DNA from: Elusimicrobia bacterium HGW-Elusimicrobia-3
GTDB lineage: Bacteria > Elusimicrobiota > Elusimicrobia > Elusimicrobiales > UBA9959
Direction of reading: 5' to 3'
NCBI GenBank assembly: GCA_002840355.1
Contig: PHAL01000002.1
Location: forward strand, 108,857 to 172,856
Length of the DNA: 64,000 nucleotides
Shown: in pieces, positions 1 through 64,000 of the stretch
Numbering within the stretch: position 1 is the stretch's first letter
Layout of the letters: the number at the start of each line of letters is the position of its first letter
The notes under the pieces: generated by a model
Told to the model about the DNA's origin: nothing
The model's input: only the letters and a program-made list of their open reading frames with translations
The model's database searches: none
Position numbers and translations under genes: made by a program

Positions 1-1
1 G

Positions 2-859
2 GCGCGCGCGGCGCGCTTCCTGGCCTGCGGCACCACCACCGCCGAGGTCAAGAGCGGCTACGGCCTCAGCCTGGACTCCGAACTGAAGATGCTGCGCGCC
101 GTGCGCGACGCTAAGAAGCTGACGCCGCTGGAACTGCTGCCCACGCTGCTGGCCGCCCACGGGGTGCCGCCCGAGTTCAACGGCGACGCGCAAAAGTATC
201 TGGACTACGTAACCGCCGAGATCCTGCCCAGGGCGGCGGCCGAAGGGCTGGCCGTCTTCGCCGACATTTTCTGCGAGAAAGGCTATTTCACGCCGGAGCA
301 AAGCGCCGCCTACCTGAAAGAGGCCGCGCGGCTGGGCCTGCGCCCCAAGGTGCACTCCGAGCAGCTCTCCAATTACGGCGGCACGCGCGCCGGGGCCTCG
401 GCCGGGGCCGTGAGCGCCGACCACGCGGACCATGTGTTCGCCGAGGACATAGCCGCCATGCGCGACGCCGGCACCATCGCCACCCTGCTGCCGGCCTCCA
501 ATTATTACCTGGGCCTGGCCAAGTTCCCGCCGGCCAGGGAGATTATCGCCGCCGGCGTGCCGGTGGCCCTGGCCACCGACTTCAACCCCGGTACCTGCCC
601 TTGCTGGAACATGCAGTTCGTGCTGAGCGCCGCCTGCACCCACTGCGCCATGACGCCCGAGGAGGCCATTTGCGCGGCCACCGTCAACGGGGCGTGGGCG
701 CTGGGCATCGGCGACCGCTGCGGCTCGATAGCGCCCGGCATGCAGGCCGACCTGGCCTTCTATGCCGCCGACGACTACCGCGAACTGTGCTACTACTTCG
801 GCGACAGCCAGTGTTCGATGACGGTAAAGAAGGGGCGGACGGTATACCGGAAAAAATGA
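2..859 (+). CDS. hutI: imidazolonepropionase, 5' end cut by window edge
   Basis: The frame is open from nt 2 (ARAARFLACGTTTAEVKSGYGLSLDSELKMLRAV...). The GTTT.EVKSGYGL and ATDFNPGT segments are typical of HutI-type amidohydrolases. Stop at 857-859. Confidence 0.85.
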   Translation, partial: ARAARFLACGTTTAEVKSGYGLSLDSELKMLRAVRDAKKLTPLELLPTLLAAHGVPPEFNGDAQKYLDYVTAEILPRAAAEGLAVFADIFCEKGYFTPEQSAAYLKEAARLGLRPKVHSEQLSNYGGTRAGASAGAVSADHADHVFAEDIAAMRDAGTIATLLPASNYYLGLAKFPPAREIIAAGVPVALATDFNPGTCPCWNMQFVLSAACTHCAMTPEEAICAATVNGAWALGIGDRCGSIAPGMQADLAFYAADDYRELCYYFGDSQCSMTVKKGRTVYRKK

Positions 860-1701
860 AAATAATACTCTTCGACATAGACGGCACGCTGGTCAAGGCG
901 GGCGGCGCGGGCGCCAGGGCGCTCAATTTCGCCGTGCACGCCATGACCGGCCACAAGAACGCCTGCGACAAGGTGCAGCTGCAGGGCGCCACCGACAAGG
1001 CCAACTTCGAGAACGCCTACAAGGCGGGGGGCGGCCGCAAGCCGACTAAAGGGGAACTGGAAGAGCTGACGCAGAAATACGTGGACCGCCTGCCGCTGGA
1101 AGTGCTGGCTTCGGTAAAGGCGAAGAAATATCTAAAGGTGAAGGGCGTGGAGAAATTCCTGGCCCGGCTGTCGGGGCGCGAAGGCGTCATGCTGGGCCTG
1201 GGCACCGGCAACCTCAGGGACGGGGCCTTCATAAAGCTCGAGCCTTCCGGCCTGCTCAAACATTTCGCCTTCGGCGGCTACGGCTGCGACTCCCATCACA
1301 GGAGCGAAGTACTGCAGAAGGCCGTGCAGCGCGCGGCCAAACTTGCCAAGGCCTCCATCCGGCCCGGCGACGTGTACGTGATAGGCGACACGCACCGGGA
1401 CGTGGAGGCGGCCAAGGAGGCGGGCTATCACAGCGGCGTGGTGCTGGACGGTTTCGGCGACCCGGAGCTGGTCATGCGCTCCAACCCCGAGCTGATGGCG
1501 AAGGATTTTTCGGCCATCAAGCCCTGGCTGATCTGGTTGGGCCTGGAGAAAGACCCCCGCGGCGTGCGCCGCGGCACCTACATCTGTCCCGATTCGCCCA
1601 TAGAGCACGCCCATTACGGCCGCACCGGCATGGACCTGCGCGACATAGACCTGGGGATAAAGAAATTGCGGGAGATCAAAAGGAAGACGGCGGGCAAATG
1701 A
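856..1701 (+). CDS. HAD-superfamily hydrolase (phosphatase-like)
   Basis: MKIILFDIDGTLVKAGG (DxDGT motif I) and VIGDTHRDVEAAKEAG (motif IV-like). ATG 856 overlaps the hutI stop (ATGA). The longer ORF start at 601 overlaps hutI with an Arg-rich sequence and is rejected. Confidence 0.75.
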   Translation: MKIILFDIDGTLVKAGGAGARALNFAVHAMTGHKNACDKVQLQGATDKANFENAYKAGGGRKPTKGELEELTQKYVDRLPLEVLASVKAKKYLKVKGVEKFLARLSGREGVMLGLGTGNLRDGAFIKLEPSGLLKHFAFGGYGCDSHHRSEVLQKAVQRAAKLAKASIRPGDVYVIGDTHRDVEAAKEAGYHSGVVLDGFGDPELVMRSNPELMAKDFSAIKPWLIWLGLEKDPRGVRRGTYICPDSPIEHAHYGRTGMDLRDIDLGIKKLREIKRKTAGK

Positions 1702-2696
1702 ACATAAAAGACACGCTTACCTACAAAGACATAGCCGAGATCCCCGAGCTGCTGGCCGAATTCTCCAGCCGCGCCGGCTCGATAAAGAAACTGGCCCTGC
1801 GGTCCTCGGACAAGACGGTCTACCTCGTCGGGCGCGGCTCTTCGGGCACGGCCACGCTGTTCGCCAAGTATATCTGGGAGACCTACGCCGGCACTATCAC
1901 CAACTTCATCCACCCGCACTCCATCTTCGAGGCCCGCGAGCCGCTGAACTTCAAGGGGCAGGCCGTGTGGGCCTTCTCGCAGTCAGGGCGCAGCCAGGAC
2001 ATCACCGCCTGCCTGGAGATACTCCTGAAATGGGGGGCCAAAGGAGTGGCCGTTACCAACGAGCCCGACCTGAAGAACAACCCGCTGGCCCGCCTGGCCG
2101 GCCGGCATATCCTGCTCTCCGATTCGAAAGAGATACCGGTGGCCGCCACCAAGAGCTTCGAGCTGCAGCTCTGGGCCGTGTTGTGGGCCGCGCAGGCCTG
2201 GAGCGGCTGCTTCGGCGACAGGGACTTCAAGGACACGGTAGGCGCCGCCGCGGCCGCCGTGCGTGAGAATTACGGCGGGGACAAGCTGATAGCCGCCGTG
2301 CGCAAGGCGCGCATGCTGGGCTTCGTGGGCCGCGGGGCCTACAACGCCGTGGCGGAGGATTCCGCCCTGAAATTCCGCGAGATGGCCAAGGCCCACGCCC
2401 TGGGCTACTCCGCCGCCGAGTTCCTGCACGGGCCGGTGGGCGCCTATACCTCCAAGGACCTGGTCTTCCTCCTCTCGCCGTCCGCCCGGACCCCCGAGGA
2501 CATCGTCAAGGTGCAGCGCGCCCTTAAAGAGCGCGGCACGCCCTTCCACGTGGTCAAGCCCGGCCCGCTGAAATTCCCTTTCAGCTGCATCCCGACCGAC
2601 ATCCGCATGAAGAAGCTGGCCTTGCGCCTGGCGCTGGCCAAGGGACTGAACCCCGACAACCCCAAGGGCCTCAACAAGGTCACGCAGACCTTCTAG
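1698..2696 (+). CDS. SIS-domain sugar-phosphate isomerase/GlmS-isomerase-like protein
   Basis: 332 aa. VYLVGRGSSGTATLFAKYIWE and FSQSGRSQD are SIS-domain hallmarks. The start overlaps the upstream stop (ATGA). Confidence 0.7.
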   Translation: MNIKDTLTYKDIAEIPELLAEFSSRAGSIKKLALRSSDKTVYLVGRGSSGTATLFAKYIWETYAGTITNFIHPHSIFEAREPLNFKGQAVWAFSQSGRSQDITACLEILLKWGAKGVAVTNEPDLKNNPLARLAGRHILLSDSKEIPVAATKSFELQLWAVLWAAQAWSGCFGDRDFKDTVGAAAAAVRENYGGDKLIAAVRKARMLGFVGRGAYNAVAEDSALKFREMAKAHALGYSAAEFLHGPVGAYTSKDLVFLLSPSARTPEDIVKVQRALKERGTPFHVVKPGPLKFPFSCIPTDIRMKKLALRLALAKGLNPDNPKGLNKVTQTF

Positions 2697-2717
2697 GAGG
2701 GCCGTCAGGTCTCCTGC

Positions 2718-2921
2718 TCAGTCGGGTGTGGCGTTGTTAGCCTGTATGTGAATGAGCGATCGGGCCGATTCCGGGTCGGATATGTCCTTTGTGCGCTCTT
2801 CCCAGTTGCGCAGGGTCTGTCTGGTTATTCCCATCTTGCGGCAGACCGCGTCCGCTGAGACGCCCAGACCGCGCTGCCGCATAGCGTACAGTATCCTCTC
2901 TCTCAGCCTTTCGGTGATCAT
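2718..2921 (-). CDS. small helix-turn-helix protein
   Basis: 67 aa. VSADAVCRKMGITRQTLRNWE looks like an HTH. It is the last gene of the minus-strand receiver run. Confidence 0.5.
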   Translation of the reverse strand: MITERLRERILYAMRQRGLGVSADAVCRKMGITRQTLRNWEERTKDISDPESARSLIHIQANNATPD

Positions 2922-2934
2922 AGCCGTTCCCGCG

Positions 2935-3321
2935 TCAGGGCTTTTGCCTGGTTATCACCGTTTCCACTTTCTCGCGTATCGTTTCCACCGGCGAGAGCTT
3001 GGTCATGAATATCTTTACGTTGTGCTCGTTTCGCAGCAGGCTCTCGGTCATGGAATTGTAGTCGCTGGCGGTGATCACGACGATAGGTATGCCGGCCGTG
3101 GCGGGGTTGGCCGACAGTTTGCGGGCGAACTCTATGCCTGTGATCCCGGGCATGTTCACGTCCAGCATTACCAGGTCCGGGACAAAAGTAATGGCTTTCC
3201 CTAGCCCCTCGAAGCCGTTGGTCGCCGTTTCCAGTTCGTAATCAGCGCCGAACATCCCTTTTGTCAGTTCAATGAACGGGAGGTTGTCATCCACTACCAG
3301 TATCTTTTTCTTTTCAGCCAT
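2935..3321 (-). CDS. single-domain response regulator (receiver)
   Basis: MAEKKKILVVDDN..., LVMLDVNMPGITG, VVITAS and FMTKL give the canonical DD/D/T/K residues. A GGAG sits upstream of the ATG at 3321. The track start at 3390 is rejected as an extension. Confidence 0.85.
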   Translation of the reverse strand: MAEKKKILVVDDNLPFIELTKGMFGADYELETATNGFEGLGKAITFVPDLVMLDVNMPGITGIEFARKLSANPATAGIPIVVITASDYNSMTESLLRNEHNVKIFMTKLSPVETIREKVETVITRQKP

Positions 3322-3340
3322 AGCGGCTCCTTGGGAGGGG

Positions 3341-3664
3341 TTAGAAGAACGAACGGGCCAGCGCAAGCGCTGCGGCGGCGCTAGCCGCATACGTCAGGGT
3401 CTTGGTTCTTGAAAGGCGGGTTCCCAGCGCTCGCAATTCCAGTTTCAGGGCTTCGGTCTGCCGCTTTTCTTCCAGCAGTTCCAGGATGCGCCGTTCATAC
3501 ATCGAGACCTTCTCTTCGACCTGGCTTTCTATGCGTTCAAGTCTGCCGACGCAATAATCCAGATCTTCGTTGACCAGTTCCCTGGCAAGTCTGTTGGACT
3601 CGCGGCGCAGCGTGGTTCCGGCGGGTAGGGCGGCTGTGGACGTGCCAGTCGGCAGCTCGCTCAT
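3341..3664 (-). CDS. coiled-coil hypothetical protein with hydrophobic C-terminus
   Basis: 107 aa with heptad-like ...RLERIESQVEEKVSMYERRILELLEEKRQTEALKLELRAL... and an Ala-rich hydrophobic tail. The start overlaps the stop of the upstream receiver gene (ATGA at 3661-3664). Confidence 0.6.
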   Translation of the reverse strand: MSELPTGTSTAALPAGTTLRRESNRLARELVNEDLDYCVGRLERIESQVEEKVSMYERRILELLEEKRQTEALKLELRALGTRLSRTKTLTYAASAAAALALARSFF

Positions 3665-4041
3665 GCCTGCAGCGCTTCCTTTACCATCTTCGTGATCAGG
3701 TCCGGATTGGAGAGTTTGGGAAGCATGCCCCGGCAGCGCGGGTCGGAGTGGAATGGCTGGTTAAGCGGGTCGCTGGCGCAGTCGTCGGGAGTAGTAATTA
3801 TGAACGGAATGCCGGGCCCCGGCAAGCCGCAGGAGTCCGTCCTCCTGGCGAATTCGTAAGCCGTCATGCCGGGAATGCCCGAGGCCAGTATCATGAAATC
3901 TGGCAGGAAGCGCTCCGCCTTGCTTAATCCCTCTTCTCCGCTGCCGGCGACCGCCACTTCATATCCCAGTTCGGAGAAGATGTAATGGTAAAGCTCCCTT
4001 ATCGCCCCTTCGTGCTCTACTATCAGTATTTTAGGCGTCAT
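3661..4041 (-). CDS. pseudo-receiver domain protein (phospho-acceptor Asp apparently replaced)
   Basis: Receiver-like fold (KILIVEHEG..., PDFMILASGIPGMTAYEF). It has EHE in place of the acidic DD pair. ILASG sits where LLDxxMP is expected. Confidence 0.7.
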   Translation of the reverse strand: MTPKILIVEHEGAIRELYHYIFSELGYEVAVAGSGEEGLSKAERFLPDFMILASGIPGMTAYEFARRTDSCGLPGPGIPFIITTPDDCASDPLNQPFHSDPRCRGMLPKLSNPDLITKMVKEALQA

Positions 4042-4042
4042 C

Positions 4043-4423
4043 TCACCTTCCTCGGCCTGATATCCGTCTCCCCAGCACCCGTACCCGGGCCAAAAAAACC
4101 TCGTTGTCGAACGGCTTGGTCAGGTAGTCGTCGGCCCCCGTTTCGTAGCCCGCCACCTGGTCTTCAGCCAATTCCCTTATAGTGAGCATCAGCACCGGCA
4201 TACCGCTGAAGCGCTCGCTGGAACGTATATTCTTCAGCAGGCCGAAACCGTCCATCTCCGGCATATTGATGTCGGTGACCACCAGGTCGGCTCCCTCACG
4301 GTTAAGCCTTTCCCAGGCCAGGCGGCCGTTGACCTCCGCTACGGGGGCGTGTCCGGCCCCGTCCAGCACTTCGGTGATGAGGGCCCTGAAATTGTCGTCG
4401 TCTTCAGCGATCAATATCCGCAT
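4043..4423 (-). CDS. single-domain response regulator (receiver)
   Basis: MRILIAEDDDNFR, DLVVTDINMPEMDG, LMLT and DDYLTKPF are canonical receiver motifs. Confidence 0.9.
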   Translation of the reverse strand: MRILIAEDDDNFRALITEVLDGAGHAPVAEVNGRLAWERLNREGADLVVTDINMPEMDGFGLLKNIRSSERFSGMPVLMLTIRELAEDQVAGYETGADDYLTKPFDNEVFLARVRVLGRRISGRGR

Positions 4424-4860
4424 ATAGTCCCCTCGATGTCCGGCCAGGGCCGGCTATCAGCGCCCGACTTTGTCCCGGCATCCTGCAGCAGGTCTATGAC
4501 CTTGAGCAGGTCGGTCATACCTGCAGGTTTTTCCTCAAGGCGCATGAAATTCTCCCTCGCTCCGAGGTCCTTGCGCTGACTTTCGTTTAGCGAAGCCCCG
4601 GTAACTATTATTACAGGTATGCGGCTTGTGGCCGGCTCCGCTGAAAGCTTGTCCATCACTTCCATCCCGCTCATATCCGGAAGCATCATATCCAGTAGTA
4701 TAAGATCGGGGTTAAGTCTGGCGGCCTTTTCCAACCCCTCGGTCCCGGTGCCTGCGATTTCCACGGCGTGGCCGCCGACCGTGGTCATGAAGCGGGACAT
4801 GGCTTTCTGGCAGCCCGGGTCATCTTCTATGGAAAGTATCTTAAGTCTTTTGGCCTTCAT
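4411..4860 (-). CDS. single-domain response regulator (receiver) with C-terminal extension
   Basis: LKILSIEDDPG, DLILLDMMLPDMSG and VIIVTG. It overlaps the downstream gene by 13 nt. Confidence 0.85.
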   Translation of the reverse strand: MKAKRLKILSIEDDPGCQKAMSRFMTTVGGHAVEIAGTGTEGLEKAARLNPDLILLDMMLPDMSGMEVMDKLSAEPATSRIPVIIVTGASLNESQRKDLGARENFMRLEEKPAGMTDLLKVIDLLQDAGTKSGADSRPWPDIEGTICGY

Positions 4861-4861
4861 G

Positions 4862-5578
4862 CTATTCTTTGCCGGTAAACATGTAGCCGGTGCCGTATAC
4901 TGTGCGTATCCTCTTGCCGTACAGGCCCAGTTTCCGCCGGAGGGACTCTATGTGTTTATCCACGCATTCGCAGTAGACGTTCACCGAATCCTCTCCCCAT
5001 AGTTTTTCCAGCATGGCCTCTCTGGAGACCACCTGTTTCTCGTGGCCTACCAGGAAAGCCAGTATGTCCAGTTCCCTCTGTGTCAGGGTGGACAACTCCG
5101 TAACCTTGCCCGGCCTGGATTTAATCTTTACCGCCCTGCGGCTGCTGTCCACTTCTATCTCGCCGCAACTGGAGGCGCATCTCGCTGAAGCCTGAAGTAT
5201 TGCCGGCATAATCCTCCTGAGGTGGGCTTTGACCTTGGCCACCAGTACTCGCTCGTCAAGATTCTTGTAGATAAAATCGTCCGCCCCGGCTTCCAGCAGG
5301 GCCGAGATCTGGGAGTTGGAGACCTTTGACTGGTCCCCGAAAACAATGACGGACAGCGGCATGCGCTTGCTCATCATGGTCTTTAACTCCTCGCCGCTCC
5401 TGCAGCAGGGCGCGCCGAATTCTACAAAGTCCAGTTCGCAGGCCTCGACCCGGGCGCAGGCATAAGCCGCGGAAGGGGCGTATAGCTCCACTTGCCAGCC
5501 TTCCTTGCGGAAAGCGGCCTGCCAGCGCGCGGCAATGCCGGTGTCCGCTGTGATTATATGGAAAAACAAATTCCGCAT
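4862..5578 (-). CDS. atypical OmpR/PhoB-family regulator (degenerate receiver + winged helix)
   Basis: The C-terminus (LTQRELDILAFLVGHEKQVVSREAMLEKLWGED...VDKHIESLRRKL...IRTVYGTGYMF) is a Trans_reg_C-type winged helix. The N-terminal receiver has ELDFVEFGAP where DLVLLDxxMP is expected. Confidence 0.8.
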   Translation of the reverse strand: MRNLFFHIITADTGIAARWQAAFRKEGWQVELYAPSAAYACARVEACELDFVEFGAPCCRSGEELKTMMSKRMPLSVIVFGDQSKVSNSQISALLEAGADDFIYKNLDERVLVAKVKAHLRRIMPAILQASARCASSCGEIEVDSSRRAVKIKSRPGKVTELSTLTQRELDILAFLVGHEKQVVSREAMLEKLWGEDSVNVYCECVDKHIESLRRKLGLYGKRIRTVYGTGYMFTGKE

Positions 5579-5807
5579 TATTTAATATCAAAACCCCGAT
5601 ACCGAGTTAATATTGTATTGCAAGCGCCTATGGCGGTCCACTAAAGTTATTTTTAAGTCTCTGCCGCTGCATCCACGCCGTTAAATGCGATATAGCCGGA
5701 ATAATGTTATCTGAAATGTCCCCGGAAGCGCATGAGGCGAAAGACTTACGCCCCGGACGGTCACCACCGTCAGGAAATTAGTGACCCTTCGGGTCCTATG
5801 CCGCCCG

Positions 5808-5841
5808 CCTTCGGGATTTGGAAATACTTTTCGGGTATAAT
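5808..5841 (+). promoter_or_regulatory. putative promoter/operator, motif copy A (CCTTCGGGATTT-N16-TATAAT)
   Basis: Core CTTCGGGATT at 5809-5818 and TATAAT at 5836-5841, with 16 nt between the 11-mer and the -10. A second CCTTCGGG lies 22 nt upstream (5786-5793). The site is 34 nt upstream of the ATG at 5875. Confidence 0.55.
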
Positions 5842-5874
5842 GATGTGGATTCTTACCGTACAGGGGAACTTTTT

Positions 5875-6564
5875 ATGAGTAACAGTATTCTTGTCGTGGA
5901 AGACCACGCAGAAACCCGGGAGATGCTTAAGGCCGCGCTGGAGGATGCCGGGTTCAGGGTGGCTTGCGCCGGCGGCGTGGCCGCGGCGCAGGAGTATCTG
6001 GCCGGTAATCGCCCCCGTATGCTGATACTGGATATAAGGCTGCCTGACGGCAACGGCCTGGAGATCTGTGCTCACGCGCGGCAAAGCGACGCCATGTCGG
6101 ATATCCCGGTAATAGCCCTGACCGGCCAGGACGAACTTCCGGACAAGAAGAAAGGTTTTGATGCAGGCGTGGACCAGTACCTGACCAAGCCCATAGTTAT
6201 GGAGGAGTTATTGATGTGGGTGGACGCGCTGCTGCGGCGGGTTTCCCTGGACAAATGCGGCGGTACGCTGTTGAAAGCCGGCCGCCTTGAAATGGATGTC
6301 CGGGCCCAACTGGTGAAATTCAGGGATAAGACGGTGGAAGACCTGACCAGAAGGGAGTTCGAACTCCTCTACGCGTTGGTCAAGAACAGTCCGGAGATAC
6401 TCTCGAGGCAAGAAATATTGGCGCATGTCTGGCGCACCGTAGCGGTGGAGAACCTGGTGGATACCCACATGTTCAACCTGCGCAAGAAGCTGCCCCCCGA
6501 ACTGTCCGAACGGATACAATCCATCACCGGCAAAGGGTTCCGCTACTATGATTCGGGGCTATAA
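5875..6564 (+). CDS. OmpR/PhoB-family response regulator
   Basis: MSNSILVVEDH..., MLILDIRLPDGNG, VIALTG, YLTKP, then a winged helix (LTRREFELLYALVKNSPEILSRQEILAHVWR...THMFNLRKKL...GKGFRY). Confidence 0.9.
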   Translation: MSNSILVVEDHAETREMLKAALEDAGFRVACAGGVAAAQEYLAGNRPRMLILDIRLPDGNGLEICAHARQSDAMSDIPVIALTGQDELPDKKKGFDAGVDQYLTKPIVMEELLMWVDALLRRVSLDKCGGTLLKAGRLEMDVRAQLVKFRDKTVEDLTRREFELLYALVKNSPEILSRQEILAHVWRTVAVENLVDTHMFNLRKKLPPELSERIQSITGKGFRYYDSGL

Positions 6565-6584
6565 CTGATCCTAAATTCTCCGGT

Positions 6585-6627
6585 TTCGTCTTTTCTTCGG
6601 GATTCGGCGGCATGTTCTCCCTATAAT
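6585..6627 (+). promoter_or_regulatory. putative promoter/operator, motif copy B (TTCGTCTTTTCTTCGGGATTCGG-N14-TATAAT)
   Basis: The 23-mer at 6585-6607 matches copies C and D at 20-21 of 23 positions. TATAAT at 6622-6627 lies 16 nt after GGGATTC. It is 40 nt upstream of the start at 6667. Confidence 0.6.
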
Positions 6628-6666
6628 ATTGAAAGCGGGACTGTCGCGGGACACGCCTGCTCAAAT

Positions 6667-7773
6667 ATGGGCGAGATAATGATCTTAGACTGGTATCAGG
6701 CGGCGGCGCGGCGTTACGGCCGGGCGCTGTTGCCGCTTTGTCTGATCTGCTGGGCGCCGCTGAACTCGGCCGCGCTCATCTCCGCGTCCGGGGAATACTC
6801 ACTGGAGGCTTCGGTGCTCGACAGTGGCGGCGGGAGGAGGCTGGAGGGGGGGCAGTACGCCAGCCGGGCCTCGGCCGGGCAGAACGTTCTGCCGGCGGGG
6901 TATGGGAACTCCGTTTCCGGGGAATATACCAACAGGAGCGGTTTTTACAACCCTCCGCATTTCACCTTTCAAAAAGGACTGCCTGCCATTGTCGACTTTA
7001 ATTCCGGCAATGCCGCCCTCACGCTACCGGCGGGCGCGGTGAATAAGGAAGTCTTCGACATTACATTTAACCATAACCCGGCGGCACAGCCTTTGTGCGT
7101 TGAGCCGGGACTGATAAATTCCGCCAATCTAAAGATGGAGACCAACGAGGGGGCCTGGTCCCGCCTTTTTCCTAATCACATAACCGAGATGACCATCTTC
7201 GACGAACAGGATTTCTGGGAAAAACCTCTGATCAAGAGCGGTTTGTTGTCCATGCGCTACAGCGACGACAACGGCGACGGGGTGCTGGACGGTTCCAATC
7301 CCCCTGTAAGGGTGGAGACGATAAAAACCTGGGCCCTGGACGAGGAACTGGCCATGTGGGCCAAACTCCCCGGGGCTTCGGTGGACACCGTCGCCAGGGA
7401 GATAAGCGCCCCGTTCATGGTCCCTGGTGTATATTCGCTGCTGGGTATGGTGGATGAGTCGGTAAAGAACACCTACGCCTTCCCGGTGCCTTTCCGCCCC
7501 AACGGCCCCAACGCGGGTCTGGGAGCTGGCCAGACTGGCAGTGAGGCTGAAGGTATAACCTTTATAAATGTGCCGCAGGTCGGGGATATAGAGATCTATA
7601 CCCTGGACGGCAGGCTGGTGAGGAAACTCAATATCCCGGCCGGTCTTATGCTCCCTAAAATTAAATGGGACGCGCGCACAGCCGGAGGCGAGAGGGCGGC
7701 CAGCGGTACTTATATCTGGCGGGTTGTTTCGGGTTCCAACTCTAAGAGCGGAAAACTAATGGTGATTTGGTAA
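6667..7773 (+). CDS. secreted protein with C-terminal T9SS-type/FlgD-Ig-like beta-sandwich domain
   Basis: N-terminal hydrophobic signal (ALLPLCLICWAPLNSAAL). The C-terminus (GDIEIYTLDGRLVRKLNIPAG...KWDARTAGGERAASGTYIWRVVSGSNSKSGKLMVIW) resembles Por-secretion C-terminal sorting and FlgD Ig-like domains. Confidence 0.65.
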   Translation: MGEIMILDWYQAAARRYGRALLPLCLICWAPLNSAALISASGEYSLEASVLDSGGGRRLEGGQYASRASAGQNVLPAGYGNSVSGEYTNRSGFYNPPHFTFQKGLPAIVDFNSGNAALTLPAGAVNKEVFDITFNHNPAAQPLCVEPGLINSANLKMETNEGAWSRLFPNHITEMTIFDEQDFWEKPLIKSGLLSMRYSDDNGDGVLDGSNPPVRVETIKTWALDEELAMWAKLPGASVDTVAREISAPFMVPGVYSLLGMVDESVKNTYAFPVPFRPNGPNAGLGAGQTGSEAEGITFINVPQVGDIEIYTLDGRLVRKLNIPAGLMLPKIKWDARTAGGERAASGTYIWRVVSGSNSKSGKLMVIW

Positions 7774-7788
7774 AGGTAAGGAGGGTGT

Positions 7789-8979
7789 ATGAACATTAAG
7801 ACAATAGTAGCGGGCCTTTTAACAGGGATGGTCCTGTTATTGGCCCCGGCGGTTTATGCCGCGGACAACGGCACCGAGTTCGGTATAGAGGACGACCTGA
7901 CCGTGCTGGGTACCGGGGGGGCGGTTACACCGGCCGACCCGGACCTGGAGGTTAAGGGGTTCACTGTGTTCGGCTCCACGCAGACGGCCTATACCGGCCT
8001 GGCGGCGCCGGCGGCCGGCGACGTGGTGGTCAACGGCTACCTGGCCGTGTCCTCCGGGGCCTACTTCGTGGGCGGTTCCACGTTCGCCGCGGGCGGGGCT
8101 TACTTCACCGGGGTCAGCAGCTTCTCCAATGTCGCCAACGTGCATTTCGGCGGCGGCGTGGCGGGGCAGGTGCTCTCCAAGCAGGCGGGCGGGGGCATGC
8201 AGTGGACTAATGTCTCGGAAATGGTGTCCGGAGACAACCTGGGCAGCCACATCGCCACTACCACGCTGAACATGGCGGCGCACGACCTCGAGGATGCCGG
8301 ATATGTAACCGCCTCCAGCGCGGCCCTGAGCGGGCAGCTGGTTGTATACGGCACCTCCACCCTGACCGGCAATACCGGCGTGGGCGGCACGCTGGGCGTG
8401 ACCGGGGCGGCTGCCTTGAACGGCAACATCGCTCTCGGCGACGCGGCATCCGACATAGTGACCGTCAACGGGCAGTCCAGTTTCGTCGCGGGCTCGACCT
8501 TCTCCGCCGGCGCTTACTTCACCGACATAAGCAGCTTCAGCGACGTGGCGAAGGTCCACTTCGGCGGCGGCGCGCCTGACCAGGTGCTTAAGAAGGCGGC
8601 GGGCGGAGGCATGCAGTGGACTAATGTCTCGGACATGGTGTCCGGAGACAACCTGGGCAGCCACATCGCCACTACCACGCTGCAGATGGCCAATAACGAG
8701 ATCATGGCCGCCGGGCATATCACGGCGTCCAGCGCTACACTGACCGAGACTTTTAACGTCGCCGGGGCGGTGGACTTCGACACCACGCTCAACGTGGACG
8801 GCAGCGCTACATTAAGGGGCAACAACCAGCTAGGCGACGCTTTTACCGACGATCACGGCATAAACGTGGCCGCCGAGGACGGCGTGGCGCTGAAGGTCGC
8901 CGGGGAAGACGTCTCCAACAAGTACGCGGCCAAGTTCTATTCAGGGGCCAACCTGGCCGCCTGGATAAAGAAGAAGTAA
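7789..8979 (+). CDS. secreted fibre-family protein (internal 138-aa duplication, GDNLGSHIATTTL motif x2)
   Basis: Signal peptide MNIKTIVAGLLTGMVLLLAPAVYA. The N-terminal module (EDDLTVLG...DPDLEVKGFTVFGSTQ...VVVNGYLAVSSGAYFV) is shared with the 15710 gene. GGAGG lies before the ATG. Confidence 0.8.
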   Translation: MNIKTIVAGLLTGMVLLLAPAVYAADNGTEFGIEDDLTVLGTGGAVTPADPDLEVKGFTVFGSTQTAYTGLAAPAAGDVVVNGYLAVSSGAYFVGGSTFAAGGAYFTGVSSFSNVANVHFGGGVAGQVLSKQAGGGMQWTNVSEMVSGDNLGSHIATTTLNMAAHDLEDAGYVTASSAALSGQLVVYGTSTLTGNTGVGGTLGVTGAAALNGNIALGDAASDIVTVNGQSSFVAGSTFSAGAYFTDISSFSDVAKVHFGGGAPDQVLKKAAGGGMQWTNVSDMVSGDNLGSHIATTTLQMANNEIMAAGHITASSATLTETFNVAGAVDFDTTLNVDGSATLRGNNQLGDAFTDDHGINVAAEDGVALKVAGEDVSNKYAAKFYSGANLAAWIKKK

Positions 8980-9005
8980 GCGCGGGTTCATACTCCTCCT
9001 GCAGT

Positions 9006-9028
9006 CCCGCCGGGATAGGCCCGGCGGG
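9006..9028 (+). other. intergenic GC stem-loop (CCCGCCGGG-ATAGG-CCCGGCGGG)
   Basis: A perfect 9-bp inverted repeat lies between the 7789 and 9045 genes. No U-tract follows, so a terminator function is uncertain. Confidence 0.35.
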
Positions 9029-9044
9029 AAGAGGTAAAGATAAT

Positions 9045-10379
9045 ATGAAAAAGGTCGAGACGCTGAAAACGCTGGCAAACAGGCTCTTTAATGGGCTTGC
9101 CGGTGCTTTCTTTGTCTTTGCCTTGCTCTCCGCGTGCCTGCCGGCGGTTATAAACGCCGAGGTCCCGGTGAAGTTCACTTACCAGGGCAACCTGCGGCAG
9201 AACGGCTTCCTTGTGAACGGCCAGCGCCCCATGGTGTTCCGCATCTATGCCTCCTCCATTTCGGCCGCGGAGCTTTGGACCAGCCCTGCCTACGATGTCA
9301 GTCTTTCCACCGGTGTCTTCCGCGTTACCCTTGAGCCAGCTACCATCACAGATTGGCAGACCGGCAGCCTGTGGTTAGAACTCGAGATAGAAGGCAACCG
9401 CATGTCGCCAAGGGAAGAATTAACCTCCTCCCCCTATGCCATAAACAGTCTTATGCTTTCCGGCAAGCGCTACAGCACTTCGGCCTCAGAGCCGACGGCT
9501 TCGGTCCCCGGCGAACTCTGGTTCGATTCGGTCAACAACGTGGTGAAGTTCTGGAACGGGACAATGTGGGTGGACACTTCGGGGGGCGGCATTCCCGGCG
9601 CCCACGCGGCCCTGCACGCGGGCGGCGGCAGTGACCCGATAGTATCATTAGGCACGCATGCTGTAACCGGCTACATCACGGTCTCGTCTTCCGTGACGGC
9701 TGGCTGGTATTACGGCGACGGCTCCGGTATTTATAACCTCAACGCTTCGGCTATCAGCTACGGCTACCTTTCCGGCGACCGCATCGGCAGCGTGATAGTA
9801 TCAACGCACATCGTGGACGGCTCCATACAGGCGCAGGATATAGCCGACAATACCATTACTCGCGCCAAGCTGAACCAGTCGGGTTGCGCCAGCGGCGAGA
9901 TTCTGCAGTGGGGCGGCTCCGAGTGGGTCTGCGGCAGCGGCGCGGCCGCCGGCCTGGAGGTAGACCCGCTTTCCATACACAACCAGGACACACTGCAAGT
10001 CGGAACGACTTTCTATGTATCCTCGGGTACGGCCAACGATCTAAACGTAATTAATACCCTTAAGGTGGAAGGCACAGCGTTCATAAAGGGCGCGCCGGGC
10101 CAGCAGGGCCTCTCCGTGGATGCGACCGGCAATGTGGGCATAGGCGTGGCGGGCGCCTCCGCCAGGCTGGAAGTGCGCGGCGAGGATACCCAGGCCTACA
10201 GCCTGGCCGTGGGCACCGGCACCGCACACCAGGTGGTGGTATCCACATCAGGCGCGGTCGGCATAGGTACCGAAACCCCGCGAGCCAAGGTGGAGGTAAG
10301 CGGCGGCGAGGACTCCGGAGAGTACATAATGATCTTCAACTCCGGCACAAAGCTGGCGGCCTGGCTGAGGAATAAATAG
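9045..10379 (+). CDS. secreted fibre-family protein
   Basis: Signal/TM segment (LAGAFFVFALLSACLPAVINA). It has YYGDGSGIYNL and GNVGIGV...ARLEV / GAVGIGTETPRAKVEV segments. The C-terminal ...FNSGTKLAAWLRNK parallels ...FYSGANLAAWIKKK of the 7789 gene. Confidence 0.8.
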   Translation: MKKVETLKTLANRLFNGLAGAFFVFALLSACLPAVINAEVPVKFTYQGNLRQNGFLVNGQRPMVFRIYASSISAAELWTSPAYDVSLSTGVFRVTLEPATITDWQTGSLWLELEIEGNRMSPREELTSSPYAINSLMLSGKRYSTSASEPTASVPGELWFDSVNNVVKFWNGTMWVDTSGGGIPGAHAALHAGGGSDPIVSLGTHAVTGYITVSSSVTAGWYYGDGSGIYNLNASAISYGYLSGDRIGSVIVSTHIVDGSIQAQDIADNTITRAKLNQSGCASGEILQWGGSEWVCGSGAAAGLEVDPLSIHNQDTLQVGTTFYVSSGTANDLNVINTLKVEGTAFIKGAPGQQGLSVDATGNVGIGVAGASARLEVRGEDTQAYSLAVGTGTAHQVVVSTSGAVGIGTETPRAKVEVSGGEDSGEYIMIFNSGTKLAAWLRNK

Positions 10380-10506
10380 GAGCCCTCGGGGTTGGGCCAG
10401 TTCTTTTGGGTATATAATACGTTCCCCTCCCGCCCGCGCTTTTCTGGACGCTCACGCCTATAGGCTCAGGGATAAAGATTACGACCTTCTCATCCTGGAC
10501 GTCAAC

Positions 10507-10836
10507 ATGCCCAAGATGAACGGGTACAAGGTCTCGGAGATCCTGCACGAGAAATTGCCCTCGCCGCCCAAAGTGCTGATCTTCACCGGCCGTGACCTGG
10601 AGCAGAAAAAACTGCAGTTCGTCTGTTCCGACGCGGACGCCATTCTTAACAAGGGCACCGGCAACGACAAGCTGATCGAGACCATAGAGGGCCTGTTCGG
10701 CGGGAAACCCGCCGCCCCGCAGCCTGCGGCGCCGCCCCAGCTTACGCCGGAGCCGCCCCCGCAAACCCCGGTACCGCCCGCGGCCGCCGGGGCGAAACCG
10801 GCTTGTCGGATGTGCGGCGTGTGCTTGGGCATATAG
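10507..10836 (+). CDS. receiver-domain fragment (N-terminally truncated response regulator) with Pro-rich tail
   Basis: The frame is open only from 10369, after an in-frame TGA at 10366-10368. It reads ...GYIIRSPPARAFLDAHAYRLRDKDYDLLILDVNMPKMNGYKV...VLIFTG. Beta1/alpha1 with the acidic pair cannot be encoded. Confidence 0.6.
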   Translation: MPKMNGYKVSEILHEKLPSPPKVLIFTGRDLEQKKLQFVCSDADAILNKGTGNDKLIETIEGLFGGKPAAPQPAAPPQLTPEPPPQTPVPPAAAGAKPACRMCGVCLGI

Positions 10837-11021
10837 AACTAGACTACACGCAGTTGGAGGGGCAGTTCGAAAAGCAAGCGGCGAAGGCGCTGGAAGCGAA
10901 TAGGCAGACCACGCTGAGGTTGGTAGCGGAGTGGCAGAGTCTCAGGACCCTCGTGGCGGTCAGCGTCCTTTTTATGCTGCTCTGTATGCTCTTCCTGCTG
11001 ATGTCGCGCCCATTGTCTTGA
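10803..11021 (+). CDS. small coiled-coil protein with C-terminal TM helix (uncertain)
   Basis: 72 aa, overlapping the end of the receiver fragment in another frame: ...QLEGQFEKQAAKALEANRQTTLRLVAEWQSLRTLVAVSVLFMLLCMLFLLM. It may be the frameshifted C-terminus of the receiver gene. Confidence 0.3.
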   Translation: MSDVRRVLGHIELDYTQLEGQFEKQAAKALEANRQTTLRLVAEWQSLRTLVAVSVLFMLLCMLFLLMSRPLS

Positions 11022-11069
11022 AAATATATTTAGTGGAAAAGCTCCCCGCCATGGCGATAAACTCTTAAA

Positions 11070-11465
11070 GTGGCCAATAAAATACTGATAATAGAGGACG
11101 ACTGGGATTTTCAGGCAATGATCTCCGCTTTCCTTTGCGAGCAGGGCTTTGACGTGGAGAGCGCGGACAACGGGAAGATAGGCATAAAGAAGGCTCTCTG
11201 TTCACGTCCGGACCTGATACTGATGGATTATTCGCTCGGCGACATGAACGGCAATGACGCCGCTTTCTGGCTGGACCACATGAAAGGGACCCGGACAATC
11301 CCGGTAATACTGCTCTCGGCCATGGGCGGGGATCCGGAGGTGGCGGAGGAATTTAAGAAATTCCCGGTATGCCGCGGCGTCCTGTCCAAGACTTTGCCGT
11401 TGGCCGAAATTCTAGACACCATCAAAGCCGTGATAGCCAAAGGCGCCATCCCTTACCATAAGTGA
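11070..11465 (+). CDS. single-domain response regulator (GTG start)
   Basis: ANKILIIEDDWD, DLILMDYSLGDMNG, VILLSAM. Clear paralog of the 32207 gene. Confidence 0.85.
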   Translation: MANKILIIEDDWDFQAMISAFLCEQGFDVESADNGKIGIKKALCSRPDLILMDYSLGDMNGNDAAFWLDHMKGTRTIPVILLSAMGGDPEVAEEFKKFPVCRGVLSKTLPLAEILDTIKAVIAKGAIPYHK

Positions 11466-11592
11466 GCCCGGACCCGCCGGCAAAGCGGGCGCAGTCTTGA
11501 AATGAAAACACTGAACCTTTTGACTTCGCGCGTATAGCGCTGGAACTGCAGCGGGCGGGCGCCTGGCCGGTCCGCGGTAAGCAGGGGGACTT

Positions 11593-11952
11593 GTGCAGCC
11601 GGAAAGTATAGAAACCTTCATCGACCCCATAATCGCTGTATGCCGCGAGCAGTTTCCTCGCAAGTGCGGCAACTGCGGCCGCGAATTCTCCGATTTTCAG
11701 GACTTCGCGGCGAATACCCGCCCGTTCGGGGCATTGCTGCCCACTTACCTTCGGGATGACCTGTTCGGGGCCATCTCATACGTCAACTGCCTATGCGGCA
11801 ACACCATAACCCTTGAATGCGTTGATGCCGCCGTTAACGGCCGCCTGGCTGAGGCTATACTCCGGGAGGCCGTGATCTGCGGCCGCCCTGTCAGGGCCAT
11901 ACTGATGGACCTGAGGGCGGAAGTGCGCCGCCGGGTGCTGGGCGCGGCGTGA
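11593..11952 (+). CDS. Cys-rich hypothetical protein (possible zinc ribbon), GTG start
   Basis: 119 aa with CGNCG...VNCLCG...C spacing. It lies between a receiver gene and an HK/RR pair. Confidence 0.45.
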   Translation: MQPESIETFIDPIIAVCREQFPRKCGNCGREFSDFQDFAANTRPFGALLPTYLRDDLFGAISYVNCLCGNTITLECVDAAVNGRLAEAILREAVICGRPVRAILMDLRAEVRRRVLGAA

Positions 11953-12072
11953 CGCCGCGCCCCCGGCAACAGGGCTCACCCCTGTCGCTGGCTCTGCTGC
12001 TTTTTCGGCCGGGGCTGGTAGTCGCGGCCTTCGTACAGGGGGGGATAGCAGCGGCCAGCGGCGGAGCACTAT

Positions 12073-12115
12073 TCGTTATTTCTTCGGGATTCAGGGGCGG
12101 GATACGCGTATAATG
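12073..12115 (+). promoter_or_regulatory. putative promoter/operator, motif copy C (TTCGTTATTTCTTCGGGATTCAG-N14-TATAAT)
   Basis: The 23-mer at 12073-12095 matches copy D at 22 of 23 positions. TATAAT at 12110-12115 lies 16 nt after GGGATTC. It is 35 nt upstream of the ATG at 12150. Confidence 0.6.
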
Positions 12116-12149
12116 CATATGGAGTCATAATATCGGACAGGCGGTAGGA

Positions 12150-13553
12150 ATGAAGACATCTTTCAGGCTGGGTCTAATTGTGTTGGGCGCCGCGCTGGCG
12201 CCGGCGCTGGTATTGTATTTCTGCGCTTTCAGGACCGGTCTCGAACTGCGCTATGCACTGGCACTCGCGGCGGGCGCGGCTATCTTTTCCTCTATGGCCG
12301 GGGCCGGGCTGATAATGGCCGGTATAGCCCTGCCCATGTCCAGGGCAGGCGCGTGTATTAAAAAATTTATTTCAGGCGGTTACAAATTGGAGTCGCCTAT
12401 CGCGAAAGCGGGCTGGCCTGAGGCCAGGGAGCACGTTTCTTCACTTAACCGCGTGCTGCTGGAGTTGAACGCCTTCCGCTCTTTTCAGATCAACCAGGCT
12501 ATAGAGGAGCGCGCCAAGGCGGAGGCCCTGCTGGAAACGATAACGGACGGGGTGCTGCTCGTGGATGACCAGGCAAGGATGATACATTGCAACAGACGCG
12601 CGCTGGAATTACTTGGACTGCCAGAGGCCGGCGCGGTAGTATTGCCGGATTCCGCCGGACAAAAGGAATTCATAGAACCGCTGCGCGAGGTGCTGGCCTC
12701 GGGGGAGAAGAACGCCAGGGTCGATATCTCCATCCGGACGGAGGGCGAGGAAGAAGGGGCGCAACGCAGTTTCAGGCTGATCTCGCGTCAATTCCTGCTG
12801 GCTACCTTTAAGCGCCCCGGCCGCGTGATAATCATACGCGACGTTAGCCTGGAGAAGGAGATAGAGGGCGCCAGGGAAACCTTCTTTCACATGATAACGC
12901 ACGATATGCGCGCGCCTATCTGCAGCATACAGGGCTATACCGAACTTATGCAGAAGCAGCGCCCATCAACCCAGAATTCAGAGCGATATCTCGACGCTAT
13001 AATGCGCTCTTCGGACAGGCTTAAAGGCATGGTGGAAGATATACTGAACATGATAAAACTGGAGCGGGGGGAAATGCGGCTGGCCTCGGTCAGCATAGAC
13101 GGCGGCGAACTCTGCGCCCGCATGTTCGAACTGCATCAGCCGCTGGCGGAACGGCGGAAGATCACACTTTCGGTTCCTCCTCCCTCCGGGGAGAAAGTCG
13201 TCTTCAACGGGGATATAGCCTTGTTGGAGCGCGTGGTGGCCAATTTGGTGGGCAATGCCCTGAAATTTACGCCCACCGGAGGCGCGGTTAGATTTAGTTG
13301 CCATGCCAAGGGGACGGACGCGCTGTTCAAGGTGGAAGACTCCGGCCCCGGCGTGCCGGAGACGATGCGCGAGGAGATATTCAAGAAACACTTCCAGCAG
13401 GAGGAGCATAAGCACATGGGGTTCGGCCTGGGCCTGGCCATGTGCAAGATGGCCGTGGAACTGCACGGCGGGCGTATCTGGGCCGACGCCGGAACGGAGC
13501 GGGGCGCCGTTTTCGCTTTCACTATTCCGTTAAAGGACGCATGCAATGCCTAA
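12150..13553 (+). CDS. sensor histidine kinase
   Basis: Two N-terminal TM helices, a PAS-like region, the H-box FFHMITHDMRAPICSI, an N-box (NLVGNALKFT) and G-boxes (DSGPGV, GFGLGLA). Confidence 0.9.
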   Translation: MKTSFRLGLIVLGAALAPALVLYFCAFRTGLELRYALALAAGAAIFSSMAGAGLIMAGIALPMSRAGACIKKFISGGYKLESPIAKAGWPEAREHVSSLNRVLLELNAFRSFQINQAIEERAKAEALLETITDGVLLVDDQARMIHCNRRALELLGLPEAGAVVLPDSAGQKEFIEPLREVLASGEKNARVDISIRTEGEEEGAQRSFRLISRQFLLATFKRPGRVIIIRDVSLEKEIEGARETFFHMITHDMRAPICSIQGYTELMQKQRPSTQNSERYLDAIMRSSDRLKGMVEDILNMIKLERGEMRLASVSIDGGELCARMFELHQPLAERRKITLSVPPPSGEKVVFNGDIALLERVVANLVGNALKFTPTGGAVRFSCHAKGTDALFKVEDSGPGVPETMREEIFKKHFQQEEHKHMGFGLGLAMCKMAVELHGGRIWADAGTERGAVFAFTIPLKDACNA

Positions 13554-13956
13554 AGCGCTCATAGTCGACGACGAACCGGCGATACAGCAATTGTTCCGGT
13601 ATGTATTGGAGGAAGCGGAGTTCGAGGTGCAGGTGGCCCAGAACGGTCTGGAAGGCTTATCGGCGCTGGCTTCCGGTCCGGTGGACATCATGCTGCTGGA
13701 CGTTTCCATGCCGGAGATGGACGGGCGGCAGTTCGTGACCGAGATTATGCGCCGTTCCGCGCGCGATAGCAGGCTGGCCGAGATCCCTTTTATAGTCATG
13801 ACCGGGGAAAACTTCATGGAAAGCGGGCTTAACCGGACCTTCTCCGCCGCGCCGGGATTCGTCTGTTTCCTGCCCAAGATGACCCCCCCGGAGACAGTGC
13901 TGGAAAAAATACGGGAAGCTATGTCCCCGCCGTCTTCCTCTGGCTCCGGCGGGTAG
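13546..13956 (+). CDS. single-domain response regulator
   Basis: ALIVDDEPA, IMLLDVSMPEMDG, FIVMTG. It overlaps the HK gene by 8 nt. Confidence 0.85.
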   Translation: MPKALIVDDEPAIQQLFRYVLEEAEFEVQVAQNGLEGLSALASGPVDIMLLDVSMPEMDGRQFVTEIMRRSARDSRLAEIPFIVMTGENFMESGLNRTFSAAPGFVCFLPKMTPPETVLEKIREAMSPPSSSGSGG

Positions 13957-14044
13957 GAACCGGCGCGGATCCATATGCGCGCCGTCTTATTCAGAATTCC
14001 CGGCGGTAATCAAGGAATTATCCGAATATCCTTTTGAATATTGT

Positions 14045-14614
14045 ATGGCCGGAAATAAAAAGCTATCAGCGCTGTTTACCCTTTTTCTATCCGCCGCCGG
14101 CGCGCACGCCGGCGGCTTGAGCGTTATCGGGCCATGTTCGGCGGAGCCGGTCTTTGAAAGCAGTTTCGAGATAGGAGGTTCCAGCGTCAGCGCCGGCAAA
14201 GTTTCAGAGGATGTCTTTGCGGCGGCCGGCGTGCCCTATACCGGAGACGGCGACGGTCTCTTGTCCATCATGGACTCGCCTTCGGGCGCGGCGGCGGTGG
14301 AGGTGGTCTCAGGCTCAGAAATGCGGGTTTACGGCTGGTGCTACGCGGTCAACGGCTCCACACCTTCGGTAATGCCCGGCGCTTTCTTTCTACACGATAA
14401 TACCGCCAGAGTGGTATGGTTTTATGCTTACTCCGCTTACAAAGAAGGGGTGTGGGGGGATTCCTGCCTGCCTTCTTACGAGGTCAGGCCTCACCAATTC
14501 TGCGCCGCTACCCGGGCGGGAGCACCGCTCTCCGGGGATATCGCGCCGGCCCTGCGCCCGGCGGGGGTATTGCGCGGCATGCCGGCGCTCGGGGCGCCCG
14601 TTCCACGCGAATAA
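14045..14614 (+). CDS. secreted protein, DUF4430-like
   Basis: Signal peptide LSALFTLFLSAAGAHA. YGWCYAVNGSTPSVMPGAFFLHDNTARVVWFYA resembles the G-W-x-Y-x-V-N-G...W-x-Y signature of DUF4430 (recalled from memory). Confidence 0.5.
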   Translation: MAGNKKLSALFTLFLSAAGAHAGGLSVIGPCSAEPVFESSFEIGGSSVSAGKVSEDVFAAAGVPYTGDGDGLLSIMDSPSGAAAVEVVSGSEMRVYGWCYAVNGSTPSVMPGAFFLHDNTARVVWFYAYSAYKEGVWGDSCLPSYEVRPHQFCAATRAGAPLSGDIAPALRPAGVLRGMPALGAPVPRE

Positions 14615-14731
14615 TAAAATAACGGACCATATCCGGCAAGCCGGGCGCGGGACATCCCCGGCCCGGCATTTCGAGCATGCTCTGAACAATGGGGGAAGGT
14701 CAATTCGGAATTTGTATGTTGCGGGTTAACG

Positions 14732-15583
14732 TTAGAAATCCATGATCTTGGTCACTTTGCATTCAACGCCGAAAAGGGCGGAATCCTTCTCTTTTTCTAT
14801 GACGGAGTAGGTCGCCGCCGTAGAGACGTTCAGCGACAATAAAGGGAAGCAGTTGGAGAGCCCGTGCAAAGAGGCCCTTAAGATCCCCAGTCGCAGGAAG
14901 ATGGGCCGTCCGGAGGAGGCCAGCTCTGTCTGGAAACCGAGTATTCTCTTGCGCAGTTCTGCCGGGAGTATATCCATACGCGGATACTCTATGATCGCGC
15001 CGGCCATGGGGCATTTGTGCGAACCATCCCTCTGGCGCTTGAGCAGTTTAACCGCGGCGAAATCCCGGATCAGTCTCTTCGCCTCGGCCGGCGCAATGCC
15101 GATAGCAGAGGCGAGGGCTTCCGGTTTCCAGCTGCCGGAGTCGTTGTTCAAGGCGGCCCAGCATAAGTAAGAGTTCCTGTCCCTGGTCACGGCTTCCACC
15201 TGCTTGAGATTTATATAGAATTTCTTTTCCGTAAGCAGTTTCGCTACCGCTTTATGAAGTGAGGAGGAAATCGGGGGCTCCTTCGGCAGGGTGATGAGCG
15301 GCGCCAGCAATTGATCAAAGGGCTCATCGCCGAGCGTGGTTTTCAGCCAGGCGGTGATGAATAGTATGGCCTCATAGCTTTCAGGGAACAGACGGAGAGC
15401 GTGCAGATAGCGCTCGAGGTATTTAAAAGGGGGGGTGAGCTTGCCTTGCTCGGTCAGCAGATACATCCGGTAAGAGATCTTGAAGAACGGTTTTCCGCCA
15501 CTGGCGTGGAAGAAATGGTACGCGGTCTTAAAGCCCGCTTGTTTCCGGCATTTGGCGAGGGTTTCCGAGAAAACTGTTGTCAT
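14732..15583 (-). CDS. hypothetical protein with N-terminal HTH-like segment (possible TIGR02147/DUF4423-like regulator)
   Basis: 283 aa with visibly lower GC than its neighbours. LAKCRKQAGFKTAYHFFHASGG...ISYRMYLLTEQGK looks like an XRE-type HTH. It is divergent from the giant fibre gene. Confidence 0.45.
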   Translation of the reverse strand: MTTVFSETLAKCRKQAGFKTAYHFFHASGGKPFFKISYRMYLLTEQGKLTPPFKYLERYLHALRLFPESYEAILFITAWLKTTLGDEPFDQLLAPLITLPKEPPISSSLHKAVAKLLTEKKFYINLKQVEAVTRDRNSYLCWAALNNDSGSWKPEALASAIGIAPAEAKRLIRDFAAVKLLKRQRDGSHKCPMAGAIIEYPRMDILPAELRKRILGFQTELASSGRPIFLRLGILRASLHGLSNCFPLLSLNVSTAATYSVIEKEKDSALFGVECKVTKIMDF

Positions 15584-15709
15584 ACTGTCCTTTGAAAATC
15601 CCCCAGCATTTAACTATATATTCCTCTGTTCGTGGAAGAGGGAGGAAAATACTCCTTATGAACACGAAAATAGCCAGTTGCCCAATCCTAAGCAAACTGG
15701 CTCGCATAC

Positions 15710-18700
15710 ATGGGCATTATGCCTCATGCCGCCGCGCGCTGTTTTCATGCAGAATATCTTTTAATGATATTTTCATGCAAAATAGCGTCGATACATCCGT
15801 CGGGATGTCACCGGAGTCGGTACCAGCGCCCGCGCTTTAAGGCTTTCGCCGGCTGGTCTCTTCTCCTCGCGGCAATTCTGCTATCAACTAACTTCTTACT
15901 GTGTACGGCCGCCGCCCAGACCGAGCTGGGGTCAGAGGACGATCTGAGCGTTATGGGCGTAGACGGCACCGCTGTGGATCCCGATGTGGAGTTGAAAGGC
16001 TTTACCGTCTTCGGCTCCACCCAGGCCGCTTATATCGGCGCCGTAATAGGCCCCGGCAATGTAGTTGTTAACGGAGTCCTTGCCGTATCTTCCGGGGCTT
16101 ATTTCGTGGATAATTCCACGTTCCCCTCCGCGGGTAAGATATTCATCGGGGACGGCATGGCCGGCCAGATACTCAGCAAAAACGCCGGCGGTGCCCTGGA
16201 ATGGGCCAGCGCAGGCGCCATGGGCGACGACCTGGGCAACCACATCGCCACCACCACGCTGAACATGGCCACTTTCAACATAGTCAGCGTCGGCTCCATA
16301 ACCGCCAACGCGGCCATCACCACTTACTCCAGCATTACGGCGGCCGGTAATCTTTCCGTAAGCACCGTTATCGCTTCGGGCAACATAACCGCCGCGCGCT
16401 ACCAGATAAACGGCTCCACCGTGCTGGCAGTTAGAGATAATGGAGCCGATATAGGGAGTCTCTTTGTCGGCCTCGGTGCAGGCATAAAACATACCGGCAA
16501 CAAAGGTACTTTCTTGGGCTACAATGCCGGTGCACAGAGCGTTACTTCTGCGAATAATACGTATGTCGGTTATGAGGCGGGGCGTCTTGCCACCGGGAGT
16601 AATAACACCTATGTAGGGCATAATGCCGGCTACAATAGTAATACGGGTTTTAACAATGCTTTTATGGGTCAAGGGGCTGGCTACTCAAACACTAGCGGTG
16701 AGGGCGATGTTTTTGTAGGGCCAAATGCCGGACGGTCTAATACCACCGGGAAGTATAACTCGTTTTTTGGAGAGTACGCTGCCGGCGATCAAATAACAGG
16801 CTGGAATAATGTAGTTTTCGGGCGCTACGCCGGAATGCGTAATGTGTCCGGCTCCGGCAATACAATACTGGGAACTGAAGCGGCCTACGGAGTAACCGCT
16901 AATTCATTCTCTAACTCCACGGTTATCGGGTATAAAGCTGGCTTCGCCGTTACAACTGGCGGGAACAACGTGTTGCTGGGCTATCAGGCCGGCAACAGCC
17001 TGACCACCGGCGCCGGTAACATAATAATAGGCTACGATGAGGACGCCCCGACTGCGACCACCAATGACTACCTCAACATCGGCGGGTTGCTTTATGGTGA
17101 CCTTTCCGCTAAGACCGTCGGAATAAGTACCCGCGTGCCACAGGCAGCACTGGACGTGGTGAGTACCGGCACCGCGCATACCGAGATGGCGCAGATCTGG
17201 CGGGCCGGCGACGGGGTAATAAAAGGCTCCATGTCCGCCACCGGCGTGATGATGGCGGATAAATTCATCGGCGATGGTTCCGGCCTCAGCGGGATAAGCG
17301 GTTCCGGCGACGACCTGGGCAGCCACGTGGCCACTACCACCCTGAACATGGGCACGTTCAATCTGGTGAACGTATCCTCGGTTAATTTCTTGTCCAATGT
17401 ATTCATGACCTCCGCCACGGCGGCTCAGTTGGGTGGGGTCTACGTCAGCACCAATATGTTCGTGGCCGGCGTTTCCTCGGCCACAGGGTATTATGGCGAT
17501 GGTTCTACACTGACCGGCGTTTCAACTAACACTTTTAAGATCGGCGATAGCTACGGCGGCGGCAGAATCTTCTGGGTGGACTCCAAGGGGCAGAACGCTC
17601 TTATCACAGCCACGGCAGACCAGAGTGGCTCCATCAAATGGGGGAATGACACTGCCGTCATCGGGGCTAGGCTGGACGGGGTATACGCGGGCAAGGCTGA
17701 TACGGTGATGATAAGCACCATGCAGGGGGCGGGCAGCTATGCGGCGCGGCTCTGCCTGGATTACGCGGTGACGGCAGGCGGTGTGTATTATGACGACTGG
17801 TATCTGCCGTCCAAGACCGAACTGCAGTTGCTCTATGCGCAAAGAGATGTGGTGGGAGGGATTGGCCCCAACTGGTATTGGAGCTCTAACGAATATGTGG
17901 ATGACACCAACTTCGCATGGCACGTTTACTTCGATGGCGGTCTCGTGAACCTCGCCTCCAAGACCAGCAGCCTCTCCGTGCGGTGCGTGCGCGGAGGCCC
18001 GGTATCCGGCTTTGATCATTCGCGGGATGCGGAAACCGCCCGCCAGTTATACGCCGCCCCGAACGTTATAGTCTCTTCGGAAGCCAGCGCCGCGCTGGGC
18101 GCGGGCGTGCGTGTGTCCTCTAATGTCTACATAGTCGGCTTCGCCTCGGCGACCAAGTACTTCGGTGACGGTTCCGGGCTGACCAATCTGCCGGTTTTTG
18201 GAGACGACCTGGGCAACCACATCGCCACCACCACGCTGCAGATGGGCGCCTACGGAGTGAACACCTCCAGCGATATCACAGCCGCGCGCTATCAGATCAA
18301 AGGCAGCACCGTGCTGGCCATACTGCCTGGCACGGCCAGTTTTGCGGCAGGGCCGTCCGCCGGAAAAGCCAATAGGGCGGGATACAACTCTTTTTTCGGC
18401 TCTTTTGCCGGAGAAGTCAATACCACGGGTTCGATGAACACATATCTGGGCGCCAACACCGGGTTTCAGCATCCGACCGGATATCAGAACACTTTTGTGG
18501 GGTCCAGTGCGGGCGAGTCGAGTACGGCTGGAAACTATAATACTCTGCTGGGGGCCTTGGCCGGGGCATCTGTCGCAGGCAGCTACAATACTTTTCTTGG
18601 CGTGGAAACGGGGATGTATACTGAAACGAATAATAACACTTTCGTGGGATACAATTCGGGGTACAGTATCGATTATGGCGGAGATAATACCTTTATCGGT

Positions 18701-20716
18701 TCCGGTGCCGGCAGCAATAGCGGGAACGGAGGTTATAATTCCTTCCTCGGCTCCAGCGCGGGCAACGGGAACAGAACGGGGGGGAGTAATGCCGCTACGG
18801 GTTATAAGGCCGCCTATTACACCCGCACCGGTTCCGCCAACGCCATCTACGGCTCCCAGGCCGGTTACGGCGTGACCGGCCAGTCGTTCTCCAGTTCCAC
18901 TATAATGGGCTATAAGGCGGGCTACGGCCTGAGCACCGGTTCGGACAACATGCTTCTGGGCTACCAGTCCGGCGACAGTCTTACCACGGGCAGCCGCAAC
19001 ATCATAATAGGCTACGATGAGGACGCGCCCTCGGCGACTACCAACGACTATCTCAATATAGGCGGCCTGTTGCACGGCGACATGGCGCAGTCCACCATGA
19101 CAGTCTACGGCGACCTGTACGCCGACAAGTTCTATGGCGACGGCTCGGGGCTTACGGGCGTAAGTGGAAGCGACGACCTGGGGAACCATATCGCCACCAC
19201 CACGCTGCAGATGGGCGCCTACGGAGTGAACACCTCCAGCGATATCACCGCCGCGCGCTACCAGATAAACGGCAGCACCGTGCTGGCCATGCCCGGGGTG
19301 GAAAGCCTCGCGCTGGGTACTGATGCCGGGAGGAATAACATCGGGAATTACAATGTATTTGTGGGGTCGGCGTCCGGTTACTCGGCGTCTACAGGCTGGG
19401 AGAACGCTTTCCTGGGCGCCTACTCCGGGTATTCCACCTCCAGCGGTGATAAAAACGTGGCGGTTGGAGCTTATGCCGGGTACGGCAATAATTCCAACGA
19501 GAACGTCTTTGTAGGGGCCTATTCCGGCTATAACAATACCGGCCCCTGGAACACATTTGTAGGCGCGTATGCCGGAAATTCGAATACCACGGGGGCTGAC
19601 AATGTCTTCATTGGCGAGAACGCCGGTGTGGGGAATACTACGGGAAGCACGAATATTTGTATCGGGGGATGGGCCTGTGCGGGCAATACTACGGGCAAGA
19701 GAAATGTGGCCATTGGCCAGGATGTCGCCGAGTACGGCACAACAGGAACGGATAATACAATTATGGGGGACTTTGCCGGCCAGAAATCCGTAACGGGGGC
19801 CGCTAACGCCATATACGGGGCTAAGGCCGGTTATGGCGCAACCGGTTACTCGTTCTCAAGCTCTACCCTGATGGGCTATCGGGCCGGCTATGCGCTCAGG
19901 ACCGGCTCCGATAATATTTTCCTCGGATATAAGGCCGGCTATACCGTAACCACCGGTACGGGCAACATAGTCATAGGTTATGACAAAACTACGCCCGCGG
20001 TTGACACCAACAACCACCTTAACATAGGCGGCCTCGTCTACGGAGACCTGTCTGCAAAAACTATCGGAATAAACCGTAACAGCCAGATGGCGGCGCTGGA
20101 CGTGGTAAGCACAGGCACCGCCCACACCGAGATGGCGCAGATCTGGCGGGACTCGAGCGGGATAATAGTGGCCTCGATGTCCGCCACCGGAGTGATGCAG
20201 GCGGTAAAATTCGTGGGGGACGGGTCCGGTCTCAGCGGGGTTAGCGGCGGCAGCTCCGGACCTTCCATCGATGTCTCCACCATCAATGCCACGGCCACCA
20301 CTCCGTACGGCGGGGTCAACATAACCACCAACACATATGTGCAGGGTAGACTGGGGATAAATACTCTTAACCCGCAGTACGCTCTTGAGGTCTCCTCCTC
20401 AGCCGGCTTCGCAGGTACCATGTTGGCCGTTTCCACCGGCACTTCCGTTATGATGGAGGTTAAAGGCACCGGCGAGTTGATCTCAAAGAAAGTCACCGTG
20501 AACGGCGGCCCCAGCAAGATCTCCAATACGGTGGGGGATATCAGCATAGAGCCCGCCGGCAGCAACCTGAACGTTACCAAGAACGTTACCGTGCCATCGG
20601 ACAGCACCATCAACCTTAACGGCGCTGGCGGGAACACCTATATGTATTACGACAGTTTCAACCACTGGCTGCGCATTTATGTGGACGGCATAGAGATCGC
20701 CAGGTATGAGCCCTGA
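15710..20716 (+). CDS. giant secreted fibre protein with three super-repeats and an internal DUF1566-like domain (start uncertain)
   Basis: 1668 aa with a hydrophobic signal (WSLLLAAILLSTNFLLCTAAAQ). It carries four copies of DDLG(N/S)H(I/V)ATTTL(N/Q)M. ARYQI(N/K)GSTVLA occurs three times, each followed by runs of N.F.G..AG..NT.G repeats. Confidence 0.85.
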   Translation: MGIMPHAAARCFHAEYLLMIFSCKIASIHPSGCHRSRYQRPRFKAFAGWSLLLAAILLSTNFLLCTAAAQTELGSEDDLSVMGVDGTAVDPDVELKGFTVFGSTQAAYIGAVIGPGNVVVNGVLAVSSGAYFVDNSTFPSAGKIFIGDGMAGQILSKNAGGALEWASAGAMGDDLGNHIATTTLNMATFNIVSVGSITANAAITTYSSITAAGNLSVSTVIASGNITAARYQINGSTVLAVRDNGADIGSLFVGLGAGIKHTGNKGTFLGYNAGAQSVTSANNTYVGYEAGRLATGSNNTYVGHNAGYNSNTGFNNAFMGQGAGYSNTSGEGDVFVGPNAGRSNTTGKYNSFFGEYAAGDQITGWNNVVFGRYAGMRNVSGSGNTILGTEAAYGVTANSFSNSTVIGYKAGFAVTTGGNNVLLGYQAGNSLTTGAGNIIIGYDEDAPTATTNDYLNIGGLLYGDLSAKTVGISTRVPQAALDVVSTGTAHTEMAQIWRAGDGVIKGSMSATGVMMADKFIGDGSGLSGISGSGDDLGSHVATTTLNMGTFNLVNVSSVNFLSNVFMTSATAAQLGGVYVSTNMFVAGVSSATGYYGDGSTLTGVSTNTFKIGDSYGGGRIFWVDSKGQNALITATADQSGSIKWGNDTAVIGARLDGVYAGKADTVMISTMQGAGSYAARLCLDYAVTAGGVYYDDWYLPSKTELQLLYAQRDVVGGIGPNWYWSSNEYVDDTNFAWHVYFDGGLVNLASKTSSLSVRCVRGGPVSGFDHSRDAETARQLYAAPNVIVSSEASAALGAGVRVSSNVYIVGFASATKYFGDGSGLTNLPVFGDDLGNHIATTTLQMGAYGVNTSSDITAARYQIKGSTVLAILPGTASFAAGPSAGKANRAGYNSFFGSFAGEVNTTGSMNTYLGANTGFQHPTGYQNTFVGSSAGESSTAGNYNTLLGALAGASVAGSYNTFLGVETGMYTETNNNTFVGYNSGYSIDYGGDNTFIGSGAGSNSGNGGYNSFLGSSAGNGNRTGGSNAATGYKAAYYTRTGSANAIYGSQAGYGVTGQSFSSSTIMGYKAGYGLSTGSDNMLLGYQSGDSLTTGSRNIIIGYDEDAPSATTNDYLNIGGLLHGDMAQSTMTVYGDLYADKFYGDGSGLTGVSGSDDLGNHIATTTLQMGAYGVNTSSDITAARYQINGSTVLAMPGVESLALGTDAGRNNIGNYNVFVGSASGYSASTGWENAFLGAYSGYSTSSGDKNVAVGAYAGYGNNSNENVFVGAYSGYNNTGPWNTFVGAYAGNSNTTGADNVFIGENAGVGNTTGSTNICIGGWACAGNTTGKRNVAIGQDVAEYGTTGTDNTIMGDFAGQKSVTGAANAIYGAKAGYGATGYSFSSSTLMGYRAGYALRTGSDNIFLGYKAGYTVTTGTGNIVIGYDKTTPAVDTNNHLNIGGLVYGDLSAKTIGINRNSQMAALDVVSTGTAHTEMAQIWRDSSGIIVASMSATGVMQAVKFVGDGSGLSGVSGGSSGPSIDVSTINATATTPYGGVNITTNTYVQGRLGINTLNPQYALEVSSSAGFAGTMLAVSTGTSVMMEVKGTGELISKKVTVNGGPSKISNTVGDISIEPAGSNLNVTKNVTVPSDSTINLNGAGGNTYMYYDSFNHWLRIYVDGIEIARYEP

Positions 20717-20748
20717 TCTGAAAGGGGCCCCTTTGTGAAGAGATATTT

Positions 20749-22344
20749 ATGAATGGAATCGTGCCGGCGTTTATACTACTGTCCGCGCTGACTGTCCCTT
20801 CGTCCGCGGCTACGGTAACGCTTCTGCCGAACGGGCAGGGCGCGGGCACGGACTGGAATTGGGTCGGCGGTTCCGCTAATTACACCAACTGGCGGACTCC
20901 GGACGACGAGGATACTTCGTACGCCAACGGTTTCAGCAAGAACGACAGCGAGACGGTGCTTATGGAGGATTCCTCTTTGGCTGGCACCATCAATTCCGTG
21001 ACGCTTTATATCCGTATGCGGGAGGCCACGGCCACCGGTTACGCGTTCAACAGGACGCTGAAGAGTTCTGCCGGTACTTATACGGCGACCGGATTGGTAG
21101 TCACTACGGCGTATGTGGATTATACCCTTACCAGAACGACCCTTTCGGACGGCGCTTCCCCGTGGACCTGGGCGGAGGTGAACTCCATAGAGGCCGGCGT
21201 GGCCACGACTCCGAGCAACTATTCAGGCGATGCGCGCGTAACCAGCGTCTACGTGGTGGTGGACTATACCCCCAACGTACCGCCCTCGGTCACCATGGAT
21301 AACGACTTCGCCGCGCTCAGCAGCGGCACGGTGACGGCCAATTACAAGCTGATAGACGCCAACGGTGATACCTGCGACCTGACCAACCGAGCCAGCCCGG
21401 AAACCGGCACGGAGTATTCCACCGACGGCTCTACCTGGTACGACGCCGCGATGGGCACCGGCGGCGACGGCAGCACCGGCCTGGCCGCTTCCGCCAGCCC
21501 CGGCACCCAGCATAAATACGCCTGGAACAGCGCCTCGGACCTGCCCGATACCGAGGACAGTACCGTGTACATAAGGCTGGCCCCCTACGACTCTTATATC
21601 GAAGGCTCCTGGGCGACCAGCAATGCCTTCGCCATAGACAATAAAGCCCCGGCAGTGGCCACAACCATCGCCCTGGCGGCTACCCCTGTCAGCGGGGACG
21701 CCTCTTTCCAGCTGGACGCGGCTTTCACCGAGGGCAATCCAAATACCAATATTTACGCCTACAACCTTAACGCAGCCGGCTATGTAACCGGGGCCGGGGA
21801 TACCAATGTGGCCGACCCTTCCGCACATACGTTTAATGTAGGGCTTACCGGGGCTGATAAATTTGCCGGTATAAAGTGCACCCATACAGACGATATGGGC
21901 AATATCGGCGTAACGGAGGATACTGCCGGGGTATATGTACGGCCCCTCGTTCCCCAGGCCCCCACCGCGGCCGACGCCACCCAGACCACGGCTAATGTTA
22001 CCGTGAACCCCAACGCTTCAGAGGCCGGCGCCGGCATATATTACGTCATCAAGGCCACCTGCGCCGCCGGCGTATTCTATGTAAAGGCGGACGGCTCGCT
22101 GGGGGTATCTCCGGTGTGGGGCAACGGCTGGCCCTCTCCGGTGAGCGTCACCGGCCTCTCCGAGGATACCCAGTACTGGTTCGCCGTTGCCGCCGGCAAC
22201 CCGCAGGACGCCACCCCCACCGAGGGGGAGAATTCGGCTTCGGCCTATGGCTCCTGGTCCACCATAACCACGCTGCCCCCGCCGCCCAAGAACCTGGAAC
22301 TCACCGGGGAACTGGACGTGAGCGGGCTTATACTGGGGAATTAG
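20749..22344 (+). CDS. secreted protein with C-terminal fibronectin-III-like domain
   Basis: Signal peptide MNGIVPAFILLSALTVPSSAA. The C-terminus (PQAPTAADATQTTANVTV...VSVTGLSEDTQYWFAVAAGN) is FN3-like. Confidence 0.7.
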   Translation: MNGIVPAFILLSALTVPSSAATVTLLPNGQGAGTDWNWVGGSANYTNWRTPDDEDTSYANGFSKNDSETVLMEDSSLAGTINSVTLYIRMREATATGYAFNRTLKSSAGTYTATGLVVTTAYVDYTLTRTTLSDGASPWTWAEVNSIEAGVATTPSNYSGDARVTSVYVVVDYTPNVPPSVTMDNDFAALSSGTVTANYKLIDANGDTCDLTNRASPETGTEYSTDGSTWYDAAMGTGGDGSTGLAASASPGTQHKYAWNSASDLPDTEDSTVYIRLAPYDSYIEGSWATSNAFAIDNKAPAVATTIALAATPVSGDASFQLDAAFTEGNPNTNIYAYNLNAAGYVTGAGDTNVADPSAHTFNVGLTGADKFAGIKCTHTDDMGNIGVTEDTAGVYVRPLVPQAPTAADATQTTANVTVNPNASEAGAGIYYVIKATCAAGVFYVKADGSLGVSPVWGNGWPSPVSVTGLSEDTQYWFAVAAGNPQDATPTEGENSASAYGSWSTITTLPPPPKNLELTGELDVSGLILGN

Positions 22345-22363
22345 CGCGACGCCTGATAGCAAT

Positions 22364-23587
22364 ATGATGAAACCGATAAGAAGAATAATAACCGCTTTGA
22401 TACTCTCGTCGTTCGCCGCGCAGAACGCGGCGGCGGCGCAGTTCCGGGTGATGGAGAACCTGGCGGTGAACGGGGTCTCGGTGCTTAAGAGTTCCGTCAC
22501 CATAACGGGCAAAGACCCGACCACCGGTTACAGCCTGACGCTGAGCTCCGGCGTTTATACGCCGGACGGCACCGTCCTTGCCAACCTGTTCATCGGCGAC
22601 GGCTCAGGGCTTACAGGTGTTATCGGCACGGACAACCTGGGTAATCATACCGCCACGCAGGACCTTAACCTTAACGGGTTTAACCTCTTAAATGTTTCCT
22701 CGCTCAACTTCACTAGCCTTATCGGGTTAAGGGCGGCTACGCCGGCTAATTACGGCGGCATCTACGCCAGCACGCATGTCTATGTGAACGGTGATGTCCA
22801 TGCCGCCTATTTCCACGGCGACGGTTCGGCGCTTACCGGCCTTCCGATATTCGGTGATAACCTGGGCGACCATACCGCCACGCAGGACATCAATGCCAAT
22901 AGCTTCGACCTGCTCAATGTCTCCTCCATTTCTTTCACCAGCCTGGTAGGCCTGAGCAGCGCCACCAAAGCCAACTACGGCGGGATATACTCGTCCACCC
23001 ATGTCTATGTAAACGGCAATGTATACGGCGGTATTTTTTATGGGGACGGTTCGGGGCTTACCAATGTTACGGTTCCCGGGGATAACCTGGGCGACCATAC
23101 GGCCACGCAGGACCTGAACATGGCCGGCAACAGCATAATAAACGTAGATACCATGACCGTGGTCGGCAACGCTTTCAGCGTAGGGGGCTCTACCCTTGTT
23201 GTAAAAGAGGGGAAGGTCGGTATCGGGACCAATGCCCCGCAGGCTGGCCTGGAAGTGAACAATACCGCTATTTTCTCTTCGGAATATGACAACGGCAATT
23301 CCGGCACCGCCCTAACCATAACCTGGACCAACGGCAATAAACAGAAAGTGACGCTTACCGGCAATGTTGCGTTCACCTTTTCCGCCCCAGCCGGCAAGGC
23401 CGCCAGCTTTCTGTTGCGGCTGGTGCAGGACGCCACCGGCAGCCGCACCGTAACCTGGCCGGCCGCGGTTAAATGGCGCGGCGGCGTGGCCCCGCGCCAG
23501 AGCACGGCCGCCAATGCCATAGATATAGTGAGTTTTTACTACAACGGGACTGATTATTACGGGTGTAGTGGTTCCGGTTATCAGTAA
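22364..23587 (+). CDS. secreted fibre-family protein, tandem paralog 1 (407 aa)
   Basis: Signal peptide. Three repeats of GDGS.LTG....DNLG(N/D)HTATQD(L/I)N.N.F.LLNVSS(L/I).FTS. C-terminal domain ...TVTWPAAVKWRGGVAP...IDIVSFYYNGTDYYG. Confidence 0.8.
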   Translation: MMKPIRRIITALILSSFAAQNAAAAQFRVMENLAVNGVSVLKSSVTITGKDPTTGYSLTLSSGVYTPDGTVLANLFIGDGSGLTGVIGTDNLGNHTATQDLNLNGFNLLNVSSLNFTSLIGLRAATPANYGGIYASTHVYVNGDVHAAYFHGDGSALTGLPIFGDNLGDHTATQDINANSFDLLNVSSISFTSLVGLSSATKANYGGIYSSTHVYVNGNVYGGIFYGDGSGLTNVTVPGDNLGDHTATQDLNMAGNSIINVDTMTVVGNAFSVGGSTLVVKEGKVGIGTNAPQAGLEVNNTAIFSSEYDNGNSGTALTITWTNGNKQKVTLTGNVAFTFSAPAGKAASFLLRLVQDATGSRTVTWPAAVKWRGGVAPRQSTAANAIDIVSFYYNGTDYYGCSGSGYQ

Positions 23588-23610
23588 CTTCTTCGCCTGG
23601 GAATCCGCTT

Positions 23611-24834
23611 ATGTCTTTTAAACGAATATTGATAGCGGGGCTGATAGCCTTTTCCTTTAAAAGCTTCTCCAACGCGGCCCAGTATGAAGTGCCGTATGGT
23701 TTTACCGTGGAGGGGCTGAGCCTGTTCGCTTCTTCCGTGACGGTGACCGGCAAGGACGCCGCCAGCGGCTACAGCCTTGCCCTGGGTTCCGGCGTCTATA
23801 CTCCGGCGGGCACCGTTTACGCCAATCTGTTCATCGGCGATGGCTCCGGACTCTTCAATGTCTTTGCCGGTGACGATCTGGGCGACCATGCCGCTGTCCA
23901 GGACATGGACCTCAACGGCTTTAACATTGTGAATGTGTCTTCCCTCGCTTTTACGCCGGTCATCGGTTTAAGCAGCGCGCCCGCTAAGAATTATGGGGGC
24001 GTGTTCATAAGCACGCACGCGTACCTTAACGGCAATATGCGCGCCGTTAAATATTACGGCAACGGCTCCGCCTTGGCCAATCTCCCTTCGCCTCCCGAAG
24101 ATGATCTGGGGAACCATACGGCAGCGCAGGATATAGACATCGACAGTTTTAACCTGCTAAACATCTCTTCTATCTCTTTCTCCAGCCAGATCGGCCTGAG
24201 CAGCGCAACCAAGACCAACTATGGTGGAATATATTCGTCCACGCATGTCTATGCCAATGGCAATGTCTACGCCGGCCTATTTTACGGAGACGCCGTGGGG
24301 ATTACCAATCTCCCGTTCTCCGGAGATGACCTTGGCAATCATATCTCCACCAAGACCCTTGATATGGCCGCCGGCTCCGTCATAAATATCGATACGGTGA
24401 CCATAACGGGCAATGCATTCGGAGTGGGCGGTTCCACCCTTGCGGCGCAGGCGGGGAATGTCGGCATCGGCGCTGCTTCACCGCAGGCCGCCCTGGAGTT
24501 CGGCGGCGCCGCAGTCTTCTCCTCCGAGTACAATAATGGCAACTCTGGCACAGCAAAAACCATCGCCTGGGCTAACGGCAATATGCAGGCCGTTACCCTC
24601 ACCGGGAATGTTACATTCACATTTTCTCCCGTTTCGGCCAGCGGGGCGGCGAACCTGATATTAAGGGTGGCGCAGGACGCCACCGGCGGGCGTTCAGTTA
24701 CCTGGCCGGCCGCGGTTAAATGGCTGGGCGGCGCTGCCGCCGCTCTGAGCACTAACGCCAATGCCGTGGATATTGTAACTTTCTATTTTGACGGCGCCAG
24801 TTATTACGGCGGCTTTACCACCGGTTACCAGTGA
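23611..24834 (+). CDS. secreted fibre-family protein, tandem paralog 2 (407 aa)
   Basis: Same length and architecture as the 22364 gene: DDLGDHAAVQDMDLNGFNIVNVSS, DDLGNHTAAQDIDIDSFNLLNISS, ...SVTWPAAVKWLGGAAA...VDIVTFYFDGASYYG. Confidence 0.8.
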   Translation: MSFKRILIAGLIAFSFKSFSNAAQYEVPYGFTVEGLSLFASSVTVTGKDAASGYSLALGSGVYTPAGTVYANLFIGDGSGLFNVFAGDDLGDHAAVQDMDLNGFNIVNVSSLAFTPVIGLSSAPAKNYGGVFISTHAYLNGNMRAVKYYGNGSALANLPSPPEDDLGNHTAAQDIDIDSFNLLNISSISFSSQIGLSSATKTNYGGIYSSTHVYANGNVYAGLFYGDAVGITNLPFSGDDLGNHISTKTLDMAAGSVINIDTVTITGNAFGVGGSTLAAQAGNVGIGAASPQAALEFGGAAVFSSEYNNGNSGTAKTIAWANGNMQAVTLTGNVTFTFSPVSASGAANLILRVAQDATGGRSVTWPAAVKWLGGAAAALSTNANAVDIVTFYFDGASYYGGFTTGYQ

Positions 24835-24889
24835 ACAGGGCTAAATGCGGTTTTAAAAGCCGGGTGGGCGGAACGGGAGAAACAGCGAT

Positions 24890-27800
24890 ATGGTTTTATT
24901 GAACGCGCTTCTCGGATTGTCTTTTATCCTGCCGGCCAGCGCAGCAGACGGGGGCGCCCCCGCCTACACGATACTTTACAATTCCGAAGCCGGCGGCGGC
25001 GTGCCGGCCGGTCTGCCAGCTATTATGCGGCTCATCCGGTCCAAAGAAAAAGAGCTCGGCGTTTCTACCTCCTCTTCGTCCCGGCTGGAGCTGGGCGACG
25101 GGGCGGCGGCTTTCACCACAGCGGTTGAGGCGGCGGAGGATGCCGGGGGCGGGGCCGTTGAAGACCCAGGCGCTCCTCCTCACCAGTTGCGGCCGGGGCC
25201 TCCCAGGGAGGGAGGGCTGGCAGTAAGGACGCTATTCGACCTCAACTCGGATACTGTCAAAAAACGCAGCCAGGTAAAAGGCGGCGGCGATAACAACACT
25301 ATGGTCATGACGCTGGATAATAAGGGGAGGCCCTATAGCCGTCTGGCCTTGTCCTCGCCCGAAGGCGATCTGCAGGTCTATCACCGCGACACGGACTATA
25401 TAATCTACACGCAGGCCGCCGATGGCCGCGGCGGTATTTCACTAAAAGAGTGGCTCTATGCCTTAAAGCCGGGGCCCGGCGGCAGGACAGCCTATTCCTG
25501 GTCATTTGAAAGCGGTTCCAAAAACCAGGCTATAGAACTGAGGCGGGAGCCGGCCGGGGGCATAGGCGTTTATTCCCGCCTGGTGGCGGTCGGCATAGAC
25601 GCCGCCGACAGAAAGAGGCAGGCTTCGGTTATGGAGACCGTGCGCAAGGCTTTCAGATCAGAGGTAAAGATAGGCGATGAGCGGCTTTTGGCCAGGCTGC
25701 AGCCTGTGGTTTACTGGACCGTGGCGGGTGAAAGAAAGACGGCGGACTTTAATGTTACCGGCGCGGGTAAGCTGGATCTTTCGCTGGCGGAGCCGCCCGA
25801 GAGTTATCCACTCATAATAGACCCCACCCTCAACTGGGGGCAGTGGCTGGGAGCGAATGAAGCCGGAGAGGCACACATTAAAGCTTTGGCGGTGGACACG
25901 GCCACCGGGGAGATTTATATCGGTGGCCATATTGGGGCGCCGGGAATAGTCAGTGAGTCTATAACCTGGCAGGGCACCCATAGCGGCCTTAATGAAGGCT
26001 TTGTAGTGGAGATACAGGACGGCGCCACGCCTGTAATAAACTGGGGGCAATGGTTGGGAGGAGTGCAGGACGACTATGTTTATGCCCTGGCTGTGAACGG
26101 TGACGAGATCTATGCCGGCGGCCATTCTATTGCCAGCTCATCAGGTTGGGAGACTATAACCTGGCAGGGCGCTTTCAGCGGCAGTAATGAAGGCTTTGTT
26201 GTGGAGATACAGGACGGCGCCACGCCTGTGATAAACTGGGGCCAATGGTTGGGGGGTACTGGTAACGACGCAGTCCGTGCCCTGGCGGTGAACGGTGATG
26301 AAATTTATGTCGGCGGCGACTCTTGGAGCGCTACCAGTTGGGAGGCGATAACCTGGCAGGGCACCCATAGCGGCGGAAATGAAGGCTTTGTGGTGGAGAT
26401 ACAGGACGGTGCTACGCCCACCATTAACTGGGGGCAATGGCTGGGCGGTACGGGGAACGACACTGTTTACGCTCTGGCGGTGAATGTAGATGAGATCTAT
26501 GCCGGCGGCAACTCTTATGACGCTACCAGTTGGGAAACGATAACCTGGCAAGGCGCACATAGTGGCAATTCCGAAGGCTTTGTGGTTGAGATACAGGACG
26601 GAGCCACGCCTGTAATAAACTGGGGCCAATGGCTGGGCGGGACGGGGATTGATTATGTCTATGCCCTGGCGGTGAACGGTGATGAGATCTATGCCGGCGG
26701 CTACTCAGGGGCCGCTACCAGTTGGGAAACGATAACTTGGCAGGGGGCCTATAGCGGCAGCTACGAGAGTTTTGTTGTGGAGATACAGGACGGCGCTGCG
26801 CCCGCTATAAACTGGGGCCAATGGTTGGGAGGAACAGGTGCTGAGTATCTTACTGCCTTGGCAGTGAACGGCGACGAAATCTATGCCAGCGGCTACACTT
26901 ATGTCACTACCGGTTGGGAAACGATAACCTGGCAGGGGGCCCATAGCGGCAGTTCCGAAGGCTTTGTAGTGGAGATACAGGACGGTGCTACGCCAACCAT
27001 AAACTGGGGGCAATGGCTGGGCGGTACGGGTGAAGATTGCGTTTATGCCCTGGCGGTGAACGGAGACCAGATTTATGCCCCCGGCGAGACTAACCTCAGT
27101 GACTCTTGGGAGTCTATAACCTGGCAGGGGGCTTATAACGGCGGCTACGAGGGTTTTGTTGTGGAGATACAGGACGGCGCTACGCCTGCTATAAATTGGG
27201 GGCAATGGCTGGGTGGTGGTATAGCAAGTGCTGAAATCAAAGCTCTGGCGGTGAACGGCGATGAGATTTATGCCGGCGGCTATTCTGGTTCTAGTGTTGC
27301 GTTCGAGAGCATAACCTGGCAGGGGGCCCATAGCGGCAGTTCCGAAGGCTTTGTAGTGGAGATACAGGACGGCGTCACGCCTGTAATAAGCTGGGGCCAA
27401 TGGCTGGGCGGTACGGGGAATGACTATGTTCGCGCACTAGCGGTGAACGGCGACGAGATCTATGCCGGCGGTGACTCGCAGGGCGCGACCGGTTGGGAGA
27501 CGATAACCTGGCAGGGGGCCCATAGCGGTGATTATGAGGGGTTTGTGGTGGAGATACAGGACGGCGTCACGCCTGCCATAAACTGGGGGCAATGGCTGGG
27601 GGGGACGAGTACCGATAGAGTTTATGCCCTGGCTGTGAACGGCGACGAAATCTATGCCGGAGGCAGCTCTTATTCTGCTACCGGGTGGGAGACGGTAACC
27701 TGGCAGGGGGCCCATAGCGGTAATTATGAGGGGTTCGTGGTGGAGATCCAGGACGGCGTCACGCCTGCAATAAACTGGGGCCAATGGCTGGGGGGGACGA

Positions 27801-28558
27801 GTTCAAATGGTGTCTATGCCTTAGCGGTGAATGGTGATGAGATTTATGCCGGCGGCTTCTCTGGGGGCACCACAAGTTGGGAGGCTGTAACCTGGCAGGG
27901 CGCCCATAGCGGCGGTAATGAAGGCTTTGTTGTGGAGATACAGGACGGTGCCGCGCCTGTTATAAACTGGGGGCAATGGCTGGGCGGTGCGGGGTATGAT
28001 TATGTTCAGGCGCTTGCGGTGAACGGCGACGAGATTTATGCTGCTGGCTATTCCCCCGATGCTACCAGCTGGGAGACTATAGCCTGGCAGGGCGGGGAGC
28101 CTAACGGAAATCCTGATGGTTTTGTAGTGGAGATACAGGACGGCGCTACGCCTGTAATAAATTGGGGCCAATGGCTGGGTGGGACTGGTGTCGACTTTGT
28201 TTATGCCCTGGCGGTGAACGGCGATAAGATCTATGCCGGTGGCCACTCTGGGGACGCTACCAGTTGGGAGGCGATAACCTGGCAGGGCACCCATAGCGGC
28301 GGAAATGAAGGCTTTGTCGTGGAGATCCAAGACGGCGCCTCGCCTGTAATAAATTGGGGGCAATGGTTGGGTGGTACGGGGCATGAGTATTTTTATGCTT
28401 TGGCAGTGAATGGCGATGAAATCTATGCCGGCGGCTATTCTCCCAACAGTTCCGGTTGGGAGAATATAACCTGGCAGGGGACGCATAACGGCATATACGA
28501 AGCCTTCATTGTAAAGATCCTCCCGCCCGCCGACCCCACCTTCCCCTCCCACTGGTAG
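24890..28558 (+). CDS. secreted protein with 14 SBBP-like beta-propeller repeats
   Basis: Signal peptide MVLLNALLGLSFILPASA. From aa 314 there are 14 tandem ~64-aa units: INWGQWLGGTGNDYVYALAVNGDEIYAGGYS..ATSWETITWQGAHSG..EGFVVEIQDGATPV. Confidence 0.85.
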   Translation: MVLLNALLGLSFILPASAADGGAPAYTILYNSEAGGGVPAGLPAIMRLIRSKEKELGVSTSSSSRLELGDGAAAFTTAVEAAEDAGGGAVEDPGAPPHQLRPGPPREGGLAVRTLFDLNSDTVKKRSQVKGGGDNNTMVMTLDNKGRPYSRLALSSPEGDLQVYHRDTDYIIYTQAADGRGGISLKEWLYALKPGPGGRTAYSWSFESGSKNQAIELRREPAGGIGVYSRLVAVGIDAADRKRQASVMETVRKAFRSEVKIGDERLLARLQPVVYWTVAGERKTADFNVTGAGKLDLSLAEPPESYPLIIDPTLNWGQWLGANEAGEAHIKALAVDTATGEIYIGGHIGAPGIVSESITWQGTHSGLNEGFVVEIQDGATPVINWGQWLGGVQDDYVYALAVNGDEIYAGGHSIASSSGWETITWQGAFSGSNEGFVVEIQDGATPVINWGQWLGGTGNDAVRALAVNGDEIYVGGDSWSATSWEAITWQGTHSGGNEGFVVEIQDGATPTINWGQWLGGTGNDTVYALAVNVDEIYAGGNSYDATSWETITWQGAHSGNSEGFVVEIQDGATPVINWGQWLGGTGIDYVYALAVNGDEIYAGGYSGAATSWETITWQGAYSGSYESFVVEIQDGAAPAINWGQWLGGTGAEYLTALAVNGDEIYASGYTYVTTGWETITWQGAHSGSSEGFVVEIQDGATPTINWGQWLGGTGEDCVYALAVNGDQIYAPGETNLSDSWESITWQGAYNGGYEGFVVEIQDGATPAINWGQWLGGGIASAEIKALAVNGDEIYAGGYSGSSVAFESITWQGAHSGSSEGFVVEIQDGVTPVISWGQWLGGTGNDYVRALAVNGDEIYAGGDSQGATGWETITWQGAHSGDYEGFVVEIQDGVTPAINWGQWLGGTSTDRVYALAVNGDEIYAGGSSYSATGWETVTWQGAHSGNYEGFVVEIQDGVTPAINWGQWLGGTSSNGVYALAVNGDEIYAGGFSGGTTSWEAVTWQGAHSGGNEGFVVEIQDGAAPVINWGQWLGGAGYDYVQALAVNGDEIYAAGYSPDATSWETIAWQGGEPNGNPDGFVVEIQDGATPVINWGQWLGGTGVDFVYALAVNGDKIYAGGHSGDATSWEAITWQGTHSGGNEGFVVEIQDGASPVINWGQWLGGTGHEYFYALAVNGDEIYAGGYSPNSSGWENITWQGTHNGIYEAFIVKILPPADPTFPSHW
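25829..28555 (+). repeat. coding tandem repeat, 14 units of ~192 bp (64-69 aa)
   Basis: The nucleotide strings aactgggg(c/g)caatggctggg and ggctttgt(a/g/t)gtggagatacaggacgg recur every ~192 nt from 25829 to the end of the CDS. Confidence 0.9.
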
Positions 28559-28656
28559 CGCAGCAGAGATATGGTGACACACAACTTAATTCATCCGGCC
28601 TGGCCCATAAAGCCCGCGCAATTCTGCGCCGCGCGCCGGGTCCGCCTTAGGCACGT

Positions 28657-29214
28657 ATGAGAAAAATTCTGGTGCTTATAATAGAGGACGATCCCGCCTG
28701 CTGTGAATTGTTAACGGCGGCCATGCTGGAGGCGGGCCGTGTGGTGCATGCTGCTACAACCCTTGCGGAGGGATATAAAGAGCTGGAAAAGGCCAGGCCG
28801 GACCTGATAGTGCTCGACAGGGGCCTGCCCGACGGGGACGGTGTGAAGTTCTGCCTGACTTTAAGAAAGGACTCCCGCTACAGAACTATCCCCATACTAA
28901 TGCTCACAGGCAGGGGCGAGGTGGAGGACAGGATACTTGGCCTGCGTCTGGGCGCGGACGATTATATGGTAAAGCCTTTCGATATGGAGGAGCTTCTGGC
29001 CAGGATGGACGGGCTTGTACGGCGCAATCAGCCGGAGTTGGCTGGCGGTTCCGGTAGGATGCAGTTCAAGGGTATAGTGATGGACCTTCGCGGCCGGCAG
29101 GTGCTGGCGAACGGGGAGGAAATTAAGGTGTCGCCTCGCGAGTATGAGCTGCTGCGTATATTCCTGGAAAATCGGCCTTATATTCGTTGCTTGAATGGGA
29201 GACGGGATTTATGA
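28657..29214 (+). CDS. OmpR-family response regulator with truncated winged-helix domain
   Basis: The receiver is complete (LIIEDDP, LIVLDRGLPDGDG, LMLTG, YMVKPF). The DNA-binding domain stops after ...VSPREYELLRIFLENRP, so the recognition helix and wing are absent. The stop overlaps the next ATG (ATGA at 29211-29214). Confidence 0.7.
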   Translation: MRKILVLIIEDDPACCELLTAAMLEAGRVVHAATTLAEGYKELEKARPDLIVLDRGLPDGDGVKFCLTLRKDSRYRTIPILMLTGRGEVEDRILGLRLGADDYMVKPFDMEELLARMDGLVRRNQPELAGGSGRMQFKGIVMDLRGRQVLANGEEIKVSPREYELLRIFLENRPYIRCLNGRRDL

Positions 29215-29882
29215 AAATGTGTTTTTTACTGATGGCGGTTATTTTTTGCGCGGGTTTGGTAAGCGCCAGGGATGACGGAGAAACCTCGTTCGCGCTGGTC
29301 ACCGGCAACGAGCCTGCCAGGACACTAAGGGATTTTGACATCGATGCCGTGGTGGAGGCTGTCACTTCCGCGATGGCAAACGCGGCGCGTAATTATTACC
29401 TGCCCGACAAGCCGGAAAATTCCAAGGCGATAGCCCGCTACAGGAAGAAAGCCAAGACCATACTGTCCTATGACAGCACTTTCAGGAGGTCCCTCGGCGA
29501 AGTCTGTATAGGCCTGGCTAACACCGCTGTAAAAGCGGTGAACCAAGCGGGCGAAATGTTGCCGGGCAAGCCGCTGACGCTGCCGGTGAAGCAGAATTAT
29601 CTGCCCTATGATAAGGGCGTCTCCTCCATTACGGTTACGGAGGGAAAAACCACAGTGGTGTTTACCAACACTATGCCGTGCATTAACGCCGCCGGCCGTG
29701 CTCTCAACGGCGGGGTGCGCGAGCAGTATATGCCGGGAGCCAAGGAAGGATCTCCTGACCGCGATTATTACGGCAACGGGGCGGCGGCCATCATGAGCAG
29801 CGACCGGCTCTATAACCACTCACTAGCCGAGGTCTGCGGCAAGCTGATCCTGGCCGCCAAAAGAGAAGCTGAATCTAAATAG
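29211..29882 (+). CDS. secreted hypothetical protein
   Basis: Signal peptide MKMCFLLMAVIFCAGLVSA. Lower GC than the flanks. No recognisable domain. Confidence 0.6.
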   Translation: MKMCFLLMAVIFCAGLVSARDDGETSFALVTGNEPARTLRDFDIDAVVEAVTSAMANAARNYYLPDKPENSKAIARYRKKAKTILSYDSTFRRSLGEVCIGLANTAVKAVNQAGEMLPGKPLTLPVKQNYLPYDKGVSSITVTEGKTTVVFTNTMPCINAAGRALNGGVREQYMPGAKEGSPDRDYYGNGAAAIMSSDRLYNHSLAEVCGKLILAAKREAESK

Positions 29883-29951
29883 AACAGAGGTCATCAGAAG
29901 GTATATGATGTTTATAAAGCGATACTTTAAGAGCACCAGGGGGGGGGCAAT

Positions 29952-30962
29952 TTGAAAAAATTCCTGATAATGAGAGGTCTGTTGTGCCTTTCCGTCGGCG
30001 CATATAGCGCCAATCTTAATTGCTTTGCGGCCACGGCCGACCATTTGGAGACCATCCCCTCCGCAAAAAGCGCCTCTATACAGCCCGTTGCTGAAGGTCT
30101 GGATTGCTCTTTGCGCAAAGACTATTTGGAACGGCACCTGCAAGCTGACCAATTAGGGGTGCAACAATTGCTGGCGCGCCTGGTGAAACAAAACTTTCAG
30201 GCTATCTATATAGGCACATCCCATAACGCCTGGGATACTGAGAGCGTTGCGCGGATCTTGCACACACTGCATCACACAGACGGATCCTTTAACTGTTTTG
30301 CGCTCGAAGCAGATAGGCGTTGCCAAGAAGGTATTGACTCTATTGTTTCCGGCAAAAAAACATTTGAGGAGGCAGCCCAAACCGCCTCAAAGATATGCGG
30401 CTATTCTTATGTTCCGTCTCAAAAAGCGCTGTTTGATGCCGCACGCAATAATGGGATCAGAGTGTTTGCCGTTGATGACCTTTCCGTGGGCTTTGACGAA
30501 GCGGACGGCCTCCCCACCCAGTCTGTGGCCACAACAATGCCTCGGCGCAATGAGGCCATGGCACAGGCTGTGGCAACACTGCTCCATAAAGGGACATGCC
30601 GCAAGATTCTCGGCCTTTCTGGAGGCGCACATGTTATAAAAGGCTTTTACGACGAAAAAGAACCTGAACTCTGGGGCTCAATACCAGACCGGCTGAGACT
30701 ACTCGGGATCAGTGTGGCTCCAGTCAATCTGATCAGTCGCGTTTCCAGCGGCAAAGGCAGCCCGTTGGCTCCCGAAGGATGCTCCTGGAATCTCTGGGAT
30801 AAAATTCCTGCAGGTAGCGCGCCCCTTGGTTTTATCCCGCGCAGTCCCGCTCCGCCTGTCCGGTATCCCTTGTATCCATATGGTAATCCCGCGACTTTGC
30901 CCTATGATCTAAAGAATCCTATTAACTGGGATGAGTACAAGGGAGTTGTTGTGGTCCCTTGA
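29952..30962 (+). CDS. secreted hypothetical protein (TTG start; an ATG alternative lies a few codons in)
   Basis: Signal peptide (LLCLSVGAYSA). Lower GC. I cannot place it confidently in any family. Confidence 0.55.
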   Translation: MKKFLIMRGLLCLSVGAYSANLNCFAATADHLETIPSAKSASIQPVAEGLDCSLRKDYLERHLQADQLGVQQLLARLVKQNFQAIYIGTSHNAWDTESVARILHTLHHTDGSFNCFALEADRRCQEGIDSIVSGKKTFEEAAQTASKICGYSYVPSQKALFDAARNNGIRVFAVDDLSVGFDEADGLPTQSVATTMPRRNEAMAQAVATLLHKGTCRKILGLSGGAHVIKGFYDEKEPELWGSIPDRLRLLGISVAPVNLISRVSSGKGSPLAPEGCSWNLWDKIPAGSAPLGFIPRSPAPPVRYPLYPYGNPATLPYDLKNPINWDEYKGVVVVP

Positions 30963-31033
30963 TCCCGCTGGTGCCCCGTCCAGCCCTTGGGTATGGATCG
31001 GTCCCAGAGTAAGTCAGTTCGCTTCGTTAATGA

Positions 31034-31069
31034 GCCGGGCGCGGCGTAAGCCGCGCCCGGCATTGTTTG
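31034..31069 (+). terminator. rho-independent terminator-like hairpin
   Basis: GCCGGGCGCGGC-GTAA-GCCGCGCCCGGC (perfect 12-bp stem) followed by ATTGTTTGC. It lies 72 nt after the stop at 30962. Confidence 0.6.
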
Positions 31070-31312
31070 CGCTATTCGGGACAGTGTGTTCAATCCCAGA
31101 CCTGTTTTCCCGGAGAGCATAAACCTCTCTATTCCCGCGACATTACCCAGCCTCTCACTCCTAAGCAGAAAGGCTCGCCGATGTGGGCATATCGCCTCAT
31201 GTGCCGAAGCGGCATCTTTCAGTAGCATACTTAGAGACGGCGGATACGCGCGTGTGCGGGGTCCGCGGTCGCCTGAGATGGGGGAAATGCCAAGTATGCT
31301 GGAGGTATAGTA

Positions 31313-32152
31313 ATGAGGAATCGTGTAAGTGCAGTATCGGGTTTGATAGTGTTGTTTTCGGCGGCGGCCTTCGCGGCCGGGAACAGCTCTTCCGCGCTGG
31401 GGGAGCTTGAAGTATACGCGGGGCCGCGGGTCTCGCTGGAAGTACCGGCGGCGCAGCCGGCTCTGCCCCGGAGCAGTTCGTTCGCCTTTAAGCCGGTACC
31501 GGACCCGGAGGCCTTCAGCGGTTTCTCGTGCCGCGACGCTTACGGCAACAAAGGACTTAACGACATCGACCTGCAGGAACTGGCCGACACCAAGGTGGGC
31601 TATTGCGGCGATTTCAAGGGCGCGTCGCTGCCCAAGGGGTTCGACCTGAGCGGAGCGGACCTGCGCGGGGCGGAGTTCGTGTATGCGTCCATTGCCGGTG
31701 TCAGGATGGCCAAGGCTGACCTCACCGGGGCTACTTTCTTCGCCCTGGACGCGTATTGGCTGGACCTGACCGAAGCCGTCATGAACGGGATCTGGATAGA
31801 GAATTCCACCCTCGGCTACGGAAAGCTGGACCGCGTGCAGATGAAGAACGCCTCCGTGCGCGGCGTTATGCTCTACGGGGTAAGGATGTCATACGCCAAC
31901 CTCGACGGCATAGATATGCGGGGCTGCGCCATGTACGGCGACGGGGCCACCATGGAGGGAACGTCCATGATAGGCGCCGACCTGCGCAACGCCTACTTCA
32001 CCAATTATGAGGCCTACGGCGGCAGCGATAATACCACCGACTTTACCGGAACGGTAATGCGCGACGCCATATATAATGAGAAAAGCCGTTTCCCTTTCGC
32101 CGCCGATGAGGCCGCCAGGAGGGGAATGATACTGCGCCCCGGAGAGTATTGA
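31313..32152 (+). CDS. secreted pentapeptide-repeat protein
   Basis: Signal peptide (VSGLIVLFSAAAFAA), then consecutive A(D/N)LxG-type pentapeptides (GADLRGAEFVYASIAGVRMAKADLTGATF...ANLDGIDMRGCAM...GADLRNAYF). Confidence 0.85.
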   Translation: MRNRVSAVSGLIVLFSAAAFAAGNSSSALGELEVYAGPRVSLEVPAAQPALPRSSSFAFKPVPDPEAFSGFSCRDAYGNKGLNDIDLQELADTKVGYCGDFKGASLPKGFDLSGADLRGAEFVYASIAGVRMAKADLTGATFFALDAYWLDLTEAVMNGIWIENSTLGYGKLDRVQMKNASVRGVMLYGVRMSYANLDGIDMRGCAMYGDGATMEGTSMIGADLRNAYFTNYEAYGGSDNTTDFTGTVMRDAIYNEKSRFPFAADEAARRGMILRPGEY

Positions 32153-32158
32153 GATCCT

Positions 32159-32192
32159 CTCCCGCCCGTGGTCACGGGGCCGCGGGCGGGAG
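32159..32192 (+). other. intergenic stem-loop (CTCCCGCCCG...CGGGCGGGAG)
   Basis: A 10-bp perfect inverted repeat with a 14-nt loop. The 3' arm overlaps the GGAG upstream of the ATG at 32207. It could be a terminator for the 31313 gene or an RBS-occluding element. Confidence 0.35.
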
Positions 32193-32206
32193 GAGCGGTC
32201 TTATAG

Positions 32207-32575
32207 ATGAAGATACTGGTAATAGAGGATAACGAGGCCTTCTCCCTGATGCTCTGCGACGCGCTGCGCGAGGCTGGCTACGAAGTTGGCTCCGCGTCAA
32301 GCGGGAAGCAAGGCGTCAAAAGCGCGCTTTCCTTTCTGCCGGACCTGATATTGCTGGATTATCAACTCGGCGACATGACAGGCTACGACGCGGCGCTGGG
32401 AATACGCTGCATGCGCGCCACGGCGGCGACGCCTTTTATACTGCTCTCTTCGCTGGCCGACGATCAACTGCTGGTGAGCGCCTTCAAAAAGTTGCCCAAT
32501 TGCCGGGCTGCCCTGGTAAAGAACCAACCCCTTGGCGTGATACTGGCCGCCGTAAAGGCCGTACTCGCCGTGTAG
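32207..32575 (+). CDS. single-domain response regulator (paralog of the 11070 gene)
   Basis: MKILVIEDNEAF, DLILLDYQLGDMTG, FILLSSL, KKLPNCRAALVKNQPL. It is collinear with the 11070 product. Confidence 0.85.
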   Translation: MKILVIEDNEAFSLMLCDALREAGYEVGSASSGKQGVKSALSFLPDLILLDYQLGDMTGYDAALGIRCMRATAATPFILLSSLADDQLLVSAFKKLPNCRAALVKNQPLGVILAAVKAVLAV

Positions 32576-32634
32576 GGCGAGGGCTAAAGGGGGGCGGGTA
32601 TTATCGCAACTTCTATAATCCATCAGGAGATGAG

Positions 32635-33789
32635 ATGGTCTTAAAAATAATCTTCATTATCGCTTTGGCGCTGTTTTCGGTCGCCACGGCCTTTTGCGCC
32701 GGGCCCAAGGAACTGACGTTCATGGTGTACAAGAACGCCAAGAACGACCTGTGGGAATTCGCCGGGAAAGACATGGCCGAACTGCGCGCGGCCGGCTCGG
32801 ACGCCGCCGTGAACGTGGTGACCGAAGTGGGACGGATGAAAGACGGGGGGGACTGGAGCGGAGTCCGGCGCTATTACGTGGAGCGGTCCCCGGCGGACGC
32901 TCCGGATACCGCCGGGCTGGTCTGGGAGGCGCCTTTCGCCGATATGGGCGACTGGCGGCACCTGGCGGATTTTATAAAGTGGGCGAAAGCCAATTATCCC
33001 GCCCGGCGTTATGCGCTGGTGGTCTGGAACCACGGCAATGGCTGGAAGAAAGGCCTGCCTGGCGGGCCTTCCGGCCGCGCCATCTCTTTCGACGACGAGA
33101 CCGGGAATTATATAACCACGCCGCAGCTGGCGGCCGCGCTGAAAGAGGCCGGGCCGGTGGACGTGCTGGCCTTCGACGCCTGCCTTATGCAGACCGTAGA
33201 GGTGGCCTATGAGGTGAAGGACTACGCGGCTGTGGTGGTCGGTTCGGAAGAGACCGAGCCCGGCGAGGGCTACCCTTACGATATGGTACTGAACGCGCTT
33301 AAAGCCGCTCCCTCCGTGTCGCCGGAAGAGATAGGCGCGGTCATAGTGCGCGAGTATCAGAAGGCCAATGCGGCGGCCTATATGAACACCACACAGTCGG
33401 CGGTGCGTACCGCCGCCCTGCCCACCCTGCTGGAACTGCTCGGTGAATGGACGGCAGAGGCCGCCGGGGCGCAGCCTATGGCGCTTAAATACGCCGCCTC
33501 GCGCGCGCAGGCCTTTTACGACTTCGATCAGAAGGACCTTTACGACTATATGCGGGTGGTGGCCGGGCTGGACGTGCCCGAAGATCTCCGCGCCCGGTCA
33601 CGCCGCGTTATGAGCCATCTTGAAGAGCAAGTAATCGTGGCCAACGGCGTTACCGGCTACCAGCATCGCAACGCGCGCGGCCTGGCTGTTTACCTGCCGC
33701 AGCGCTATGCCTACAGCGCCGATTACGGCGCGCTGGCCTGGAGCCGCGAGGGCCATTGGGACGAGTTCATCTCCGGCGCGCCGCGCTAG
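32635..33789 (+). CDS. clostripain-like cysteine peptidase (family C11), secreted
   Basis: AGGAGA lies before the ATG at 32635. Signal peptide MVLKIIFIIALALFSVATAFCA. ALVVWNHGNGW (His) and VLAFDACLMQTVEVAYE (Cys) match the C11 catalytic dyad context. The track start at 32500 is rejected. Confidence 0.75.
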   Translation: MVLKIIFIIALALFSVATAFCAGPKELTFMVYKNAKNDLWEFAGKDMAELRAAGSDAAVNVVTEVGRMKDGGDWSGVRRYYVERSPADAPDTAGLVWEAPFADMGDWRHLADFIKWAKANYPARRYALVVWNHGNGWKKGLPGGPSGRAISFDDETGNYITTPQLAAALKEAGPVDVLAFDACLMQTVEVAYEVKDYAAVVVGSEETEPGEGYPYDMVLNALKAAPSVSPEEIGAVIVREYQKANAAAYMNTTQSAVRTAALPTLLELLGEWTAEAAGAQPMALKYAASRAQAFYDFDQKDLYDYMRVVAGLDVPEDLRARSRRVMSHLEEQVIVANGVTGYQHRNARGLAVYLPQRYAYSADYGALAWSREGHWDEFISGAPR

Positions 33790-33920
33790 GGCCTGCGGAA
33801 ATTCAAATTAGTGTCCCCCCCACCGAAAAACCCGGCCGGCGCGCCAGATCGCCGCGCTTTTGCGGGTAAAAATCATGTATAGTAGCAGGTGAAAACCGGG
33901 CAGAACCCGGAGGGGCGGCT

Positions 33921-36707
33921 ATGACACAAAGAAGCAGAACGATCCTTTCAATTCTAGGGGTCACCAAACTCGACGACAAGTTTTCGATACTTATCGTCAC
34001 GTTCCTCGCCATCGTCCTGACCGGCCTTGCCGTGACCACCCAGACCGCGATACGCCTGAAGCGGCTCTCCCCGTCGGTGGATGCGGCCGGCAGGCAGCGA
34101 ATGCTGACCCAGCGGATGATGGGCCGGGCCTTTCTGCTGGCCTCCGGAGACCAGGCCGCGCTGTCCGATGGGCTTAAGAGCGCCGCTGAATTTGAGGAAG
34201 GCCTGGCCGCGCTGCGCGGCGGCGGCCGGGCGGCCGGCGTGGCGCTTGCTCCCGCACCGGGCAGAATAAGCCCCTACCTGGACCAACTAGAAGCCCGCTG
34301 GCGCGCCTTTAAGCCTGGCTATGAGTGGCTGATGGAGAATGCGGACAAAAGAGCTTCCCGGGAATTCAAGCTGCGGCTGGCCAGCCTTGAGGCGCAATCG
34401 GAACTGCTGCTTGCCGCCGCCGAGGAGGTTGCCCGCTACCTGCGCCAGCATGCCTCTAACCGCGTCCTCAATGTGGCTATCGGGCTCCTCCTGGGGCTGG
34501 CCGCCGCCGCCCTTCTCACTTTTGCGCTGGCTTTCCGTACGCTGCGGCGGGAACTCATTAAGCCGCTGGAAGAATTGATCTCGTCAGCGGAAAGGATATC
34601 GACGGGGGATTTCCACGCGGTTCCGGCGGAGATACGCGACGGCGAGCTGGGTACCCTGGCCCTGGCGCTGGAAAAGATATCCGATTCGGCGGTCAAGCGC
34701 ATTAACGCGGATAAGATCACCAATAGGCTGCTGAACCTGGCGGTGGAAACCGAGGACCTGCCCGGCCTTTTGAAAACAGCGCTGGAGACGGTGCTTTCGG
34801 CCGACTGGCTGTGCGCGGAGCCCAAAGGGGCGATATTTATCGCGGATAACGCGGCAAAAAAACTGACGCTGGCCGCGCAGTCCGGCCTGCCCGCGGCGCA
34901 AGGGGCGGCCTGCGCGGAGGTCGGTTTCGGACGCTGTCTCTGCGGCAGGGCCGCGGAGGCGGGGGAAGTTATTTACGCCGGCGGAGTCGAAGCCCGCCAT
35001 GAGAATGTGTACGAGGGGATCAAAGAGCACGGCCATTACTGCGTGCCCATGCTCTCCGGGAGCCGTCTTGTGGGCGTGCTGGCCCTCTACCTGGCGCCGG
35101 GTTACCTCTGCGACCTGGACGAGATAGCGCAGCTGAAAGGCATAGCGGCCCTGCTGGCGCAGATAATAGAGAAGAAACGGGGTCAGGCCGAGAACCGTAA
35201 AATGTCGGAGGCGCTGCGCCAGGCCGCGGAGGCCGTGTTTATAACAGGGACGGACGGGAAGATAACCTACGCCAACGAAGCATTCGAAAGGATGACCGGC
35301 TTTTCAGCGGCGGAGGCGCTCGGGAGGACGCCGAACCTGCTTAAGAGCGGCGAACATACCCCGGAGTATTATAGTTCAATGTGGGTCAGCATGCAGGAAG
35401 GCCTGCCCTGGACGGGCCGCATAGTAAATAAAAGGAAAGACGGCGGGCTCTTTACCGTGCAGGCCAACATTTTTCCGCTTAAAGATTCGTCGGGCAAGAC
35501 CACCGCCTATGTCACACTGCAGGAGGACGTTTCCGAACTGGTGGATACCGAAGAGCAGCTGCGCCAGTCCCAGAAGATGGAGGCGGTAGGCAGGCTGGCA
35601 GGCGGCGTGGCGCATGACTTCAATAATATCCTGATGGCCATAGACAGTTATGCGGGCTTTATCCGCCGGCGCCTTCCCGCGGCCAGCCAGGAAGCAGCCG
35701 ACGCCGGCGAGATAATCGTAGCCGTGCAGAAGGCTGCCGCGCTGACCCGGCAGCTGCTGGCTTTCAGCAGGAAGCAAAAGGCGCTTTTTCAGGCCCTTGA
35801 CCTGCGGCAGGCTGTGCTGGCCGGAGAAGAAATGCTCAAACGGCTGCTGGGCGAAACGGTAACGCTGAAGATCTCCGTCGCCGATGACGCCGGGAGGATA
35901 ATGGCCGATCCCGGCCAGATAGACCAGATACTGATGAACCTGCTGTTGAACGCCAAAGACGCCATGCCTGAGGGCGGGATCATAGAGATCCGCGTGGCCG
36001 GACACAAATCCATATTGCCGGTCCCCACCCCAGTGGGGACCATGCCGGCGGGGGAATATACCGTGCTTTCGGTTTACGATACCGGGTCAGGAATGGACAA
36101 AGAAACTCTTGGGCGGATATTCGACCCGTTCTTCACCACCAAGCCGAAGGGGAAAGGGACCGGACTGGGTTTATCCATAGTCTACGGCTCGGTGAAGCAT
36201 CACGGCGCATATATCACGGTAGCCAGCCGGCCGGGAAAAGGCTCCACCTTCACGCTCTATTTTCCGGTGTTCTCCGAACCGGCGGGGAAAGGCGAGCTGT
36301 CGCCGGAGCGGGCTCTCCGGACGGTCCCGGCGCAGGCGTCCGTGCTGCTGGCAGAAGACGATCCGATGGTGTTGGCCTCGGTGGAGCGGATGCTGCGGGA
36401 ACTGGGGGCGGAGGTGCGGGCTTTCCCGGAACCGGAAAAGCTGCTGGAATTCGCCGCCGGCTACGCCGGCGGCATAGACATCCTCCTGACCGATATCGTG
36501 ATGCCCGGAATGGACGGGTTCGCGCTGGCGGAGCGCCTGACGGCCCAAAAACCCGGGGTCAGGGTGATCTACATGTCCGGCTATACCGACCCGGACATTT
36601 TCAAGGGGCGTCTGGGGCGTCCCGGCATAGTGTTCCTGCAGAAGCCGTTCAACGAGGCACTGCTGGCGGAGACGCTTTCAAGGGTGATGGCCGCGGGAGC
36701 GGCATGA
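33921..36707 (+). CDS. hybrid sensor histidine kinase (PilJ/NarX-type N-terminal sensor, HAMP, GAF, PAS, HisKA, HATPase, receiver)
   Basis: [16 protein letters not shown] (PilJ-N/NIT-like), the HAMP region, a PAS segment ([22 protein letters not shown]), the H-box [12 protein letters not shown]-boxes, and a C-terminal receiver (VLLAEDDP...[13 protein letters not shown]...FLQKPF). Confidence 0.9.
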
Positions 36708-36756
36708 GCGCGGCTCGAAAAGGCGCGGTATTCACTTTGTCCGGGAGGAAGGGTTT

Positions 36757-38943
<2,187 letters not shown>

Positions 38944-39398
38944 GCGGGGGTCAGGCGGACGGAGGAGATATGTCACGGGAACAACGGCCATTTCCCCGCG
39001 ATGTTGGCTGCCGTGCTGCTCCATATCCTTGAAGAACTGTTGACCACCCACACTCTTCGTGCAATCCTGACTCTTTTAACAACTCACGCGCAGCCCCGCG
39101 TTGCAGCCTTTCCTCCTTTATATCCATAATGGGCAACGTGTCCGCGATTCAGGCGTAAAGCAGAAGCCTGGAGGTGCGGCGCTTTGTTGGCGGAAACTAG
39201 GCGGCTTCTGGAAAAGCTGCGGCAGGACTAGCGAACAATTTTATCGCTATTTCGGCCGTTTCAGCCAGCCGGCTGCTCCTGAGCAGAATGGGCCTGCCGT
39301 ATAGGGCGTTCGCCTCATGTGCGGTCGGCCCGTTTTAAATAACATACTGAAGAGGCAGGCAATAGCGCCGGCCGGTAGCGTTGACAAGACCGATTTAA

Positions 39399-39453
39399 CC
39401 GGCGGCGCGGGCTTTTTTCTTGTTACCCGACCGAAGACGAATCGCGCCGCCGG
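39399..39453. repeat. 11-bp perfect inverted repeat (CCGGCGGCGCG ... CGCGCCGCCGG) with 33-nt spacer
   Basis: Read directly from the sequence. It sits in the ~440-nt region without a convincing CDS upstream of the receiver-less winged-helix gene and is followed by CCTTTTAAAAG. Confidence 0.5.
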
Positions 39454-39485
39454 CCTTTTAAAAGTATGGAATACGCAGGCATATT

Positions 39486-40019
39486 ATGCGGGCCGCTATG
39501 AGCGGCTCTTTAAAAACCGATAGCCTGGCCGCGCCGCGGCCGGTGTCGTTTTTTTTGCGGCCCGCCCGGCCCGGGCGCGTTGTACTGGAATTCGTCCTGC
39601 CGGGGGCGCGGCGCCATGAAGGAGTTCCGCTTAATATCAAAAGTATGCCTCCTTGGCTTGACGCGCTCCTGGCGCGGGCCGAGGGCGCTATTCCGGGGGA
39701 CGGTTACAAAGTCTTCGGAGATCTTAGTATCTGCGTGGATTCCCGGCTGGTGAAGTTTGGCGGTAAAGTGATACCGGACCTGACGACCAGGGAAATAGAT
39801 CTGCTTGCCGCCCTGGCCGCCGCCGCCCCGGCCGTAATATCGAGGGAAAATATCGTTTCCAAAGTATGGAAAACCGTTGCGGTACCCAACCTTGTTCACA
39901 CCCATGTCTGTAACCTGCGCCGGAAACTGCCCGCGCGGCTGGCCGCGCGTATACAGGCCGTTCCTGGGAAAGGGTTCCGCTATTTCCATTCCCGTGCGGA
40001 AGTCCTGCCCTGGATATAA
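39486..40019 (+). CDS. OmpR-type winged-helix protein lacking a functional receiver (start uncertain; the ATG at 39645 is an alternative)
   Basis: The C-terminus (LTTREIDLLAALAAAAPAVISRENIVSKVWKTVAVPNLVHTHVCNLRRKLPARLAARIQAVPGKGFRYF) is paralogous to the 5875 product. Upstream there is only a vestigial alpha5-like PWLDALLAR. An in-frame TAA at 39459-39461 blocks any receiver N-terminal half. Confidence 0.7.
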   Translation: MRAAMSGSLKTDSLAAPRPVSFFLRPARPGRVVLEFVLPGARRHEGVPLNIKSMPPWLDALLARAEGAIPGDGYKVFGDLSICVDSRLVKFGGKVIPDLTTREIDLLAALAAAAPAVISRENIVSKVWKTVAVPNLVHTHVCNLRRKLPARLAARIQAVPGKGFRYFHSRAEVLPWI

Positions 40020-40067
40020 TATATAGTTCCTGCCTTAATCATCTCAGCAACAATAATTTAACCGGTT

Positions 40068-40110
40068 TTCGTCATTTCTTCGGGATTCAGCGCTCCCCCG
40101 GGTATAGACT
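40068..40110 (+). promoter_or_regulatory. putative promoter/operator, motif copy D (TTCGTCATTTCTTCGGGATTCAG-N14-TAGACT)
   Basis: The 23-mer at 40068-40090 matches copy C at 22 of 23 positions. A TAnnnT hexamer at 40105-40110 lies 16 nt after GGGATTC. It is 20 nt upstream of the ATG at 40130. Confidence 0.55.
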
Positions 40111-40129
40111 ATCTATAGGTGAACTACCT

Positions 40130-41848
40130 ATGAACAGAGGAGCCGGAAAAATCTTTGGCGCAGTCATGTCCTTTACGGGCATGCTGTGCCTTGCCGTTAC
40201 CGGCTATTGCGGTGACGCCGGCTCGGCCGGCGCGTCTTTCTTGAAATTTTCACCCAGCCCCAGGGGTACCGGTATGGGTGAGTCCCACGTTTCGATATCA
40301 GAAGACGCCTATTCCTCGTGGTGGAACCCGGCCGGCCTGGGCAGCGTGGAGGGGCCGGAGCTGGCCGCTACCTACAACGATTCCATGGAGGACGTCGCCA
40401 ACCAGTATCTTTCGGTGGCGTATCCTCTCCGTTATGGCTCCACGCTGGGGCTGAGCGTTACCCGCCTGAGCGTCTCTCCCTTTCAGGGTTACGACGCGCA
40501 GGGGGTAAAGAGCGGCAGGGTGGAATCCTCGGACATGTCGGTGGGGGCCGCTTACGGGCGGGCCATCATGAAGGACGAGATAGAACGTCCGGTGCTCAAC
40601 GTGGGGGCGGTCTTTAAGGTAATCAGCGAAGAACTGGCCGGGGTCTCCGCTTATACCGCGGCGCTGGATCTTGGCGCGGTCTATTATATTAGGCCGGACA
40701 ATTACTGGATGAGCAAGGCGCCGGCGCAAGAATTCCGCGTAGCCGCCACCTTGCGCAACCTGGGCCCCGGCTTAAAGTTCGACAAGGAGTCCTCGCCGCT
40801 GCCCTTGTCCGCCACACTGGGCGGGTCATGGCATTCGCATCCCGGCGGCAGCGCCAGCCTTATAATCAGCCTGGACCAGACCATCTCCAGGGACGAGAAC
40901 TATTATGCCGCGCTGGGCGCCGAGTACGTGGCCTTTCAACTGCTCTCGCTGCGGGCGGGCTATCGCACCGGGCAGGACATCGGTTCCGGCCTGCGCTTCG
41001 GCGTGGGTTTCCGCCTTTCCATCGCCGATATAGATTATTCCATGTCGCCGTTCGGGGAGCTGGGGGCTATGCACAAGCTGGGCGTCTCTATGCGGTTGGG
41101 AGCCACGGCGGCCAAATTGCCGCTGGCCGGCAAGACCCAGCGCGTAAAAGGAGCCCGGCTGATGGCTCCCAAGGACAAGATAGAAAAACTGGATCTTTTC
41201 GCCAATGATTTCCTGGAGCTGGCCCGCAAAGATCTGTCGGCCCGCCGCTATGTTTCTGCCCAGGCCAATATTCGCAAAGCCTTTAACCTGGATCCCAGGC
41301 TGAAGGAAGGCGACTGGGGCCGCCGTGAAAAGCGCCTTGGCGAAGTTATAGCGGGGCTTAAGCTGGCCGATATCCCGGCCAGGGAGAGAACGCTGGCCGC
41401 CAAGGGCGAGCAGTCCGGCATAGCGGCCGAGGCTATAGCCGCCTATATAGAGAGCAAGGACCTGAAGGCCTTCCTGCTCGCGCATGCCGCGCTGGGCACC
41501 GACCTGCGGGGCGACGCCGTCTTTGAGGAACTGCTCTACATATTGAGCGACCTGGTAAAGATACATGTGCGCCGCGACGAGATACTCCCGAGGCAGGCGC
41601 TGATCAAGGAAAAGCTCAGGAAGGCGGCCAGGGGTTTTTACATACGCCAGTTCGACACGGCCGCCAAGGAATGCGAGGAGGTTGCCGTAATAGACGAGGC
41701 GAATCCCGTGGCCTGGACCAGGCTGGGCTCGGCCTATTTCATGATGGGGGATAAGGATAAAGCCAAGGCCGCCTACCGCAAGGCCCTGGAAATAAACCCG
41801 TCCGACCCGGTTACCAGTGAATTCATGCGGGCCCAGGGCTGGGAGTAG
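40130..41848 (+). CDS. outer-membrane beta-barrel (PorV/UPF0164-like) fused to C-terminal TPR region
   Basis: Signal peptide. AGASFLKFSPSPRGTGMGESHVSISEDAYSSWWNPAGLG resembles the N-terminal signature of PorV/PorQ-type barrels (recalled from memory). Alternating beta-strand pattern. C-terminal TPR (AWTRLGSAYFMMGDKDKAKAAYRKALEINPSDP). Confidence 0.6.
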   Translation: MNRGAGKIFGAVMSFTGMLCLAVTGYCGDAGSAGASFLKFSPSPRGTGMGESHVSISEDAYSSWWNPAGLGSVEGPELAATYNDSMEDVANQYLSVAYPLRYGSTLGLSVTRLSVSPFQGYDAQGVKSGRVESSDMSVGAAYGRAIMKDEIERPVLNVGAVFKVISEELAGVSAYTAALDLGAVYYIRPDNYWMSKAPAQEFRVAATLRNLGPGLKFDKESSPLPLSATLGGSWHSHPGGSASLIISLDQTISRDENYYAALGAEYVAFQLLSLRAGYRTGQDIGSGLRFGVGFRLSIADIDYSMSPFGELGAMHKLGVSMRLGATAAKLPLAGKTQRVKGARLMAPKDKIEKLDLFANDFLELARKDLSARRYVSAQANIRKAFNLDPRLKEGDWGRREKRLGEVIAGLKLADIPARERTLAAKGEQSGIAAEAIAAYIESKDLKAFLLAHAALGTDLRGDAVFEELLYILSDLVKIHVRRDEILPRQALIKEKLRKAARGFYIRQFDTAAKECEEVAVIDEANPVAWTRLGSAYFMMGDKDKAKAAYRKALEINPSDPVTSEFMRAQGWE

Positions 41849-41852
41849 CGAC

Positions 41853-42794
41853 ATGGACATACTGCTGATCATGATCGTCCCTGTATCCCTGCTGCTGCTG
41901 GGCGCCGGCTTCCTGGTGGTAGCCCAGGTCTCCGGTTTCATGCAGTCGACTTTCTTCAATAGCCGGCAGAATTTTTCGAACATGATAATACAGCAGTACA
42001 TGGAACGCATTACCCTGGCCCAGGGGCAGCTCTACCAGCGCAAGCAGGAGCTGGAGGCTATGTCGGGCAAGCTGGCGTTGTCCAACCAGGAACTGGGCCG
42101 CCTTAACGACATGAAGTCCAAGTTCCTGTCCATGGTGGTGCACGACGTACGCACGCCGCTGGCCTCCATCAGGGGGTTCAGCGAACTGCTGATGAAGAAG
42201 AAGGTGGGGGAGAAAGAGACGGCCTACCTGAAGAATATCGTCAGTTCCACCGACCAGCTGGGCCGCCTGATAGCGGACCTGACCGACCTGGCCATGATAG
42301 AGGCCGGAAAACTGAAGATGGAAAAGGCGCTGTTCGAGTTCCCGGATATGGCGCGGGACATCCTGCCCGGCCTGTCCATCAACGCGCAGAAGAAAGGCGT
42401 GGACCTGGTAGTTCATGATTTCCCCGACGGGGTACTAGTGAACGGCGACAAGTTCCGCCTGTCGCAGGTATTCATGAACCTGGTCAACAACGCTATAAAG
42501 TTCACCCCTGCGGGGAAAAAGGTGGAGGTGTCCTTCAGGCGCGAAGGCAAGTACGTGGACACGCTGGTCAAAGATTCAGGGATAGGAATACACCCGAGCG
42601 AGACCAGGAAGATCTTCGAGAAGTTCTACCAGGCCAAGTACCAGAAGGACGCGGCGCTGCGCAAGCAGGGCTGGGGTCTGGGGCTTTCGATAGCGCAGGA
42701 GGTGGTGCGGGCGCATAAGGGGGATATCGGCGCCCAGAGCCCCGGGCTGGGCAAGGGCTCCACCTTCTGGTTCAAGATCCCGGTAGGCACATAA
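41853..42794 (+). CDS. minimal membrane histidine kinase (one TM, no sensor domain)
   Basis: MDILLIMIVPVSLLLLGAGFLVVAQV, a coiled-coil linker, the H-box KSKFLSMVVHDVRTPLASI, an N-box (NLVNNAIKFT) and G-boxes (DSGIGI, GWGLGLSIA). Confidence 0.85.
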   Translation: MDILLIMIVPVSLLLLGAGFLVVAQVSGFMQSTFFNSRQNFSNMIIQQYMERITLAQGQLYQRKQELEAMSGKLALSNQELGRLNDMKSKFLSMVVHDVRTPLASIRGFSELLMKKKVGEKETAYLKNIVSSTDQLGRLIADLTDLAMIEAGKLKMEKALFEFPDMARDILPGLSINAQKKGVDLVVHDFPDGVLVNGDKFRLSQVFMNLVNNAIKFTPAGKKVEVSFRREGKYVDTLVKDSGIGIHPSETRKIFEKFYQAKYQKDAALRKQGWGLGLSIAQEVVRAHKGDIGAQSPGLGKGSTFWFKIPVGT

Positions 42795-42809
42795 GGATTG
42801 GAGGCTACT

Positions 42810-43547
42810 ATGGACATTACAACGATAATAGGTTTTCTGGGCGCCGTCGGCCTGATCTCCGCCGGAGTGGCCGGAGAGCAGATCTCGGCCTCGCTGATAA
42901 ACATGCACGGCGTGGTGGTGGTGCTGGGCGGCACGCTGGTGGCCACGCTGATAAACACTCCGCTGAAATTCATCCGGGGCGCAATATCCGAGCTCGGCCT
43001 GATCTTCAGGGAGAACGACGAGGTGGCGCCCGACAGGATCATCCCGGTGATAGTCGCGCTCGCCGAACAGTCCCGCATGCGCGGGCTGTCCGCGCTCAAG
43101 GAGGCCGATCCCGCGGTGGCCAAGGGTTTTCTGAGCAGGGCCGCCACCGCCGCGCTGGAATATAACGATACCAAGTTCGTTAGGGAAGTCCTCGAGCAGG
43201 AGATAAACCAGGGCGTGGACGACATGAACGAAGTGGCCAACGTCTACCGCACGATGGGCGTGATGGCCCCGATGTTCGGCCTGCTGGGCACGCTGATAGG
43301 CATCATCGGCGTGCTCAAGGACCTGGCCAACCCCGAGAGCGTGGGCCCTGCCATGGCCGTGGCCATCACCTCGGCCTTCTACGGGATCTTCTTCGCCAAT
43401 ATGATCTGCGTTCCTATAGCCGGCAAAATGCGCGCCAAGGTGTGGCTGGACGTGCGCATGAAATCCATGATACTGGAAGGGGTGCTGGAGATCATGAAGG
43501 GCAGCATGCCGCTGGTGATCGAGCGCAGGCTGCAGTCGTATCTTTAG
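42810..43547 (+). CDS. motA: MotA/PomA-type stator proton-channel protein
   Basis: GGAGG lies 6 nt before the ATG at 42810. Four TM helices. MGVMAPMFGLLGTLIGIIGVL and AVAITSAFYGIFFANMICVPIAGKM carry the two conserved Pro residues of the MotA/ExbB/TolQ channel family. The ~245-aa length is PomA-like. Confidence 0.8.
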   Translation: MDITTIIGFLGAVGLISAGVAGEQISASLINMHGVVVVLGGTLVATLINTPLKFIRGAISELGLIFRENDEVAPDRIIPVIVALAEQSRMRGLSALKEADPAVAKGFLSRAATAALEYNDTKFVREVLEQEINQGVDDMNEVANVYRTMGVMAPMFGLLGTLIGIIGVLKDLANPESVGPAMAVAITSAFYGIFFANMICVPIAGKMRAKVWLDVRMKSMILEGVLEIMKGSMPLVIERRLQSYL

Positions 43548-43569
43548 TCCTGGAGCGGAGGTTGTGGTT

Positions 43570-45102
43570 ATGGAAACTAAAATGATGAAAAAAATCAGCC
43601 GCGGGGTACTCTGCTCCGCGCTGGCCACCCTTGCCCTGCTCCCGGTACTGGCCGTGCGCTGCCGGGCCCAGTCGCTGCCCTTCGAGGACAAGGCCAAATA
43701 CGAGAAGGCCCTGGAGCAGAAGGTGGACGATGTGCTGGTCCGCCTGCTGGGGCCGAACCAGGCCAAGGTGGTGGTAGAGGCAACTATGGACTTCAGCCGC
43801 ACCGAGAAACTGGACGTCACTTCGGCGGCGCCGTCGGACAAGGAGAACCCGTTCAAATGGCAGGGGGCCGGCGGCGAGGCGCAATCGGGCGACTACCTGA
43901 TGCCCGGCTTCCTTTCCTTCTCCGCGGGCTCCAACGAGAATAAATCCTATAACCGGCAGATGCTGTACCCGTCGGCTTTCATCAAGAAGATGACGGTCAG
44001 CATTATCCTCAACCGCGACCTGCCCGATCTGGACGCCGAGAACATCCGGCGGGTGGTCTCCGAAATGATGCAGCTCGACGTTAAACGGGGGGACCAGCTC
44101 TCCGTCATAAAGGCTCCGTTCGCCCCGCTGTGGCGCACCATCTGGTACACCCCCGAGGCCATCAGCATGGTGCTCAAGTACGTGATGCTGGCGCTGATGG
44201 GGATAATAGGCATGATAGTGGTGGCCGTCGGCTTTCTCAAACTTGCCGGCGCCATGAGCACCATGGCGAAGGTGCAGCAGAGCCACCAGATAACCATGGA
44301 CCTGGGCAAGGGCGCCGGGCCGGCCGGCCTGGACGGGCCGCCGCCCGCCCTGGGCGGCCCGGCCGAAAGGCCGCAGGCCGCGGCCGGCGAGCCGGGGATG
44401 GGCGGGGGGGACGACAGAGTGGTATTCAGCGTGCGGCCCGACCAGGTGCCGTTCCTGGTGAACATGATGGCCAGCGAGGACCCGGCCAACGTGGCCCTGG
44501 TGGCCGGCCACCTGCCGGCGGAGGTGCGCACGGACTTCCTGCGCAAGCTGCCTCCGGCCTTCTCCTCCGACGTGCTGATCCATATGGCCAAGATCCGTTT
44601 CGTCGAGCCGGAGATCATAGCCACGCTCAAGGACGAGCTGGAGCGCCGGCTGAGCGGGGCGGTGGGCGGCCTGGACGGGGCGCTGGAAGCCATAGAGAGC
44701 ATGACCCTGAAGGCCAGGATAGAGATGCTGGAGGAACTGGGCAGGAAGCATCCGGAACTGGCCGCCGAAGTGCGCCGCCGCGTGCTGCTGCCCGACGATA
44801 TCGGCCGGTTCAGCGAGCGGGAACTGTCGCTGCTGGCCGGCGCGCTGAAGGCCGAGGAATGGGCTACGGCTCTTTTCAGACTGTCGGACTCCGTAAAGGA
44901 GAAACTGCGCGCCCAGATGGCCGACAAGACCTGGGCCATGATAGAGCAGAGCATGAGCTACGGCAGCCCCTCGCACGAAAAGGCGGAGGAAGCGCTCGAA
45001 CGCGTGATGGCCGCCGCGGCCGCCTTCATAAAAGAGGGAAAGATCGTTAACCCGGCCGATTCTCAGCAACCGCTGCTCGAGAGCGGCCAGGCCGAGGCCT
45101 AG
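43570..45102 (+). CDS. FliF-like (single ring-building region + TM) / FliG-like (middle + C-terminal domains) fusion protein
   Basis: Signal/TM segment. LEQKVDDVLVRLLGPNQAKVVVEATMDFSRTEKLDV and IKKMTVSIILNRD...VSEMMQLDVKRGDQLSVIKAPFAP, followed by a TM helix, parallel the FliF C-terminal periplasmic part. A Gly/Pro linker follows. EDPANVALVAGHLPAEVR... and RRRVLLPDDIGRFSERELSLLAGALKAEEWATALFRLSDSVKEKLRAQM...EEALERVMAAAAAFIKEGKI parallel FliG-M and FliG-C. Start ambiguous (43564 GTG, 43570, 43582). Confidence 0.65.
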   Translation: METKMMKKISRGVLCSALATLALLPVLAVRCRAQSLPFEDKAKYEKALEQKVDDVLVRLLGPNQAKVVVEATMDFSRTEKLDVTSAAPSDKENPFKWQGAGGEAQSGDYLMPGFLSFSAGSNENKSYNRQMLYPSAFIKKMTVSIILNRDLPDLDAENIRRVVSEMMQLDVKRGDQLSVIKAPFAPLWRTIWYTPEAISMVLKYVMLALMGIIGMIVVAVGFLKLAGAMSTMAKVQQSHQITMDLGKGAGPAGLDGPPPALGGPAERPQAAAGEPGMGGGDDRVVFSVRPDQVPFLVNMMASEDPANVALVAGHLPAEVRTDFLRKLPPAFSSDVLIHMAKIRFVEPEIIATLKDELERRLSGAVGGLDGALEAIESMTLKARIEMLEELGRKHPELAAEVRRRVLLPDDIGRFSERELSLLAGALKAEEWATALFRLSDSVKEKLRAQMADKTWAMIEQSMSYGSPSHEKAEEALERVMAAAAAFIKEGKIVNPADSQQPLLESGQAEA

Positions 45103-45110
45103 GAGGGGAT

Positions 45111-46616
45111 ATGGACAACCAGAAATATAAGAAGGACTCGGTGTTCTCTTCGGTATTCCCGCAGCAGGAACCTGCCAGCCCGCCCGCGCCGGCCGCGGCG
45201 CCGGTCCATAAGCCCGAGGTTTCCGAAGGGCAGGTCTCGGCCTTGAACAAGAAGATAGAAATGCTGGAGCGCAATATAGTCGGCGAACTGCAGCGGACGC
45301 TGGCGGAACGCGCGTCCGCGCCGCCTGCTCCGCCCCCGCCTCCGTCGCAGGCCATCCCGGCCGTCATTTCCAAAATAACCGAGATGGAAAACCGCTTCAA
45401 GGAATTCCAGGAGAAATTCCTGATCGGGGCGGCGCAGATGAAGAATATAGAGGAGTCCAAGATCAGCGCGCGCCGGGAGATAGAGGAACTGCTCAAGGTG
45501 GTGCGCGAGCAGCAGAAGTATTCGGAACTCGACAGGCAGATGCATGACCAGCTGGAAAAAGCCTGGGCCCGCGTGGAGCAGATGGAGGGCCGTCTTGTTG
45601 AAGCTTACGCCGCAGCCGCCCAAAAAACCGCACCCGCCGCTCCGCCAGTCGCTCCTCCCGCCCCGCAGGTCTCCGCGGACGAAATAGCCGCGGCCGTTCT
45701 GAAGGCCGTAGACGGGGCTATCGGTGAAAGAATAAAGGCGGTCGACGCGAAGCTCGACGCCAGGCTGCGGCTCTTGGAGGACATGGTACGGAAGTCCCAG
45801 GCGGGCGCCGGGGAGTCCCTGGAGGCCTGCCGCCAGTTGGGGGCCGGCTTTGCCTCACACTCGTCGCGGGTGGACTCGGCCCTGGCCTCCATTTCTGAGG
45901 AAGTCGGCCGTTCGGCTATCAGCGCCTTCTCCGGTAAGGAACGCCTGGAGGATATGGTCACGGATATGAAGACGGAGTTGAAGGGTTATATAAAAGAGCA
46001 GGCGGACCGGTCAGTTTCCGCCTTTGTCGGTCATGCGGACGCTTCCGCGCTTGACGCCCGTGAGCGGCTCGACGCGCTGGCGCGGATGATGGTGACCCAT
46101 GTGGATTCCCTGACCGCTGCCCAGGCGGCCGTCTCTGCGCGGTTGGGGGATATGGCCGCGACCGTTGATAACCACGCGGCGGCGCAGCAGCGGACCGTTG
46201 TCTCCAGCGCCGAAGATGCGGAGCGTTCGCTGCGCGCCGGACTGGACTCGCTGGCGGCCCGGGTGAGCGCGGAGAACGACGGGCAGTTGCTGAAACTCAG
46301 GGAAGTCTTTGATCTTTCCGCCTCCGGTCAGGCCGCGCTTTCCGGTGCAGCCGCCGATATTGCCGGGATAGAGTCCCGGCTTGAAGCTTTGCGGACCGTT
46401 CTGGGCCGCGTCCTCGCCGACCTGCGCGCCGTGAACCTGGAGGGGATCTTAGGCGTCTCGGGGGCCGTTATCCGCAAGACGGTGGAAGGTCTTCCCGGGC
46501 TTTGCGAAGAATTGCGGCGTAACGAGACGCTGATGAGGGAAAAACGCGCCGTGATAGAGGCCGGCGCGTTGCGGCTGCGGGCCGGAGGCGGAGGCGACTC
46601 AAATGAGCGGCCCTGA
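45111..46616 (+). CDS. Pro/Ala-rich coiled-coil protein (501 aa), no TM
   Basis: AGGAGG lies before the ATG. Two PAPP-type stretches separate long heptad-like helices (ALNKKIEMLERNIVGELQRTL..., ENRFKEFQEKFLIGAAQMKNIEESKISARREIEELLKVVREQQ...). Confidence 0.65.
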   Translation: MDNQKYKKDSVFSSVFPQQEPASPPAPAAAPVHKPEVSEGQVSALNKKIEMLERNIVGELQRTLAERASAPPAPPPPPSQAIPAVISKITEMENRFKEFQEKFLIGAAQMKNIEESKISARREIEELLKVVREQQKYSELDRQMHDQLEKAWARVEQMEGRLVEAYAAAAQKTAPAAPPVAPPAPQVSADEIAAAVLKAVDGAIGERIKAVDAKLDARLRLLEDMVRKSQAGAGESLEACRQLGAGFASHSSRVDSALASISEEVGRSAISAFSGKERLEDMVTDMKTELKGYIKEQADRSVSAFVGHADASALDARERLDALARMMVTHVDSLTAAQAAVSARLGDMAATVDNHAAAQQRTVVSSAEDAERSLRAGLDSLAARVSAENDGQLLKLREVFDLSASGQAALSGAAADIAGIESRLEALRTVLGRVLADLRAVNLEGILGVSGAVIRKTVEGLPGLCEELRRNETLMREKRAVIEAGALRLRAGGGGDSNERP

Positions 46617-47445
46617 TTCACTGTTCTCCTGCATACAGCCGGCTGAAGCGCCACGGGGCGATGCCTGCGCATCTAAACCTGCGCCGCCGCCACCGCCTCC
46701 GGCGCCGACAGCCGCCCAGGCGAGGAATAGCGATCTGGAAGCAAGGCTGAATAAAAGCGAGGAAAGACGGCTGGCGGCCGAAACCAGGCTGGCGGAACTG
46801 GAAAAAGGCTTTGCGGCCTTTAAAAATGAATTGGCGCGGACCAGGGAGTCCCTTGCCGCGGGTCCCGGCCCGGCGGCTATCCAGGAGTTGAAACAGGAAT
46901 TATCGGTTCTCTCGCGCAGACTCCTGGCCGCGGAGGCGGCGGTCTCCCGCGACTCTTTGCGCGATGGGCAGGCCAGCGCCCTGGAGGCGGCGGACAGGCG
47001 GCTGAAAGAAGCCGAAGCGCGCATAGGCGAGGAAATAGAGCGCCGCTTTGCCGGTTTGGATACGGCGATTTTTGAAATCGCGCGCAAAGCGCTGACGGCT
47101 AAAGAGGCCGCGGCGGGGAATACGCGCAGGCTGGAAAGGCTGGAGGAGCGGACCGCGCGTTTGACATACATAGAGAAGCGGCTGAACAGCAGCGAGAATA
47201 AGTTCGAAAGGATCTGCGAGTGCGAAGCGCTGGCGGAATCGCTAAAGGTAAGCGTGGAGGAAGTGGAACGGACGCTGGCCGAAATGCTGCACAAGGAGGC
47301 CTCCCTCGCGGCGGAGAACCGCAAGACGGCCTCCGAACTGCAATCCCTGTCCGCGCAGGTGGGACAGATCAGCGCCCTTTTTAATCACTTCCGGTCCGAA
47401 CTTTCCTTTCTGATTCCCGGGAGAAAGGACGTGGCCGGGGGGTAA
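46603..47445 (+). CDS. Pro-rich N-terminus + coiled-coil protein (280 aa)
   Basis: It overlaps the upstream gene by 14 nt. KPAPPPPPPAPT is followed by continuous coiled coil (DLEARLNKSEERRLAAETRLAELEKGFAAFKNELARTRESL...). Confidence 0.65.
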   Translation: MSGPDSLFSCIQPAEAPRGDACASKPAPPPPPPAPTAAQARNSDLEARLNKSEERRLAAETRLAELEKGFAAFKNELARTRESLAAGPGPAAIQELKQELSVLSRRLLAAEAAVSRDSLRDGQASALEAADRRLKEAEARIGEEIERRFAGLDTAIFEIARKALTAKEAAAGNTRRLERLEERTARLTYIEKRLNSSENKFERICECEALAESLKVSVEEVERTLAEMLHKEASLAAENRKTASELQSLSAQVGQISALFNHFRSELSFLIPGRKDVAGG

Positions 47446-47456
47446 GGTATTACTTT

Positions 47457-48137
47457 ATGGCGATATACAAACAAAGGCGCGACGAGGTGGAGAACCAGCT
47501 CAACAAGGGGGCGCTGTGGGCGGTTACCTACGGCGACCTGATGAGCTACCTGATGATCTTCTTCCTGGTCCTGTTCTCGTTCTCTGTCTCTAAAAACGAC
47601 AAGACCAAGAACAGGAAATACGAGGAGTCGCTAGGGAACATCCAGAAGGCTTTCGGCGGTACGGCAGACTCCCCGCGGTTGGAGCGGGCGATAGCCAAGG
47701 AGAACGAGGAGGCGACGGCCAAGAAACTGCAGGAGTCCGTGGCGTCGAGCCTGGTGCAGGTGGAATCCAGCGAAAAGAGGCTCAAACTGGTACTCACCGA
47801 GGGGGTGCTGTTCGACTCCGGCCGGGCCGACCTGAGAGAAAGGGCCCGGGAGGTACTGAAACCCATAGTGGACGAGTTGAAGAAACTGCCCAATGAAGTG
47901 GTAGTGGAGGGCCATACAGACAATGTGCCCATAAAGAGCGGCCGGTATTCCACCAACTGGGAACTTTCTATGGCCAGGGCCTACAGCGTGATAAGTTACA
48001 TGGAGAGCCTGGGGATGGACAAGCGCAAGCTCGCGGGCATCGGCTATGGCGAGAATCGCCCTGTCGCGGCCAATATCGACTACGAGGGCCGCGCCAGGAA
48101 CCGCCGTATAGAAATATCCCTGATGAAAACTGATTGA
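47457..48137 (+). CDS. motB: MotB-type stator protein with OmpA-like peptidoglycan-binding domain
   Basis: ALWAVTYGDLMSYLMIFFLVLFSF (TM helix with the conserved Asp). C-terminal VVVEGHTDNVPI...SNWELSMARAYSV...GIGYGENRPVA...NRRIEISL. Confidence 0.85.
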   Translation: MAIYKQRRDEVENQLNKGALWAVTYGDLMSYLMIFFLVLFSFSVSKNDKTKNRKYEESLGNIQKAFGGTADSPRLERAIAKENEEATAKKLQESVASSLVQVESSEKRLKLVLTEGVLFDSGRADLRERAREVLKPIVDELKKLPNEVVVEGHTDNVPIKSGRYSTNWELSMARAYSVISYMESLGMDKRKLAGIGYGENRPVAANIDYEGRARNRRIEISLMKTD

Positions 48138-48320
48138 CGGCTCAGCGTTACAGTTTTCTCGAGCGGCCCTCCCAGTCCATGAAGTGGATTCCGTCCAGCG
48201 CCGCGATAAGCAGCCCGCTGCGCGTGGCCAGCAGGTTGCTGCGCCAGTATTTCTCCTCTACGCTTTGCGGAAGTTTCCAGTAGGAGTAGGGGCCGTGCGG
48301 GTTCGCGCCTGTCAAGGCCC

Positions 48321-48361
48321 AAAAGAAAAGAGCCCGGCGCAGGCCGGGCCCTTTTCTTTTT
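48321..48361. terminator. bidirectional rho-independent terminator
   Basis: AAAAGAAAAGA-GCCCGGC-GCAG-GCCGGGC-CCTTTTCTTTTT lies between the convergent motB operon and ssnA. T-tracts are present on both strands. Confidence 0.75.
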
Positions 48362-48373
48362 ACCGGAAGCGGT

Positions 48374-49699
48374 TTAGAACCTGCTCCAGAGTTTCTTTGC
48401 CAGCTCGGCCGATTTGCGCGAGACTTCCGCCTCGTCGAGGTCGAGCTTGAGCTTCTTGCCTTCCATCAGCACCTTGCCGGCCGCTATCGTCGTGTCCACC
48501 GTGCTCTGGCTGACGCCGAAGATCAGGTGGCCGGAGAAGTTGTTCGCGTCCATCGGCGTGGGGGGGAGGTAATCCACGATGGCCAGGTCGGCCGCGTAGC
48601 CGGCCTTCAGCTCTCCCACGTTCTTGAAGTAGCGGTTGGCTATTTTAGCGTTGTTGACCAGCAGCGCGTTGGCCGTTTCCATGAAGCCCTGCGACGGGTC
48701 GCGCTTCAAGTGCTGCAGCCACAGGCCGCAGCGCAGCTCTTCCAGCATGTTCACCGTCATCGCGTCGGTGCCCAGGCCCACCAGCACGCCCTTCTCGGTC
48801 ATCGCGGTGATGTCGGCGATGCCGACGGCGTTGTTGGCGTTGGACTGCGGGTTGTGCACCACGGCCGTCTCGGTCTCTTTCAGGATCTGCAGCTCCGCCT
48901 CGTTGACGTGCACGCAGTGGGCGGCGATGGACTTGCGGCCCAGGATGCCGAAGTCGCGCAGGCGCTCGACGACGCGCATCTTGTGGTGCGACTCGCACTC
49001 GATCTGGTCGGAGGTGGATTCGGCGGTGTGGATGTGGAAGCCGGCGCCCAGCTTGTGGCCGCGGTAGGCCGCCTCCTCCAGCGTCTCGTCGGAGACGGTA
49101 AACGAGGCGTGCAGGCCGAACAGGCCCTTGATCATGTTGTCGTCGCGGGTCTGGCAGGACGAGATGAACACCGAGTTCTCGTCCAGGCCCTCCTTGGCCC
49201 GCTCCTTGCCGTCGCGGTCGGAGACCTCGTAGCAGAGGGCGGCGCGCAGGCCGGTCTCGCGGCAGGCCTTCTCCACGGCGGCCAGCGAGCCGGTGATGGC
49301 GAAGGGGCTGGCGTGGTGGTCGATGATCGTGGTGGTGCCCTTGCGCACGGCGTTGATCAGCGGGATGACCGCGCTGTAGTAGGAGTCGGCGTTGGTCAGT
49401 TGCTTGTCTAGCCGCCACCAGAGATTATTCAGGATCTCCATGAAGTTGCGCGACGGGTCGGCCTTGCCGAGGCCGCGCGCGAACGTGCTGTAGAAATGCA
49501 TGTGCGCGTTGATGAAGCCGGGCATCACCAGCTTGCCGGCGGCGTCTATCACACGGCCGTACTTGCCCTTGAAGCTCTTCTGAGGCGCTATCTTCTTGAT
49601 CAGGCCGTCCTCGATGAGCAGCGCGTGGCCGTAGAGCACCCGGTTCTTCTCGCCGAGGGTGGCTATGATGCCGTTCTTGATGAGTATGTTTTTCGCCAT
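48374..49699 (-). CDS. ssnA: SsnA-like amidohydrolase (chlorohydrolase/aminohydrolase family)
   Basis: Real start is MAKNILIKNGIIATLGE... (ATG 49699-49697), giving 441 aa. PGFINAHMHFYSTFARG metal-binding motif. The track ORF extending to 50242 overlaps the upstream gene and is rejected. Confidence 0.7.
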   Translation of the reverse strand: MAKNILIKNGIIATLGEKNRVLYGHALLIEDGLIKKIAPQKSFKGKYGRVIDAAGKLVMPGFINAHMHFYSTFARGLGKADPSRNFMEILNNLWWRLDKQLTNADSYYSAVIPLINAVRKGTTTIIDHHASPFAITGSLAAVEKACRETGLRAALCYEVSDRDGKERAKEGLDENSVFISSCQTRDDNMIKGLFGLHASFTVSDETLEEAAYRGHKLGAGFHIHTAESTSDQIECESHHKMRVVERLRDFGILGRKSIAAHCVHVNEAELQILKETETAVVHNPQSNANNAVGIADITAMTEKGVLVGLGTDAMTVNMLEELRCGLWLQHLKRDPSQGFMETANALLVNNAKIANRYFKNVGELKAGYAADLAIVDYLPPTPMDANNFSGHLIFGVSQSTVDTTIAAGKVLMEGKKLKLDLDEAEVSRKSAELAKKLWSRF

Positions 49700-49701
49700 A
49701 G

Positions 49702-52155
49702 TTATTCCGGGCAGACCTTCAGCTCGGCCGCCGTGCGTTTGCGCATCTTGATCGCGCCGGCGAAGCATTTCTTGGCGCACAGCGAGCAGCCTATGCACTT
49801 GCTGGCGTCGAACTTGGGCACGCCGTGGCTGTCCAGCTTGACGGCCAGGTAGCCGCAGCGCTCGCAGTTGCCGCAGTGGCGGCAAAGGTCGGCGTCCGCC
49901 TGCGGGATGTTCTTGACCGGCGTGAGGTCCGGGAAGTCCGTGACCGGCTTGGGCAGCGCGCAGCCTATGAAGTCGCCCACCGACTTGTAGCCCTGCTCCT
50001 CGAGCATGAAGCTGAGGCCGCTCTCCAGCTCGCCTATCACGCCGAAGCCGTACTTCATCACTATGGTGCAGAACTGCACGCTCCGGGCGCCCAGCGCCAG
50101 GAAATGCGCCGCGGCCTTGTAGTCCATCGGCCCGCCGTTGCCGGAGATCGGCACGCCGAGATTTACCGCCTTGGAGATGGTCAGGTTGCTGATGGGGGCC
50201 ACGCCCTCGCCGCTCATGCCCACTATCATGCCTTCCTCCCACTTGCCCTTGCCGCTCATGCGCTTGCGGAAAGCCAGCGCGGGGAAGGAGTTGGCGAGAG
50301 TGATGCCGGCCTTCTTGTGCGGGTATTTCGCGTAGACCTGCTTGATGGCGTTGACCACCTGCCAGATGGCGGTGACGGCGCCGGTCAGCTTGAACAGCTT
50401 GGGGATCTCCGGGTTGGAGACTTCCATCACCCAGCCGATGATCTTGGCCGCGAGCTCCGGGTCCTGCGACACGATGTCGCCCTTGGTGCCGTCGCCGCCC
50501 TGCGGGCAGGACAGCGAGTACTCGATGGCCATGGCGCCGGCCCGCTCGAGTTTGAGCGTGTTGCTCTGCCAGCCTTTCTTGTCGAACTCGTCGTTGCCGG
50601 TCACCGGGCCGCCGGTGGAGGCGGCGGTCAGCCGGTCGGGATATTCCTTTACCAGTTTCTTTATCTCGGCGCAGACGCGGTCCAGCGGGTGGCCGGAGAC
50701 ATTGTCGGAATTGCCGTAGGTGTTCTCGCTGAAGGTCACCATGTACTCCGACGGGATATGGATATCCAGGCCGTCGAAGGCGGTCTTCATCACCACGCCG
50801 GGCCAGCCGGCCTCGTAGGCGGCCTTCACCTGGTCGTAGCCGTCGGAGTGGGGGGAGGCGGAGATGATGAACGGGGAGCTCAGCTTGCGGCCGAAGAAGT
50901 CGGTCGTGAGGTCCACCGGGCGCAGGTCGCGGCCGGCCAGCAGCACGTGGCTCTTCTTGTTTTCGGGGAAGACCGGGGCTTTTTGGCCCTGCATCCAGGC
51001 GTGGGCTTCCATCGCCACGTTCTTGGCGGAGGCGGTGCCTTCCACCACGGTGGCCGCGCCGTTGCGGCAGTCGCCGGCCAGGAACACGCCCTTCTGCTTC
51101 TGGTCGGAGAAGACGGGGATGTTCTTGATGGCCAGCACGGTGAACTGTATGTCGGCGCGAGTCTGCTCGGTGCCGGGGATGTCCTTCGACTTATCGTCGA
51201 GGCGCACGATCTTTATGCCCTTCCCGCCCTTCAGGATGGCGGTGATGCGCGAGCGGCCGTTGATGTTGATGCCGGCCTTCAGTATGTCGCGGAGTTCCGC
51301 TTCGGGCAGCTGTATGTCGCCGATGTTCTTGCGGGTGAAGATCTCGGCGCGGGCCGCGCCCAGCGACAGCGCCTTCATCGCGCAGTCGGCCGCCACGGCG
51401 CCGCCGCCGATGACGGCCACGTTCTTGCCCTTAACTTTGTATCTGGAGGTGTTGCGCAGGTATTCCAGGCCTTCCACGCCCAGGGCCTCGCCCTCTATGC
51501 CGAGCTTCAGCTGCTCTTCCACGCCGGCGGTGACGATGACGGAAGCATATTTCTTCAGGAGCGAGGCGGGGTCTTTGACGCCGGCGCCGGTCTTGATGTT
51601 GATGTCGCCGAGGCCTTTTACCCACTCGATCTCGGTCTTCAGTACTTCCTTGGGAAAGCGCGCGTCGGGGATCAGGTTGCAGGCGCCGCCGGCGCGCTTG
51701 TCCTTCTCGAACACGTCCACCTTGTAGCCCAGCTGGGCCAGCGTGCCCGCGGCCGACAGGCCGGCGGGGCCGGCGCCGATCACGGCCACCCGCTTGCCGT
51801 TGGGTTTCGCTTTTTTAAATTCCGGCATCACGCCGAGTTCCTTGGCGCGCTGCACCACGGCGGCCTGCACCGCGGGGATCTGTATGGGATTGTCGAAGAG
51901 CCGGCGCGAGCAGGCCTTTACGCAGAACCAGTCCGGGCAGACGGCGCCGCAGACGCCGCCGAAGGTGTTGTGCCCCATGATCAGCGCCGCGGAGCGCTTG
52001 AAATCGGAGTCGGCCATCTGGCGCACGGCCATGATGAAATCGGCGGGGGAACAGTCGGCCGGGCAGGCCTTCTGGCAGGGCTTGTCCTCGCAGTAGAGGC
52101 AGCGCTCGGCCTCGGTCTTCAACTGCGCGTCGGTCAGGAAAGTGATTTTCTTCAT
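49702..52155 (-). CDS. Fe-S flavoprotein, dihydropyrimidine-dehydrogenase/YgfK-like (GltD-like FAD/NAD(P) domain + DHODH-like TIM barrel + 2x[4Fe-4S])
   Basis: CLYCEDKPCQKACP, VAVIGAGPAGLSAAGTLAQLGYKVDVFEK and VAVIGGGAVAADCA, then a PreA/DHODH-like region and C-terminal CRHCGNCERC...CIGCSLCAKKC. Confidence 0.75.
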   Translation of the reverse strand: MKKITFLTDAQLKTEAERCLYCEDKPCQKACPADCSPADFIMAVRQMADSDFKRSAALIMGHNTFGGVCGAVCPDWFCVKACSRRLFDNPIQIPAVQAAVVQRAKELGVMPEFKKAKPNGKRVAVIGAGPAGLSAAGTLAQLGYKVDVFEKDKRAGGACNLIPDARFPKEVLKTEIEWVKGLGDINIKTGAGVKDPASLLKKYASVIVTAGVEEQLKLGIEGEALGVEGLEYLRNTSRYKVKGKNVAVIGGGAVAADCAMKALSLGAARAEIFTRKNIGDIQLPEAELRDILKAGININGRSRITAILKGGKGIKIVRLDDKSKDIPGTEQTRADIQFTVLAIKNIPVFSDQKQKGVFLAGDCRNGAATVVEGTASAKNVAMEAHAWMQGQKAPVFPENKKSHVLLAGRDLRPVDLTTDFFGRKLSSPFIISASPHSDGYDQVKAAYEAGWPGVVMKTAFDGLDIHIPSEYMVTFSENTYGNSDNVSGHPLDRVCAEIKKLVKEYPDRLTAASTGGPVTGNDEFDKKGWQSNTLKLERAGAMAIEYSLSCPQGGDGTKGDIVSQDPELAAKIIGWVMEVSNPEIPKLFKLTGAVTAIWQVVNAIKQVYAKYPHKKAGITLANSFPALAFRKRMSGKGKWEEGMIVGMSGEGVAPISNLTISKAVNLGVPISGNGGPMDYKAAAHFLALGARSVQFCTIVMKYGFGVIGELESGLSFMLEEQGYKSVGDFIGCALPKPVTDFPDLTPVKNIPQADADLCRHCGNCERCGYLAVKLDSHGVPKFDASKCIGCSLCAKKCFAGAIKMRKRTAAELKVCPE

Positions 52156-52335
52156 GTCGTACCTCGGATCAAAAGATGTAACCAGTAAATTCTAGTAATT
52201 TTAGCCTGTAAATTTCAGCCGAAATTTCCCGCCCGCATAGCGGGCGCCCTCCGGGAGGCATACGCCCCGCCTGGCCTGTCGCGCATAGCGCTTGGCCAGG
52301 CGCCCGCTGCGCGGGGAATTCCTGCGGAATTCGGG

Positions 52336-54906
<2,571 letters not shown>

Positions 54907-54956
54907 TAATTTGATTTTACTATAATATTAACAGACCGGAATATTTGAGGACGACA

Positions 54957-56324
54957 ATGAAAACATTACTCATCAAGAACGCGCTGGTGCTTGCCACCAT
55001 GGACGACAGCGGCCGCGAGATAAAAGGCGGCGACGTCTACATCGAAGGCCCCGAGATAAAGAAGGTGGGCAGGGGACTCAAGGTGAAGGCCGATACCGTT
55101 ATCGACGCGGCCGGCTGCGTGGTGATGCCCGGCATGGTGAACACGCACCACCACCTCTACCAGACGCTCACGCGCAACCTGCCCAAGGTGCAGGACGCCG
55201 AGTTGTTCGACTGGCTGGTCTACCTCTACGACATCTGGAAGCATGTGAACCCCGAGGCTATCTACGCCAGCACGCAGGCCGGCCTGGGCGAGCTGCTGCT
55301 GACCGGCTGCACCACGAGCTCCGACCATCTTTACCTGTTCCCGGAGAAGAACAGCGGCTTCTTCATAGACACGCAGATAGAGGCGGCGCGCGCCGTGGGC
55401 ATGCGTTTCACCGCCACGCGCGGTTCCATGTCGCGCGGCCGCAGCAAGGGCGGCCTGCCGCCGGACAGCGTGGTGCAAAAGGAGGATTTCATCCTCAAGG
55501 ACTGCGAGCGCCTGATCAACAAGTTCCATGGCCGCGAGAAGTTCGCCATGACCAACGTGGCCATGGCGCCCTGCTCGCCTTTCTCCGTCACGACGGAACT
55601 GCTCAAGCTCACCGCCGAGATGGCCAAGAAGTGGGGCGTGCGCATGCACACCCACCTCGCCGAGACCAAAGACGAGGAGGCCTTCTGCAAGAAGCTCTTC
55701 AAGATGCGCCCGCTCGAATATATGGAAAGCGTGGGCTGGGTGGAAGAGGGCAACGCCTGGTTCGCCCACTGCGTCTATATCAACGAGGCTGAGGCCAAGC
55801 GCATGGGCCATACCCATACCGGCGTGGCCCATTGCCCCTGCTCCAACCTGCGGCTGGGCTCGGGCATAGCGCCCATCCCCATGTTCCTCAAGCACAACGT
55901 GCCCGTCGGGCTCGGCGTGGACGGATCGGCCTCCAACGATTCCTCCGACATGCTGGGCGAGGCGCGCCAGTGCATGCTGGTGCACCGCCTGGAGAACGTG
56001 AAGGCCATGCCGGCCCGCAAGGCGCTGGAGCTGGCCACCCGCGGCGGCGCCGCCGTGCTGGGCCGCAAGGACATCGGTTCCATCGAGCCGGGCAAGGCGG
56101 CCGACATCGCCGTCTTCGACGTGAGCGGCCTGGACTATATCGGTTCCAAGTCCGACCCGCTGGCCTCGCTGCTGTTCTGCGGGGCGTCGCACCGCACCAA
56201 GTATACCGTCGTCAACGGCAAGGTCGTAGTGAAGAACGGCCGCCTGACGCAGGTGGACGAAGCCAAGCTGACCGAGCGCGCCAACAAGGCCGCGTCGCTG
56301 CTGTACCGCAAAGCGGGGGTTTAG
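54957..56324 (+). CDS. amidohydrolase, 8-oxoguanine/guanine deaminase-like
   Basis: GAGGA lies 6 nt before the ATG at 54957. MPGMVNTHHHLYQTLTR, HTHLAET, AHCV, GVDGSASND are metal-ligand motifs of the cytosine/guanine deaminase amidohydrolase group. Confidence 0.7.
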   Translation: MKTLLIKNALVLATMDDSGREIKGGDVYIEGPEIKKVGRGLKVKADTVIDAAGCVVMPGMVNTHHHLYQTLTRNLPKVQDAELFDWLVYLYDIWKHVNPEAIYASTQAGLGELLLTGCTTSSDHLYLFPEKNSGFFIDTQIEAARAVGMRFTATRGSMSRGRSKGGLPPDSVVQKEDFILKDCERLINKFHGREKFAMTNVAMAPCSPFSVTTELLKLTAEMAKKWGVRMHTHLAETKDEEAFCKKLFKMRPLEYMESVGWVEEGNAWFAHCVYINEAEAKRMGHTHTGVAHCPCSNLRLGSGIAPIPMFLKHNVPVGLGVDGSASNDSSDMLGEARQCMLVHRLENVKAMPARKALELATRGGAAVLGRKDIGSIEPGKAADIAVFDVSGLDYIGSKSDPLASLLFCGASHRTKYTVVNGKVVVKNGRLTQVDEAKLTERANKAASLLYRKAGV

Positions 56325-56334
56325 GGGGGAACAT

Positions 56335-57441
56335 ATGGCCGCCAAAATAAAGAGAATAGCGATCAACACCGGCGGGGGTGACGCGCCGGGGCTCAACGCC
56401 GTCATCAGGGCGGTGGTCATCTCGGCGGCCAACAAGGGCTGGGAGGTGGTGGGCATACGCGACGGCTACAACGGCCTGCTGCTGCCGCAGGACTATCCAG
56501 ACGGCGGAGTGATACCGCTTACCCGCACTACGGTGCGCGGCATCACCCACCTGGGCGGCACCATCCTGGGCACCACCAACAAGGGCAACCCGGCCAAGTA
56601 CCCCACGCAGGACAAGCACGGGCGCTGGTACGAGGCTGACCGCACCGGCGAGCTGGTGAAACTTTTTAAAAAGAACAAGATCGACGCGCTGATCGCCCTG
56701 GGCGGCGACGGCTCGCTGGGCATAGCCAATTTGCTGGCGCAGAAGGGCCTGCGCGTCATCGGCGTGCCCAAGACCATAGACAACGACCTGAAAGGCACGG
56801 TCGCCACGTTCGGCTTCGACACCGCGGTGGCTTTCGCCACCGAGTGCCTGGACCGCCTGCATTCCACCGCCGAGGCGCACCGCCGCGTGATGGTGGTGGA
56901 GGTGATGGGCCGCTACGCGGGCTGGATAGCTCTCAACGCCGGCATCTCCGGCACCGCCGACGCCATCCTGATACCCGAGATACCGTACGACCTGAGCAAG
57001 GTGGCGGACTCCATCAAATACCTGGAGACCAGGAACAAGCATTTCGCCATCGTAGTGGTGGCCGAGGGCGCCAAGCCCAGGGGCGGCCAGGCCTGCGTGG
57101 TCAGTAAAGAGCTGGGCCGCCAGGAGAAACTGGGCGGCGTCGGCGAGCAGGTGGCCAGGGAACTGCAGGAACTCACGGGGCGAGAATGCCGCACCGTCGT
57201 GCTGGGTCACCTGCTGCGCGGCGGCAGCCCTACCACTTTCGACCGGCTGCTCTCGCTGCGCTTCGGCGCGGCCGCGGTGCGCGCCCTGGAAGAGGGGCGC
57301 AGCGGCGTGATGGTGGCGCTGGATCCGCCCAAGGTGCGCTATGTGCCGCTGGCGCAGGCCACGCAGCGCCTGAAGACCGTGCCGCGCGACTGCGACAGCG
57401 TGCTGACCGCGCGCAGCCTGGGCATCAGCTTCGGAGACTAA
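56335..57441 (+). CDS. pfkA: 6-phosphofructokinase (GGDGS type, likely ATP-dependent)
   Basis: IAINTGGGDAPGLNAVIRAVV, ALGGDGS, PKTIDNDL, VMGRYAGWIAL. Confidence 0.85.
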   Translation: MAAKIKRIAINTGGGDAPGLNAVIRAVVISAANKGWEVVGIRDGYNGLLLPQDYPDGGVIPLTRTTVRGITHLGGTILGTTNKGNPAKYPTQDKHGRWYEADRTGELVKLFKKNKIDALIALGGDGSLGIANLLAQKGLRVIGVPKTIDNDLKGTVATFGFDTAVAFATECLDRLHSTAEAHRRVMVVEVMGRYAGWIALNAGISGTADAILIPEIPYDLSKVADSIKYLETRNKHFAIVVVAEGAKPRGGQACVVSKELGRQEKLGGVGEQVARELQELTGRECRTVVLGHLLRGGSPTTFDRLLSLRFGAAAVRALEEGRSGVMVALDPPKVRYVPLAQATQRLKTVPRDCDSVLTARSLGISFGD

Positions 57442-57460
57442 GCGGGGGAAGGAGGGGGAT

Positions 57461-58063
57461 ATGCTTTCAGCCGTCATACTGGCCGCCGGGGATTCCGCCC
57501 GCATGGGGCGGCCCAAGGCCCTGCTGCAGTGGCGGGGCAAACCTTTCATAGAACATGTCTGCGACGCGCTGCGCCGCGCCGGCGTGGAAGACCGCGTAGT
57601 GGTGCTCGGGCGCGATTCGCACGCGATCCTTGCCGGGTGGACGCCAGCCGGCGAGAAAGTGACCGTCAATCCCAAGCCGGAGCACGGCCAGCTGTCCTCG
57701 CTGCGCGCCGGCCTGCTGGACGCCTCGCAAACCGCCGAGGGCTATTTGGTCTGCCTGGCCGACCAGCCTACCGTGGACCCGGAAACCTATAAAAAGATCA
57801 TAGACCGCTGGCTGGCGGATAAGGAGTGCGTGGTCATCCCCCGCACTTTCAGGGCCGCCGATTCTAAGCTAAAGCGCGGCCACCCCATCCTCATCCCGGC
57901 GGCGCACCGCGGGCTCTGCTTCGAGGGCCCGCTGGAGAAAGGCCTGCACTGGGTGACCCACCACCCGGCTGTGAAGATCTTCGATCTCGAAGTCAAAGAC
58001 CCCGGCATCATACTGGATTTCGACACCCCCGAAGATTACGCGGCGCTCGTAAAAGGCGCCTGA
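57461..58063 (+). CDS. MobA/MocA-like nucleotidyltransferase (molybdenum cofactor cytidylyl/guanylyltransferase family)
   Basis: MLSAVILAAGDSARMGRPKALLQWRGKPF is the N-terminal signature. 200 aa. The genomic context has xdhC and molybdo-hydroxylase subunits. Confidence 0.7.
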   Translation: MLSAVILAAGDSARMGRPKALLQWRGKPFIEHVCDALRRAGVEDRVVVLGRDSHAILAGWTPAGEKVTVNPKPEHGQLSSLRAGLLDASQTAEGYLVCLADQPTVDPETYKKIIDRWLADKECVVIPRTFRAADSKLKRGHPILIPAAHRGLCFEGPLEKGLHWVTHHPAVKIFDLEVKDPGIILDFDTPEDYAALVKGA

Positions 58064-58082
58064 GGTTCACGCAGGAGAAAAA

Positions 58083-59606
58083 ATGACCACCCCCGCCGCT
58101 AAAGCCGCCCGCCAGAAGCAGATGCAGGAGTTCTTCCGTATCCTCTCGGTGCCGTTCGTCCTGGCGCTGGTGAGCAGCACTTTCTTTTCCGTGGCCCTGA
58201 CCGCCTTTACGGGCCAGGCCGCGGCCAGCGCCAACCTGGGAAGATTGACCGCGGGCCCGTTCAGCCTCGGGGGCAGTTTTGGCTTTAACGCGGGGATAAT
58301 GTGGCTGCTGGTTTACCTCTGGGGCAGGCCCGCTTTCCTGTACGTGAAAAATCCCGACGAGAAACTCAAGGCGAAGGTGAGGGTGCGGCTGGGTAATATA
58401 TATCGGGACGCTTTCCTGATGATCTTTATCGTGCAGGTGCTTTTCCTCGCCGTGTGCGCGCTGCTCCCCGGCGCCATCTCCGCGGCGGAGTACGGCGCTT
58501 CTGGCGTGGCCTTCCTGGCGCAGGCGGCGCTGCTGGTGGTCTATATCGACGCGCACCTGTCGAAACAGCAGAACCTGATGGCGGCCCTTTATTCCCCCGA
58601 GGAGTTGTCCAGGCTCAGGCCTGGCTTCTCCATCCCGGTCTACATAAAGATCTCCACGATGGTGACAGGCTTCGCCATACTGCCGTTCATCCTGATCAGC
58701 ATAATGGGATTTAAGCGGGTGCCATGGGATGTATTCTTCGGCGATCTGAAGTTTCTTCTTTTCATCTCGGGCGCGGTGCTGCTCAACGGCCTTTCCAGCG
58801 TCTACAGCGGCGTGCAGAAGCCGCTGGACGGCCTGATAGGCAAGATGCGCCGCGTGGCCGGCGGCGAGTTCGTCAAGACGCGCGTCTATTTCTCCGACGA
58901 GATCGGCAACCTTAAGGCCGGCTTCAACGACATGGTGGACGGGCTGAAGGAGCGCGAGGAACTGCACGACACCTTCGGCAAGTACCTCTCCATCGAGATC
59001 GCCCGCGAGCTGATCCACAACAAGAAGGTGAACCTGGGCGGCGAGGATATGGAGGCCGCCGTGATGTTCTGCGATATCCGCAACTTCACGCCGCTGTCCG
59101 AGACCATGAGCGCCGGCTCGCTGGTGGACTTTCTCAATAAGTATTTCCACTATATCACTCCGCCGATCACGGAGCACAACGGCGTGATCAACAAGTTCCT
59201 GGGCGACGCGGTGATGGCCATCTATACGCCCTCGCTGGGCTCGGGCGATTACGCCGCCGACGCCGTGCGCGCGGCCGTGGGCATGCGCGCCGCGCTGGCG
59301 GAATTCAACGCCTCGGGCCAGGCGCCGGGCCGCGTGGAGTTCGGCGTGGGCATACATTGCGGCCGTCTGGTGGCCGGCAACATCGGCACCAAGGCCCGCC
59401 TGGAGTACACCTTTATCGGCGACACGGTCAACATCGCCTCGCGGCTGGAGTCCAAGACCAAGGAACTGAACACGGACATCGTGGTCAGCGCGGCTGCGGT
59501 GGAGCGGGCGCGGGGTTCGCTGGGCGGCGGCATTAAGTTCGAGCCGCTGGGCCGCGCGGTGCTGAAGGGAAAATCCGAGACGCTGGAGATCTACAAGGTA
59601 GCCTGA
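58083..59606 (+). CDS. membrane adenylate/guanylate cyclase with HAMP domain
   Basis: Multiple TM helices and a HAMP domain (DEIGNLKAGFNDMVDGL). Class III cyclase motifs: VMFCDIRNFTPLSE, FLGDAVMAIY, GIHCGRLVAGNIG, FIGDTVNIASRLES. Confidence 0.9.
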   Translation: MTTPAAKAARQKQMQEFFRILSVPFVLALVSSTFFSVALTAFTGQAAASANLGRLTAGPFSLGGSFGFNAGIMWLLVYLWGRPAFLYVKNPDEKLKAKVRVRLGNIYRDAFLMIFIVQVLFLAVCALLPGAISAAEYGASGVAFLAQAALLVVYIDAHLSKQQNLMAALYSPEELSRLRPGFSIPVYIKISTMVTGFAILPFILISIMGFKRVPWDVFFGDLKFLLFISGAVLLNGLSSVYSGVQKPLDGLIGKMRRVAGGEFVKTRVYFSDEIGNLKAGFNDMVDGLKEREELHDTFGKYLSIEIARELIHNKKVNLGGEDMEAAVMFCDIRNFTPLSETMSAGSLVDFLNKYFHYITPPITEHNGVINKFLGDAVMAIYTPSLGSGDYAADAVRAAVGMRAALAEFNASGQAPGRVEFGVGIHCGRLVAGNIGTKARLEYTFIGDTVNIASRLESKTKELNTDIVVSAAAVERARGSLGGGIKFEPLGRAVLKGKSETLEIYKVA

Positions 59607-59625
59607 AATAGTAAAATTAACAACT

Positions 59626-60435
59626 ATGAAAGAATCCAGGAACATTATCAAACTGCTCGCCGAAGCCATAGACGAGGGCCGCGGGGCGGCTTTCGTTACC
59701 GTCATTTCCGTCGACGGCTCCACGCCCAGGGAGGCCGGCGCCAAGATGCTGGTCTACGCCGACGGCTCCATAGAAGGTACGGTGGGCGGCGGCTCCATAG
59801 AGGCGCTGACCATAAAACAGGCCGTGGCCTGCATAAAGGCCGGCCAGGGCGGCAAGTTCGTTTTCGACCTCAAGCCGCAGGGCAATACCGGCATGATCTG
59901 CATGGGCAGGATGGAAGTCTATGTGGACGTCTACAAGAACCCTTTTAAAGTGCTGATACTGGGCGGCGGCCACGTGGGCGTGAAGATAGCCGAGGCCTGC
60001 CGTCTGGCCGGCTACCCGTACACGGTGGCCGACGACCGCAAGGAGTTCGCCAACGCCGAGCGCTTCCCTGGCGCGATGGACATCATCAATGAATTTCCGC
60101 ATAAGGCCGTGGCTGCCGCCCGGGTGGACGCCGAGACCTACGCCGTCATCGTCACCCGCGGCCACGCGCTGGACCGCGAATGCCTGGAGGCCGTCATGCG
60201 CACCCCCGCGGCCTATATCGGCATGATAGGCAGCCGCGACAAGGTGGGGGAGATCTTCCGCCTGCTCGGCAAAAAAAAGCTTTACCCGCTCAAGGACCCC
60301 CGCGTGCATTCCCCGGTGGGCCTGAACCTGGGCGGCAAGGCCCCCGGCGAGATAGCCGTCTCCGTGCTGGCCGAGATCATGGCGGTGCATTACAAGCGCG
60401 ACGCCGCCAGTATGCGCGACCTGAAGAAAAAATAA
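59626..60435 (+). CDS. xdhC: XdhC/CoxI-family molybdo-enzyme maturation factor
   Basis: AFVTVISVDGSTPREAGAKMLV..., VLILGGGHVGVKIAE, YIGMIGSRDK. Confidence 0.8.
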   Translation: MKESRNIIKLLAEAIDEGRGAAFVTVISVDGSTPREAGAKMLVYADGSIEGTVGGGSIEALTIKQAVACIKAGQGGKFVFDLKPQGNTGMICMGRMEVYVDVYKNPFKVLILGGGHVGVKIAEACRLAGYPYTVADDRKEFANAERFPGAMDIINEFPHKAVAAARVDAETYAVIVTRGHALDRECLEAVMRTPAAYIGMIGSRDKVGEIFRLLGKKKLYPLKDPRVHSPVGLNLGGKAPGEIAVSVLAEIMAVHYKRDAASMRDLKKK

Positions 60436-60597
60436 CCGCGGGCCTGCCGGCGCTAGTGTAACCAAGTGCTACTACCGCTGGTAAAGCCGAATATGATATA
60501 AATAAAGAATCGCAACCGGCGGACCTTTCTGGTCCGGTATGGGGGCGCTCTATTTGGGCGATTTGCGGAACGAAACAAGGGTAAGGGGAAACAGGGC

Positions 60598-61887
60598 ATG
60601 AAAACCATCACGAAAATATTGTTCGGCGCGCTTATGCTGGCCTTCACGGCCGGCGCCTACGCCGAAGATAAGTACGACCAGCTCTCCAAAGAGCTGACCG
60701 AGGCCGGCGCCTCGGTGCAGGGCAAGAAGATCGCCATCATCCCGTTCTCTTACGCCGACGGCCGCCCCGGGGTTTCCAAGGACGGTTCGGTGATCTCCGA
60801 GCGCCTGACGATCAAGATGATCAACTCCCACAAATTCGAGATCATCGAGCGCTCCGTGCTCGACAAGGTGATGGCCGAGCTCAAGCTGCAGGCCTCCGGC
60901 ACAATAGACGCCTCCTCCGCCCAGCAGCTGGGCAAGGTGCTCGGCGTGGAAGCCATTATCACCGGCACGCTGGTGGAGATGCAGGCCGGCGAGATAGAGG
61001 TCAACGCCCGCCTGATCAAGACCGAGACCGCCCAGGCCATAGGCGCCTCCCAGGTCTCCGTCAGGAAGGACTGGATAGGCGACGCCTCCTCCGCCCCGCA
61101 GCAGACTTACCAGCAGCCCGCGCCGCAGCCTGTGTACCAGCAGACCACTTACCAGCCCCAGCCGGCGCCCGCGGCCAAGGCCCGCGCCCCCAAGGGCGAG
61201 TTCGAGTACGGCTTCTTCGACATCATCATGGGCGGCGGCAACCGCACCATAGATATCGCCTACGAGAATTCCGGCAACGGCATCTATTTCAACCAGATCG
61301 GCTTCACCGCTTCCGGCATCTCCAACGGCCCTTACCGCGAGGTCAAGATAGAGGACCTGCAGGGCGTAGGTATGGGCCCGGTCGGCATCCGCGTGGGCGG
61401 TTTCGGCAAGGGCGCCATCGGCGGCGATTTCGAATTCTCCGTCAGCCGCCACGACGTGGAGCCCCAGAAGGCCGTGGGCACCAGGAACGGCTTGCCCACC
61501 AACTTCTCGCTGCCCACCGGCGGCAACTACCTGACCATGACCTCTTTCGGCATCAGCGGCGACCTGCTGATCCGCGTGCCCACCAAGAAGGTGGACCCGT
61601 ATATCGGCATGGGCCTGGGCCTCTCGCTTAACCGCGTGCAGATGCCCTACGTGTACGGTTTCACCAACTCTTCCGTCTTCAGCCGCCCGGTGGACGACTT
61701 CGGCATAGGCCTGATGCTGCGCGTGCCCGTCGGCATGCGCATCAAGCTCGACCCGAAGATGCACCTGGTGGCCGAGCTGCGCTACGAGATGAACACCGTG
61801 TTCTTCGACCGCGGCATCGCCACCGAGAGCGACACGATCACCTCCTCCGGCATGCGCTTCGTGCTGGGCCTCGGGTTCGGCCTGTAG
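60598..61887 (+). CDS. secreted protein: FlgO/LpoB/CsgG-like N-terminal domain + Q/P linker + C-terminal beta-barrel-like domain
   Basis: Signal peptide. KKIAIIPFSYADG...ISERLTIKMINSHKFEIIERSVLDKVMAELKLQASG...LGVEAIITGTL...IEVNARLIKTETAQAI. QQTYQQPAPQPVYQQTTYQPQP linker. Alternating-strand C-terminus ending GLGFGL. Confidence 0.55.
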   Translation: MKTITKILFGALMLAFTAGAYAEDKYDQLSKELTEAGASVQGKKIAIIPFSYADGRPGVSKDGSVISERLTIKMINSHKFEIIERSVLDKVMAELKLQASGTIDASSAQQLGKVLGVEAIITGTLVEMQAGEIEVNARLIKTETAQAIGASQVSVRKDWIGDASSAPQQTYQQPAPQPVYQQTTYQPQPAPAAKARAPKGEFEYGFFDIIMGGGNRTIDIAYENSGNGIYFNQIGFTASGISNGPYREVKIEDLQGVGMGPVGIRVGGFGKGAIGGDFEFSVSRHDVEPQKAVGTRNGLPTNFSLPTGGNYLTMTSFGISGDLLIRVPTKKVDPYIGMGLGLSLNRVQMPYVYGFTNSSVFSRPVDDFGIGLMLRVPVGMRIKLDPKMHLVAELRYEMNTVFFDRGIATESDTITSSGMRFVLGLGFGL

Positions 61888-61917
61888 AATTCTGCGCCGG
61901 CGCCGCCGGCTTTACCG

Positions 61918-61954
61918 CAAGAAGCCGGAGCCCAGCTCCGGCTTCTTGCTTTTA
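61918..61954 (+). terminator. rho-independent terminator
   Basis: CAAGAAGCCGGAGC-CCA-GCTCCGGCTTCTTG (perfect 14-bp stem) followed by CTTTTA. Confidence 0.7.
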
Positions 61955-62044
61955 AGGCGGGCGGCGGGCTTTATAGGCTAAACAGAATCTGCTATATTCT
62001 CTTATTATAAATAGGGCGAAAGCCGCCTTTTCTAAGGATCCTAT

Positions 62045-62890
62045 ATGAAACTATCCGAATTCATCCGTCCCGCCAGCCTGGCCGAAGCGCGCAAGTCCCT
62101 GCGCCAGCTCGGTCCCAAGGGCATGCCGCTGGCCGGCGGCACCGCGCTGCATTTCATGCCCGGAAAAACTCCGGTCACCGCGGTGGACATAACCCGCCTG
62201 GGCCTCTCCTACATCAAGCAGAAAGGCGATTTCTTCGTCATCGGCGCCGCCACGCCGCTGGCCGACATACAGCGTTACCGCGGCCCCCGCTGGGCCATGC
62301 ACGAGATCTGCCGCCGCATCTCCACCCACCAGGTCCGCAATGTCTCAACCATCGGCGGCAACATCGCCCGCGTCTTCCCCTGGGCCGACCTGCCCGTGGT
62401 GCTGCTCGCCATGGACGCCCGGCTGGTGATCTACTCCGGCAAAGAGAAAGACATGCCGGCCGACGAGTATTTCTCCTCCCAGCCCGCGCGGCTGTTCCGC
62501 GGGGGGGACCTGCTTACCGCCGTCAAAATACCGGTGCTCAAGGCCCATCACGGCTTCGGTTCGGTGAAAGCCACCCGCAACGCCACCGCTTTCTCGCTGG
62601 TGACCATTGCCGCCCTACTGGAACTCAAGGGCGGCATCATCAAGTCGGCGCGCGTGGCCGCCGGCAGCGGCATCCCCTTCCCGCAGCGGCTCAAACCCGT
62701 AGAGGCGGCCCTCGCGGGCAAAGAGGCCTCGACTGCCGTCTTCAGGGAAGCCGCGGCCGCCGCCGGAGCCGCCGCCCGGTGGGTGGGCGGCGAGGGCATG
62801 AGCGCGGACTATATACGCCAGCTCGCCGAAGTCTCCATCCTGGACGCCCTGGAAAGGGCCGCTGAATTCGCTCGCGGGAGGGCCGCATAA
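62045..62890 (+). CDS. molybdo-hydroxylase FAD-binding (medium) subunit, XdhB/CoxM-like
   Basis: 281 aa. LAGGTALHF, NVSTIGGNIA and the CO-dehydrogenase flavoprotein C-terminal-like end. It is followed by the 2Fe-2S and Mo subunits. Confidence 0.8.
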   Translation: MKLSEFIRPASLAEARKSLRQLGPKGMPLAGGTALHFMPGKTPVTAVDITRLGLSYIKQKGDFFVIGAATPLADIQRYRGPRWAMHEICRRISTHQVRNVSTIGGNIARVFPWADLPVVLLAMDARLVIYSGKEKDMPADEYFSSQPARLFRGGDLLTAVKIPVLKAHHGFGSVKATRNATAFSLVTIAALLELKGGIIKSARVAAGSGIPFPQRLKPVEAALAGKEASTAVFREAAAAAGAAARWVGGEGMSADYIRQLAEVSILDALERAAEFARGRAA

Positions 62891-63414
62891 TGACCAAGAC
62901 TGACCACACCGTAAACTTCACGCTCAACGGCGAGAAAAAGACCTTCGCCACCAGGCCCGACGAGAAACTGCTCGCCCTGCTGCGCCGCGAGGGCTACCGC
63001 GGCACCAAGTACGGCTGCGGCCAGGGCACCTGCGGCGCCTGCACCGTGCTGCTGGACGGCCGGGCCACCTACGCCTGTCTCCTTTACGCCATGCAGGCCG
63101 AGGGCCGCGCGGTGCGCACGATCGAGAGCGCCGGCACCTTCGACAACCCGTCGGAGTTCCAGAAGCAGCTGGTGGCGGCCGGCGCCGTGCAATGCGGCTA
63201 CTGCATCCCGGGCATGGTGATGAGCGCCACCGCCCTGATGGAGACCGAGGCGGTGCTCGAGGACGAGATCGTTAAGGAATACATGGACGGCAACCTCTGC
63301 CGCTGCACCGGCTACGAGAAGATCTGGGTGGCCCTGCGCAAGACGCTGGACAAGCAGGCCGCCGCCCCGGCCCGCGCCCGCAGGAAATCCTCCTCGAAGG
63401 GGTCCAAGAAATGA
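62890..63414 (+). CDS. molybdo-hydroxylase [2Fe-2S] small subunit
   Basis: GCGQGTCGACTVLLDG and QCGYCIPGM...LCRCTGY are the two 2Fe-2S binding motifs. Confidence 0.9.
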   Translation: MTKTDHTVNFTLNGEKKTFATRPDEKLLALLRREGYRGTKYGCGQGTCGACTVLLDGRATYACLLYAMQAEGRAVRTIESAGTFDNPSEFQKQLVAAGAVQCGYCIPGMVMSATALMETEAVLEDEIVKEYMDGNLCRCTGYEKIWVALRKTLDKQAAAPARARRKSSSKGSKK

Positions 63415-64000
63415 ACCGCCACGAAAAAGCCAAGAACTTCAAGCAGGTAAACCATTCCGTCACCAAGATAGACGCGCTGCAGCTGGCCCTCGGCAAGGAC
63501 TCCTACGTGGCCGACTTCGTGCCCAACGACGCGCTCATCGTCAAGATGCTGTGGAGCCCTCACGCCCACGCCCGCATCAAGAAGCTCGATGTCAGCCGCG
63601 CCGAGAAGATGCCCGGCGTGAAGGCCGTGCTCTGGTACGGCAATGTGCCGCGCATAGCCCACTGCACCGCCGGCCAGGGCTTCCCCGAGCCGTCGCCTTA
63701 CGACACCTTCATGTTCGATAAAAAGGTGCGCTTCGTAGGCGACCGCGTGGCCGCCGTCGCGGCCGAGACCGAGGAGCAGGCCCTGGCCGCCCTCGAGGCC
63801 ATCAAGGTGGAATACGAACTCCTCAAGCCCGTGTTCACCCTCGACGAGGCCATGGCCCCCGGCGCCCCCGTCATCCACGACGAGGCCGAGGCCCACGTGC
63901 CGATCCCGATCCCCTACGAGCCCAAGAAGAACCTGGTGGCCCACGTGGCCTGCGAGGCCGGCAGCTTCGCCGAGGGGCTGAAGCAGGCCGACTTCAAGTT
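63411..64000 (+). CDS. molybdo-hydroxylase large (molybdopterin) subunit, 3' end beyond window
   Basis: Hand translation from the ATG at 63411 (overlapping the upstream TGA) gives MNRHEKAKNFKQVNHSVTKIDALQLALGKDSYVADF...VKMLWSPHAHARIKKLDVSRAEKMPGVKAV...RFVGDRVAAVAAETEEQA. This is the a/b-hammerhead domain of aldehyde oxidase/xanthine dehydrogenase. The frame stays open to nt 64000. Confidence 0.85.
   Translation, partial: MNRHEKAKNFKQVNHSVTKIDALQLALGKDSYVADFVPNDALIVKMLWSPHAHARIKKLDVSRAEKMPGVKAVLWYGNVPRIAHCTAGQGFPEPSPYDTFMFDKKVRFVGDRVAAVAAETEEQALAALEAIKVEYELLKPVFTLDEAMAPGAPVIHDEAEAHVPIPIPYEPKKNLVAHVACEAGSFAEGLKQADFK

Follow-up and report, generated by a model that had tools for sequence, protein, structure and literature searches.

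To our knowledge, the flagellar rotor-stator pair, FliG with MotAB, is known to work only inside flagella. In the flagellum, FliF forms a ring of about 33-34 subunits, and its RBM1 and RBM2 domains (the SctJ-like region) house the export gate. FliG binds FliM through its EHPQ(R) motif, and its MFXF hinge serves direction switching. Deletion-fusions of Salmonella FliF and FliG support rotation. Covalently linked FliF-FliG also assembles rings in engineered and mutant fusions of Salmonella and Vibrio (e.g. PMC11481574, PDB 8z4d). A natural fusion has been described in the Chlamydiaceae (CT719-type; Bergeron 2016, PMC4768692). This protein of about 330 aa consists of an RBM2-like domain, an RBM-like domain and FliG-M only, and was proposed to contact the injectisome; the chlamydial flagellar genes listed are those for FliF, FliL and FlhA, with no MotAB. 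In the Elusimicrobiota, a genome survey reported full flagellar gene sets in a few genomes, while most free-living members are without flagellar structural genes and yet carry motAB, flbD and fliG homologues (bioRxiv 10.1101/2022.07.08.499144).

In this study, a FliF(RBM3)-TM-FliG(M+C) fusion gene from this phylum was analyzed within the window, the whole 64-kb stretch of DNA under study. The gene occupies 43570..45102 (all genes and domains below lie on the + strand) and was identified by Pfam, a PDB profile search, AlphaFold2 and Foldseek. Its ORF spans 43564..45102 and encodes 512 aa if read from a GTG. However, ATG 43570 (510 aa) is the likelier start because it is preceded at a distance of 8 nt by a GGAGG box, in agreement with the start and the length of about 510 aa given in an earlier note on this DNA. 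Residue numbers of the fusion protein refer to the 512-aa frame. From the N to the C terminus, the protein is composed of a signal/TM segment, an RBM3 module with a short collar, a TM helix, a juxtamembrane helix, a Gly/Pro linker, FliG M and FliG C. Pfam matches exceeded their cut-offs for YscJ_FliF_C (residues 134-186, 38.9 bits, cut-off 23.8), FliG_M (residues 298-366, 44.6 bits, cut-off 25) and FliG_C (residues 391-495, 45.3 bits, cut-off 23.3), and the protein gave no Pfam match to FliG_N or YscJ_FliF (RBM1/2). A profile built from 30 family members and searched against the PDB matched FliG M+C of Thermotoga maritima (1lkv; E 5e-34, residues 297-497) as well as a chain of 8z4d. The AlphaFold2 model (mean pLDDT 72) retrieved 1lkv at E 4e-12 in Foldseek and FliF S-ring subunits at TM 0.53-0.58 (8z5v, TM 0.58, E 2e-6). 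The earlier note had read the protein as the last ring-building module of FliF, a TM helix, a linker and collinear FliG M and C domains, in which a covalent link replaces the FliF-C/FliG-N contact. Profile, structure and alignment all uphold this architecture: the model matches FliG M, FliG C and an S-ring subunit, and FliG-N is missing.

The N-terminal hydrophobic segment (residues 11-35, 43594..43668; residues 11-29 by hydropathy) is either a signal-anchor resembling FliF TM1 or a cleavable signal peptide. In relatives in which a kinase is fused to the protein, the equivalent segment must be a true TM helix because the cytoplasmic kinase domain precedes it. The periplasmic RBM3 module (43675..44121), recognized by YscJ_FliF_C, PDB profile matches and S-ring subunits in Foldseek, is divided into RBM3a (residues 38-77), a collar-like insert (78-133) and RBM3b (134-186). 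The RBM3 chains of FliF in 9yh6 and 8z5s matched the family profile at E 3e-6 to 1e-4; 9yh6 aligned to residues 38-183, and chain residues 270-306 of 8z5s aligned to residues 40-76. A weak match was also observed between Salmonella FliF (6scn, chain residues 381-440) and residues 135-185 (E 0.026). These alignments start at the onset of RBM3, about FliF residues 241-270, leaving RBM1/RBM2 uncovered. The collar insert has about 57 aa, compared with about 110 aa in Salmonella FliF, and is modelled at pLDDT <50; within it F97, Y111, P114, G115 and F116 are invariant and W99 is nearly so. The second hydrophobic segment (residues 197-234 by hydropathy) comprises TM2 (residues 197-225) and leads into the cytoplasmic juxtamembrane helix AMSTMAKVQQSHQITMDLGK (TM2 with this helix, 44152..44310; hydropathy and family conservation). 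This helix is nearly invariant and among the most conserved stretches of the protein. It is followed by the Gly/Pro-rich linker (about residues 250-283, 44311..44424), which differs in length and sequence across the family, is disordered (pLDDT <50) and stands in place of FliF-C and FliG-N.

The FliG-derived part begins with the middle (ARM-M) domain and helix MC, up to a Gly-Gly pair (44425..44703; Pfam FliG_M and Foldseek), and continues with the C-terminal domain, which includes the torque-helix equivalent at residues 452-465 (44704..45054; Pfam FliG_C and Foldseek). The modelled FliG_M domain superposed on 4qrm with TM 0.88, and FliG_C on 1qc7 with TM 0.94 and on FliG_C of the MotAB-FliG complex 8ucs with TM 0.86. 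The Gly-Gly linker is kept (G368 and G369, invariant in the sampled family), and helix MC is seven residues shorter before it than in canonical FliG. In the fusion protein, EHPQ is absent and EDPAN is found instead; likewise, the MFXF hinge is absent and replaced by VLLP. The hinge reads MFVF in all canonical FliGs compared and xFxF in TPR-type fusions. As the earlier note correctly remarked, only some of the torque-helix charges survive: K455 retains the positive charge of E. coli R281, whereas Q462/S463 occupy the positions of D288/D289 and the R297 equivalent is gone. E461 is invariant in 30 sampled members, position 461 is Ala in the kinase-fused relative L057, and acidic residue 454 is also conserved. 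All fusion subfamilies share three derived traits, namely the loss of H and Q of EHPQ, the seven-residue deletion before Gly-Gly and the loss of the R297 equivalent, whereas five of five canonical FliGs compared retain all of these features. Since EHPQ, MFXF and the R297 equivalent fail, the protein belongs to a FliG-derived paralogue family and is not FliG itself; its score against the FliG equivalog TIGR00207 was 59.5 bits (cut-off 226.7).

Seven closely packed genes form an operon with the fusion gene in fourth place; in order, they encode a PorV/PorQ-type barrel with TPR, a histidine kinase, MotA, the fusion protein, proteins X and Y, and MotB. Gaps between the genes over 40130-48137 are at most 23 nt, and dN/dS values of 0.02-0.19 for all seven indicate purifying selection. 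The operon probably ends at a terminator-like GC hairpin (48331..48349, no strand assigned) that has T-runs on both strands; only its position is suggestive, because such sites are no commoner in the region than expected by chance. Upstream of the cluster, the window carries two-component genes and not a giant protein. We infer the role of the fusion protein as a rotor, and this label is strengthened by the operon itself, where motA directly precedes the fusion gene and motB is the third gene after it.

MotA (42798..43547, likely start ATG 42810; PDB alignment and NCBIfam) is a flagellar-type MotA/PomA stator subunit with four TM helices. It aligns end to end with Bacillus subtilis MotA (6ysl, E 2e-34), PomA (8bri) and Clostridium sporogenes MotA (8ucs), and NCBIfam models of PomA/MotA matched at about E 1e-46 compared with 1e-5 for TolQ. 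The loop Arg R93 (the position of E. coli R90) and the TM3/TM4 prolines P158 and P206 are invariant; where E. coli has E98, at least 90% of orthologues have Lys (K101 here). MotB (47457..48137; Pfam, NCBIfam and PDB) is also of flagellar type, with a plug, a TM helix bearing the essential Asp (D27) and an OmpA-like peptidoglycan-binding domain. It matched MotB_plug and OmpA in Pfam, MotD/MotB/MotS models in NCBIfam and 6ysf in the PDB (E 4e-31) with the channel Asp aligned, and D27 is invariant. Because every NCBIfam equivalog cut-off was missed (e.g. PomA, 158 bits against 341), these proteins form a distinct stator subfamily. The charge pairs of E. coli MotA and FliG are not kept here and the pairs vary between subfamilies; thus, stator-rotor contact is assumed from homology.

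The first operon gene (40130..41848; NCBIfam NF033709 and Pfam) encodes an outer-membrane beta-barrel of the PorV/PorQ family (residues 33-321) with a C-terminal TPR (residues 507-560, Pfam), which should face the periplasm. Its product scored 147 bits against NF033709 PorV_fam (cut-off 90) and falls short of the specific PorV and PorQ equivalog cut-offs. The histidine kinase (HisKA + HATPase_c, 41853..42794; Pfam and conservation) has an ORF opening at 41817 and a conserved start at ATG 41853. It possesses one conserved N-terminal TM helix without a sensor domain, and its gene is under tighter constraint than any other in the operon (dN/dS 0.018-0.05). Protein X (45111..46616) is a cytoplasmic coiled-coil protein, all-helical in its AlphaFold2 model (pLDDT 56). 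It had no match in Pfam, NCBIfam or the PDB, and conservation between subfamilies is confined to its N-terminal ~170 aa; an X-type gene is always found between the fusion gene and motB. Protein Y (46603..47445), a second coiled-coil protein, is conserved in its C-terminal ~150 aa and is joined to an X-like protein in some relatives.

About 50 Elusimicrobiota loci keep the order PorV/Q-TPR, kinase, MotA, fusion, X(Y) and MotB, and the PorV/PorQ-TPR gene lies directly 5' of the kinase in about 40 loci of this phylum. The architecture RBM3-TM-FliG_M-FliG_C occurs in more than 100 of the best 150 50%-identity cluster representatives. The earlier note called a minimal covalently fused rotor unusual; natural fusion of FliF to FliG has a precedent in the Chlamydiaceae FliF-FliG(M) protein (PMC4768692). 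One genome carries two paralogous clusters. In a sister subfamily, the kinase is fused to the N terminus of the rotor protein (P0125, P0132, P0270). A simple rotor model does not sit easily with a kinase attached to the ring that is supposed to rotate. In the TPR-type and Saganbacteria subfamilies, the fusion, MotA/MotB and PorV-TPR are present and the kinase is missing from the cluster, which places the kinase outside the conserved core. The PorV/PorQ-TPR gene is an upstream neighbour in every subfamily, lying 5' of the fusion gene in distant ones. Distant clusters carry flbD-motA-motB, an arrangement known from flagellar operons.

No other flagellar genes were found among the scanned window ORFs (60598-61887, 62045-62890 and further ORFs lay outside the scan). 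Likewise, the annotated flanks of ten related loci contained no flagellar structural, export or switch families, and the sole flagellum-associated family there was the stator accessory FlbD. Since only 64 kb of the genome is visible, the absence of a flagellum in the source organism rests on the literature and on the related loci.

In sister subfamilies, the gene directly 5' of the PorV/PorQ-type gene encodes a giant protein of 1946, 6140 or 6952 aa, and in a fourth locus (L054) the upstream protein is interrupted by the contig end with its sorting domain present. The TIGR04183 type A sorting domain was detected at the C termini of these proteins (L057, 33.5; L055, 31.3; L056, 25.6; L054, 26.9 bits; cut-off 23). 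Giant ORFs also lie directly 5' of the type-B (paralogous) Elusimicrobiota clusters. The window encodes a 1668-aa repetitive protein (15710..20716) with homology to these type-B giants (41% identity to the L049 giant over 774 aa, E 4e-130), and its homologues directly precede the PorV-TPR gene in type-B clusters. It is possible that this protein is a cargo or partner of the system, although the link is loose as its gene is about 19 kb away. TIGR04183 detected no type IX secretion system (T9SS) sorting domain in this product or in the type-B giant L003. A 368-aa protein in the window (6667..7773) does have a C-terminal type A sorting domain (TIGR04183, 24.7 bits, cut-off 23, residues 298-366), 34% identical to the corresponding domain of the L056 giant. 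This protein is possibly a client of PorV-type proteins, and its link to the operon is indirect. The T9SS core components PorL/M, PorK/N and Sov/SprA were not seen in the window or related loci, nor were PorU and PorZ in the loci.

A MotAB operon without other flagellar genes suggests that a rotary motor has been reused for a non-flagellar job. That the protein forms a ring, that the ring rotates and what it drives are inferred here with differing confidence. The fusion protein and MotAB probably constitute a MotAB-coupled, non-flagellar FliF/FliG ring, with the fusion protein as the rotor subunit of an ion-driven motor. That such a ring also has some outer-membrane-directed role is a reading we favour with a little more reserve. 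The protein would cross the inner membrane twice, or once if the signal is cleaved, and its RBM3 with the short collar would oligomerize into an S-ring-like ring in the periplasm. On the cytoplasmic side, a flexible tether would connect each subunit to FliG M and C domains of its own; because every subunit carries them, FliF:FliG would be fixed at 1:1 without the FliF-C/FliG-N contact. Operon MotA and MotB would form peptidoglycan-anchored 5:2 stator units, in which ions flowing past Asp27 of the MotB channel would make the MotA pentamer rotate against the helix of FliG-C and so turn the ring, with a charge pattern at the stator/rotor interface that appears rewired relative to flagella. As export gate, rod, hook, filament and FliM/FliN are all missing, and both EHPQ and MFXF are gone, this would not be a flagellum and probably not a reversible switch.

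The output would most likely be delivered in the periplasm toward the outer membrane, and a candidate route leads from the collar to the TPR domain of the PorV/PorQ-type barrel. Surface proteins of very large size may be secreted, anchored or moved in this way, much as GldLM/PorLM powers type IX secretion and gliding, and the conserved membrane histidine kinase would be built into the system for regulation or sensing. That the output is the handling of surface proteins, or gliding, is only a tentative choice. We are just as cautious about the complete picture of a so far unrecognized trans-envelope machine, in which the RBM3/FliG-MC ring turned by MotAB would energize the export, anchoring or movement of giant adhesins via the PorV/PorQ-type protein, with a kinase on board. 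Such a machine would do the work of the T9SS/gliding motor with rotor and stator parts of the flagellum.

It is also conceivable, though unlikely, that the system is a motor-coupled sensor, in which the kinase reads stator engagement, ion-motive force or ring load and steers expression via neighbouring response regulators, mechanical output being secondary or absent. The strong constraint on the kinase, its conserved TM helix without a sensor domain, its invariable adjacency in the core family and covalent fusion to the rotor in the sister subfamily, and the many two-component genes just 5' of the cluster in the window and in relatives are all consistent with such a sensor. However, TPR-type and Saganbacteria clusters have no kinase, and a sensor leaves the conserved outer-membrane barrel and the giant sorting-domain proteins unexplained. 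An anti-phage MotAB system of the Zorya type or a decaying flagellar remnant without current function is the least credible of the readings. MotB does match ZorB models, but through generic MotB/OmpA similarity only, MotA has no ZorA match and ZorC/ZorD-like genes are absent; decay is opposed by strong purifying selection on all seven genes, by the operon being kept in about 50 loci and by a family that includes more than 100 of the best 150 50%-identity clusters.

All recognizable domains are flagellar, distant clusters carry flbD-motA-motB, and full flagellar sets do exist in a few Elusimicrobiota genomes (bioRxiv 10.1101/2022.07.08.499144). It is nevertheless quite improbable that the operon belongs to an atypical real flagellum, in which the fused protein would replace the MS-ring and C-ring while the other flagellar genes lie elsewhere. 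RBM1/RBM2, which would house the export gate, are missing, the rod-holding collar is half as long, and the FliM-binding and switching motifs are lost. Flagellar structural genes were found in none of the related loci examined and in none of the scanned window ORFs, they are missing from most free-living Elusimicrobiota (bioRxiv 10.1101/2022.07.08.499144), and two clusters in one genome also speak against a flagellum. Another reading is a Chlamydia-like paralogue that works with a type III secretion apparatus, docking SctQ-type sorting platforms, and not with a stator; the only published natural FliF-FliG fusion is of this kind (PMC4768692). This has very little probability here, since the scanned window ORFs and related loci contain no type III secretion genes, and FliG-C and dedicated MotAB, neither of which is reported for the Chlamydia protein (PMC4768692), are present.

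The MotAB-coupled non-flagellar ring would be represented by a large conserved family in which the rotor-stator pair is reduced to one fused rotor protein plus stator, detached from gate, rod, hook, filament and switch, and connected with a PorV-type protein of the outer membrane, with giant proteins that bear sorting domains and with a kinase. Should it rotate, it would be the minimal natural FliF/FliG rotor, of use in structural studies and in building synthetic motors. It would also show the flagellar way of generating torque put to another use in the envelope, possibly, in phyla without a reported PorLM motor, for type-IX-like secretion or gliding. It would further offer a concrete test case for how the motor core of the flagellum and its export apparatus were joined in evolution. 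If true, this reading would explain the motAB, fliG and flbD homologues in non-flagellated, possibly magnetotactic Elusimicrobiota (bioRxiv 10.1101/2022.07.08.499144). The motor would be either flagellum-derived or flagellum-related; if the family proves to be sister to all canonical FliF/FliG and not nested within them, it could serve as a living model of a pre-flagellar rotor-stator module.

Our literature search found no description of this fusion/MotAB/PorV system, and several known systems share parts of it. With the flagellar core (FliF MS-ring, FliG and MotA5B2), it shares the RBM3/S-ring fold, the FliG ARM-M and C folds, the Gly-Gly linker, the MotA/PomA-type Arg and two Pro residues, and MotB with its plug, channel Asp and peptidoglycan-binding domain. 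However, FliF and FliG are separate in flagella, whereas here they form a single polypeptide without RBM1/RBM2, FliG-N or the FliF C-terminal peptide; its collar is half as long, it has lost EHPQ, MFXF and the R297 equivalent, helix MC is seven residues shorter and MotA has Lys for E98. The operon has no export apparatus, rod, hook, filament or FliM/FliN, and its partners are instead an outer-membrane PorV/PorQ-TPR protein, a histidine kinase and coiled-coil proteins. The Chlamydiaceae protein likewise joins a truncated FliF (signal, reduced RBMs and TM) covalently to a FliG-like domain in non-flagellated bacteria. By its published description (PMC4768692), it is set apart from the present protein, which has 510 aa with RBM3, FliG-M and FliG-C and is encoded between motA and motB. 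The Salmonella and Vibrio fusions join full-length FliF to (near) full-length FliG in a complete flagellum, whereas the present fusion is natural, shortened on both sides and non-flagellar. Zorya was rejected in PADLOC, where MotA gave no ZorA match and MotB resembled ZorB only in its generic MotB/OmpA part.

The T9SS is also under two-component control (PorXY). Its motor in gliding Bacteroidota (PorLM/GldLM) differs in that PorL/GldL is combined with the periplasmic shaft PorM/GldM, whereas MotAB would act on a FliF/FliG ring here, and in that the giants beside the closest relatives of the fusion are without a detectable sorting domain. On the other hand, both share an ion-driven 5:2-type inner-membrane motor encoded beside a PorV/PorQ-family barrel, and the giants of 6000-7000 aa with TIGR04183 domains in the sister subfamilies resemble SprB-type cargo. 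The fusion system may be a functional parallel of the T9SS gliding motor.

The gene at 43570-45102 (+) encodes a fusion protein in which the ring-forming S-ring module of FliF is joined to the half of FliG that faces the stator. Its reading frame can be counted from a GTG at 43564 to 45102 (512 amino acids, the frame used here for residue numbers), and the ATG at 43570, which gives the product of about 510 amino acids proposed in the earlier note, is the better gene model because a GGAGG box lies 8 nt upstream of it. Matches above the Pfam cut-offs were obtained for YscJ_FliF_C (residues 134-186, 38.9 bits), FliG_M (298-366, 44.6 bits) and FliG_C (391-495, 45.3 bits), and the protein gave no match to FliG_N or to RBM1/RBM2. 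A family profile made from an alignment of 30 members (A1) was searched against the PDB sequences and matched 1lkv, a fragment of T. maritima FliG with its middle and C domains, over residues 297-497 (E 5e-34). It also matched FliF chains over both halves of RBM3, namely 9yh6 at query 38-183, Vibrio FliF 270-306 at query 40-76 and, as a weak match (E 0.026), Salmonella FliF 381-440 at query 135-185. The AlphaFold2 model built on the 30-member alignment had a mean pLDDT of 72, and Foldseek matched it to FliG M+C (1lkv, E 4e-12), FliG_C (1qc7, TM 0.94), FliG_M (4qrm, TM 0.88) and FliF S-ring subunits (TM 0.53-0.58, E about 1e-6 to 1e-5); SpoIIIAG was also matched, more weakly. The sequence is hydrophobic at residues 11-29 and 197-234, and the Gly/Pro linker (residues 250-283) is disordered in the model. 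The earlier note had read by eye an N-terminal hydrophobic segment, the last ring-building module of FliF, a TM helix, a Gly/Pro linker and collinear FliG middle and C domains, with FliG-N and most of FliF missing; these results confirm the observation in every particular and support its interpretation.

The periplasmic part is a FliF RBM3 domain interrupted by an insert, in the same layout as FliF. The insert is poorly modelled and has about 57 residues here, compared with about 110 for the Salmonella beta-collar; F97, Y111, P114, G115 and F116 are invariant in the 30-member alignment and W99 is nearly so. The cytoplasmic helix directly after the second TM segment, AMSTMAKVQQSHQITMDLGK, is nearly invariant and among the most conserved stretches of the family. 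An MgtE-type reading of the protein was rejected because the MgtE_N match (19.7 bits) falls below its cut-off of 25.9 and lies underneath the FliG_M match.

The FliG part was compared with five canonical FliGs. The Gly-Gly linker is retained, the FliM-binding EHPQ motif has become EDPAN, the MFVF hinge has become VLLP, seven residues are deleted ahead of the Gly-Gly pair and the Arg equivalent of E. coli R297 is lost; the FliM-binding and switching motifs are thereby gone. The charges of the torque helix are partly kept, as had been noticed by eye: K455 keeps a positive residue in place of R281, Q462/S463 stand in place of D288/D289, and the core family has E461 without exception. Loss of the His and Gln of EHPQ, the seven-residue deletion and loss of the R297 equivalent are common to all fusion subfamilies examined and occur in none of the five canonical FliGs, which argues that the fusions form a single family distinct from bona fide FliG. 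The protein falls outside FliG proper (59.5 on the equivalog model, cut-off 226.7), lacking FliG_N, EHPQ and MFXF, and outside FliF proper (22.9, cut-off 129.75), lacking RBM1/2. The phylogeny proposed in the earlier note was partly informative: canonical FliGs grouped together, with fusions carrying a C-terminal TPR extension (TPR type) nearest to them, in a rough neighbour-joining tree of seven canonical FliGs picked by similarity, without support values, that is too rough to tell a flagellar-derived from a sister origin.

The fusion gene belongs to a seven-gene operon at 40130-48137, with all genes on the + strand and separated by gaps of at most 23 nt. The first encodes a PorV/PorQ-family outer-membrane barrel with a C-terminal TPR region (40130-41848; NF033709, 147 bits, cut-off 90), followed by a histidine kinase that has a single conserved N-terminal TM helix and lacks a sensor domain (41853-42794), MotA (42798-43547), the fusion, two TM-less coiled-coil proteins, X (45111-46616) and Y (46603-47445), and MotB (47457-48137). 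X and Y gave no match to any family, PDB or PHROG entry; the single-sequence AlphaFold2 model of X is all-helical and unfit for a fold search because its pLDDT is only 56. A terminator-like hairpin lies at 48331-48349, 3' of motB, and a promoter and terminator scan of the region gave counts that did not exceed chance. Directly upstream of the operon are two large hybrid histidine kinases (33921-36707 and 36757-38943), one with PilJ-N, HAMP, GAF and PAS domains, and then a 177-aa protein with an OmpR-type winged-helix domain only and without a receiver (39486-40019), which is conserved upstream in three related loci (L005, L012 and L020). The - strand encodes a Ser/Thr protein kinase of 856 aa (52336-54906) that contains a TPR region and has no visible relation to the operon.

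MotA aligned over its full length with flagellar stators of known structure (B. subtilis MotA, E 2e-34, as well as PomA and C. sporogenes MotA) and scored about 1e-46 on PomA/MotA models versus 1e-5 on TolQ. The stator is intact in its channel Asp, plug, prolines and peptidoglycan anchor: in MotA, both conserved prolines and the Arg that corresponds to E. coli R90 are invariant, and MotB has a plug, an invariant channel Asp (D27) and an OmpA-type peptidoglycan-binding domain. A Lys occupies the E. coli E98 position of MotA in at least 90% of orthologues. Stator-rotor charge patterns differ between subfamilies, and co-variation was left out as contact evidence because no clean compensatory rule emerged across them.

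The nearest relatives are all in Elusimicrobiota MAGs, the best being 92-93% identical and from an Elusimicrobiales bacterium, which places the window in this phylum. Among the MAGs with the operon are GCA_028688015.1, GCA_001799815.1 and the JBFXJL01 assembly, the last of them 92% identical to the window. The order PorV/Q-TPR, kinase, MotA, fusion, X(Y), MotB recurs on one strand in about 50 related loci; the fusion gene is co-conserved, as well as co-operonic, with a complete flagellar-type stator. In comparisons against two relatives, all seven genes had dN/dS values of 0.02-0.19, with the kinase at the low end. When 1.84 billion cluster representatives were searched exhaustively with the profile, 137 matches fell below 1e-30, and the RBM3-TM-FliG_M-FliG_C architecture was present in more than 100 of the best 150 representatives. 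The Elusimicrobia GWA2_61_42 genome has two paralogous clusters. In L031, a UBA9634 contig, there are apparently two fusion genes in one cluster at around 5700-12500 (PorV-TPR, kinase, fusion, a 295-aa ORF, MotA, fusion, X, MotB). A distant group combines the C-terminal TPR extension with a near-canonical torque helix; its cluster labels are mostly "[bacterium]", together with Elusimicrobiota, one Saganbacteria and one "Thermoprotei" that is probably mis-binned. For the L13 protein of one such locus (L055), the closest matches are in unclassified bacteria, and the best named one is Aminicenantes (84%, partial sequence). Another informative variant of the family comes from a Saganbacteria MAG.

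In about eight representatives, including P0125, P0132, P0134, P0136, P0139, P0146 and P0270, the kinase is fused to the N-terminus of the fusion itself. These proteins of about 820-850 aa (for example L057:8001-10469) form a sister Elusimicrobiota subfamily with the layout TM, HisKA, HATPase, TM, RBM3, TM, FliG_M, FliG_C; the N-terminal hydrophobic segment is a true TM helix in these forms because the kinase precedes it. A kinase that forms part of a putative rotor subunit has no precedent known to us. This arrangement and the extreme constraint on the kinase would suit a motor-coupled signalling device; however, the kinase is missing from the TPR-type and Saganbacteria clusters, and we regard such a device as unlikely to be what the system is.

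An atypical but true flagellum is improbable to a still greater degree. The stator is of the flagellar type, but RBM1/2 and the FliM and switch motifs are missing, clusters are duplicated in one genome, and genes for flagellar export or for the rod, hook, filament or switch were found neither among the window ORFs scanned nor in the flanking regions annotated for ten related loci. An accessory of an injectisome, as in Chlamydia, would be at odds with the presence of FliG-C and MotAB and is very improbable, while a relic or a Zorya defence system has hardly any claim at all, given the selection on the genes and their conservation; Zorya and other defence systems were ruled out by PADLOC. We consider a non-flagellar, MotAB-coupled FliF/FliG ring the likely reading.

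A PorV-type TPR outer-membrane protein is a constant partner of the fusion: a PorV/UPF0164-type barrel-TPR gene lies immediately upstream of the fusion or kinase in every subfamily. In the kinase-fused locus L057, this gene is preceded by one for a 6140-aa protein (L057:1-6332) and followed by kinase-fusion, MotA and MotB. In the TPR-type loci, the upstream proteins have 6952 aa (L055:1-7919) or 1946 aa (L056:1215-7055) and 4266 aa (also L056), and the genes that follow are fusion, a 925-aa (L055) or 1302-aa (L056) protein, FlbD, MotA and MotB. In the Saganbacteria locus L054, the upstream protein is incomplete at the contig end (L054:1-707), and fusion, MotA and a LysM protein follow. The T9SS type A sorting domain, which is bound by PorV in type IX secretion, was detected at the C-termini of these upstream proteins with TIGR04183 scores of 33.5 (L057), 31.3 (L055), 25.6 (L056, 1946-aa protein) and 26.9 bits (L054), above the curated cut-off of 23; with Pfam Por_Secre_tail and FlgD_ig, most matches fell below threshold. 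These proteins also contain fn3, Laminin_G_3, FG-GAP or Big_5 domains, a content reminiscent of the gliding adhesin SprB. A 368-aa protein of the window (6667-7773, +) likewise ends in this sorting domain (24.7 bits); its N-terminal region weakly matches the CPR-type pilus protein PamT (E 3e-4), and it adjoins a response regulator (5818-6564).

Paralogous Elusimicrobiota clusters (type B) also have giant ORFs directly upstream, and a 1668-aa protein of the window (15710-20716, +) matches one of these giants, in L049, at E 4e-130; TIGR04183 detected no sorting domain in the type B giants or the 1668-aa protein. The latter has internal repeats and begins a block of large repetitive proteins essentially without family matches (22364-23587 and 23611-24834, both 407 aa and related to it, and 24890-28558, 1222 aa). 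A clostripain-family (Peptidase_C11) protease at 32500-33789 precedes the operon by about 6 kb, and three C11 paralogues lie immediately downstream of the orthologous cluster of GWA2_61_42 (L005:17857-21497); these proteases may be secreted clients of the system. Just downstream of a TPR-type cluster in L053 is a Roadblock/LC7 (MglB-like) gene (L053:15798-16145), and the cluster is flanked by two PorV genes and by S8 protease and Big_5 proteins that carry CTDs; in gliding Myxococcus, polarity is regulated by proteins of the MglB type. The small FlbD gene before motA-motB (L055:14819-15052; L056:15885-16112) has no counterpart in the window operon. FlbD before motA-motB is an arrangement of flagellar operons in Firmicutes and spirochaetes, a hint that the stator genes are of flagellar origin.

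We propose that the RBM3 domains would assemble a periplasmic ring, with the FliG M/C domains hanging below the membrane in 1:1 stoichiometry, and that MotA5B2 units may rotate this RBM3/FliG ring. The ring collar, or partners of the ring, might then hand work to the TPR domain of the outer-membrane barrel, and the kinase may sense or regulate the motor. This work could be used to export, anchor or move surface proteins of very large size, in the manner of GldLM/PorLM in type IX secretion and gliding; we offer surface-protein handling as the output of the motor tentatively, with somewhat more doubt than belief.

Natural FliF-FliG fusion is known in Chlamydiaceae (PMC4768692), but that protein has another portion of FliF and FliG-M only, and no stator genes are reported there for Chlamydia. 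Engineered FliF-FliG fusions form rings (PDB 8z4d). According to a published genome survey, most free-living Elusimicrobiota are without flagellar structural genes yet have numerous motAB, flbD and fliG homologues whose role is unclear; Uzun et al. mention these motAB and fliG homologues in passing and do not note the FliF-FliG fusion, the operon or the PorV/CTD link (bioRxiv 10.1101/2022.07.08.499144). Our literature search for a prior description gave nothing closer than these three. The genomic context makes the fusion more interesting than had been known from its sequence, and the probability that the assembly as a whole represents a new kind of envelope machine is substantial. It is a large, conserved, apparently flagellum-independent rotor-stator system with an outer-membrane partner, and, with its fusion built from the same parts as the flagellar rotor core and likely to work in the same way, it is a variant of the flagellar rotor-stator core.
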